Assembly: GCA_942493095.1 (NCBI GenBank)
Contig: OW818675.1
Location: 870,001 to 902,000 of the forward strand
Direction of reading: 5' to 3'
Length of the DNA: 32,000 bases
Source: Candidatus Electronema halotolerans
GTDB taxonomy: Bacteria > Desulfobacterota > Desulfobulbia > Desulfobulbales > Desulfobulbaceae
The position numbers and the translations under genes were made by a program. Within the stretch, counting starts at the first letter, position 1, and each line of letters starts with the position of its first letter. The notes under the pieces were generated by a model. It was not told the origin of the DNA, ran no database searches, and was given only the letters and a program-made list of their open reading frames with translations. Below are positions 1 through 32,000 of the stretch, piece by piece.

Positions 1-267
1 GAAAATCTGGCCGACCTGCTGGAAGACCCAAGGCTGGAGCTGGTTCATGCCCTGACCCAGATTGAAAACGCCTGCGAAATCTGCTATCAGAGCGATCCGG
101 GCCAGGCAAAGCGGTTCATGCGGGCGGCAGCGGACGTGCTCGCTTCAGCGGAAAGCGGCGGCGAGCTGCTGATGGATGAAGTGCTGGCAATCATGCCGGA
201 AGTGGAGGAGGTGCTGGATCAGCACGCCCGCAGCACCCAGAAGATTTATCGGGACATCAGAAAATGA
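1..267 (+). CDS. 3' end of an upstream CDS (last 88 codons; start lies outside the window), function unknown
   Basis: Frame 1 is open from nt 1 to TGA at 265-267 (...EVLDQHARSTQKIYRDIRK*). Its stop overlaps the ATG of the next gene (ATGA at 264-267), which indicates translational coupling. It is absent from the ORF track because no start codon lies in the window. The 145..993 minus-strand ORF is a GC-rich shadow. Confidence 0.5.
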   Translation, partial: ENLADLLEDPRLELVHALTQIENACEICYQSDPGQAKRFMRAAADVLASAESGGELLMDEVLAIMPEVEEVLDQHARSTQKIYRDIRK

Positions 268-1370
268 GCCAGAGCTGTTCCTGTCCAGTCTGCGGGCGGC
301 AGGGGCTGCCCGCAGACTGCGCCAGCTGCCCGCAGTGCGATTCTGATTTGACCTGCTTTCAGGTGCTTGATTCCCTGTCCTCCAATAAGGCCGAGCAGAC
401 GGGCCGCCGTTTTTCGTGGCGGGCGCTGCTGGCAGGGGCTGCCTTCCTCCTGCTGCTGGCAGTGCTGGCCGCAGTCTGGCAAAGCAAGGTGCCGGGACCG
501 TTGCTGACAGCCTCCCAAGACCGCCAAGCTGCGCTGCCTGCTTCAGCTTCTGACGGCAAAATTCACATTGATGCCCAGATACGGATTCTCGATGACCGGC
601 AGGAGCGGGAAAACCGCCAGCACCGAGCTGCTCAATCTGTTGCCATTGAAGAAAAAAAACAGGTTGACAAGCCTGCGCAGGAGGAGGTGCGGCAGATGGT
701 GCCTGATGAGGAATCTTCTGATGCTCCGGCAGCGCAGGAAACTGTTGCGCCTGCGCTGCCGGAGCAGACAGAACAGGCCGACAGTGACAGCAGCGTCCCG
801 GAGCCGCTGCCAGTGGAATTGTCCGAGCCAGTTGCAAAAAAAGCTGTTGCTGCGGCATCTGCGCCTGATCAGCAAGCTGCCGAGCCTGCACCAGCACCGC
901 CGCCTGAGCTGCCAGTGCTGCAAGGCCGCCGCAAGCGGGCAGTGCGGACCCGGGCAGTGTCCGGCCTGCGCGAAGCCGCTGCAAAATCGGCAAACCAGAA
1001 GAACAGCAAAAGCACCTTGGTTTATCACGCCCAAAACGGCGAGACGGTCTGGGAGCTGGCTGAACGGTTTTACGGCGAGGGCAAATACTATCCTCTGATC
1101 ATGGAGCTGAATCCGCAGGTCGTGCAAGGCCGCGTCCGGGGCAGCGACAAAGTCCGGCTCCTTGCTGACCGGCGGCAGGCCGCAGCCCTGTATCAGCGCA
1201 GCACCGAGCAGCGCGACGGCCTGCTGCTCTGGAAGCACAAGGTGCAGCCGGGCGAGACGTGGCAGTCCATCTATGCCCGCTTCTTCCCGCCCAAATACTC
1301 CGGCATGGTTTTTTATCCCGGAGACCAGAAAGTGGTTCCCGGCAGCACGGTCAGGATTATTCTCCGTTGA
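264..1370 (+). CDS. Membrane-anchored zinc-ribbon protein with Pro/Ala/Glu-rich spacer and two C-terminal LysM-like repeats
   Basis: The N-terminus CSCPVCG...CASCPQCDSDL has paired CxxC motifs, as in a zinc ribbon. There is one hydrophobic helix (ALLAGAAFLLLLAVLAAVW). The C-terminus has two LysM-like segments (YHAQNGETVWELAERFYGEGKYYPLIMELNP and HKVQPGETWQSIYARFF...VVPGSTVRIIL). The ATG at 264 overlaps the upstream stop. Confidence 0.7.
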   Translation: MSQSCSCPVCGRQGLPADCASCPQCDSDLTCFQVLDSLSSNKAEQTGRRFSWRALLAGAAFLLLLAVLAAVWQSKVPGPLLTASQDRQAALPASASDGKIHIDAQIRILDDRQERENRQHRAAQSVAIEEKKQVDKPAQEEVRQMVPDEESSDAPAAQETVAPALPEQTEQADSDSSVPEPLPVELSEPVAKKAVAAASAPDQQAAEPAPAPPPELPVLQGRRKRAVRTRAVSGLREAAAKSANQKNSKSTLVYHAQNGETVWELAERFYGEGKYYPLIMELNPQVVQGRVRGSDKVRLLADRRQAAALYQRSTEQRDGLLLWKHKVQPGETWQSIYARFFPPKYSGMVFYPGDQKVVPGSTVRIILR

Positions 1371-1375
1371 AGGTG

Positions 1376-3184
1376 ATGGGACACACTTGTTTTTTCAGCC
1401 TGAAAGGGCTTTTTCATAAAAGACGGGCCGCCCAGCTTGAGGCGGAATGCCGACGGCTGCAGGAGGCTGCCGGGCAGGCTGAGGCGGCTGATGATCATCT
1501 CCGCGCTGCCGGGCTGCTGGAGCAAGTTCACACTCTCCGGCCTGAGAACGCGCTGCTCTTGCGGCTGGCCCGCTGCTGGCTGCGGGCCGGACAATGGCAG
1601 CAGGCTGCGGATGCCTACAGTGAGACAGGCTGTTCTGGGGCGGCAGATTGGTATGATGCCGGTTTCGCCTTGGCCAAGCTGGACCGCTTTGCGGTCTGTC
1701 TGCGCTGCTGGCGGCAGACCGGCTCAAGTCATCCAGCTTTTCTTGCCCAGCAGAAGCAGGTCAGCCTCCTGCTCCTTCAGGAACTGAGCCGCTGCTTGGA
1801 CGAGCAATCTTGGGCGCAGGAGGAGCAGGTCCGTGCTCTGCTGACCGAATTTTCCTTGACTGAACTGCCTGGCGGCCATGAGCTGCTGGCCCGTTGCGAC
1901 CGGGTGCGGCTGGCCCGGCTCTGGCAGGAAGACCGGCTGGAGGAGATCATGGCAATGGCGGCAGAGAACGATCTCAACCATCCGGCAGTGCTGGAAATTC
2001 AGGCCAAGGCCGCCTGCCAGCTTTTGGCTGGCCGCCAGTCAGCCGTTTCCGCCGCAGAGCTGCGGCAGTTCATGGACTGCTGGCTCTCAGCCCTGTTTCA
2101 CCCAGCCATTGCCCCACAGGCTGAAGCGGAACGGCAGGCTCTGCTGGAGTTTGGCGCAGACCTGCTGCGCAGGCACGCGGCCCGCTTGAATCACGATGAG
2201 CAGCTCATGCGGGAATGGGAGGAACTGCTTGCCTTGCTGCACAGATTGGCCCTGCTGCCTGCGGTGCGCGAGCAGAATCTGCCGCTGTGCACCCCGGCTC
2301 TGGCCCTGCGCACTGACCAGCAGGAGCAGTTCTGCACTTTGATCCGAACAAATCAGGAGCACTTTGCCGACCGCAGGGCATGGATTGCCGCCGGAGCTGC
2401 GTATGCCTCGGCCTCAGCCCTGCTGCTGGTGCGTGACAATGCCTGTCAGGATGCGCTCAAGGAGCTGGGCCGACTGGAGGAGCAGGGCGATGATCTCTTT
2501 CTCGCCCACGGGGCTGCTCAAGTGAGGACAGCCTGCGGTATTGAGGCCTTGCGGCACCGTCGCTGCCGGGAGGCCGAGGAAATTTTAGTCGGCGGCGAGC
2601 CGCAGGCGGGCTGGTCCGCAGAGCTGGAAAAAGAGCTGCTCGCAGTGCTGGCGCAGGAAAACGGTCACGAAGCACCCTGCCTTGCCGCCAGTCTTGGCAT
2701 TCTCAGCCTGCTGCCCAAAACTTCGCCGCCTGACGCAGCCGCCTGCGCCTTCTGCTCGGCCCTGACCAAATTAGTGCTGCGTCTGCACAATGGCAAGCAG
2801 GCCCGTCCGCAGCTTTTGGCCGCAGCAATGCAGCAGGCTGTCGCGCTCAATCCTGAAGACGAGTTTGCCCGGATGATGCTGGAGGAAGTCAGCATTGCCT
2901 TGGAGCTGGCTGAACTGCACGAGGCCGTGGATCAGGGCTGGCTGTCCAAAGCGGCCCGCATTGCTGCGGCCAGCCGCTATCAGCAGGTTGCCGAGCATTT
3001 TTTCACTGCCGCCCAGCAGGTCGCTGTCCAGCTGGAGCAGGGTCATTATCCTGATGACGAGGCCGCAATGTTGATTCTGGAAGACCTGCTCCGCAGCGTC
3101 AGCCGGGTTGATCCGGGCCATCAGATGATCAGCAGCCTCAGACGCGCATTGGATGATCTGCGGCTGAGGCAGGAGGGCGCATGA
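1376..3184 (+). CDS. Large all-alpha helical-repeat (TPR-like) protein, 602 aa
   Basis: This is a long GC-rich ORF. I chose ATG 1376 (MGHTCFF...), 5 nt after the upstream stop (1368-1370), rather than the track's alternative start at 1259 inside the preceding gene. Leu/Ala-rich amphipathic repeats such as LLRLARCWLRAGQWQQAADAYSETG...WYDAGFALAKL resemble TPRs. Its stop overlaps the next ATG (ATGA at 3181-3184). Confidence 0.6.
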   Translation: MGHTCFFSLKGLFHKRRAAQLEAECRRLQEAAGQAEAADDHLRAAGLLEQVHTLRPENALLLRLARCWLRAGQWQQAADAYSETGCSGAADWYDAGFALAKLDRFAVCLRCWRQTGSSHPAFLAQQKQVSLLLLQELSRCLDEQSWAQEEQVRALLTEFSLTELPGGHELLARCDRVRLARLWQEDRLEEIMAMAAENDLNHPAVLEIQAKAACQLLAGRQSAVSAAELRQFMDCWLSALFHPAIAPQAEAERQALLEFGADLLRRHAARLNHDEQLMREWEELLALLHRLALLPAVREQNLPLCTPALALRTDQQEQFCTLIRTNQEHFADRRAWIAAGAAYASASALLLVRDNACQDALKELGRLEEQGDDLFLAHGAAQVRTACGIEALRHRRCREAEEILVGGEPQAGWSAELEKELLAVLAQENGHEAPCLAASLGILSLLPKTSPPDAAACAFCSALTKLVLRLHNGKQARPQLLAAAMQQAVALNPEDEFARMMLEEVSIALELAELHEAVDQGWLSKAARIAAASRYQQVAEHFFTAAQQVAVQLEQGHYPDDEAAMLILEDLLRSVSRVDPGHQMISSLRRALDDLRLRQEGA

Positions 3185-3441
3185 ACCCGTACAAAGTGCT
3201 GGATTTATCGGCAGAAGCAGAGGCCAAAAATATTATTGCCGCTGCGGCCAAGGCCATGCGGGAGAAAAAATATTCAGTCCGTGAGATTGCCGAAGCCAGA
3301 CGGCAGCTCATGAACCCCAAGCTGCGGCCTCTGCTTGATTTCATCTGCTTTGCTGACGTGGAGCCGCTCCTGCGCCCGGCAGACCCGCCCGCAGAATCTT
3401 GCAGCCCTGACGAGCTGGAGCGGCTGGATATTTTTGACTGA
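3181..3441 (+). CDS. Small J-domain-like protein lacking the HPD motif (86 aa)
   Basis: NPYKVLDLSAEAEAKNIIAAAAKAMREKKY...IAEARRQLMNPKLR follows the J-domain helix I/II/III pattern (xYYxvLgv..A....I..AyrklA......i.eAy..L.dP..R). There is no His-Pro-Asp tripeptide. The gene is translationally coupled to the upstream gene. Confidence 0.45.
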   Translation: MNPYKVLDLSAEAEAKNIIAAAAKAMREKKYSVREIAEARRQLMNPKLRPLLDFICFADVEPLLRPADPPAESCSPDELERLDIFD

Positions 3442-3449
3442 CCAGCCGT

Positions 3450-3479
3450 GCGCTCTCGGCAGACAGAGCGTGAATTTTT
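3450..3479 (+). terminator. Weak candidate intrinsic terminator after the J-like gene
   Basis: The hairpin has stem cgctct (3451-3456), loop cggcagac, and stem agagcg (3465-3470), followed by tgaattttt. The stem is short, so the call is tentative. Confidence 0.3.
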
Positions 3480-3501
3480 CCCTGTCCTCTTGTTTCCGCC
3501 C

Positions 3502-3530
3502 TCGACATCTCCGGGCATGAGTGCTATATC
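3502..3530 (+). promoter_or_regulatory. Candidate sigma70-type promoter for the helicase gene
   Basis: TCGACA (3502-3507), a 17-nt spacer, then TATATC (3525-3530), 43 nt upstream of ATG 3573. This is pattern match only. Confidence 0.3.
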
Positions 3531-3572
3531 TTTCCGGCAAATTTTCTTCTGATTCTCTGCCACTCTCCGCCC

Positions 3573-6500
3573 ATGCCTGACAAGACAGCCCGCCTGCTCG
3601 AATATCTTGCCGCGCTGACCAAACTCAGCAGCAAAAACATTTACAGCCTTGATGAATACGAACGGGTTTTCTGGCTGCACAGTCTGCCCCGCGAGTCGCC
3701 GCTCTGCTTCTGCCGGGCATGGAAAGCGGAAGAGCAAGACGATGGCCTCTGGCTGACTGTAAAAAAAGCTCCGCCGCGAGCCGCTGCGCCTCAGCCTCCT
3801 GATGACTGCGTTCTCTGGCTGCGGCAATATGCGTCGGCAGATTGCAAGGAACCGCCGAAGCTGGAGCCGTCTGTCATCCTTGACTGCGCTAAAACCAATT
3901 CGGAGAGTGAAGCGGAACCAGTCAGAACATTGCATCTGAAGGATTTTCCGGCAGTTCAAGAGCCGTGGCTGCCTTGGGCCGAAGACGATCCTGTCCGTCG
4001 GGCGTACAAAGAGCTGTTTCTGCTGCATCAGGAGCTGCAAAAAAACGGTGAGCAATGCGAGCTGGTTTTAGGGCTGGGCCTGCTGCGCTGGCAGAACAGC
4101 AGCGGACGGGAAATCAAACGGCATGTTGCGGCTGCCGGAGTTTCCTTGGTTTTTGAGGCGGAAAAAGGGCTATTCACAGTTCGGCAGGACAGCGACAAGG
4201 CCGAGATTGAGCTGAATATGCTCGACGATCTGCCGCTTGATGCCCGCAGTTTGATTGATGAGGGCCGGGCCGCTGTCAGCGCGGCGGCGTATGACCGCGC
4301 CGAACTGGATGCCGTTCTGCGCAAAATCGCCCATTCCTTGGGTGCTGGCGGACAAGGGGAATATCATTCTGACCGGCTGGAACCTGCTTCACAGCCGAGC
4401 AAGGACAAACCGCTGATCGAATACGCTCCGGCCTTGATTTTGCGGAAGCGCAGTCAGCGCGGGCTGGATCAGCTATTGACCGAATTGAAGGCCCAGCCTG
4501 CTGAAAGGCTGAAAGGGTTCGGGCCGCTCTGCGGCATTACAGCGGAACCGGGGGAGCAGCCGGGCAAGGCCGCCCCGCCGGGCGAGCTGTATTTTCCTCT
4601 GCCCGCCAATGAGGAGCAGAAGAAAATCATCCGCACCTTGGACATGCAGGCCGGAGTGCTGGTGCAGGGGCCGCCCGGCACTGGCAAATCCCACACCATC
4701 GCCAATCTCATCTCGCATCTGCTGGCAACCGGCCAGCGAATTTTAGTGACCGCAAAGACGAAACAGGCGTTGCAGGTGCTGCATGGCAAGTTGCCGGAAG
4801 AGCTGCGGCCTCTTGCCATCAGTTTGTTGGGAGATGAGAAAAGCTCGCTGGCCCGGAGCGTGGAAGGCATCCTTGACAAACTTGACAAACTCTGGGATGA
4901 ATCCGAGAACCGCCGCCGCACAGATGAGCTGGAAGCGCGGCTTCATGCCTCACGCAAGGCCAAGGCTGCCGCTGAACAGCAGATTCTCGCCCTGCGCGAA
5001 AAGGAGACCTTCACGCATCAACTTGCAGGTGGCCGCTGTTCCGGCACTGCCGCCGAAATTGCCCGCCAGCTCCGCAGCGATGCGGACAAATTTGCTTGGT
5101 TCACAGATTCCATTCCCGCAGATGCGCCGCTGCCTTTGTTAGGTAATGAAGCTGATTTTCTTTGTAAATATTTTGCCGAAGTTTCTCAGGCTGACGAAAA
5201 GGAGCTGACCTTGCAGCTTCCTGCCTCGGAAACGCTGCCGCCAGTCAGCAAGGTGGAGGCGGCTTTTCAAAAAGAGGCTGCTGCCAAGGAAAAGGCCGCG
5301 CCGGGTGCTGAATGGCTGCAACGGCTGCAATGGTCGGATCAAGTGGTTATGCTTCTTTGCGGCAAGGAGGCGTTGTGCTCCCTGCATCAGCAGGCACAAG
5401 ACATGGCGGCAGCTTTCCGCACGCTGCGGCAGAAGCCCATGCCTTGGCTGGAAAAGGCGACGCATGAGATTCTCAGCGGTCAAGACAGAATCTGGCGGGA
5501 ACTGCTGAAATGTTCGCAAGAAAGCGTCAGCAAACTGGAGGTGCTGGAAGCCAAGAACAAAGCGGCTGACATTGACATTCCGCCGGACATCAACCGAAAA
5601 GCCCTGCTGTCCGCTGTCAAGGAATTGCATGAGCATTTCAAAGCAGGCGGAACAGCGGGCCGCTGGATTTTCAAGCCGGAGGTGGTGCGCAAGCATGGCG
5701 GCATGATCAGCCAAGTCAAAGTGGACGGGCAGGACTGCCTCAGCTTGGAGCCGCTGGAAAAACTCGTTGCTTGGCTGACTGTTGAGCAGCAGCTTGATCA
5801 GGCTTGGTCTTTCTGGCAAGGCAGGGCGAAGCGCGATTCTGGGCCGTTCCGCTTGCAGCTTGTTCAATTGGATGAGATGCACAAGGCACTGGAAAAAGTG
5901 CTTCTGCTGCGCCAGATGCAGAAGCAGGTGCGAACGGCGGCAGAAGCCTGCGGGCTGAACGTGGAGCAATGGACTGAAGCGGCCATGCTGGAGCTTGCCG
6001 AAGACTGCCGGGCGGCTCTGGCTTGGTTGCATCAGGAGCAGATAAGCAGCTCAATCAATAAGTTGCAATGTCGTTTTGCTGAGTTGGCCAAAAATCCCAA
6101 AGCGCATCCTGTAGCTGGACAGCTCGCCGCCAGCATTGCTGAACGGGACAGCGCAGCTTATGCCCGCCTGCTTGAGGAACTTGATGTTTTGGCCAAGAAA
6201 GCAAAACAGATGCAGATAAAACAGCAGCTCATCGCCAAACTCTCAGTAGCTGCGCCGACTTTGGCGGCAGAGCTGAACAGCGGTCATGATCGGCAGCTTT
6301 GGGCGAAGCGACTGGCAATGCTCGCAGATGCGTGGGCGTGGGCGCAGGCTTCCTCATGGCTGAAAGATTTTCTGCAAACTGATCTGGCTGCCCTGCTGCG
6401 GCAGAGCCAGCGGCTTGAGGAGGAGATACAGCGTGATCTGAGCAAATTGGCCGCAGAAAAGGCATGGAGCTGCTGTTTTGAGCGGATGAGCGATATGCAC

Positions 6501-7955
6501 CGCAAGCATTTGACTGCTTGGCCAAAGGCAATGCAGAAAATTGGAAAAACAGGAAAAGGGAAATTTGTTTCCGTCTATCGAAGAGATGCTCAATATCACC
6601 TCAGCCAGTTCCGGGATGCTGTGCCCGCGTGGATCATGCCCTTGCATCAGGTGTATGAGACAGTCAATGCTGGAAGCGGATTGTTTGACATCATAATCGT
6701 GGATGAGTCTTCACAGTGCGGCCCGGAAGCCCTGCCGCTCTTCCTGCTTGGCAAACGCCTGATTGTGGTCGGCGACGATAAACAGGTCAGTCCAGATTCC
6801 GTGGGTATAGAGAAGGAGCATGTGCATCATCTCATGCGCACATGGCTGCATGATTTTCCTTTTGCTAAGTCCTTTGACCTTGAGACAAGCCTCTTTGATC
6901 ATGCTGATGTTCTTTTCAGTGGGAAAAATCAAAAAATTACTCTACTGGAGCATTTCCGCTGTGTGCCGGAAATCATCCGCTTCAGCAGCAAACTGTGTTA
7001 CAAGGGCAACCTGATTCCGCTTCGCCGCTATTTGCCAGACCGCTTGGAGCCGCTGCAATCGGTCTTTGTGGAAACTGGCTATCGGGAAGGAAGCCGTCAG
7101 CGGGTCATCAATCGGCCTGAAGCGGAAGCCATTGCTGAAAAGGTGAAGCAATGCTGCGCAGATGAGCGGTATCAGGGCAAATCAATGGGCGTGATCGTCC
7201 TGCAAGGTACAGCGCAGGCTGACCTGATTCAAGGCTTGCTCGTAGAGGCGATTGGTGCGGAAGAAATGCAGAAGCGCAGAATCATTTGCGGCAATGCGCC
7301 CAGCTTTCAGGGCGATGAGCGGGATGTCATCTTTCTCAGCATGGTGGCTGCGCCTAATGCCAGATTCACTTCCATGACTGGGCTGAAATACGAGCAGCGG
7401 TTCAATGTTGCTGCCAGCCGGGCGCGGGATCAGATGTGGCTTTTTCATTCGTTGACGCTCAATGAGCCTCGTTTGGGAAGCAACTGCCTGCGGCGCAGAC
7501 TGCTGGAGCATTTTCAGAACCCGGATGCCGGGATTGACCGCATTCAAGGTCTCAACATTGAGGAACTGCGGCTGGCTGCGCATCAGGCTGAGAGAAAGAC
7601 AGAATCCGCGCCCAAACCTTTTGATAGCTGGTTTGAGGTGGATGTTGCCCTTCAGATTGCAGGACGGGGGTATAACGTTGTGCCGCAGTATCCATTTGCA
7701 GGCAGGCGGATTGACTTGGTTATTCAAGGAAGCGCGGCGCAACTGGCAGTGGAGTGTGACGGCGATTATTGGCACGGCCCGGAACGCTATGAAGCTGACT
7801 TGGCCCGGCAGCGGCAGCTCGAACGCTGCGGCTGGCAGTTCTTCCGCATCCGGGAATGCCTTTACTATGCTGATGCGGACAAGGCACTTGCACCGCTTTG
7901 GCCGTTGCTGGAGCGCATGGGGATAGTGCCGGATAACAGTGCATTAAACCAGTGA
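3573..7955 (+). CDS. Giant SF1 (Upf1/DNA2-like, AAA_11/AAA_12-type) helicase with C-terminal DUF559/Vsr-like PD-(D/E)xK nuclease domain, 1460 aa
   Basis: Walker A is VLVQGPPGTGKSHTIANL, and Walker B/motif II is FDIIIVDESSQC followed by LIVVGDDKQVSP. Later SF1 motifs are LLEHFRCVPEIIRFSS, VIVLQG, SFQGDERDVIFLSMV and RFNVAASRARDQMWLFHS. The C-terminus RIDLVIQGSAAQLAVECDGDYWHGPERYEADLARQRQLERCGWQFFRIRE matches the DUF559/Vsr endonuclease pattern. Confidence 0.85.
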   Translation: MPDKTARLLEYLAALTKLSSKNIYSLDEYERVFWLHSLPRESPLCFCRAWKAEEQDDGLWLTVKKAPPRAAAPQPPDDCVLWLRQYASADCKEPPKLEPSVILDCAKTNSESEAEPVRTLHLKDFPAVQEPWLPWAEDDPVRRAYKELFLLHQELQKNGEQCELVLGLGLLRWQNSSGREIKRHVAAAGVSLVFEAEKGLFTVRQDSDKAEIELNMLDDLPLDARSLIDEGRAAVSAAAYDRAELDAVLRKIAHSLGAGGQGEYHSDRLEPASQPSKDKPLIEYAPALILRKRSQRGLDQLLTELKAQPAERLKGFGPLCGITAEPGEQPGKAAPPGELYFPLPANEEQKKIIRTLDMQAGVLVQGPPGTGKSHTIANLISHLLATGQRILVTAKTKQALQVLHGKLPEELRPLAISLLGDEKSSLARSVEGILDKLDKLWDESENRRRTDELEARLHASRKAKAAAEQQILALREKETFTHQLAGGRCSGTAAEIARQLRSDADKFAWFTDSIPADAPLPLLGNEADFLCKYFAEVSQADEKELTLQLPASETLPPVSKVEAAFQKEAAAKEKAAPGAEWLQRLQWSDQVVMLLCGKEALCSLHQQAQDMAAAFRTLRQKPMPWLEKATHEILSGQDRIWRELLKCSQESVSKLEVLEAKNKAADIDIPPDINRKALLSAVKELHEHFKAGGTAGRWIFKPEVVRKHGGMISQVKVDGQDCLSLEPLEKLVAWLTVEQQLDQAWSFWQGRAKRDSGPFRLQLVQLDEMHKALEKVLLLRQMQKQVRTAAEACGLNVEQWTEAAMLELAEDCRAALAWLHQEQISSSINKLQCRFAELAKNPKAHPVAGQLAASIAERDSAAYARLLEELDVLAKKAKQMQIKQQLIAKLSVAAPTLAAELNSGHDRQLWAKRLAMLADAWAWAQASSWLKDFLQTDLAALLRQSQRLEEEIQRDLSKLAAEKAWSCCFERMSDMHRKHLTAWPKAMQKIGKTGKGKFVSVYRRDAQYHLSQFRDAVPAWIMPLHQVYETVNAGSGLFDIIIVDESSQCGPEALPLFLLGKRLIVVGDDKQVSPDSVGIEKEHVHHLMRTWLHDFPFAKSFDLETSLFDHADVLFSGKNQKITLLEHFRCVPEIIRFSSKLCYKGNLIPLRRYLPDRLEPLQSVFVETGYREGSRQRVINRPEAEAIAEKVKQCCADERYQGKSMGVIVLQGTAQADLIQGLLVEAIGAEEMQKRRIICGNAPSFQGDERDVIFLSMVAAPNARFTSMTGLKYEQRFNVAASRARDQMWLFHSLTLNEPRLGSNCLRRRLLEHFQNPDAGIDRIQGLNIEELRLAAHQAERKTESAPKPFDSWFEVDVALQIAGRGYNVVPQYPFAGRRIDLVIQGSAAQLAVECDGDYWHGPERYEADLARQRQLERCGWQFFRIRECLYYADADKALAPLWPLLERMGIVPDNSALNQ

Positions 7956-7987
7956 AGGCCGCATCGCATTGAGCCGCTGGAAACAGC

Positions 7988-8022
7988 ATTTTCCCTGCCG
8001 CCCCCAGCGACGGCAGGAAAAT
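7988..8022. terminator. Hairpin between convergent helicase and acsC genes (possible bidirectional terminator)
   Basis: attttccctgccg (7988-8000) pairs with cggcaggaaaat (8011-8022) with a 1-nt bulge. The stem core is GC-rich (cctgccg/cggcagg). There is no strong U-tract on either strand. Confidence 0.3.
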
Positions 8023-8034
8023 TTACGCCATCAA

Positions 8035-9384
8035 TTACTTCGCAGGCTTCCACTCCTTCAGGAACGCTGGCAAATGCCCTGCCTCACGCGGCCCAATGGT
8101 GATGGTCCACTCTGGCAGCTCCTCTTCCAGCTCGCCCTTGATGGTGGCGAGATAGCCTGGAATGATCAGCTCGCGGTGCTTGACCTTGTCGGCAATGCCG
8201 CACTTCTTGACAAAGGCCGCGATCAGGTCTGCGCCGAACTTGCCCGCCGCCCACGCAGTGAGCACGGAAAGTCCCTCGGTGTCTTTGATCAGCAGCCAGC
8301 TCGGCACCTTGGAACCTTCGATCTCGCCGGAAACAATGAAGTAGGTCAGCGAGAAGTTGCAGGTGATCAGCACCGGCGAATTCTCGTCCGGCCCAGTGAT
8401 CGGATAGATGTCCTCGGCCACGACCATTGGCCGCTGCGGGTCGGTGAAGATGTTGAGCTGCTCCAGCAAAAGCGGGAAGAGCACGTCGCCTTGGATGTCG
8501 GAGAACACAGCAATGGCGGCGTATTTCGCCATCAGCACTGAGCCGATCATCGCCTCCATCATCAGGTCGTCGCACATCTCGCAGGGGAAGGCGATGACCG
8601 GGAAGCCGAGGGACTTGAACTTGGCCTTCACGGCTGAACGGCGGGCAACAACGCCGTCCTCAAAGGCGGCCCGCAGGGTTCTCGCGCCGCTGTCAATCAC
8701 CATGTCCTTGACCCCGGCGGCAAGCAGCTTATCCACCGTCGCAATCAGGTCATCCAAGTTCTTGCCCTTCACACCGATGACACAGCCGGTTTCTTTGGCG
8801 AGCGCGGCAAAAGCATCGACATTGTCGGCATTTGCGCCGTAGAGCAGCGGCTTGTTGTCGCCGCAGGCAGCAGCTCCTGCTTTCAAATTCTCGGCATTAT
8901 CACTCATTAAAATGAGTGCCTGATTTGGTGCGATCTCCATAGCTTTTTTAGCTATATCTGCTAACGACGCACCGCCTGCATCTTTAATAGCCACTAAGCT
9001 GTTGCGCATCATCACGCCGACGCGCTCGTACTCTAAGGCAGCGGCTCGATTCAGTTTACTCTCAAGAGCGGCTGCATCCTCATTGGTGCTGACCAACACG
9101 GCCAAGCCGGTCTTGTTTTCAAAACGCTTCTCGTGCCGGAACTGGCAGGTCTCGCCGCCTGCGGTGAACTGGGCCTCGCCGCTGCCGATTTTCACCGTGC
9201 GGATTGGCGGTGCAGATGCCTCGCCAATCGTGGCCTTAGCCTCCTCGCTCACATCAGGACAGGCTGCAATTTCCGCCTGACCTGCCGCCACTTTCATGGC
9301 AAAGGCCAGACAGGTGGGGATGCCGCACTTGCCGCAGTTGCTCTTGGGCAGCATCTTGAGAATCTGTATACCGGTTAATGCCAT
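8035..9384 (-). CDS. acsC: Corrinoid iron-sulfur protein large subunit (AcsC / CdhE-like)
   Basis: The N-terminal [4Fe-4S] motif is KSNCGKCGIPTCLAFAMKVAAGQAEIAACP, and the length and context fit AcsC next to acsB. I chose ATG 9384 (MALTGIQILK...) because GGAGG lies about 7 nt upstream (cctcc at 9391-9395). The track start at 9402 adds 6 codons. Confidence 0.9.
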   Translation of the reverse strand: MALTGIQILKMLPKSNCGKCGIPTCLAFAMKVAAGQAEIAACPDVSEEAKATIGEASAPPIRTVKIGSGEAQFTAGGETCQFRHEKRFENKTGLAVLVSTNEDAAALESKLNRAAALEYERVGVMMRNSLVAIKDAGGASLADIAKKAMEIAPNQALILMSDNAENLKAGAAACGDNKPLLYGANADNVDAFAALAKETGCVIGVKGKNLDDLIATVDKLLAAGVKDMVIDSGARTLRAAFEDGVVARRSAVKAKFKSLGFPVIAFPCEMCDDLMMEAMIGSVLMAKYAAIAVFSDIQGDVLFPLLLEQLNIFTDPQRPMVVAEDIYPITGPDENSPVLITCNFSLTYFIVSGEIEGSKVPSWLLIKDTEGLSVLTAWAAGKFGADLIAAFVKKCGIADKVKHRELIIPGYLATIKGELEEELPEWTITIGPREAGHLPAFLKEWKPAK

Positions 9385-9474
9385 TTTATCCCTCCTGGTC
9401 AAAAAATCAGAATCAGAACACCGGGAACACGATTCGCTGTTCGCCCGGTAGCTGGTGCTTTGTTATTTAATCGC

Positions 9475-9735
9475 TTACTCGTAATGGCTCCACATGCGAT
9501 ACACTTTGATCAGTTTCTCATCTTCAAAAATTTCATAGACCAAGCGATGCTGCTTGTTGATGCGCCTGCTGATCAAACCATTCATGTTGCCTTTCAAAAA
9601 TTCATATTCCGGCGGATACTGCAAGGGATTTTGTTGGATGATCTCTATCAGTTTTAGAACTTTTTCTTTCAGGCCGCTGGAGGCTAACCTTTTGGCATCC
9701 TTCTGGGCTTGCGTCATGAATTTGACGGTGTACAT
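9475..9735 (-). CDS. yoeB: Type II toxin, Txe/YoeB family (86 aa)
   Basis: ...LKGNMNGLISRRINKQHRLVYEIFEDEKLIKVYRMWSHYE matches the YoeB C-terminal signature (SRRI..EHRLVY...I...R.HY). The ATG at 9735-9733 overlaps the antitoxin TGA (TGATG). The track's 9741 start is a TTG two codons upstream. Confidence 0.85.
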   Translation of the reverse strand: MYTVKFMTQAQKDAKRLASSGLKEKVLKLIEIIQQNPLQYPPEYEFLKGNMNGLISRRINKQHRLVYEIFEDEKLIKVYRMWSHYE

Positions 9736-9950
9736 CACCAATCCAGTTTATCCAGTGTAACACCGTTGCAATCCGGTTCTTTTCTGGCATCCTGAATGCT
9801 CTGAACCATGCCGTCAATTGATCTTAAATATTCATCGTCACTAACGTAATCTGACTGATCTAAAATTTTTATCTCGTTTTTAAAGTGCTTCAGCAGCCAC
9901 AAAAATTTTTCGACGATGCCATCGTCTATGCGCAATGTGACCGTTTTCAT
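9735..9950 (-). CDS. Putative cognate antitoxin (71 aa, family not recognised)
   Basis: This small acidic ORF lies immediately upstream of the YoeB-like toxin and is translationally coupled to it. It shares the same AT-rich composition. It does not look like canonical YefM/Phd by eye. Confidence 0.6.
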   Translation of the reverse strand: MKTVTLRIDDGIVEKFLWLLKHFKNEIKILDQSDYVSDDEYLRSIDGMVQSIQDARKEPDCNGVTLDKLDW

Positions 9951-9994
9951 GCTATCCTTTTCGATATACTACTCATTCAGAAATACAACGAACA

Positions 9995-10029
9995 GGAATC
10001 AGGCTGAAAACAACTCAACACCTGATTCC
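9995..10029 (-). terminator. Hairpin between acsB stop and the TA cassette (candidate terminator/insulator)
   Basis: There is a 9-bp perfect stem, ggaatcagg (9995-10003) with cctgattcc (10021-10029). On the minus strand it is followed by a T-rich stretch (tgttcgttgtatttctg). Confidence 0.3.
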
Positions 10030-10052
10030 CGTTTTGCATCAGCCAGCAAAAA

Positions 10053-12260
10053 TTACCCCATCGCCGCTTCCATCTCCAGCGCAGGATGGCCCTTTTCCTT
10101 CATAAAGGCCAAGATTTCCTCCTCAGTGGTGCCCTGCTCTTCGGTGGCGATCATGTCGTACAGCTCCGGCATGCCCAAATCAGCGCAGGCGGCCTTCAGC
10201 TTGTCGCTGATCTCGTCCTTCATGATCTTGGGCATCCAGACCATCCGCTTCAAACCGCCTTCAGCCTTGAAGAGCTTCTTGCTAGTCATGAAGTGCTTGG
10301 ACACACCCATGAAACCTGGGGTCTGCATACCGCCGCCCGCCATGCCCGCCAGCGTGGTGAACTTCATGCCGGACGGAGTCATGCCCATGTAGTCGCGGTT
10401 GACAACCATGATGCCGTTGCACTGGGGCAGCATGGCGGCAATAGCCTCAAAGCAGCCGCAGGCGGTCATCGGGTTGTTCATCAGCGAGTAGCAGCTCACC
10501 TCAGTGACTGCGCCGCGTGAGGCCTGATTGACAAAGTCATTGATGCCGGTGAAATAGCCGTTGTCCGGGTCAGTGCATTCGCCCTTTTCAATCGGCTGGT
10601 TCGGGCCAGTCGGGTTGATCTGATACGAAGCCTTGCCGTCTAACCAGTTGTAGGCACCGCACATGCCGATGCGCTCCGGTGTGATCACGCAGACATGACT
10701 GGGCGCAAAGGACTGGCACAGGGTGCAGGAGTAGAAGACCTCTTCGGTTTCGTCGGTCATTGAGCCAAGGCGCAGGTCGCGCTCTTCGTAAACCTGCTTG
10801 GCCAGCTCCATGACCTCTTCGACCTTATCCTGCACTGTGTAGATTTTCACCTGCACCTTGTCGAGGATCGCGCCGAACTCCTGATGCAGCTTGCCGTGCA
10901 ATACCTTGCCGATATGCTTAAAGGAGAAGCCCTTTTCCACCGCGCCCTTGCCGATGCGGATCCACATGATGTTCCGCTGGCCGATGTGCATGATGCCTTG
11001 GACGTAGTTGATCAGATGATGGAACTGACGCTCCAAGATCGGCTCAAAGTCGGACTGCATCTCGCGGCCTGCCACCTCAACCAGAATGGCGATGGGCAGA
11101 TTCTGGCCCTGCTGGATGTCGCTGATGTCCGGGCCTTCGAGAATGATTCTGCCGTCTTCAACCTCGTCCATCTCCTTGGAGATCAGCACTTCCACGCCGG
11201 TGGTGCGACCACCGCCGCATTCCATGTACAGGTCATCCTTACGGATGCGCTCGCCCTCAAAGGCCGGGCCAAAGGACATGGGAATGTCAATTTTGGTCAC
11301 GCTGACCTTGAGGCCGCGCACCTCAATGGCCTTCTGGACAATCTCGTCATGCGGCACCTGCGAGACAACGTGCTCGTAGGTGCAGATGCCGGTCGGCAGC
11401 ACCTGCGGGATGTCGTAGTCGGAGATGGTCGGGAAGCCCCAATTGATCGCCCCGGCAGCGTTGGCATACCACTCATCGCAGACCGGGCCAAAGGCCATGA
11501 CAAAGGCAAAAGTCCGATCTTTATTATAGATCAGGTTGCCCCGGTAATCGCCCGGCTTCACGCCACCAAAGGCCAGAGCCACGCGGCAGGCAAAACCGAT
11601 GGCAAAGACTACTGAAGTGTAGGACTTGCCGAACGGCACCAGCCGGGTATTCCAACCTACTTGGACATCATTTTCCTTGAGCAGCTCGGCCATGTTCTTG
11701 CCGTTGGACTGGTCGTGCATGAAGATATAAAGATTCTTCTCCTGTAGCTCCAAGGCAATCTTGGAGGCGACCTCCTTGTCTTCCGGCGTGCCGACAATGG
11801 CGGCAAAACCAGGGGCGGTGCCGTCAACAAACTCCACGCCGCGCTTGCGGAAGATCACGTCGTCCGCCGCACCCAGCCAGAGGTTCTCCGGCAGCGGGTC
11901 TTCGGTCTTGGTGTAGAAATTCGGCTCATTCAGATAGCGAATGGCCTCGTACATCTCCTCAGCGAAATAAGTGGCCATGCCCGCATCCAAAGCCGGAGCA
12001 AGATAGGGCAGCCAGATGTTGTCGCTGACAATGGCGGGCAGGAGCGTGCGGCATTCTTGGAAAATCTCCTTCATGTCGCCCAGCTTCTCCACCTTGGCGC
12101 CGAGCATCGAATAAATGATCGGCAGATAGTAGGCCGTGTTGGGGAAGGCAACCTCCTGCTCAGGGCCGTACTTCTTCAGGGCCTCCTCGTAGGCGGCCTC
12201 GGCCATATCAACAATGTTATGAGCGCCCCGAATGGCTGCGGAACAGATGATTTTTGACAT
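10053..12260 (-). CDS. acsB: Acetyl-CoA synthase catalytic subunit (AcsB / CdhC-type, A-cluster)
   Basis: The 735-aa product has the A-cluster Cys-Gly-Cys motif (NPMTACGCFEAIA) and a conserved N-terminus (MSKIICSAAIRGAHNIV...FPNTAYYLPIIY). A GGAG RBS lies upstream of ATG 12260. Confidence 0.95.
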   Translation of the reverse strand: MSKIICSAAIRGAHNIVDMAEAAYEEALKKYGPEQEVAFPNTAYYLPIIYSMLGAKVEKLGDMKEIFQECRTLLPAIVSDNIWLPYLAPALDAGMATYFAEEMYEAIRYLNEPNFYTKTEDPLPENLWLGAADDVIFRKRGVEFVDGTAPGFAAIVGTPEDKEVASKIALELQEKNLYIFMHDQSNGKNMAELLKENDVQVGWNTRLVPFGKSYTSVVFAIGFACRVALAFGGVKPGDYRGNLIYNKDRTFAFVMAFGPVCDEWYANAAGAINWGFPTISDYDIPQVLPTGICTYEHVVSQVPHDEIVQKAIEVRGLKVSVTKIDIPMSFGPAFEGERIRKDDLYMECGGGRTTGVEVLISKEMDEVEDGRIILEGPDISDIQQGQNLPIAILVEVAGREMQSDFEPILERQFHHLINYVQGIMHIGQRNIMWIRIGKGAVEKGFSFKHIGKVLHGKLHQEFGAILDKVQVKIYTVQDKVEEVMELAKQVYEERDLRLGSMTDETEEVFYSCTLCQSFAPSHVCVITPERIGMCGAYNWLDGKASYQINPTGPNQPIEKGECTDPDNGYFTGINDFVNQASRGAVTEVSCYSLMNNPMTACGCFEAIAAMLPQCNGIMVVNRDYMGMTPSGMKFTTLAGMAGGGMQTPGFMGVSKHFMTSKKLFKAEGGLKRMVWMPKIMKDEISDKLKAACADLGMPELYDMIATEEQGTTEEEILAFMKEKGHPALEMEAAMG

Positions 12261-12299
12261 TGAGTCAGCTCCTTAGTGTGCGTGCTTGGTTCTGTCCGG

Positions 12300-14927
12300 T
12301 CAGCCGACCAGCCCGTTGATCAGCGACTTGGCCATATTCACCGCCTTGGGATGGCGCATGATCATGACTTCGCCGCCCGCCATCAGCATGCAGGAGGCGG
12401 TGATGGCCTCCATCATGATGCCGCGCCGCTCCTGGTCGCCTATCATCTCGTCAGTGGGCAGGCCGACTTCCTTGGCCTTCCAGACCTCACGGCCCAAGTT
12501 GCAGATGATCGGCACTTGCAGCTTTTCGTCCTTCTGAGTCAGGGCGGCCAAGCGGATGCGCTCCATGACTGAGTAGGTGTACTCAATGCCGTAGCCGAGC
12601 GCGCCGACTGAGGGATCCATCAGCACAGTGTCAAGACCAACGCCGAGGTTTTGCAAGAGGATGTTGAGCTGCTTGGCCAAGTTCACGTCAATCGGCGAAG
12701 CAGCCACCACTGGATAGCGGAAGGCCATTGCGGTTGCGCCGATGGAGCGGTAGTTGCTGTCTTCCAGCGGAGCAAGGCAGACCTGCTTGTCGCCAATCAT
12801 GGAGGTGACTTCGCGCAGGGTCTCGGTGTCCTTGTCCGCATTGCCGCAGCCCCAGACGATCACCGGCACATCCACAGCCTGAATCACCTTGGCCGCATCC
12901 TGCGCCGCATCTTTGGCCGGACGGTTCGCACCATTGGGATCAGTGCCAGCCAGCCAGATGTTGATCGCATCCGCCTTATAAACATCCACGCACTTCTTGG
13001 CCCAAGCTGCCGGGTCGCCCATCACGTCGTCAAAATACTTGCTCAGGGTCGCAGGCCAGTTGTCAGGCTTGATATCCATCACTTCCATTGCGATCAGCGG
13101 CTTGTGCGGCATCTCGCCTTCAAAGAGATGGAACGGCATGGAGGTGGAGCCGCCGACAGTCACGGCCTTGTCACCGCTACCCAAGGTCACTTCCCGGATT
13201 GCCCCGGAGTAGTTCACCTTGTAGCTGGCCGCAGGAACCTTGCTTGCCCGCTCGGCAAAGGGTGCCTCGCCAGTCTTCAGTGCTGGCGCAGCCACATCAG
13301 CCGGAGCTTCTGCCGCAGGCTGGGCCGCTGCTTCAGCAGCCTCTTTCTTGGCCTTTTCTTCGGCCTCAGCTTTTGCTTTCGCATCCGCAGCAGCCTTAGC
13401 TTCCGCCTCGGCTTTGGCCGCAGCTTCTTCTTTGGCTTTTGCCTCAGCAGCCGCCTTGGCAGCGGCTTCAGCCTTAGCTTTTTCCTCTGCTTCAGCTTTA
13501 GCTTTCGCATCAGTAGCTGCTTTTGCCGCTGCCTCTTCCTTGGCCTTGGCCTCTGCGGCAGCCTTTTCTGCCGAATCATCCGCAACCGGCTGGGCTGGCG
13601 CAGCCGGAGCCACCGTCCTCGGTGTGTAGGTTGGCGGTGCCTCGCCCAGCACCTTGGCGGCATTGGCAAAGTTCATCAATGCCTGGAACTGGTCCTCGCT
13701 GAGTCCGTAAGCCTTTTTCAAGGCTTCCAGCCCCTTGTGCATGGACTCCAACGCCATGCGTCGTCCTTGCTCATTCATTTCATGCTCTCCCGCATCGTCT
13801 GCCTGTTCAGCAGGTTGAATCTCTGCCCCAACCTGCGGACGAGGTGCGGCGACGAATGCCTCCGCCTCCTTCCGGGCTGCGGCGATAATCTGTTCAGCCT
13901 CGGCCTTGGCCTGAGCCAGCAGGGCATCGGCAGCATCAGTCCGCACCTCGACGGTTTCTACAGCCGGAGCTGCGGTTTCTGCAATCGGCGCGGCAACGGC
14001 TTCTTCAGCAAAAGCAGGACGGGGCAGCAGACCGGCGCGCTCGCAAATTTCAGCGACAGCCTCCTCCCATTCAATCGCCATGACATGGACACCGGCCACG
14101 CCCGGAATCTCCTTGACCTGATTGATGATATCCACACAGATATTGATGCCTTCCTGCTTCTGATCCTTGGCATCCTGCATCCGCTTGATGACTGCGTCAG
14201 TGACATCCATGCCCGGCACAAACTTCTTCATGTAGCGGGCCATGCCCAAGGACTTGGGCGGGGTAACACCGGCAAGGATGTGCGCCTTCTCGGTCAGGCC
14301 AAGGTCGCGGGCCATTTTCATGAACTCCGCAAACTTGTCAACATTGTAGATGATCTGGGTCTGGATGAAGTCCGCGCCGTTGGCGATCTTCTTGCCCATG
14401 CGCACAGCCCGAAAGTCGAACGGCCAAGCAAAGGGATTGGCTGCCGCGCCAAGGAACAGTTCCGGCGCCTTGCCCTTCAGTGCCTCGCCGCACTGGAACT
14501 TTTTGCCGTCGCGCAAGTCCCGCATCATGCCAAGGAGCTGAATCGAGTCCATGTCGAACACGCCCTTTGCTCCGGGATGATTGCCGAACTTCTGGTGATC
14601 GCCGGTCAGACAGAGGAGATTCTTCAGGCCAAGGGCTGCGGCGGCCAAGATGTCGGACTGCATGCCGATTCGGTTGCGGTCCCGACAGGTCATCTGAATG
14701 ACCGGTTCCACGCCCTCGGCCTGAGCTAGCAGCCCCGCGCCAATGGACGACATGCGGACAATTGCGGTCTGGCAGTCAGTGATATTGACCGCATCCACTT
14801 TGCCCTTCAGTATTCGCGCCTTGGCCCGGACCACCTCCGGGTCACTGTTTTTGGGCGGCCCCAGTTCGCCGGTGACAGCGAACTGACCGCTGCGGAGCAC
14901 CCGCTCCAAATTGCTCCCCGATTTCAT
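12300..14927 (-). CDS. metF/acsD: Fusion protein: N-terminal methylenetetrahydrofolate reductase (MetF-like), long Ala/Lys/Glu-rich linker, C-terminal corrinoid Fe-S protein small subunit (AcsD/CdhD-like)
   Basis: The first ~300 aa (FAVTGELGPPK...VNITDCQTAIVRMSS...IQMTCRDRNR...LCLTGDHQ...GAAANPF...FIQTQIIYN) look like acetogen-type MetF. The last ~310 aa (REVTLGSG...MPFHLFEG...PLIAMEV...VWGCGNADKD...VLMDPSVGALGYGIEYTYSVMERIRLAAL) look like AcsD. It is a single uninterrupted frame. I chose ATG 14927, preceded by GAGGAGGA; the track start at 14930 is a TTG. Confidence 0.85.
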   Translation of the reverse strand: MKSGSNLERVLRSGQFAVTGELGPPKNSDPEVVRAKARILKGKVDAVNITDCQTAIVRMSSIGAGLLAQAEGVEPVIQMTCRDRNRIGMQSDILAAAALGLKNLLCLTGDHQKFGNHPGAKGVFDMDSIQLLGMMRDLRDGKKFQCGEALKGKAPELFLGAAANPFAWPFDFRAVRMGKKIANGADFIQTQIIYNVDKFAEFMKMARDLGLTEKAHILAGVTPPKSLGMARYMKKFVPGMDVTDAVIKRMQDAKDQKQEGINICVDIINQVKEIPGVAGVHVMAIEWEEAVAEICERAGLLPRPAFAEEAVAAPIAETAAPAVETVEVRTDAADALLAQAKAEAEQIIAAARKEAEAFVAAPRPQVGAEIQPAEQADDAGEHEMNEQGRRMALESMHKGLEALKKAYGLSEDQFQALMNFANAAKVLGEAPPTYTPRTVAPAAPAQPVADDSAEKAAAEAKAKEEAAAKAATDAKAKAEAEEKAKAEAAAKAAAEAKAKEEAAAKAEAEAKAAADAKAKAEAEEKAKKEAAEAAAQPAAEAPADVAAPALKTGEAPFAERASKVPAASYKVNYSGAIREVTLGSGDKAVTVGGSTSMPFHLFEGEMPHKPLIAMEVMDIKPDNWPATLSKYFDDVMGDPAAWAKKCVDVYKADAINIWLAGTDPNGANRPAKDAAQDAAKVIQAVDVPVIVWGCGNADKDTETLREVTSMIGDKQVCLAPLEDSNYRSIGATAMAFRYPVVAASPIDVNLAKQLNILLQNLGVGLDTVLMDPSVGALGYGIEYTYSVMERIRLAALTQKDEKLQVPIICNLGREVWKAKEVGLPTDEMIGDQERRGIMMEAITASCMLMAGGEVMIMRHPKAVNMAKSLINGLVG
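13325..13575 (-). repeat. In-frame coding tandem repeat (126-nt / 42-aa period) encoding the AKE-rich linker
   Basis: gctttcgcatc recurs at 13375 and 13501, 126 nt apart. The protein motif DAKAKAEAEEKAK recurs 42 residues apart within ...AEAKAKEEAAAKAATDAKAKAEAEEKAKAEAAAKAAAEAKAKEEAAAKAEAEAKAAADAKAKAEAEEKAKKEAAE... Confidence 0.8.
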
Positions 14928-15018
14928 CAATCCTCCTCGCCTGACCCGCCGCTGGGGCAGATCGTTATATTCTTCAAATTTTCTGTCAATTCTGGTGAAG
15001 GGGCTGGCCGAATCGCCT

Positions 15019-15156
15019 GTAGGGGCGAACCCCTGTGTTCGCCCTTTTTCCGGCCCGGAACAAGCAAGACACGGGGGGCTGCCCCTACGTGTTCATGAAC
15101 CGAATCGCCGGATCGACTTCGCGCATCCGTAGGGGCAATTCATGAATTGCCCCTAC
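15019..15156. repeat. Cluster of REP-like elements built on the octamer GTAGGGGC, ending in a perfect 28-nt palindrome
   Basis: GTAGGGGC is at 15019-15026 and its complement GCCCCTAC is at 15081-15088. The perfect palindrome GTAGGGGCAATTCATGAATTGCCCCTAC is at 15129-15156. A hairpin, gggcgaac (15023-15030) with gttcgccc (15037-15044), is followed by ttttt. ccgaatcgcc is repeated at 15009 and 15100. Confidence 0.65.
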
Positions 15157-15186
15157 GCATTACGAATCATCGGCAAAATCCGCCTG

Positions 15187-17178
15187 TCAATGCTTGCCGC
15201 CGCCGCAGCCCATGCCGCCAATGCCCTTGCCCGCCTCGATTTCACGGCGCATGGCCATATCCATCAGCACGCGCTCTTTCTTCTTGTTGATGCCGAGAGC
15301 CTCGCGCTTCTCCTCAATGGCATCAATCATGGCTTTGGCAATGGCTTCTGGCTCTTCAGCCACGCCCCAGCAGGCCCCGTACTCCTCTTTCAATCCTTTG
15401 AGGATGAAGTCAGAAAACTTCTTGGCCCCGCTGATCGGCAGATTCTGGAAGATGACATGCGCGCCGCTGGTGACAAAATACTGGCCAATAGCCACCGCCT
15501 TTTCGCTCATCCAGAGCGGAGCCGAGCCAACCGCAGGCAGCTCGGAAATGTCATCACCAAGGCCGCCTTCATGCACCATTTCAGTCAGGGCGATGAGCAG
15601 ACGGGAGTTATCGACACAGGAGCCGACATGCAGAACTGGCGGCATGCCCACGGTCTCGCAGACCTCGCGCAGGGTCTCGCCAGCGTATTCAGTGGCTGCC
15701 TCCGGGCGCATCAGACCACGACGGCCAAGTGCTTGGGCCGCGCAGCCGGTGGCCAGGACCAGGACGTTGTTCTTGATCAGCTCAACCGCAATCTTGAAAT
15801 GCACATCATCTGAATGCTTATAGTGCTCGCAGCCGACCAGCGCAGCCACGCCCCGGATGCGGCCATTGATGATGTTGTCGTTGAGCGGACGGTAGGACTG
15901 CCGGAAACGGCCACCGAGCATGTAGTTGATGGTCTCGTGCGAGAAGCCGACCACCACGTCAAACTTCTTGTCCTTGGGAATGTAATACGGCCCGCGCTTC
16001 TTGAAATTGCCGATGGCGTGGGTGAGAATCTTCTTGGCCGAGGCATAGGCATCATGCTCGTCAAACTGGATGTGAATGGCATCCGGCATCATGGCCCGGT
16101 AGTTGGTGGTGATGATGTCAGTGTGCTTTTCCTTGGCCACTTGCCCCACAGACTGCATCACGCACTGGACATCAACCACCATTGCCTCGACCGCGCCGGT
16201 TGCCAGCACCATCTCCTGCTGAATGAAAGAACCTGCCACCGGAATGCCCCGGCGCATCAGAATCTCGTTGCCAGTGCAGCAGACACCAGCCAAGTTGATG
16301 CCTACGGCCCCGGCCTTCTTGGCCAAAGCCAGCAGCTCCTCATCCTCAGCAGCCAGACAGAGCGACTCAGCCAAGAGCGGTTCATGGCCATGCACAGTGA
16401 CATTGACCATGTCCTCGCGCAGCACGCCAAGGTCAATCAGCGCCCGCTTGGGCACTGGTGTGCCGAACATGATGTCGGTCAGCTCGGTGGAGAGCATGGA
16501 CGAACCCCAGCCGTCTGCCAAGGAGCAGCGGGCGGCCTGACGCATGATGTTGTGGTATTCCTGATCCACGCCAATATGGGTGCGGTGCATAACCTCAACC
16601 ACTTCGCGGTCAACACCACGCGGCTCCACGCCTTTTTCCTTCCAGATGGCCTGCTGCTTCTTGGGAGCGCGCTTGAGCATGGTCAGGGTGCCGTCCTGCT
16701 GGCCGAACTCGGCCAAGGCGCGCTCGCCCAGCTCAAGAGCGATTTCGTTTTTGTCCCGACCCTCGGTCTCAATGCCGAAAAGCGCGGCCATCTTGTGCAG
16801 CTTGGCCACATCTTTGATCTCGTGCGGGGTCTCGCCCTTGGCTGTGGCAATGAAGCCGCGCACCATCTCGCGGGCATGGTCTGTATGGGCTGCTGCGCCT
16901 GCGGCCACAGCGCGGGCAAAGTTGCGGGCTGCGACGGTGTCAGCAGTGGCCCCGCAGATGCCGACCATGCTTTCCACGCCATCAATGATCTGGCACGGCC
17001 CCATGTTGCAGTTCTTGCAGCAGGTGCCCTGCGAGCCAAAGAGGCAGGCGGACATGCCCCGCTCTTCCAAGCGGGTGTAGGCGGTGCGGACTTTCTTGGC
17101 TAAATCCTGACTGAGCAGCTCGCGGGTGGAGCTGCTGGTGATCTCGTTGCTGCTGGCAATGCGGCTGGGCTTGGCCAT
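15187..17178 (-). CDS. cooS: Ni-dependent carbon monoxide dehydrogenase catalytic subunit (CooS/AcsA)
   Basis: The 663-aa product has an N-terminal Cys cluster, CLFGSQGTCCKNCNMGPCQI, and conserved blocks (VTVHGHEP, GVCCTGNE, HVGSCVDNSR). A GGAGAGGAG RBS lies upstream of ATG 17178. Confidence 0.95.
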   Translation of the reverse strand: MAKPSRIASSNEITSSSTRELLSQDLAKKVRTAYTRLEERGMSACLFGSQGTCCKNCNMGPCQIIDGVESMVGICGATADTVAARNFARAVAAGAAAHTDHAREMVRGFIATAKGETPHEIKDVAKLHKMAALFGIETEGRDKNEIALELGERALAEFGQQDGTLTMLKRAPKKQQAIWKEKGVEPRGVDREVVEVMHRTHIGVDQEYHNIMRQAARCSLADGWGSSMLSTELTDIMFGTPVPKRALIDLGVLREDMVNVTVHGHEPLLAESLCLAAEDEELLALAKKAGAVGINLAGVCCTGNEILMRRGIPVAGSFIQQEMVLATGAVEAMVVDVQCVMQSVGQVAKEKHTDIITTNYRAMMPDAIHIQFDEHDAYASAKKILTHAIGNFKKRGPYYIPKDKKFDVVVGFSHETINYMLGGRFRQSYRPLNDNIINGRIRGVAALVGCEHYKHSDDVHFKIAVELIKNNVLVLATGCAAQALGRRGLMRPEAATEYAGETLREVCETVGMPPVLHVGSCVDNSRLLIALTEMVHEGGLGDDISELPAVGSAPLWMSEKAVAIGQYFVTSGAHVIFQNLPISGAKKFSDFILKGLKEEYGACWGVAEEPEAIAKAMIDAIEEKREALGINKKKERVLMDMAMRREIEAGKGIGGMGCGGGKH

Positions 17179-17220
17179 AATTCAAACTCTCCTCTCCTGA
17201 GTGAAAATGTTGCGAAAAAC

Positions 17221-18108
17221 TTAGGCCAGCCCGGCAAACTGCTTTGCCGACTGCACCGTATTCTTCATCAGCATGGTGATGGTCATTGGCCCAACTCCAC
17301 CCGGCACCGGGGTGATCGCGGCAGCCTTCTCTTTGACCGAGGCAAATTCCACGTCACCGGCCAATTTGGCTTTGCCGGATTCCGTCACGCCAATCCGGTT
17401 GACCCCGACATCAATCACCACCACGCCCTCTTTGACCTGATCCGCCTTGATCATGTTGGCGACACCAGCGGCCACGATGAGAATGTCAGCCCGCTTGGTG
17501 TGAAAATCCGTGTCCTTGGTCCGGGTGTGGCAGAGGGTGACAGTGGCATTGCCTGCATCCCGCTTCTGAAGCATCAGGTTAGCGACCGGCTTGCCGACAA
17601 TGTTGGAGCGGCCCACGACCACCACCTCAGCCCCGGAGGTTTCCACGCCGCTGCGCTTGAGCAGCTCCAGCACGCCATGCGGCGTGCAGGGCAGGAAGCA
17701 TTTCTCACCCAGCACCATCCGGCCCACGTTCATCGGATGAAAGCCATCCACGTCCTTGTCCGGGTTGATGGCGTTCAAAACTTTGGCCTCATCAATTTGT
17801 TTGGGCAGCGGGAGCTGAACCAGAATGCCGTGAATTTTCGGATCGTTGTTATGTTTTTCCACCAGAGCCAGTAGATCAGCCTCAGCAGTGTCCGCAGGCA
17901 GTGTGACCTGCTCGGAATGAATGCCCAAGGCATGGGCGGTCTTGTTTTTGGCAGCCACATAGGACTGGGAGGCGGGATCCTCGCCCACCAGAATGGTGAC
18001 CAAGCCGGGCACGACATTGTGCTTTGCCGCCAGCTCGGCAACCTCAGCCTTCAGCTCCTCGCGGATTTCTTTTGCAACTTCAGTGCCGCTGATAATTTTT
18101 GCGCTCAT
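17221..18108 (-). CDS. folD: Bifunctional methylene-THF dehydrogenase / methenyl-THF cyclohydrolase
   Basis: The product MSAKIISGTEVAKEIREELK...PGLVTILVGEDPASQSYV...GILVQLPLP...VVVVGRSNIVGKP...PVPGGVGPMTI is typical FolD. I chose ATG 18108 (295 aa). The track's 18225 start adds 39 non-FolD residues. Confidence 0.9.
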   Translation of the reverse strand: MSAKIISGTEVAKEIREELKAEVAELAAKHNVVPGLVTILVGEDPASQSYVAAKNKTAHALGIHSEQVTLPADTAEADLLALVEKHNNDPKIHGILVQLPLPKQIDEAKVLNAINPDKDVDGFHPMNVGRMVLGEKCFLPCTPHGVLELLKRSGVETSGAEVVVVGRSNIVGKPVANLMLQKRDAGNATVTLCHTRTKDTDFHTKRADILIVAAGVANMIKADQVKEGVVVIDVGVNRIGVTESGKAKLAGDVEFASVKEKAAAITPVPGGVGPMTITMLMKNTVQSAKQFAGLA

Positions 18109-18426
18109 GACTGCTCCTGAAAAAAATATATATTCAGCCGGTCCCGCAGCCTGCTCATGCAAAGCAGACCGGCAGACTGCAGGGGCCGCCGGCTGGATGG
18201 AATCATGTCTCTGACTGACGAACAAGAATGGTATGATAACAGGTTATGCCTATTTTTTTCAACCTAAATCCTTGCCGCGACCCGCGTCAGCGGCGTTTTC
18301 TTCATTTTTGTGATGATCATGATGGGAAGCGTTTGAGAAAACGCTCGCAAGCGGTGCAGACGGCAGATTGCGGCAAAAGACCGCAATCCCGAAATGTTGG
18401 CTGGACCTGCCGGGTGAAATGAGCTG

Positions 18427-19242
18427 TCAGGAAGAATGCTGCCGGGCAATATGACTGAACATCTGCACCAGGCCGAGACTGAGGGAAAAGCCCATCTGCG
18501 GCGGGAGATTGGTGCCGCAGCAGGCGTCAAAGAGGATGGTCAGCGAGGAATCCAAGCCGTCTTCCGCAGCCTGCCAGCATAAGAGCAGGGGGAAGTGCGG
18601 CAGCGGATGGAGAACCAAGGCCAAATCCGCGTCAAAGCCGGAAACTGGCTCGCCCATGAACAGGTCGGCCAAGTCTTGCAGCAGGCCGGGATGCTGATCG
18701 GCCAAGTCTTGCAGCAGGTTTTCGCAGCGGCTGGCAAAAAGATTCCGCCGCTCCATGCCGCCTGGCAGATCGCGGAAATTGAGCCAGCGGCCTGTGACCG
18801 CCTGATGCTGGGGATTGGCGATATAGGCAAGCAAAGGAGCCTTGACCCAAGGAATGAGATGGCATTCGGAATGCACTTGTCCCTGCTGGTCAACAGCAAA
18901 TTCCTTGCCCAGCAGCTTGAGCGCCAGTCTGCCGCCTGCGGCATCTTCTCTGAACACGCCGCCAAGACGCGGAGCAAGTTCAGGCAAGTTCAGCCCGGAG
19001 ATTTTTTGCTCCAGCCCGCTCAGGTCCTTGACAAACTGGTACAGTTCCTGACCTGCGCCGCCTTTGGCACTGGCGGCAAGACGCGCCCTGCTCGGCTCAT
19101 CCAGCAGCGGGCAGTCAGCCAGTATTTTCTGGCCAGCACTCACGGCTGCGGCAAAGGCGAGACAGGAAGGTAGCTGGCAGCGACCGCAGTTGCTCTTTGC
19201 CAGTGCCTTGTAAATGTCCAAGGGTTTAAGAATGCCAGACAT
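18427..19242 (-). CDS. Fe-S-binding protein with AcsC-like N-terminal Cys motif and DUF3786-like C-terminal region
   Basis: The N-terminus LAKSNCGRCQLPSCLAFAAAVSAGQKILADCP closely parallels the AcsC N-terminus (KSNCGKCGIPTCLAFAMKVAAGQAEIAACP). I chose ATG 19242 (MSGILKPLDIYK...). The DUF3786 assignment is from memory of acs-cluster neighbours and is not verified. Confidence 0.65.
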   Translation of the reverse strand: MSGILKPLDIYKALAKSNCGRCQLPSCLAFAAAVSAGQKILADCPLLDEPSRARLAASAKGGAGQELYQFVKDLSGLEQKISGLNLPELAPRLGGVFREDAAGGRLALKLLGKEFAVDQQGQVHSECHLIPWVKAPLLAYIANPQHQAVTGRWLNFRDLPGGMERRNLFASRCENLLQDLADQHPGLLQDLADLFMGEPVSGFDADLALVLHPLPHFPLLLCWQAAEDGLDSSLTILFDACCGTNLPPQMGFSLSLGLVQMFSHIARQHSS

Positions 19243-19304
19243 GCAGAAATGGTGAGAGAAAGGAAGGCGGAGCCGCACAGGATGCAGTGCGGCTCCGGTG
19301 GCTG

Positions 19305-19490
19305 TCAGACATCGTTGACAGTGATGGCATCCTCTGGGCAGACCTCAACACAGGTCTCGCAGCCCAAACATTCGTCGATGTTCACCGGCTCAGATTTTCC
19401 GTCAACCAGCGCCAGCACACCTGCTGGACAATTGCCGACGCATTCCTCGCAGCCAGTGCATTTCTCCTTATCTACAGTCACTTCCCACAT
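19305..19490 (-). CDS. 2x[4Fe-4S] ferredoxin, copy 3 (61 aa)
   Basis: It has two CxxCxxCxxxCP motifs (CTGCEECVGNCP, CLGCETCVEVCP) and its own GGAG RBS. Confidence 0.9.
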   Translation of the reverse strand: MWEVTVDKEKCTGCEECVGNCPAGVLALVDGKSEPVNIDECLGCETCVEVCPEDAITVNDV

Positions 19491-19538
19491 TTTTTACTCC
19501 TTGGAGAGTGGTGGGGTCAAAAAAGTTGCCGCAGCCTG

Positions 19539-19724
19539 TCATTCTTCTGCAACAGTGATGGCATCCTCCGGGCAGACCTCAACACAGGTCTCGCAGCCCA
19601 GACAGTCATTGATGTTCACCGGCTCAGATTTTCCGTCAACCAGCTCCAGCACACCTGCCGGGCAATTGCCGACGCATTCCTCGCAGCCAGTGCATTTCTC
19701 TTTATCTACAGTTACTTCCCACAT
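19539..19724 (-). CDS. 2x[4Fe-4S] ferredoxin, copy 2 (61 aa)
   Basis: It has the same two Cys motifs and its own GGAG RBS. It differs from copy 1 at 4 of 61 residues. Confidence 0.9.
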   Translation of the reverse strand: MWEVTVDKEKCTGCEECVGNCPAGVLELVDGKSEPVNINDCLGCETCVEVCPEDAITVAEE

Positions 19725-19759
19725 ATCCGCGCTCCTATGAGAGTTGGTTTGAAAAAAGC

Positions 19760-19945
19760 TTAATTCTCGGCAACAGTGATGGCATCCTCCGGGCAGACCT
19801 CAACGCAGGTCTCGCAGCCCAGACATTCGTCGATGTTCACCGGCTCAGATTTTCCGTCAACCAGCTCCAGAACACCTGCCGGGCAATTGTTGACGCATTC
19901 CTCACAGCCAGTGCATTTCTCCTTATCTACAGTCACTTCCCACAT
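19760..19945 (-). CDS. 2x[4Fe-4S] ferredoxin, copy 1 (61 aa)
   Basis: It has the same two Cys motifs and a GGAAGGAG RBS upstream of ATG 19945. Confidence 0.9.
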   Translation of the reverse strand: MWEVTVDKEKCTGCEECVNNCPAGVLELVDGKSEPVNIDECLGCETCVEVCPEDAITVAEN

Positions 19946-20356
19946 TTTGTCTTCTCCTTCCGGGTGGCGGGTTTTCTAACCCATTTGTACAGAAATAACA
20001 ATGGCTGATGCGTGCTGCTCATCAACCGGCATGATCAAAACGGCTTGCTGCGGCCCTTGCCGGACAAATTTTTTTCCGATTCGTGCAGCTATTTGAATCA
20101 TAAGGAAAAAATATAATACACCCTGATCAGGCAATTTCTTTGTCAGCAGCGGCAAAATTACCTATAATTAAAACGCTGTCAATCTTTTTTTGCAGTTTTT
20201 TTTTCACAATTTTGGCAAAAAAAACACCGGCTGTCTATCTTGCTGTAATGAAGGTTTTTTATCCGAACCAAATTCCCTTCCAATTCTCCCCTGCTGTTTC
20301 ACCGCCAAGCCGCCTGCTGCGCCCGATGAAAAAACAATGCCGATGAAAAAATCGAC

Positions 20357-20385
20357 TTGACTGAAGTTGAAAAGTATCATATTTT
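20357..20385 (+). promoter_or_regulatory. Candidate sigma70-type promoter for the porin-like gene
   Basis: TTGACT (20357-20362), a 17-nt spacer, then TATTTT (20380-20385). An AAAGGAGA RBS precedes ATG 20448. This is pattern match only. Confidence 0.25.
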
Positions 20386-20447
20386 GTATTCATGGTACGG
20401 AAATTTTGCTTGGGGCTGACCTGAAAACAGTGAAAAGGAGATGAACA

Positions 20448-21695
20448 ATGAAGAAAGTGCTTGTTGCCGGTGCTGCTCTGATGCTGGCCGGTGCCACTGC
20501 GGCGGATGCGGGCGTGAACCTGAGTGGCGATGCCCGCGCCACCTATGTGGGCAAACAGGATTACCAGCGCAATATCGATCAAGACAGTGCGGACGGTTAT
20601 CACGATTATATTGAATCGCGCATTGGTCTGAATATTGACGGCAAGACCTCGAAAGAAGGCATGTTTGTCAAGGCCCGCGTCTATTTTGACGGCTATGGGT
20701 TTGAGGATGACGCGCCGTGGAATGGCACGGAGAATCAGCAGGTCACAGTTGACTACGCCTACATGCAGATTCCTCTGGGGCCGAACTGGGCGATCAAGGC
20801 GGGTCGGGTCAACCCTGACTTCTCCAAGTTCTATTCGTGGAACATTCGTCCCACCCGCGTCTATGCCATGTACCAGAACGGCAACTTTGCCTTCAAGCCG
20901 TTTCTCGGTGTGAAGCAGGAGGAGACGAGCACTGATACAGACAACTGGGATGACAACGACTTCATGGAATACGGTTTTGTCGCCTCTCTCAAGCTGCTGA
21001 CCGGCTGGACAGTGAAAGCTTATGGCCGCTATGATGACGACCAGCGGGAGTGGGATAAATCTGCGGATGAGGTATACAGGGTTACAGGAGACGTTGCCTC
21101 TGGTTTTAAGGTTACTGAGTCGTATCCAACGACATCTCACAAGGACAAGTCCGGCTTCACCGGTGATCTGGTCCTCACCAATGACGGCGCAGCCTGTCCC
21201 ATCGGCTTCACTGCCGAGCTGGCCTACAAGGCCGCTGACCTGCAAGGCACGGAAGATGACGGCATCGGCTCTTATGTCATGCTGTCCAAGAGAATGACCG
21301 ACAGATTCACCCCGGCAATTCTGGCAGGCATGACCAAAGACGGCTACGTGGCTGACAACGACTTTGGTTTTGTCATGGTCGGCGGCGACACCTCTTCACA
21401 GGTGATGCGCGTTGGTGACGGCGGCGACCTGCTCTTTGGTGCCTTTGTTGCCAACTACGCAGCCAGCGAGCGTCTCACTCTGACCGGCAACCTGCTCTAC
21501 GCTGATTTTGACAACGACGAGGCAGGTGCCTTCGACAACGCTATTGAGGTCTCAGGTGTTGCCTCTTATGCGCTCTCTGACTCAGCCAGCCTGACCTACA
21601 AAGCTGGTTATTTGGCCCCCAGCGTCATCGATGGCGGCGGTGTTGCGGAAGATGCCTATTTTGGCCATCTGCTGCGTCTGAATCTTGCCTTCTAA
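20448..21695 (+). CDS. Outer-membrane beta-barrel (porin-like) protein
   Basis: The signal peptide is MKKVLVAGAALMLAGATAADA. The sequence has an alternating hydrophobic/polar, Gly/Asp/Tyr-rich pattern and ends in Phe (LRLNLAF), typical of OMP barrels. The family was not identified. Confidence 0.7.
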   Translation: MKKVLVAGAALMLAGATAADAGVNLSGDARATYVGKQDYQRNIDQDSADGYHDYIESRIGLNIDGKTSKEGMFVKARVYFDGYGFEDDAPWNGTENQQVTVDYAYMQIPLGPNWAIKAGRVNPDFSKFYSWNIRPTRVYAMYQNGNFAFKPFLGVKQEETSTDTDNWDDNDFMEYGFVASLKLLTGWTVKAYGRYDDDQREWDKSADEVYRVTGDVASGFKVTESYPTTSHKDKSGFTGDLVLTNDGAACPIGFTAELAYKAADLQGTEDDGIGSYVMLSKRMTDRFTPAILAGMTKDGYVADNDFGFVMVGGDTSSQVMRVGDGGDLLFGAFVANYAASERLTLTGNLLYADFDNDEAGAFDNAIEVSGVASYALSDSASLTYKAGYLAPSVIDGGGVAEDAYFGHLLRLNLAF

Positions 21696-21724
21696 GGCAA
21701 GCAGTCCTGAACAGACAGAAGAAG

Positions 21725-21754
21725 AAACGGAGCTATTTAGCTCCGTTTTTTTTT
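21725..21754 (+). terminator. Rho-independent terminator (possibly bidirectional)
   Basis: There is a perfect 10-bp stem, aaacggagct (21725-21734) with agctccgttt (21739-21748), a 4-nt loop, then a T-run to 21754. It lies between convergent genes. Confidence 0.75.
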
Positions 21755-21763
21755 GCGCAGCCT

Positions 21764-22330
21764 TTACTGGATTGCGTTGCAGGAGATGGATTGCAGCAGT
21801 TCCTCCACTTCCGCCTCAGTATCCAGCCGCCGCAGCAGCTCCGGCGGCAGCTCATCAGGCTGGGCAAAGCTCTCCCGCTGGCGGACAAAAATCTCCCAGC
21901 GGCCATCCGAAACCGCGTTCGGGTCTTTGGCCCGCAGTTCAAGACGGCGTTTAGTCTCCTCTTCTGAGCAGGAACAGAGAACAAAGAGCGGCCTTGCACC
22001 CAATCGCTCCGCCAAATGCCTCACCTCACTGCGGCCAGCAGTGACGCTGTAGGAACCATCCAAGATCACCCCTGACGCACCCTGTTGCAAAGCCTTTTCA
22101 GCCCGGTCCAGCAGGGCCTGATAGGTCTTTGCGGTCAGCTCCGGGCTGTAAATGCCCTCACCCATTCCTGCCGGACGGCGGTCAGTGGCGGCAATGCCTG
22201 CCAGCTCCTTGCGCACCCGGTCGGAATTGAAATAGGGCAGATCGCGCTCAACGGCAAAACGTTCGGCCAAGAAGGATTTGCCAGAAGCAATCAGACCGAA
22301 AAAAATATAGATTATCGGTTCAGCCGACAT
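21764..22330 (-). CDS. P-loop kinase-like ATPase (AAA_33-type)
   Basis: Walker A is FFGLIASGKSFLAERF in a 188-aa product. Its start overlaps the stop of the upstream phosphotransferase gene by 11 nt. Confidence 0.7.
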   Translation of the reverse strand: MSAEPIIYIFFGLIASGKSFLAERFAVERDLPYFNSDRVRKELAGIAATDRRPAGMGEGIYSPELTAKTYQALLDRAEKALQQGASGVILDGSYSVTAGRSEVRHLAERLGARPLFVLCSCSEEETKRRLELRAKDPNAVSDGRWEIFVRQRESFAQPDELPPELLRRLDTEAEVEELLQSISCNAIQ

Positions 22331-23330
22331 ACGTCTCTGCTAAAGCAAAATATTTGGCTGCCGCTTCAGTGCAGCTTGTCCGCACCGCCTCATCAACTGC
22401 TGGATCGCCTGCGGTGAACAGGCCGATCTTGCCGCGCACATAAGCCCGGTAGCACTTGTAGAAATTGAGCATCTCCTTCAGGCCGCTGTCGTCGGCAAGC
22501 TGGCTGAAGCGGTCCATGCAGTATTCGGACAGCTCGCGCAGGCCGTGGAAATCCAAGTCCATAGCAAGAAAGGCCACATCGCTGGCCACATCGCAGCAGC
22601 GGAACCGCTGGTTGAACTCAATGCAGTCAAAGATATACACCTTGTCGCCAAAGCAGATGTTGGCGGAATACAAATCGCCGTGGCAGTCGCGGATGCGGCC
22701 TTCGGAAATGCGCTGCTGGAAGCGTTCCTCTTGGGCAAGAAAATCTTTTGACCACGCTGAGATGCGGTCAAACTGCTCCTGGCTCAACGCGCCTTGACCG
22801 ATGAAGCCTTCAGTCTGGGCAAAGTTCTCCAGAATGTTGATTGCCACCTTATCAGCCTGACCAAAGCTGTCAATTTCCGCGTTGCGCTCGGCCTGCTGAT
22901 AAAAGGGAATCAGCCGCTCAACAATCGCATCAATCTGCTCGCGGCCCAGTTTGCCCGCCTTGATCAGATTGCCCATCATGCCTTCCTCCGGCATCCGAGC
23001 CATTTTCACGCCGTACTCAACGACCTCGCCGCTGCCGTTCAGGGCAAAGCCGTCGCCCTCCTTGTTCAGCGTGATCACCTCCAGATAAATCTCCGGGCAG
23101 AGGCGGCGGTTGAGCAGCAGCTCCTGTTCGCAGCAGTGCTGCCGCTTGTCTAAGGTGGAGAAGTCGAGAAAGCCGAAATTAACCGGCTTCTTAAATTTAT
23201 AGACAAAATCGCCCGCAATGAGGACAAAGGAAATATGAGTCTGTACGAGCTGCACATCCGCAGCGGCATGAGAATAGATTTCCGGGCGCAGCAGTGCTTG
23301 GATGAAGCTGGGCAGATTGCTGTCAGTCAT
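22320..23330 (-). CDS. Aminoglycoside-phosphotransferase-fold (APH/choline-kinase-like) protein kinase-like enzyme
   Basis: The catalytic loop is CHGDLYSANI (HxDxxxxN), followed by IFDCIEF. I chose ATG 23330 (MTDSNLPSF...), which has GGAG 6 nt upstream. Such genes are often found paired or fused with a P-loop ATPase; that point is from memory. Confidence 0.7.
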   Translation of the reverse strand: MTDSNLPSFIQALLRPEIYSHAAADVQLVQTHISFVLIAGDFVYKFKKPVNFGFLDFSTLDKRQHCCEQELLLNRRLCPEIYLEVITLNKEGDGFALNGSGEVVEYGVKMARMPEEGMMGNLIKAGKLGREQIDAIVERLIPFYQQAERNAEIDSFGQADKVAINILENFAQTEGFIGQGALSQEQFDRISAWSKDFLAQEERFQQRISEGRIRDCHGDLYSANICFGDKVYIFDCIEFNQRFRCCDVASDVAFLAMDLDFHGLRELSEYCMDRFSQLADDSGLKEMLNFYKCYRAYVRGKIGLFTAGDPAVDEAVRTSCTEAAAKYFALAETYVG

Positions 23331-23517
23331 GAATTGCTCCTTGTGGTTGTGCTCCGGCCTATACAGGCAGGGCCGGAATTGCATTGTTGCTGGGGCATCG
23401 TGCGCTTTCCGCTCCTGCTCCCAGCTTGCTTGGTCAGGCCAAGATACGGCCCAGCCTGTGTTTTGTCAATAAAATAACCCAACTTGACAGCTATTGCGCA
23501 ACAAAATCAGATGGTAG

Positions 23518-23603
23518 GCTGAATCAGTTGATTGCTGATCAGATGCTGTCTGAATAGCACCAGTTCTCCAAAGTGAGGACAATAAAAAATTAACTGATTC
23601 AGC
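23518..23603. promoter_or_regulatory. Inverted-repeat / palindrome set (CTGA-N-TCAG family) upstream of protease gene 1
   Basis: gctgaatcagtt (23518-23529) is the exact reverse complement of aactgattcagc (23592-23603). The palindrome ctgatcag (23535-23542) and the half-related ctgaatagc (23550-23558) lie between them. The function is unknown. Confidence 0.35.
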
Positions 23604-23767
23604 TATCCAATCTTTTCTCTCTCTGGCTGTTTCTTTTATTTGAGGGCAACGAACGGATACATCTGGAGGAGTGGCAAGGTTCAGTTTGAGACATGAAAAA
23701 CGATTATTTTTCACTTGCTTTTTTTGCTAAAAGAAGGATAATGGGTCGGATAACTATTTGGAGTTAG

Positions 23768-24826
23768 ATGAATAATTTTACACAGGACATAGTGAGATCA
23801 ATGAAAAGAGCAATTATTTTAGACCCGAAGATGCGTGCAGAATTTGTTCATCGATTCGATGAGATAAATGTAGAGTATGTTAAGCGGGTCGATAGGCTGC
23901 GAACCGTTAGACTTGAACCTCGCATATTACCCTATACCAAGGATAGGATGAAAGAACTCATAGATAAATTGCATAAAGACGAAAATATGCCTCTTGATGC
24001 TGCGACGGCGCAAATCATGGAACGGTTTGCTCGACCGGCATATTTTGTTCAGGACGATTCTTTTGACACACGGAATACCCCGTCAACCTCGGAGTTGATA
24101 GACAACACGGTGAATAAGGCCAAGAGCTTGATTGAGAAAGCTCTTCCCAGTGTCGGTCGTATCAACCTGCGCAACCACAGATTATCCTGGGTCGGGACCG
24201 GATGGGTAATTGCGGAAAACATCTTGGTCACGAATCGGCATGTAGCAACCGAGTTTGCCGGACATGAGGGAGATAGTTTTGTTTTTATCAGAACAGCAGG
24301 GCAGACCGCCAAGGCCGAATTAGACACTGTCCGTGAATACAAGTCCCAGAAAGAAAAGCTCTATAAAATTCGCAAGGTGCTGTGGATTGCCCCTCCAAGT
24401 TTTGAGCATGATATAGCATTCCTGTCAATAGATAAAGAATCAAATTATAATAATCCGCAGCCGCCCCCGATTGATCTGATGGATATAAGCAGCTTTGAAG
24501 ATATTCCGAACGATCATTGGATCGCCGTGATCGGATATCCCGGCAGGAGTTCCGATGATATTACAGACCAGCAACTCATCTTTGATGGTATTTATGATGT
24601 CAAACGAATACAACCCGGTCAGATAAAGGCAAAAAACAGTGCTGCCGGTATAGTGGAGCATGATGCATCAACTTTGAATGGCAACTCCGGGTCGGTGGTG
24701 CTCGACCTCACTTCCGGCAAAGCCATCGGACTTCATTTCCTCGGCATACTGGGGGAAAGGAGAATCAACAAAGCTGTGGCCGCACCTGTCATCAGGGAAC
24801 TGCTCTATAAGCATGTCCTCAGTTAA
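23768..24826 (+). CDS. Cytoplasmic-looking trypsin-like (chymotrypsin-fold, Trypsin_2-type) serine protease with ~90-aa N-terminal helical module (352 aa)
   Basis: The catalytic triad context is WVGTGWVIAENILVTNRHVA (His), EHDIAFLSI (Asp) and LNGNSGSVVLD (Ser). There is no N-terminal hydrophobic signal sequence. GGAG lies 4 nt upstream of the ATG. The coding sequence is AT-rich. Confidence 0.8.
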   Translation: MNNFTQDIVRSMKRAIILDPKMRAEFVHRFDEINVEYVKRVDRLRTVRLEPRILPYTKDRMKELIDKLHKDENMPLDAATAQIMERFARPAYFVQDDSFDTRNTPSTSELIDNTVNKAKSLIEKALPSVGRINLRNHRLSWVGTGWVIAENILVTNRHVATEFAGHEGDSFVFIRTAGQTAKAELDTVREYKSQKEKLYKIRKVLWIAPPSFEHDIAFLSIDKESNYNNPQPPPIDLMDISSFEDIPNDHWIAVIGYPGRSSDDITDQQLIFDGIYDVKRIQPGQIKAKNSAAGIVEHDASTLNGNSGSVVLDLTSGKAIGLHFLGILGERRINKAVAAPVIRELLYKHVLS

Positions 24827-24899
24827 AACATCTTTGCAAGGGTATTCACTGCTGCAAGGAAATTAAACCATCACATTCAGTTAATTGGAGGAGAACATC

Positions 24900-27074
24900 A
24901 TGGACAGCAATCTTATTTTTTCAGACCCTAAGATGCGTGAAGAATTCCTTGATCGTTTCGACGACCTACGCAACGAGTTTCTTGCTCGTACACCTCTCAG
25001 TGAGGACGAAAAGAAGGAATTGGAAGCTCACACCAAAGATGATGCCGACAAGGCTGTGAAAATCGTCAAAGAAGGTCTCAGTACCCCTGTATCCAAAGTA
25101 CTGGAGGCGATTATCATTCGATATGGTCGCCCGGCGTATTTTGTTCAGAATGACTCGTTCAATACGGATAATACGCCCTCGACGGCTGACAAAGTTGACC
25201 AAACAGTCAATAAGGACAGAGCTGTGATTGAGAAAGCCATTCCGAGTGTTGGCCGCATCAACTTGCGCAATCATAGAATGCCTTGGGTCGGCACCGGCTG
25301 GGTAGTTGCAGAAAATGTCCTTGTAACAAACCGCCATGTGGCAGCCGAATTCGCTAGGGAAAGAAATGGAAATTTTGTCTTTGTTGGCAACACCAAGGCC
25401 AGCTTGGATACCGTCCAAGAATACGATGCGGGTGGCAGAGAGAAGATGTATCGTCTTCAAAAGGTGCTGTGGATCGCTCCGCCCGACGGGGAACATGACG
25501 TGGCATTTCTGTCCATCGATAAAAAATCAAACTATGATGATCATCCGCAGCCCACCCCGATTGAGTTGATGGATCAGAAGGCGTTTGCCGCTTTATCCGT
25601 CAAACATTGGATTGCCGTGATCGGATATCCGGCCTTGAGTCCCTATAACGACCATGCGGATCAGCAGCGTATCTTTGATGGAGTTTTTAATGTCAAGAGG
25701 ATGCAGCCTGGTCAGATCATGGCAATACCTCGCGGCATGAGTGCAGTGGAGCACGATGCGACAACATTAGGCGGTAATTCGGGATCGGTCGTCCTTGATC
25801 TTGAAACGGGCAAGGCCTTGGCACTGCATTTTGGTGGCATCGAAGGAAAAAGCAACAGTGCTGTGGCGGCTCCTGTTGTTTCAGAACTGCTGGATAAGCA
25901 TATATTCGGTCTCAGACGACAAGTTTTTCCTGTTACGACACCACCATCTCAAGACTCGAAAGGTGAATCTCCGTCTTGCCAAGAGAGCTGTGCTGTATCA
26001 ACAGGTGGTACGGCAACTTGGAAGATACCGCTTGAAGTATCAGTGACTGTGGGAACTCCTGCGATGGTTTCCGCCGACGCTGGCACGTCAACTGCTCCAA
26101 GTGCTCCCAAAACTTCGGCAGCGTCTCTCAAGGCTTCTACAGCTATCAAGGAAGGTCTGTTCGGTAAGCGATCACCCGACTTTTCCCTTGATGAGCTAAG
26201 GGAGATGTTTTCCTTGTCTGCTCTAACAGAAAACGAATTCAACTGGAATACGGCCTTATCGTTAGCTGTCGCAAGCGAGCTTGCATATAGAAGCAAATCA
26301 GTTGTTGAGCGCACGGCGGCAGAATGGGGACTCAGTGCATGCAGATTTATAGACCAAGAGGAAACTCAATGTTTTATCGCCTCCCATGAAGGCAGTGTGC
26401 TGGTTTCTTTCCGAGGTTCCGAGAGCTTGGGTGATTGGCTGGCCAATATGAACGTTTTTACAGTCAAAAGGGAGTATGGAGATGTACATGAAGGCTTTTA
26501 TAACGGCTTTGCCGACGTACGGGAGATGCTAGAGGAAGAACTTGAGCGACGCTCGCCCGATCAAGTTCTGCTTACCGGTCACAGTCTCGGAGGAGCCTTG
26601 GCGACAATCGCAGCAGCGGAATGGAATGACAAATACACCATAGGTAGTGTTTACACCTTCGGTCAGCCTGCTGTCGGGAAAGAAGACTTTGAAGAGTTTT
26701 TCAGAAGCAAATTCTTCAGGACGAATTACAGCGATAAGTTCTTTAGATTCGTCAATGATGACGATATGGTCACACGCCTGCCTCCCCTGTACCGACATCT
26801 CGAAAAACTCTATCATTTCGACACAGGAAGCGAATTGACGACTCGAACTGAGTCTGTCTCAGGTATGGCGGCGACGACGGGCGAGCCGAAGATGATGTCG
26901 GAGAAAGAATTTACCAACCTTCAGTTGCTCATGAGGAGAACTGGCAGAGGAGATGCCGCTATTATCACTGAATCAGTTGACCGCCCTGTTTTGGAAGGAT
27001 TTTTTCCGAGTGTAAGCGATCATAGCTTAAACGAATATATCAGAAAGATTAAAAGCAGAATTTCTGCTTCGTAA
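24900..27074 (+). CDS. Fusion: paralogous trypsin-like serine protease, Ser/Thr/Pro/Ala linker, class-3 (Lipase_3) alpha/beta-hydrolase lipase domain (724 aa)
   Basis: The protease triad is VTNRHVA, EHDVAFLSI and LGGNSGSVVLD (Ser codon 25779-25781). The lipase nucleophile elbow is LLTGHSLGGALA (Ser codon 26583-26585), with VNDDDMVTRLP (Asp) and SDHSLNEYI (His). I chose ATG 24900, with GGAGGAG 6 nt upstream. The track start at 24885 is a TTG. Confidence 0.85.
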   Translation: MDSNLIFSDPKMREEFLDRFDDLRNEFLARTPLSEDEKKELEAHTKDDADKAVKIVKEGLSTPVSKVLEAIIIRYGRPAYFVQNDSFNTDNTPSTADKVDQTVNKDRAVIEKAIPSVGRINLRNHRMPWVGTGWVVAENVLVTNRHVAAEFARERNGNFVFVGNTKASLDTVQEYDAGGREKMYRLQKVLWIAPPDGEHDVAFLSIDKKSNYDDHPQPTPIELMDQKAFAALSVKHWIAVIGYPALSPYNDHADQQRIFDGVFNVKRMQPGQIMAIPRGMSAVEHDATTLGGNSGSVVLDLETGKALALHFGGIEGKSNSAVAAPVVSELLDKHIFGLRRQVFPVTTPPSQDSKGESPSCQESCAVSTGGTATWKIPLEVSVTVGTPAMVSADAGTSTAPSAPKTSAASLKASTAIKEGLFGKRSPDFSLDELREMFSLSALTENEFNWNTALSLAVASELAYRSKSVVERTAAEWGLSACRFIDQEETQCFIASHEGSVLVSFRGSESLGDWLANMNVFTVKREYGDVHEGFYNGFADVREMLEEELERRSPDQVLLTGHSLGGALATIAAAEWNDKYTIGSVYTFGQPAVGKEDFEEFFRSKFFRTNYSDKFFRFVNDDDMVTRLPPLYRHLEKLYHFDTGSELTTRTESVSGMAATTGEPKMMSEKEFTNLQLLMRRTGRGDAAIITESVDRPVLEGFFPSVSDHSLNEYIRKIKSRISAS

Positions 27075-27148
27075 GTTCCTCCTGCTCCTACTCGTGCAAA
27101 TTTGTTTTGGGGCAAGCACGAACATGATGTAGTATTCGGCAGGATGCC

Positions 27149-27180
27149 GTCCCCTATATCAAAAAAATGATACAGGGGAC
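27149..27180. terminator. Hairpin between convergent protease-lipase and glnS genes
   Basis: gtcccctatatc (27149-27160) pairs with gatacaggggac (27169-27180) as a 12-bp stem with one mismatch. The loop is A-rich on the plus strand and T-rich on the minus strand. There is no flanking U-tract. Confidence 0.35.
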
Positions 27181-27195
27181 ATAGCCCTGTGCAGT

Positions 27196-28890
27196 TCATT
27201 CTTGCTTCTGAGCCTTCTCCCAGCTGTCCCGCAAGGTGACAATCCGATTAAAGACCGGCCTGCCGGGTTGGCTTTCCTTGCTGTCCAAGCAGAAATAACC
27301 CTGCCGCTCGAACTGGAAGCGGTCGTCCAGCGTTGCCGCGCTCAGAGAAGGCTCGACAATGCTGTTCTTGAGCACGTTGCAGGAATCAGGGTTGATGAAT
27401 TCCTTAAAGTCACGCTCCTTGTCCGCATCCGGGCTTTCCACGCTGAATAGGCGGTCATAGAGACGGAGTTCTGCCAAGATGCCGTGCCGGGCGGAAACCC
27501 AGTGGATGGTGCCTTTGACCTTGCGTCCGTCCGGGGCCGAGCCGCCGCTGCTGGCTGGATCGTATGTGCAATGCAGCTCAACGACCTCGCCGTTCTCATT
27601 CTTGACCGCCTTCTGACAGGTGATCAGATAGGCATAGCGCAGGCGCACCTCGCGGCCCTCTGATAGACGGAAGAACTTTTTAGGCGCGTTCTCCATGAAG
27701 TCAGCGCGCTCCACATAAATTTCCCGGCAGAAGGGCAGCTTGCGGGTGCCCATGTCCGGGTTCTGCGGGTGATTCTGTCCCTCAAACTCCTCTGTCTTGT
27801 CTTCCGGGTAATTGGTGATGATTACCTTGAGCGGCTCCAAAACTCCCATCACCCTGGGCGCATGGATGTTGAGATCATCGCGGACAGCATTTTCCAAGAC
27901 ACCCATGTCAATCCACGATTCCCGCTTGCCCACGCCGACTGTGGCGCAGAAGCTGCGGATTGAGGCGGGCGTGTAGCCACGCCGACGCAGGCCGGAAATG
28001 GTCAGCATCCGGGGGTCATCCCAACCATCCACATACTTCTCATTGACTAATTGCAGGAGTTTGCGCTTGCTCATCACCGTGTAGCTGATGTTCAGGCGGG
28101 CGAACTCGTACTGGCGCGGGTGACAGGGCGTGTTCAGGGTGTCCAAGACCCAGTCGTACAAAGCGCGGTTGTTCTCAAACTCCAAGGTGCAGATGGAGTG
28201 GGTGATGCCCTCAATCATATCCGAAAGGCAGTGGCAGAAATCGTACATCGGGTAGATGCACCATTTGTCGCCGGTGCGGTGATGGTGCTTCTTCATGATC
28301 CGGTAGATGGCCGGGTCGCGCATGATGATGTAGGGCGAGGCCATGTCGATCTTGGCCCGCAGCGTGCAGGTTCCTTCTGCCAGCTCACCGTTGCGCATCT
28401 GGGCGAACAGGGCAAGATTCTCTTCCACCGAACGATTGCGGTACGGGCTTTCCTTGCCCGGCTCAGTCAAGGTGCCGCGATACTCGCGCATCTCCTCGCC
28501 GCTCAGGTGGCAGATATATGCCTTGCCCAGTTTGATGAGCTGGACGGCAAAATCGTGGAGCTGGTCGAAATAGTCTGAGGCATAATAGCGATGCTCGCCC
28601 CAGTCAAAGCCGAGCCAGCGCACGTCCCGCTGGATGGATTCAACGTACTCAACCGATTCCTTGCTGGGGTTGGTGTCGTCAAAGCGCAGGTGGCAGACCC
28701 CGTTGTTCTCCTTGGCAATGCCGAAGTTCAGGCAGATGGACTTGGCATGGCCGATGTGCAGGAAGCCGTTCGGCTCCGGCGGGAAGCGGGTGACGATTTT
28801 CGTGTGCTTGCCAGTGGCAAGGTCTTCGGCAACAATCTGCCGGATGAAATCAAGGGGCTTGTCAGGGGAGCTGGAGGTTTCAGCAGTCAT
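27196..28890 (-). CDS. glnS: Glutaminyl-tRNA synthetase
   Basis: The HIGH motif is [14 protein letters not shown] and the KMSKS-type motif is VMSKRKL. The length (564 aa) and conserved blocks ([15 protein letters not shown]...[10 protein letters not shown]) are typical of GlnRS. Confidence 0.95.
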
Positions 28891-29575
28891 ATTTGCAACT
28901 GGAGGTGGACTTTTTGTAAGTCTGAATTCGTATGATTATACTCTTCAAATAACTGATATTAAAAAACAAGACTCAAGAGTATTCTAAAAGCAGCCACCAA
29001 GCCATTTTCAGAGCTTCTGGATGAGAGCTGCCAAGGCCTGAGTCTTGCCGAGAGGTACTATATCCAAGTGGAGCGAAAAAAGAAAGTGTCCCAAGGCAAG
29101 ACCGCACAGATGAGAGGACGTTCTCTGGGTGCATAATTTCTTGTGAACGTAACGGTTCATCAGTGCTGAAAAAAAACAAAGAAGACGGCATGAACACCGT
29201 CGCGGTCACGGATCACGGGATTGCCGCCTTCCAAGTGGCCGAAAACGTTGCTGCGGAGCGCGTCCGCAAAGACAGGATGCAGACTTTTGATTTGAAAAAA
29301 TTTGTTCGCAGCTTTAAGCTGCAAGAGGCAGGCATTGGGCCGAGGGAGGTGCTGGCAAAAATGCGCTGCCTTGGCAGAAAAGCAGGCAGTGATGGTGGAG
29401 ATTAGGGCTGTCATTGAATATATTTATGAGTTACGCAGTTGGAAAAAAGTGTCGAAGTGCCGCATGGCCTGATCAGGGCACCAAAAAAAGCCGTATTTAC
29501 AACGATATGATTTATCAGGAACAAGTCATGCGTTTGCCTTGTGGATGTTGACTGGTGCGGCACGGTTGTCTGGCC

Positions 29576-29595
29576 GGGCAATATTGACATTGCCC
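29576..29595. repeat. Degenerate relative of the GGGCAAT...ATTGCCC palindrome
   Basis: gggcaat (29576-29582), attgac, then attgccc (29589-29595). It shares the arm sequence of the 28-nt palindromes at 15129 and 30152 but has a different loop. Confidence 0.35.
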
Positions 29596-29686
29596 CGGAG
29601 AAAGAGCGACGATAAAAATAATTTGAGGAGAACACTCTGTATCCTCTCATAATCTTCCTTTGCTTCTGCGAGGCTATTAAACTACG

Positions 29687-30040
29687 ATGAAAAAACTTAT
29701 GATTCTTAAATTGTATTCGATTCCTATTGCATTTACAATAGGATCCTGTTTGACGTTTTACACATTTGGCATCTGTATCCCAAATATCCTTCAAGGACCT
29801 GTTGTGTTTTCAACGTTGAGCGAAAATTCTGTATCACTTGCCCCTGTCGTATTTCTGATCGGGATGTTGTTAGCGTTATTGTCCGCGATATGTCCTTCAG
29901 TTCGGCTATACAAATGGCTTGAAGGCGAAACGGATGGAATGGAACTCTGTCCACATTGTGGAGGGTTAACTGATGATAAAACTGGTCGCTATGGTCCATA
30001 CAGAAAATGTCTGGCTTGCGGAAAAAATAGCAAAAGATAA
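29687..30040 (+). CDS. Small membrane protein with C-terminal zinc ribbon (117 aa), hypothetical
   Basis: There are two or three hydrophobic helices (LYSIPIAFTIGSCLTFYTFGICI; LAPVVFLIGMLLALLSAICPSV). The C-terminus CPHCGG...GRYGPYRKCLACG is reminiscent of the topoisomerase-type C4 finger. The sequence is very AT-rich and I see no clear RBS. Confidence 0.4.
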   Translation: MKKLMILKLYSIPIAFTIGSCLTFYTFGICIPNILQGPVVFSTLSENSVSLAPVVFLIGMLLALLSAICPSVRLYKWLEGETDGMELCPHCGGLTDDKTGRYGPYRKCLACGKNSKR

Positions 30041-30151
30041 TAGGTTGATCGTATCCCGCGATACGTTCAACCGCCCTGAACATCGCTTGAACGAACCTTG
30101 GCCGCCGTTTTTCGCCTCCGGCGGGCGGAAGAACGGCATGAGAAATCCGCA

Positions 30152-30179
30152 GTAAGGGCAATTCATGAATTGCCCTTAC
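30152..30179. repeat. Perfect 28-nt palindrome, second copy of the REP-like element
   Basis: GTAAGGGCAATTCATGAATTGCCCTTAC is its own reverse complement. It differs from the 15129-15156 copy only at two mirror positions. It lies 38 nt upstream of the RND pump ATG. Confidence 0.7.
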
Positions 30180-30217
30180 GCCAGCATACGCCAACAAGCA
30201 CCCAAAGGGGGAGTCTG

Positions 30218-32000
30218 ATGCTCTCAAAGTTTTTCCTTGACCGGCCCGTCTTTGCTTGGGTCATTGCCATCATCATCATGACCGTGGGCGCACTGGCCAT
30301 CCACCAGATGCCCATCTCCCAATATCCGCCCATTGCGCCGCCTGCCATCGCCATTGATGCTTTTTTTCCGGGCGCGTCCGCCGAGACCGTGGAGAACACC
30401 GTCACTCAGATTGTCGAGCAGAAGATGACCGGGCTGGACGACATGATCTATCTCTCCGGCACCAGTTCCTCATCCGGCTCGTCGCGGGTGGAGCTGACCT
30501 TTGCCGCTGGAACTGATCCTGATTTGGCCTGGGCCAAGGTGCAGAACAAGCTCCAGCTCGCCCTTGCCAGCCTGCCGGACGTGGTCCAGCGTTCTGGGGT
30601 GCAGGTGAGCAAATCCACCCGCAACTGGCTGCTCATTCCGGCCCTGATCTCGGAAGACGGCAGCATGGACAGCAACGACCTCCAGGACTATGCCCAGTCC
30701 AATCTGGAGAAGGTGCTGGCCCGCATCCCCGGTGTCGGTGAGGTGAATTCCTTTGGTTCTCAGTACGCCATGCGCATCTGGATCAACCCTGACAAGCTGA
30801 CCAGTTACAGCCTGACCTTTGCCGACGTGATGACCGCCCTGCGCTCCTATAACGTGGAGGTCTCAGCCGGGCAGCTTGGCGGCACTCCGGCTGAGGCGGG
30901 CCAGCGGCTCAATGCGCCCATTGTTGTCCAGCATCTGCTCCAGACCCCGGAGGAATTTGCCGAGATACCAATCCGTATTAACCAAGATGGCTCGGCAGTG
31001 CGGGTTAAAGATGTGGGCCGGGCTGAATTAGCCATTGAGCGCAGCGACTCGGTGGTGCGGAGCAACGGCAGGCCCGCCGCAGGCATGGCAGTGCGGCAGG
31101 CTGCCGGAGCCAATGCCTTGGCCACGGCCACTGCGATCAAGGCAAAACTGGAGGAGATGAGCAAGTTCTTCCCGCCCGGCATAAAGGTGATCTATCCCTA
31201 CGACACCACGCCCTTCACCAAGGTCTCGATTCACGAGGTGATCAAGACCCTGTTCGAGGCGATTTTTCTCGTCTTCATCATCATGTACGTGTTCATGGGC
31301 AACATCCGGGCCACGCTCATTCCGACCATTGCCGTGCCCGTGGTCCTGCTCGGCACCTTTGCCGTGCTTGGCTTTGCCGGATACTCGGTCAATATGCTGA
31401 CCATGTTCGCGATGGTTCTGGCCATTGGTCTGCTGGTGGATGATGCCATTGTCGTGGTGGAAAACGTGGAGCGCATCATGAGCGAAGAGGGATTGCCGCC
31501 CAAGCAGGCCACAGCCAAGTCTATGGACGAGATCACCAGCGCCCTGATCGGCATAGGCCTGGTCCTGTCGGCAGTCTTCGGGCCAATGGCTTTTTTCCCC
31601 GGCTCCACCGGCGTGCTCTACCGTCAGTTCTCTGTCACGCTGATTGCGGCCATGCTGTTCTCGGTGGTCGTGGCACTGATCCTGACCCCGGTGCTCTGCG
31701 CCTCCTTCCTCCGCCCGGTCAAGGCCGGACATGCGCCGTCGGAAAACGCCATATTCTTCATGCGCCCCTTCTTTGCCGTGTTCGAGTTCTTCTTCGGCGG
31801 CATCCGCAGCCTCTATGTGGGCTTTGTCGCCTTTTCCCTGAAGGTGAAATTCATCTTCATCATTTTCTATCTGCTCATTCTGGCCTTGGTCGGCTTCCTC
31901 TTCCAGCGGATGCCCACTTCCTATATCCCGGATGAGGATCAGGGCATGGTTTTGGTCCAGATCATGCTGCCTTCCGGTGCCACTCTGGAGCAGTCAGAAG
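30218..32000 (+). CDS. RND efflux permease, HAE1/AcrB-like (5' portion; continues beyond the window)
   Basis: MLSKFFLDRPVFAWVIAIIIMTVGALAIHQMPISQYPPIAPPAI... is a typical AcrB N-terminus, and LAIGLLVDDAIVVVENVERIM is the conserved TM4 region. The frame is open to the window end. An AAGGGGGA RBS precedes the ATG. It is absent from the ORF track because it has no stop. Confidence 0.9.
   Translation, partial: MLSKFFLDRPVFAWVIAIIIMTVGALAIHQMPISQYPPIAPPAIAIDAFFPGASAETVENTVTQIVEQKMTGLDDMIYLSGTSSSSGSSRVELTFAAGTDPDLAWAKVQNKLQLALASLPDVVQRSGVQVSKSTRNWLLIPALISEDGSMDSNDLQDYAQSNLEKVLARIPGVGEVNSFGSQYAMRIWINPDKLTSYSLTFADVMTALRSYNVEVSAGQLGGTPAEAGQRLNAPIVVQHLLQTPEEFAEIPIRINQDGSAVRVKDVGRAELAIERSDSVVRSNGRPAAGMAVRQAAGANALATATAIKAKLEEMSKFFPPGIKVIYPYDTTPFTKVSIHEVIKTLFEAIFLVFIIMYVFMGNIRATLIPTIAVPVVLLGTFAVLGFAGYSVNMLTMFAMVLAIGLLVDDAIVVVENVERIMSEEGLPPKQATAKSMDEITSALIGIGLVLSAVFGPMAFFPGSTGVLYRQFSVTLIAAMLFSVVVALILTPVLCASFLRPVKAGHAPSENAIFFMRPFFAVFEFFFGGIRSLYVGFVAFSLKVKFIFIIFYLLILALVGFLFQRMPTSYIPDEDQGMVLVQIMLPSGATLEQSE

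Follow-up and report, generated by a model that had tools for sequence, protein, structure and literature searches.

A compact protease and protease-lipase gene pair in a cable bacterium, a possible lipase-bearing relative of the predicted NucA-trypsin systems

Main finding

Two adjacent genes of Candidatus Electronema halotolerans, a cable bacterium, encode a stand-alone trypsin-like protease (protein A) and a trypsin-like protease fused to a class-3 lipase (protein B). Among the explanations considered, a protease-gated lipase effector is the best supported, because the pair is foreign, its products are signal-less and its relatives occur in conflict contexts. We consider the case about evenly balanced that the pair is a compact protease-gated effector module in the class of the predicted NucA-trypsin systems, with a class-3 lipase as effector; that proteolysis releases or activates the lipase of B and thereby kills the cell has, in our estimate, an equal chance of being right or wrong. 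The architecture of a protease module with variable effectors is not entirely new, being that of the predicted NucA-trypsin kind. What appears to be new is the replacement of the nuclease by a lipase, the tandem of T1- and T2-type proteases in 4 loci, a linker motif, an extra segment of ~35 residues in the lipase and the lack of a nearby sensor NTPase.

The gene pair lies in an island of foreign composition

In the window (the whole 32-kb stretch of DNA analysed, from the first nucleotide of which all positions are counted), gene A occupies positions 23768-24826 (+ strand, 352 aa) and gene B positions 24900-27074 (+ strand, 724 aa), with a gap of 73 nt, exactly as claimed in an earlier reading made from the sequence alone (hereafter, the sequence-only reading). 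In the NCBI annotation, the genes are GCAAIG_04135, which starts at M12 (341 aa), and GCAAIG_04140, respectively; gene B has an alternative TTG start at 24885. The ATG of gene A is preceded by a Shine-Dalgarno-like GGAG (23760-23763) and that of gene B, 6 nt upstream, by the ribosome-binding site GGAGGAG (24887-24893, + strand). Upstream of gene A, a non-coding leader of low G+C (0.43; 23385-23767, + strand) contains a 16-nt inverted repeat (23518-23533/23588-23603, 94% complementary); it matched no Rfam family, and a promoter search of its + strand yielded none above chance. The flanking genes correspond to the kinase pair and glnS named in the sequence-only reading, with an APH-like gene and an AAA_33 kinase gene at one end of the island and glnS at the opposite end. 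Between gene B and the stop of the convergent glnS lie 121 nt of non-coding DNA without an ORF and, hence, without an immunity ORF directly downstream of B.

The island (23385-27195) has a G+C content of 0.468 versus 0.567 in the remaining window, the lowest value among all island-length windows of the stretch and ~4 SD below non-overlapping windows (0.568 ± 0.023). Similarly, GC3 is 0.48 in each of the 2 genes versus 0.61-0.78 in the 7 other window genes measured. The 4 counts per 60 nt on which the sequence-only reading had based its claim of foreign composition (24, 27, 38, and 40 G+C) were exact, and the sliding-window values given above bear the claim out. The neighbourhood of the kinase pair in Candidatus Electronema aureum and Electrothrix scaldis lacks genes A and B. 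The pair is horizontally acquired, foreign in composition and patchily distributed among cable bacteria.

Two paralogous S1B-like proteases, one fused to a lipase

Proteins A and B are paralogs, as previously proposed, sharing 189 of 339 residues (56%; BLASTP, E = 6e-126), including all of the identical runs quoted in support of that proposal. Protein A, a T1-type stand-alone protease according to domain search, homolog alignment and AF2, consists of a helical, family-specific N-terminal extension (aa 1-125; 23768-24142, + strand; alignment, AF2 model and profile search), with the conserved motifs EF-x-x-RF and (LEAI)I-x-RF-x-RPAY-x-VQ, and an S1B-like protease domain (24143-24826, + strand; Pfam, alignment and Foldseek), with Trypsin_2 at residues 143-322 (Pfam). 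In Foldseek, the AF2 model of A (pLDDT 88, pTM 0.89) matches, among PDB folds, those of S1B proteases best, namely, Spl, V8, Esp, and exfoliative toxins. Protein B, of the T2 type, starts with an extension homologous to that of A (aa 1-113; 24900-25238, + strand), followed by an S1B-like protease domain (25239-25916, + strand; Pfam, alignment and structural/sequence matches); Pfam places Trypsin_2 at residues 131-309 and Lipase_3 at residues 502-630.

In both proteins, His, Asp, and Ser occur in chymotrypsin-fold order on a double beta-barrel (Pfam Trypsin_2 and Trypsin), and the triads are intact, as had been stated: H158 (codon 24239-24241), D215 (24410-24412), and S307 (24686-24688) in A, and H146 (25335-25337), D200 (25497-25499), and S294 (25779-25781) in B. 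In alignments of 37 and 34 homologs for A and B, the triad residues are invariant or nearly so. The proteases share the GNSGS nucleophile and TNxHV His motifs with peptidases S1B (V8/GluV8, Spl, Esp, and exfoliative toxins), which are their best protease-domain matches, but the identity is only ~20%; furthermore, these S1B enzymes carry a signal peptide plus a short propeptide and are secreted, whereas A and B are signal-less and carry helical extensions of 113-125 residues. Consistent with the reported absence of a signal peptide, both N-termini are hydrophilic and neither a signal peptide nor a TM segment was found in A or B (19-residue Kyte-Doolittle maxima of 1.46 and 1.30, respectively). 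The extension matched no family in a Pfam scan, and a profile search recovered it solely at the N-termini of the same protease family, in which the extreme N-terminus is strongly conserved.

The protease and lipase parts of B are joined by a Ser/Thr/Ala/Pro-rich linker (aa 340-425; 25917-26174, + strand), which is predicted to be disordered (AF2, pLDDT <50) and is a candidate site of proteolytic release. An aligned motif within it, T373-ATWKIPLEVSVTVGT-P387 (26016-26060, + strand; consensus [TS][WF]x[IV]P[LV]x[IV][ST][IV]xxGxP), in which P377 is nearly invariant, recurs in almost every lipase fusion, in the majority of PLD fusions and in some of those with NucA. At the linker/lipase junction, the alignment reveals an EGLFG motif (E418-G422; 26151-26165, + strand) with a nearly invariant E418. 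The remainder of B comprises the class-3 lipase and a C-terminal tail (26175-27074, + strand; Pfam and alignments; PF01764, E = 1.8e-25). Its nucleophile S562, in GHSLGG (26583-26585), and D622, in NDDDMVTRLPP (26763-26765), align with Thermomyces lanuginosus lipase, the latter within NDxxV-x-R-x-PP. H708 (27021-27023), in SDHSLNEY, belongs to the SDHxLxxY motif conserved among homologs, and we take it to be the catalytic His, based on this motif and on fungal lipase numbering. With His assigned by motif, B would carry a complete class-3 lipase triad, that is, the GxSxG elbow, Asp, and His. The 46 residues from the last fungal-lipase-aligned stretch to H708 (aa 662-707; 26883-27020, + strand; alignment and AF2) form a segment ~35 residues longer than in T. 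lanuginosus lipase, with a conserved helix between low-confidence segments, which may represent an autoinhibitory insert; the AF2 model of B places its domains relative to one another without confidence (pTM 0.50) and so does not show autoinhibition.

The protease module belongs to a family with exchangeable effectors

The sequence-only reading considered the module undescribed. This has to be revised for the protease module, which appears to belong to the family of the NucA-trypsin (NucA-peptidase) systems, predicted as 'System 3' in section 32 of Kaur, Burroughs, Iyer & Aravind 2020 (eLife 9:e52696, PMC7159879); the window holds a lipase-for-nuclease variant. The class is a computational prediction alone, for which a proteolytic cascade freeing the effector was proposed. 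Likenesses to the systems as described there include multiple paralogous trypsin-like peptidases per operon, one with a C-terminal effector, a preference for multicellular or filamentous hosts, and the adjacency of A/B relatives to EAD1 and STAND genes. The core peptidase, often present as several paralogs in one operon, is represented by the co-oriented A and B with intact triads. By contrast, the Endonuclease_NS part is absent from A, B, and the other large window ORFs (Pfam), B having Lipase_3 instead, and the optional parts (EAD1 on a trypsin paralog, a STAND NTPase with a Death-like domain, and bDLD2) are absent from the window. The word 'lipase' does not occur in PMC7159879, nor do its passages on NucA-trypsin mention T1/T2 pairing, the linker motif or the extra lipase segment, and the host described there is an alphaproteobacterium rather than a desulfobulbacean cable bacterium. 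Shared architecture and alphaproteobacterial and plasmid members (L078, L082, and H16-H32) suggest that the A/B trypsin family is that of the published NucA-trypsin examples. A literature search found no experiments on the A/B protease family.

Among the best 120 homologs of B, the protease module is fused to Endonuclease_NS in 61, with modules 37-45% identical to those of A/B, to Lipase_3 in 43 and to PLD (PLDc_2) in 10; rarer partners are Peptidase_M10 and TPR-S (2 each) and Evf and Peptidase_M74 (1 each). In the homolog P0005, identity to B amounts to 28% over the protease but 79% over the lipase. Effector domains are swapped modularly on a constant protease module.

A similar recombination, in which varied toxin domains follow an unchanging N-terminal region, characterizes polymorphic toxin systems (Zhang et al. 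2012, cited through PMC7159879), and A and B could be exported antagonistic toxins, the N-terminal part mediating export by an unrecognised route and the protease processing or releasing the C-terminal toxin (a lipase, nuclease, PLD or peptidoglycan hydrolase) against competitors. We regard this as unlikely, though not negligible. The variable C-termini do include toxin types such as Peptidase_M74 (a murein endopeptidase), Peptidase_M10, and Evf, modules recombine, as in P0005, the extreme N-terminus is strongly conserved, many family copies are solo and sensor-less (including a P. aeruginosa gene beside ilvA), and lipoprotein genes flank the protease tandem in 2 loci (L172 and L174), which hints at an envelope-related role. 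However, unlike polymorphic toxins, A and B have neither a signal peptide or TM segment nor a known trafficking domain, no immunity ORF follows B in the 121 nt before glnS, and secretion-system genes were absent from all neighbourhoods examined. Clustering of neighbour genes revealed no widely recurring small downstream partner, the recurrent downstream clusters consisting solely of proteins of ~375-430 aa, each in 2-3 loci, and the genes of many relatives form part of STAND/EAD1/TIR/MoxR loci, which are cytoplasmic systems.

Relatives occur in conflict loci, and the tandem recurs without NTPases

In ~27 of the 80 genome loci surveyed, the protease family has another, divergent trypsin paralog (bearing EAD1 or TIR) as its neighbour; a STAND NTPase (AAA_16/nSTAND1, with EAD1 and at times NucA) recurs in 20 and NACHT in 7; EAD1/STAND-type accessory parts are present, for example, in L009, L019, and L035. 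A Bradyrhizobium locus contains an integrase, Tryp-Lipase, Tryp-VMAP-C, a MoxR-like AAA, an S8 peptidase and Tryp-PLD, and on a Rhizobium plasmid Tryp-NucA adjoins trypsin, MoxR, and a SAV_2336 N-terminal domain-related protein, presumably the vWA component of a MoxR-vWA system. Conjugative plasmids also carry family members. Unfused Lipase_3 genes adjoin members in 5 loci (L059, L060, L078, L099, and L114), and L001 encodes an S8-Lipase_3 fusion. Protein A is a member of orthogroup T1, whereas the protease part of B belongs to a separate one, T2; T1 is followed in tandem by T2 in 4 loci, namely, the window, L172, L174, and L175, the latter 3 without NTPases. The closest lipase fusions, P0002, P0003, and P0004, are solo and lack T1; therefore, A is not obligatory for a T2-lipase. 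Of the association sought in homolog neighbourhoods, linkage to STAND/NACHT, EAD1, TIR, MoxR-vWA/VMAP, integrase and conjugative plasmids was found in relatives, but the pairing itself is not kept among the closest lipase fusions.

Within the window, Pfam/PADLOC analysis of the ORFs found no sensor NTPase, EAD adaptor or known defence gene beside the pair, Pfam detected no NTPase (STAND/NACHT) or EAD among the large ORFs scanned, and one has to go 16 kb from the pair to reach a candidate defence gene. PADLOC, proposed earlier as a check, did match the pair, to its 'nacht', RT-Protease_XI, and PDC-M35A models, through protease-domain similarity alone, and recognized no named defence system in the window. 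Assignment to bNACHT/Avs-type STAND defence was rejected, as the PDLC03010 match (E = 4.6e-20) spans only the protease module and the window ORFs scanned include no such NTPase.

The pair could also be an orphaned effector module that lost its sensor NTPase in transfer and is either inert or run in trans by a sensor or adaptor elsewhere in the genome. This we find rather improbable. The absence of NTPase and EAD from the 32-kb window fits it, full systems elsewhere have at least 3 genes, and EAD-linked effectors are, according to Kaur et al. (PMC7159879), often scattered over the genome. Yet neither ORF is broken, each has a ribosome-binding site and no catalytic residue is missing, and no adaptor for recruitment in trans is evident because the N-terminal extension, which is restricted to the family, does not correspond to a recognised EAD; moreover, since the tandem recurs without NTPases in 3 other loci, T1-T2 can be argued to be self-sufficient. 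It is very improbable that A and B are ordinary degradative or housekeeping enzymes of nutrient acquisition or protein/lipid turnover with no conflict role: although their hydrolase domains are generic, resembling secreted staphylococcal proteases and fungal secreted lipases, they lack an export signal, are foreign in composition and patchily spread among cable bacteria, and belong to a family that resides on conjugative plasmids and in which the protease module is fused to non-specific nucleases or PLD and linked to STAND, TIR, and EAD1 genes.

A working model of a protease-gated lipase

In the protease-gated effector module that we infer, B would be synthesized as a latent cytoplasmic fusion of extension, S1B-like protease, disordered linker and lipase with the extra segment, and A would be a co-evolving T1 paralog, one that always accompanies a T2 protease such as that of B. 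Once triggered, most plausibly by infection or by some other signal from an invader, both proteases would cut B in trans or in cis, within the linker and perhaps also near the extra segment, and the freed or activated lipase would degrade membrane lipids, leading to cell death or arrest; in the filamentous cable bacterium, 1 cell of the filament would be sacrificed. The predicted disorder of linker residues 340-425 and the conservation of its motif across effector types favour such a scheme, as do the lack of export features and of an immunity ORF in the pair. Of the conflict or abortive-infection role suggested in the sequence-only reading, the conflict part is upheld by the foreign composition, the signal-less proteins and the conflict loci of relatives, whereas abortive infection goes beyond these observations.

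An experimental precedent for such a scheme is the alpha/beta-hydrolase zymogen of Evans et al. 2025 (bioRxiv 10.1101/2025.11.14.688446; PMC12642450), which is activated by 2 protease cuts and kills the cell, site-specific cleavage removing an inhibitory fragment. There, too, a defence-linked protease acts on a hydrolase that is latent and has a lipase-like fold, which may serve as a working model for B. The likeness would be one of logic: those modules use a caspase-like protease, encoded by a separate gene and fused to sensors, and a hydrolase from another, uncharacterised alpha/beta-fold family, whereas here an S1B-like protease is fused to Lipase_3 and accompanied by a further paralogous protease, with no sensor in evidence. 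The features of B that would fit a zymogen model are circumstantial: the disordered linker, its conserved motif and the additional lipase segment ahead of H708.

A more specific and speculative version, which we hold to be improbable, is that T1-T2 constitutes a self-contained, sensor-less cascade of 2 proteases, with N-terminal extensions that act as trigger sensors or are autoinhibitory, in which T2, once licensed by T1, would cut the linker motif and excise a plug from the lipase. If this were true, the T1-T2 cascade would be a minimal bacterial analogue of the initiator/executioner protease death cascade, free of NTPases, in a multicellular cable bacterium.

A protease and a protease-lipase fusion encoded in tandem

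Two genes on the forward strand, A (23768-24826, a 352-aa open reading frame encoding a protease) and B (24900-27074, 724 aa, a protease-lipase), have the same orientation and are separated by 73 nt. Their products match GCAAIG_04135 (A) and GCAAIG_04140 (B) of the cable bacterium Candidatus Electronema halotolerans with 100% identity. Both ATG codons are preceded by Shine-Dalgarno-like sequences, GGAG (23760-23763) for A and GGAGGAG (24887-24893) for B. In the NCBI record, A begins at Met12 (position 23801, 341 aa); the ATG at 23768 has the better ribosome-binding site (GGAG, 4-nt spacer), and alignments with homologs begin at approximately residue 16 of the 352-aa form, so that the true start of A is uncertain. 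The 2 proteins share 56% identity over 339 residues (E = 6e-126), and Pfam detects Trypsin_2 in both and Lipase_3 in B (E = 1.8e-25).

The G+C content of the 3.8-kb stretch, 0.467, is the lowest for such stretches in the window (0.568 ± 0.023), and third-position G+C is 0.48 for the pair versus 0.61-0.78 in 7 other measured genes of the window. The positions of both reading frames and 4 local G+C counts had been given exactly in the sequence-only reading, and its claim of a compositional deviation was confirmed by windowed G+C. Likewise, all identical runs it had quoted in favor of paralogy are found in the alignment of A and B, while HMM and structure searches recovered the trypsin-like domains of both proteins and the lipase of B. 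Its intact His/Asp/Ser triads were borne out by homolog alignments, and the lack of a Sec-type signal peptide agrees with the N-termini of A and B, which are not hydrophobic; no TM-like segment was found in either protein.

The low-G+C leader of A contains a 16-nt inverted repeat (23518-23533 and 23588-23603, 94% complementary, 54 nt apart), which may function as an operator or fold into an RNA hairpin. Rfam searches at gathering thresholds returned no family for the repeat and no structured RNA anywhere in the window, the leader included, and promoter and terminator scans performed no better than on shuffled sequence. Other short patches of low G+C (0.41-0.43) are located at 9501-10000, 20001-20500, and 29501-30000; the last overlaps a 117-aa ORF (29687-30040) with a CxxC...CxxC zinc-ribbon-like C-terminus and an N-terminal half that appears hydrophobic by eye, for which PADLOC gave no match.

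Protease module, linker, and lipase

The catalytic triads, H158/D215/S307 in A and H146/D200/S294 in B, occupy columns that are invariant or nearly so in alignments of 37 stand-alone homologs and of 34 that are fused to a lipase. The AlphaFold2 model of A has a pLDDT of 88 and a pTM of 0.89, and the best matches of the protease domains of A and B are the S1B proteases Spl, V8, and Esp and the exfoliative toxins. At the N-terminus, A and B each have a helical extension of 113-125 residues, in which the motifs EFLDRF and LEAII-x-RF-x-RPAY-x-VQ are conserved. No Pfam family covers the extension, and a profile built from 17 sequences matched only 50 proteins among 1.84 billion representatives, always at the N-terminus; those that could be identified are members of this protease family, and many are short fragments. 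These matches argue that the extension is a family-specific, pro-region-like element and no mobile adaptor, and a promiscuous EAD- or Death-like adaptor was rejected on the same grounds.

In the model of B, 2 folded domains are connected by a Ser/Thr/Ala/Pro-rich linker predicted to be disordered (residues 340-425). Located 70-100 residues past the catalytic Ser, the motif [TS][WF]x[IV]P[LV]x[IV][ST][IV]xxGxP is kept with few exceptions among the lipase fusions, in the majority of PLD fusions, and in part of the NucA fusions, and in B it falls within the disordered linker (T373-P387). Conservation irrespective of effector type suggests that this linear motif may serve as a docking or cleavage element. 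The lipase of B aligns to that of Thermomyces lanuginosus via GHSLGG (S562) and NDDDMVTRLPP (D622), and H708, in the conserved C-terminal SDHSLNEY, is by motif the putative catalytic His. Residues 662-707, the 46 residues between the last aligned segment and H708, exceed the corresponding stretch of the fungal enzyme by approximately 35 and are modeled with low confidence at the flanks.

Pairing of 2 protease orthogroups

In a neighbor-joining tree, A groups with P0122, P0123, and P0124 (orthogroup T1), whereas the protease part of B groups with P0002, P0125, P0127, P0006, and the second gene of locus L172 (orthogroup T2). Every T1 gene with visible context, namely those of the window and of loci L172, L174, and L175, is followed in tandem by a T2 gene, and in the window it is the T2 member that carries the lipase. 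Identity within each type (63-77%) is above that between T1 and T2 (55-66%), which argues that the pair is an old co-inherited unit and no local duplication. By contrast, the closest lipase fusions, P0002, P0003, and P0004, are solo, with no adjoining T1, so that A is not an obligatory partner of every protease-lipase fusion. Strict pairing is thus true of T1 but not of T2; a T2-lipase can occur by itself, and T1 appears to be an accessory partner.

In the 2 loci that encode the relatives closest to A, a gene for a conserved lipoprotein of 326-329 aa precedes the T1-T2 tandem (L172, 6931-7911; L174, 1300-2289); this lipoprotein has the lipobox L-[ST]-G-C, is 63% identical between the loci, and has no Pfam family. 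L174 encodes a further, 289-aa lipoprotein 3' of the tandem (4819-5688); the window encodes no counterpart of either lipoprotein. The gene directly upstream of P0002, the closest homolog of B (70% identical), is no T1 protease (L173, 1-99); its end, ...KEINAAYDYLRKKF, we take by its look to be DnaJ J-domain-type sequence.

Effectors and genomic context of relatives

In the 120 best-matching homologs of B, the protease module is fused to Endonuclease_NS (61), Lipase_3 (43), or PLDc_2 (10) and more rarely to Peptidase_M10 (2), TPR-S (2), Evf (1), or Peptidase_M74 (1); stand-alone family members of approximately 335 aa are very numerous. The lipase part of P0005 is 79% identical to that of B but its protease part only 28%, indicating recombination of modules. 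Unfused Lipase_3 genes adjoin family members in 5 loci (L059, L060, L078, L099, and L114), and in L001 an S8 peptidase-Lipase_3 fusion (5860-8502) is encoded 2 genes upstream of a trypsin-lipase fusion. P0052 (974 aa) combines Trypsin_2, Lipase_3, and Endonuclease_NS in a single polypeptide. A metagenome scan for close relatives of B yielded mostly distant trypsin-only or lipase-only matches. In the homolog tables, many trypsin-only members are labeled by JGI 'endonuclease G' or 'endonuclease G, mitochondrial', a name apparently carried over from trypsin-NucA fusions and misleading for automated surveys.

Scanning 1 genome per species gave 329 relatives; for 80 of their loci, the neighbors were clustered and representatives searched against Pfam. 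In the recurrent operon, a family protease of approximately 335 aa is followed by a divergent trypsin paralog with EAD1 or TIR (about 27 loci) and then by a STAND NTPase (AAA_16/nSTAND1 with EAD1, sometimes NucA; 20 loci), for which a NACHT protein substitutes in Streptomyces (7 loci). In L057, L065, L069, L074, and L083, a trypsin paralog of approximately 390-430 aa directly follows a fusion of 860-980 aa, which resembles PLD fusions by size alone. Bradyrhizobium barranii has the order integrase, trypsin-lipase, trypsin-VMAP-C, MoxR-like AAA, S8 peptidase, and trypsin-PLD. Members of the family are encoded on 20 plasmids, including 13 conjugative ones; on pRphaN671d of Rhizobium phaseoli, the neighbors of a trypsin-NucA fusion are a trypsin, a MoxR ATPase, and a SAV_2336 N-terminal domain-related protein, presumably the vWA partner of MoxR.

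A solo trypsin-NucA gene of Pseudomonas aeruginosa (NZ_CP133752.1; L091, 7758-9686) is flanked by ilvA and a LysR gene and lies downstream of cyoB-E; from gene order and PAO1 numbering we take it to be PA1327 ('probable protease'). Two papers on the evolution of phage resistance list PA1327 mutations: one escape mutant had R245P as its sole change, and another carried an indel of high impact.

Acquisition and neighborhood of the pair

Besides the pair, the window contains a Wood-Ljungdahl cluster, an APH-like and AAA_33 kinase pair, and glnS; for one protein without a family match in any library, an outer-membrane type is our guess. Ca. Electronema aureum and Ca. Electrothrix scaldis have a conserved kinase pair, but its 5' neighbor there is a hybrid response-regulator/histidine kinase, and both the protease pair and glnS are absent beside it. 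Because this neighborhood is rearranged on both sides in the 2 cable bacteria, no clean empty site is definable. Absence at the kinase-pair site together with the foreign composition supports recent acquisition. A search around 23385-27195 yielded no flanking direct repeats, tRNA, integrase, or IS. A phage origin was rejected, since the hits of tblastn against 50,697 phage records were all to generic class-3 lipases, with none to the protease module, and a pattern scan of viral contigs in IMG/VR found no relative.

The window also encodes a 1460-aa Upf1-like helicase (AAA_11/AAA_12; 3573-7955, forward strand) with a C-terminal REase_MTES_1575 domain. Its matches to the PADLOC models PDC-S37 (1.5e-45), Mokosh MkoA/MkoC, and Hhe make it a possible defense gene, 16 kb away from A and B. 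For the 2 ORFs upstream of it (264-1370 and 1259-3184), neither Pfam nor PADLOC gave a match. The pair itself was rejected as a member of any named PADLOC system, its matches reflecting protease-domain similarity only.

Proposed mechanism and implications

The loci of relatives are organized like the NucA-trypsin systems predicted by Kaur et al. 2020, which comprise trypsin paralogs with NucA, fused or in an operon, in some examples with EAD1 and a STAND NTPase added, and are enriched in multicellular bacteria (PMC7159879). A lipase is nowhere mentioned in that paper. Thus, of the undescribed conflict module proposed from sequence, the conflict part is supported by the neighborhoods collected from relatives, whereas the pair is not undescribed but a variant of a predicted class; within this class, the lipase as effector, the lack of a sensor, and the T1/T2 pairing are new. 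Literature searches found neither the lipase version nor experiments on this trypsin family, and the trypsin-effector class is represented by predictions, with no tests found.

We consider the pair a candidate member of the NucA-trypsin class in which proteolysis gates a latent lipase, the best-supported reading, to which we give about even chances. B would at first be kept inactive; proteolysis by T1 and T2 would then release or activate the lipase, whose attack on membrane lipids would leave the cell dead or arrested. A 2025 preprint reports experimentally that linked protease-effector modules work by proteolytic activation and that an alpha/beta-hydrolase zymogen is lethal only after 2 cuts (PMC12642450).

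The main rival, an exported weapon resembling polymorphic toxins, draws on the toxin-type domain repertoire and on the lipoprotein genes flanking T1-T2 in L172 and L174, but with no export signal in A or B, no immunity gene, and no linkage to a secretion system, we regard it as unlikely. No sensor for the pair is encoded nearby in the window, and an orphaned module, inert or controlled in trans, seems to us slightly less probable still. That A and B are ordinary hydrolases is improbable.

Protease-gated death effectors are an emerging major logic of prokaryotic immunity, with parallels in eukaryotic caspase and gasdermin pathways. Although its outline will not surprise a specialist, the pair offers an unusually small, assayable entry to an uncharacterized class in a multicellular bacterium: 2 genes, no sensor NTPase, an assayable lipase output, and candidate cleavage elements. 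If the pair is functional, the effector slot of these systems would accept membrane-targeting lipases, the T1 and T2 paralogs would form a conserved functional unit, and such modules would be able to work without a linked NTPase. In a filamentous, multicellular cable bacterium, the sacrifice of one cell has a direct bearing on the way a conductive filament responds to infection.

Follow-up and report, generated by a model that had tools for sequence, protein, structure and literature searches.

A protease-lipase fusion in Candidatus Electronema halotolerans: a lipase-carrying variant of a predicted protease-plus-killing-enzyme module with a conserved linker tag

Why a single polypeptide should carry both a trypsin-like protease and a class 3 lipase, and whether the one governs the other, is the question raised by two adjacent genes of Candidatus Electronema halotolerans. 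They lie in a 32,000-nucleotide stretch of genomic DNA, hereafter the window, and their features are collected in Table 1. A sequence-only reading of this DNA had pointed to the flexible linker between the two domains as a candidate cleavage site at which a protease, acting in cis or in trans, might release or activate the lipase. In our view the two genes are probably a small, horizontally acquired cytoplasmic conflict module, serving defence or programmed death, and there is a somewhat better than even chance that it holds a latent tagged pro-lipase which is deployed after a proteolytic step.

Table 1. Features of the two-gene locus, numbered from the first nucleotide of the window
Feature	Position	Strand	Basis or remark
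Stand-alone 'A-only' trypsin-like protease	23768..24826	+	352 aa from first ATG; NCBI start 23801, 341 aa
Protease-linker-lipase fusion gene	24900..27074	+	724 aa plus stop; 100% match to GCAAIG_04140
N-terminal helical extension of protease module, aa 1-116	24900..25247	+	AF2 helices, pLDDT 88-97
Trypsin-like (S1, V8/Spl-like) protease domain, aa 117-337	25248..25910	+	Pfam, alignments, Foldseek
Protease catalytic residues H146; D200; S296	25335-25337; 25497-25499; 25785-25787	+	Alignments
Disordered S/T/P/A-rich linker, aa 338-425 (88 aa)	25911..26174	+	AF2, composition
Linker tag 'motif 1', GGTATWKIPLEVSVTVGT, aa ~369-386	26004..26057	+	145 distinct instances
E418-G-L-F-G at start of lipase module	26151..26165	+	E418 at least 90% conserved in 21 fusions
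Class 3 lipase domain, aa 426-724	26175..27071	+	Pfam, alignment, AF2, Foldseek
Lipase triad S562; D622; H708	26583-26585; 26763-26765; 27021-27023	+	Alignment

The fusion reading frame has two possible starts, a TTG at 24885 and the ATG at 24900, the latter with a GGAGG ribosome-binding site 8 nt on its 5' side, and its product is identical to a hypothetical protein of the same organism at NCBI. Pfam places Trypsin_2 (PF13365) at residues 131-309 with 54.1 bits against a cut-off of 27.6 and Lipase_3 (PF01764) at residues 502-630 with 89.9 bits against 22, so that the domain assignments drawn earlier from motifs in the translation are borne out within one chain. The protease triad occurs in canonical order, is invariant in an alignment of 21 fusion homologues and is retained in at least 97% of 239 relatives. 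The AlphaFold2 (AF2) model of this domain (pLDDT ~90-98) has the double β-barrel fold of S1 proteases, as do its best Foldseek matches, the staphylococcal enzymes Esp, SplA/B and V8 (TM-score on target 0.69-0.76, E ~2e-11). The nucleophile elbow, aspartate and histidine named for the lipase likewise stand: in the same 21 homologues G-H-S562-L-G and D622 (NDDD-MV) are invariant and H708 (SDH) is at least 90% conserved. Foldseek matches this domain to the Rhizomucor and Thermomyces lipases (1TGL, 5AP9 and 3TGL; E ~3e-11 to 8e-11), which have the α/β-hydrolase fold. As predicted from the profiles, catalytic residues and fold matches, both enzymes of the fusion are probably active.

The protease domain is preceded by a helical extension, with AF2 helices at residues 10-30, 35-42, 46-58, 66-76 and 97-116. 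It holds the sequence L-E69-A-I...R77-P78 and leads into I-P-S-V-G118-R119-I; E69, R77, P78, G118 and R119 are present in at least 96% of the 239 relatives. Pfam and NCBIfam searches assign residues 1-116 to no family, and Foldseek returns protease and lipase matches only. The extension is possibly a pro-region or a regulatory region. It might instead direct export, with the protease as a release domain and the lipase acting on other cells or on extracellular substrates, as in a polymorphic-style toxin or a digestive enzyme. The nearest solved protease structures are indeed those of secreted staphylococcal enzymes, and the C-terminal domains found in relatives (nuclease, PLD, lipase, M74, matrixin and Evf) are swappable in a manner that resembles polymorphic toxin repertoires. 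We nevertheless regard export as quite unlikely. The fusion has neither a signal peptide nor a transmembrane segment (maximum Kyte-Doolittle value over 19 residues, 1.3) and its N-terminus is acidic; since no family is found in the N-terminal region, it contains no recognized trafficking domain. There are no secretion-system genes in the window and there is no downstream immunity gene, the 121 nt between the fusion and the convergent GlnRS gene on the other strand being devoid of ORFs. Furthermore, relatives of the fusion lie in cytoplasmic MoxR, vWA, STAND and EAD1 loci.

The linker had been described as a low-complexity segment of some 90 residues. Its length, its disorder (pLDDT 31-42 in two AF2 runs, with 21 and 68 sequences) and its composition (58% S/T/P/A/G compared with 32% in the rest of the protein) agree with that description, but it is not featureless: it contains a conserved tag, the EGLFG motif and spacers. 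In homologues the linker ranges from 42 to 133 residues. The tag is a conserved motif of ~17 residues, TATWKIPLEVSVTVG, with the family consensus [ST]-[VA]-T-[WF]-T-I-P-L-x-[IV]-[ST]-V-[ST]-[LVI]-G. Its proline is invariant among the 145 instances kept, which were themselves anchored on that proline; their overall composition includes 6.9% P (the invariant position), 9% L, 1.3% N and 3.4% Q. The motif shows a β-type alternating pattern within a disordered region, where AF2 predicts no structure. The EGLFG motif, of which the consensus EG.F recurs in 22 stand-alone tagged lipases, is a candidate processing site. A further low-confidence AF2 insertion (residues 683-699) lies directly before the catalytic histidine of the lipase and carries conserved T-E691-S and L-E699-G-F-F-P-S. 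The tag, E418-G, E691 and E699-G are thus conserved sites inside disordered segments, and the occurrence of conserved glutamates beside a V8-like protease is only a resemblance to the Glu specificity of V8. The AF2 models, as judged by pLDDT, show two confident domains joined by a disordered linker, and give no confident sign that either the protease or the linker occludes the lipase.

The tag is portable. It also precedes PLD, NucA and Endonuclease_1 domains, which are unrelated effector folds; it opens the sequence in at least 20 clusters of stand-alone lipases, with its distance to GHSLG constant at ~180-195 residues; and it stands near the C-terminus of proteases that have no effector. Some 50 clusters (50% identity) retain both the protease-lipase architecture and the conserved linker tag. 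One homologue (P0005) shows 78% identity to the window protein in the lipase and 57% in the linker but only 30% in the protease; the fused protease is itself 62-65% identical to protease-only proteins. This mosaic pattern indicates that the tagged pro-lipase moves as a unit. The same lipase lineage is fused to two module-A protease subfamilies, a third trypsin type is fused in another locus (L015), and stand-alone tagged lipases occur inside protease operons (L010 and L095). On these sequence comparisons, the association of protease and lipase recurs independently and is not a one-off. Among the matches listed in genome and metagenome scans, which used generic lipase peptide patterns, most are ordinary stand-alone lipases; near-complete query coverage is reached at two loci in the genome scan and one in the metagenome scan, again among the matches listed. 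Phage records match the lipase domain only.

The conservation of the tag admits a reading in which the linker need not be cut. Protease and lipase would then both be end effectors of a dual-warhead protein, and the tag would be a homotypic β-strand mini-adaptor, possibly amyloid-like, which would gather proteases and effectors, fused or separately encoded, in one higher-order assembly activated by induced proximity. We give this a real but distinctly lesser chance. It draws mainly on one operon (L095), which encodes a stand-alone tagged lipase, a module-A protease, an EAD1-trypsin protein and an nSTAND1 protein. The protease (410 residues) ends ...AAVTFTIPLQISVTLGS and the lipase begins ...AAVTFTIPLQISVTLGV, and 15-16 of the 16 residues are identical despite ~11 synonymous differences in the encoding; synonymous sites have diverged while the peptide has stayed constant, and this speaks against recent copying. 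Among random pairs of instances, just 0.2% are as alike as these two. Short motifs shared by the products of adjacent genes typify bacterial amyloid signalling (BASS) and the EAD principle, and both the β-type pattern of the tag and the at least six further clusters of effector-less proteases with the C-terminal motif point in the same direction. The placement of the tag on the C-terminus of a protease and the N-terminus of a lipase in L095 would be expected of a coupling element no less than of a cleavage site. We note, however, that the strong match comes from this one locus. Matched tag pairs do not appear to be general, since 20% of random pairs reach the likeness of the pair in L010. Fused proteins retain one copy of the tag, and the copy in the fusion is the only one in the window. 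The invariant proline, conserved leucine and scarcity of N and Q are unlike BASS motifs, AF2 offers no structure for the tag, and assembly through the tag is also compatible with cleavage. A combined proposal, which we find doubtful, is that the motif is a new portable 'effector tag': a self-matching β-strand that couples lipase, PLD, NucA and Endonuclease I to trypsin-like proteases, whether fused or separate, and nucleates an assembly, amyloid-like or based on induced proximity, within which the effectors would be cleaved and set free.

The protease module of the fusion is not tied to lipases. Elsewhere it is fused to Lipase_3, Endonuclease_NS, PLDc_2, Peptidase_M10 (matrixin), M74 (a murein endopeptidase) and Evf domains, and in some relatives it is joined to TPR-S and a second trypsin domain; fusions of Trypsin_2 with Endonuclease_NS account for the majority of the 120 best homologues found with the window protein. 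Endonuclease_NS itself is absent from both genes and from the other ORFs scanned in the window. Interchangeable toxic payloads are a usual feature of conflict systems. The module also occurs on conjugative plasmids of Rhizobiales, including an Agrobacterium pTi. In Bradyrhizobium a distinct trypsin-like protein, 'partner B', is fused to VMAP-C, and the genes after it encode a MoxR AAA_5 ATPase, an S8 peptidase and a protease-PLD fusion; a protease-lipase fusion (L004) adjoins a partner-B-VMAP-C protein and MoxR. Protease-only genes adjoin MoxR with FGS or vWA (L091 and L092), and protease-only relatives are also found in EAD1 loci. S8 peptidase, EAD1 or STAND components are present in four of the related loci (L004, L092, L093 and L095).

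Immediately upstream of the fusion is a second protease gene, which the sequence-only reading had taken for a stand-alone paralogue of the fused protease. It consists of the N-terminal helical region and the protease domain, has an intact triad (H158/D215/S309), scores 59.7 bits with Trypsin_2 and 35.3 bits with Trypsin (PF00089; cut-off 20.6), and is 56% identical to residues 6-336 of the fusion. The paralogy is therefore upheld, but the gene belongs to a large and separate protease-only subfamily (642 homologues found, median length 336 residues), and lacks both the linker motif and an effector domain. Its identity to other protease-only proteins (54-60%) matches that to the fusion (56%), and it is not merely a private duplicate of the fused protease. 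The protease that usually neighbours the fused one in relatives belongs to the distinct partner B family, often fused to VMAP-C, and does not duplicate it, and so trans-cleavage by the upstream paralogue is only one option.

The remainder of the window consists of housekeeping genes, including Wood-Ljungdahl genes and that for GlnRS. This setting might suggest that the pair encodes a housekeeping enzyme of lipid or protein turnover with no role in conflict, the fusion being a neutral accident of tandem genes. We consider this very improbable, given the modular, swappable domains, the retention of architecture and tag across so many clusters, and a distribution that is sporadic across phyla, with relatives on plasmids and beside integrases. 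The two genes also form an island of low GC content (0.46-0.49, compared with 0.55-0.6 in the flanks). A 16-nt direct repeat flanks this island, but its copies fall within conserved genes and translate into one and the same pentapeptide, and it is probably a coincidence. With PADLOC, the protease module matches the 'nacht' model PDLC03010 (E = 4.6e-20) as well as RT-Protease_XI and PDC-M35A, and the lipase domain has no match. The linker and the small neighbouring ORFs belong to no family in Pfam, NCBIfam or PADLOC, and promoter and terminator scans gave results at chance level. The 32-kb window contains no STAND, MoxR, vWA, VMAP or partner B gene that might act as a sensor, and no S8 peptidase or EAD1 gene.

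The interpretation that we favour, that of a latent pro-lipase deployed by proteolysis, can be set out as follows. The second gene would encode a competent V8/Spl-like serine protease with a helical extension of ~116 residues, joined to a 'pro-lipase' cassette composed, in order, of the ~17-residue tag, a spacer, the EGLFG motif and the class 3 lipase. The lipase would be kept latent until, upon a presumed trigger, proteolysis in cis or in trans allows its deployment; the enzyme responsible could be the protease of the same chain, the protease-only paralogue upstream of it or a protease linked to a sensor and encoded at another site. Recognition or coupling would be the part of the tag, and the freed or activated lipase would attack membrane lipids and so kill or disable the cell. 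The recurrent association of the two enzymes in relatives, together with the analogy to other protease-effector modules, argues for a functional dependence of the lipase on a protease.

If this is correct, the trypsin-effector conflict systems, which comparative genomics has defined by a nuclease payload, gain a membrane-directed one, and the two genes offer a compact, single-chain model for the joint study of the protease, its effector and the cleavable or coupling tag between them. The tag would be a mutable handle that could explain how one protease family recognizes many unrelated effectors, and searching for it could reveal new ones. Should the tag act in assembly, bacterial immunity would have an adaptor of a third kind in addition to EAD/Death-like domains and BASS amyloid motifs, and in a cable bacterium such an adaptor could bring about the death of individual filament cells in a controlled way. 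Both Electronema and Thioploca form filaments, and in the multicellular filaments of cable bacteria a protease-gated lipase is, speculatively, a candidate for the sacrifice of single infected or damaged cells.

Comparison with known systems places the fusion more closely. The staphylococcal S1B proteases (V8/GluV8, Esp and SplA-F), among which the protease domain finds its closest structural counterparts, are zymogens from which an N-terminal propeptide must be removed (compare the titles of PDB entries 6U1B and 6Q24). The window protease likewise carries an N-terminal extension. However, sequence identity is only ~20%, and the staphylococcal enzymes are secreted and have short propeptides, whereas the window protein has a conserved helical region of 116 residues and no signal peptide.

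BASS motifs are ~25 residues long, rich in N, Q, G, V and I and depleted in P, L and K (Dyrka et al., 2020, preprint), and paired amyloid signalling motifs have been described as Bab/Agp (Ibarlosa et al., 2024, preprint). The tag resembles them in being a short β-prone motif common to the C-terminus and N-terminus of the L095 operon partners, in occurring in multicellular bacteria and in being attachable to α/β-hydrolase effectors. The occurrence of one motif on the products of two adjacent genes, which is characteristic of BASS, is strong in L095 and weak in L010, and the window has a single copy. The tag differs in its length of ~17 residues, in a composition outside that of BASS motifs, in having proteases rather than NLRs as partners and in being single-copy in the fused proteins.

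Protease-activated zymogen effectors have been shown experimentally for MBL, α/β-hydrolase, Pepco and EACC1 proteins (Evans et al., 2025, bioRxiv; PMC12642450), and a trypsin-MBL protease-effector system has been described (Huang et al., 2025, bioRxiv; 10.1101/2025.09.03.673762). In one effector of these anti-phage systems two site-specific cuts (R↓G) remove an inhibitory fragment and so bring about activation. As in the window family, a protease and a latent death effector are paired in a conserved manner, latency being only predicted for the window lipase, and sensors are interchangeable. There the effector is a protein of its own, and the caspase-like or trypsin-like protease that cuts it is fused to a sensor, whereas in the window protease and effector form one chain with no recognizable sensor and the hydrolase is of the Pfam Lipase_3 family. 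The conserved sites of the window protein (the tag and E-G) are unlike theirs, and profile searches of the window proteins gave no match to Trypco or Pepco. Relatives of both window genes are also embedded in the vWA-MoxR-VMAP ternary systems (Kaur et al., 2020), of which the MoxR, vWA and VMAP genes are missing from the window.

The closest parallel is System 3, 'NucA-peptidase', of Kaur, Burroughs, Iyer & Aravind (eLife, 2020; PMC7159879), a computational prediction in which a proteolytic cascade deploys NucA in trypsin-NucA systems. The word 'lipase' is absent from that paper, and the passages of it consulted here do not mention a conserved linker tag or tagged stand-alone effectors. The window differs in its payload, a class 3 lipase in place of NucA, and in comprising two genes only, the accessory S8, EAD1 and STAND components being missing. 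The likenesses are these: relatives, including those on Rhizobiales plasmids, have NucA fused to this very protease module; protease and effector are fused, or several protease copies share an operon, and the window has two tandem module-A protease genes; S8 peptidases, EAD1-trypsin proteins and STAND NTPases occur in loci related to the window genes; the hosts are multicellular bacteria (here Electronema and Thioploca); and proteolytic deployment of the effector is a prediction in that account as well. The fusion is a lipase-carrying variant of this predicted protease-plus-killing-enzyme module, a design already known in outline to which the tag adds a new detail.

The fusion, whose product is the hypothetical protein GCAAIG_04140 (100% identity) of the cable bacterium Candidatus Electronema halotolerans (Desulfobulbaceae), had been read from sequence alone as a trypsin-like and a class-3 lipase domain in one polypeptide. 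Profile searches bear this out, with Trypsin_2 and Lipase_3 both above their Pfam cut-offs, and every element of that reading was found where it had been placed. A GGAGG lies 8 nt 5' of the ATG. When 21 fusion homologues are aligned, the protease triad (H146/D200/S296) shows no variation, and at least 97% of 239 relatives retain it. The catalytic motifs proposed for the lipase (GHSLGG, Asp and His) are upheld by the same alignment, in which G-H-S562-L-G and D622 are invariant and H708 is at least 90% conserved. The gene directly upstream does encode the proposed stand-alone paralogue of the protease, which shares 56% identity with the fusion's first 336 residues; the tandem relationship is visible in the DNA as blocks of 71–83% nucleotide identity at a spacing of about 1090–1100 nt. 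Both window proteases share a helical N-terminal region of 116 aa, conserved across the family; if S1B zymogens are taken as an analogy, this region may serve as a pro-region or in regulation. No signal peptide or transmembrane segment was found in either protein.

Features of the window; positions in nucleotides unless marked aa (fusion residues)
Feature	Position	Strand	Details
SF1 helicase protein	3573-7955	+	1460 aa; AAA_11 and AAA_12, C-terminal REase_MTES_1575 nuclease-like domain; possible defence or repair helicase-nuclease
Wood-Ljungdahl cluster	8035-19278	-	CdhD, ACS/CODH beta, MTHFR-CdhD fusion, Prismane/CODH, FolD, DUF3786
MTHFR-CdhD fusion of this cluster	12300-14930		876 aa
Kinase-like gene pair	21764-23384	-	one flank of cassette; AAA_33 kinase-like gene (188 aa) overlapping a 354-aa gene with no Pfam match
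Direct repeat	23016-23031 and 27577-27592		16 nt, perfect; CTCAACGACCTCGCCG
Upstream protease-only gene	23768-24826	+	triad intact
Fusion gene	24885/24900-27074	+	724 aa counted from ATG 24900
Trypsin_2	aa 131-309		Pfam 54.1 bits (cut-off 27.6)
Linker	aa 338-425		58% S/T/P/A/G (32% in rest of protein)
Tag	aa ~369-386		TATWKIPLEVSVTVGTP; conserved within linker in alignment of 21 fusions
Lipase_3	aa 502-630		Pfam 89.9 bits (cut-off 22)
Glutaminyl-tRNA synthetase gene			other flank of cassette

The cassette has a GC content of 0.46–0.49, compared with 0.55–0.6 around it, and the Wood-Ljungdahl cluster lies near it. None of the accessory genes of the related conflict loci is present in the window. 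The direct repeat has one copy within each gene bordering the low-GC island, about 370–380 nt from the island-facing end, and each copy encodes GEVVE on the minus strand; its placement is probably a coincidence. The 354-aa gene looks like an aminoglycoside-phosphotransferase-type kinase, judging from its HGDLYSANI motif.

AlphaFold2 models of the fusion from 21 sequences (pLDDT 73, pTM 0.50) and 68 sequences (pLDDT 82.7, pTM 0.64) are confident for residues 1–339, comprising the helical N-terminal region and the protease barrels, and for the lipase (residues 421–724). Residues 340–420 have no secondary structure (pLDDT 34–42), and confidence is also low inside the lipase at residues 653–657 and 683–699. 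In Foldseek searches of the PDB, the protease domain matches Esp, SplA/B/D and V8, all staphylococcal S1B enzymes (TM-score on target 0.69–0.76), and the lipase domain matches class-3 lipases of Rhizomucor and Thermomyces and a feruloyl esterase. One check proposed with the sequence-only reading was whether the protease or the linker occludes the lipase; neither run gave a confident sign of either docked on it, a weak negative, as it was judged from pLDDT and pTM.

The linker had been described as low in complexity. Its composition and predicted disorder agree with this, but it also contains a conserved motif of about 17 aa (the tag), in which P377 and V382 are at least 90% conserved, and an E418-G-L-F-G motif just ahead of the lipase core. 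A small HMM of the tag located it in a first search in nearly every lipase fusion, in fusions with PLD and in some of those with NucA (Endonuclease_NS), and in a later search in 59 of 89 longer fusions, mostly NucA; by this HMM it is absent from protease-only proteins. The carriers include the pTi NucA fusion, a Pararhizobium PLD protein, an Endonuclease_1 fusion with a different trypsin type (locus L010) and a lipase fusion with a third trypsin type (locus L015). The consensus of 145 distinct instances is [ST]-[VA]-T-[WF]-T-I-P-L-x-[IV]-[ST]-V-[ST]-[LVI]-G. Stand-alone lipases of 318–404 aa (at least 20 cluster representatives) also open with the tag, which lies within their first ~40 residues at a constant ~180–195 aa ahead of GHSLG. 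At L010 (Maioricimonas sp. JC845, 3643–7080) the tagged Trypsin_2-Endonuclease_1 fusion forms a divergent pair with such a lipase, so that one locus holds two different effectors with the same tag.

Compared with the related protein P0005, the fusion is 78% identical in the lipase, 57% in the linker and only 30% in the protease, whereas its protease shares 62–65% identity with protease-only proteins. According to these domain-wise identities, tag and lipase travel together, and on this ground the most fitting description of the fusion is a protease that carries a tagged 'pro-lipase' cassette.

A role of the tag in recognition or cleavage by the associated proteases fits the data, since it precedes unrelated effector folds, in disordered sequence and always between protease and effector. 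The residues at least 90% conserved within the low-confidence segments are P377, V382, E418, E691 and E699, so that three of the five are glutamates; Glu-specific enzymes are among the nearest solved proteases found by Foldseek, and we regard the correspondence as only a resemblance. Alternatively, the tag may be a homotypic coupling element, a lead that rests mainly on one locus. The L095 operon, the context of protein P0271, encodes a 410-aa protease of the module A type (helical N-terminal region plus protease), an EAD1-trypsin, two EAD1 (adaptor-domain) proteins, two unknown proteins, the tagged lipase P0271 and an nSTAND1 NTPase. Matched tags stand at the C-terminus of the protease (...AAVTFTIPLQISVTLGSPVLGRQS) and the N-terminus of the lipase (MSQLQPSVANAAVTFTIPLQISVTLGVPV), sharing 16 residues with about 11 synonymous differences in their coding; such divergence with the peptide kept argues against a recent copy. 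Only 0.2% of random instance pairs reach this similarity, at least six further clusters of effector-less proteases carry the tag near the C-terminus, and the arrangement is reminiscent of the EAD principle and of bacterial amyloid signalling motifs (BASS). However, the similarity of the L010 pair is unremarkable, the composition of the tag is unlike that of BASS motifs, fused proteins keep a single copy and the window has no second one; coupling is therefore treated as a lead. We consider it rather unlikely that the fusion is a dual-warhead protein whose tag serves coupling without any cleavage, and improbable that the tag is a new self-matching adaptor for protease-effector coupling.

The Trypsin_2-Lipase_3 architecture forms about 45 clusters at 90% identity in a homology search, and when 1.84 billion representatives were searched exhaustively, the best 150 matches contained roughly 50 fusion clusters at 50% identity. 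The C-terminal partner of module A is Endonuclease_NS/NucA in the majority; PLDc_2, Peptidase_M10, Peptidase_M74, Evf, TPR-S with a second trypsin domain, and lipase with NucA within one protein also occur. Fusions to NucA and PLD are found on conjugative Rhizobiales plasmids as well, one of them an Agrobacterium pTi, beside S8 peptidases and a CHAT protein. The protease-only subfamily, kin of the upstream gene, has 642 matches at E <= 0.001, is length-conserved (median 336 aa among the matches listed) and keeps the triad. A metagenomic protein of 974 aa (P0052) has the order lipase-protease-NucA, no tag, and three R-[SR]-L-E-S repeats between lipase and protease.

Full-length protease-lipase fusions were found at nine distinct loci, six of which have nearby a second, different trypsin-like family (partner B) with variable C-terminal regions. 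An island adjoining an integrase in Bradyrhizobium barranii (L004, 5850–18232) encodes, in order, a protease-lipase fusion, a partner-B-VMAP-C protein, MoxR AAA_5, a 1129-aa S8 peptidase and a protease-PLD fusion, a single system with two module-A proteins of different payload. At L008 (6500–9998), three tandem partner B genes lie 3' of a protease-lipase fusion; their N-terminal protease parts are 78–99% identical and their C-terminal parts unrelated, as if a sensor or regulatory end had diversified. Protease-only relatives occur in tandem pairs, ahead of partner B, or ahead of genes for a trypsin protein of 740 aa, MoxR and an FGE-sulfatase protein of 1140 aa; they also adjoin EAD1-trypsin, MoxR, vWA and S8 genes. 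Tyrosinase and multicopper oxidase genes adjoin tagged lipase or protease-only genes at two unrelated loci (L012, 1586–3391; L090, 2293–6228). The loci of the relatives are conflict systems of two kinds that Kaur et al. (2020; PMC7159879) predicted, the vWA-MoxR ternary and the NucA-peptidase systems. An exported toxin is very unlikely, as the partners of the relatives are cytoplasmic and an export signal, immunity gene and secretion genes are all absent; a housekeeping enzyme is scarcely credible beside the sporadic distribution, low-GC island, mobility and modularity.

In our view, the interpretation with the best support is a conflict module of the cytoplasm in which one or more trypsin-like proteases would control a latent lipase, and which represents a variant of the NucA-peptidase systems with a lipase as payload. 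The comparative evidence gives good support to one part of the sequence-only reading, control of the lipase by protease; cleavage of the linker is a putative step. For the window lipase we infer its latency, the cutting, the cut site, the responsible protease and the trigger. Zymogens that site-specific cleavage activates comprise MBL nucleases, the pore-formers Pepco and EACC1, and an alpha/beta-fold hydrolase, in which a caspase-like protease makes two cuts between R and G (Evans et al., 2025; PMC12642450), and double cleavage activates a trypsin-MBL module (Huang et al., 2025; 10.1101/2025.09.03.673762). The experimental precedent for the general protease-effector logic belongs to other effector families. 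The accessible text of these two papers does not cover a fused trypsin-Lipase_3 protein, and Kaur et al. (2020) make no mention of lipases. Relative to the accessible text of all three, what appears to be new is the use of a lipase as payload and, most of all, a tag that is both conserved and portable.
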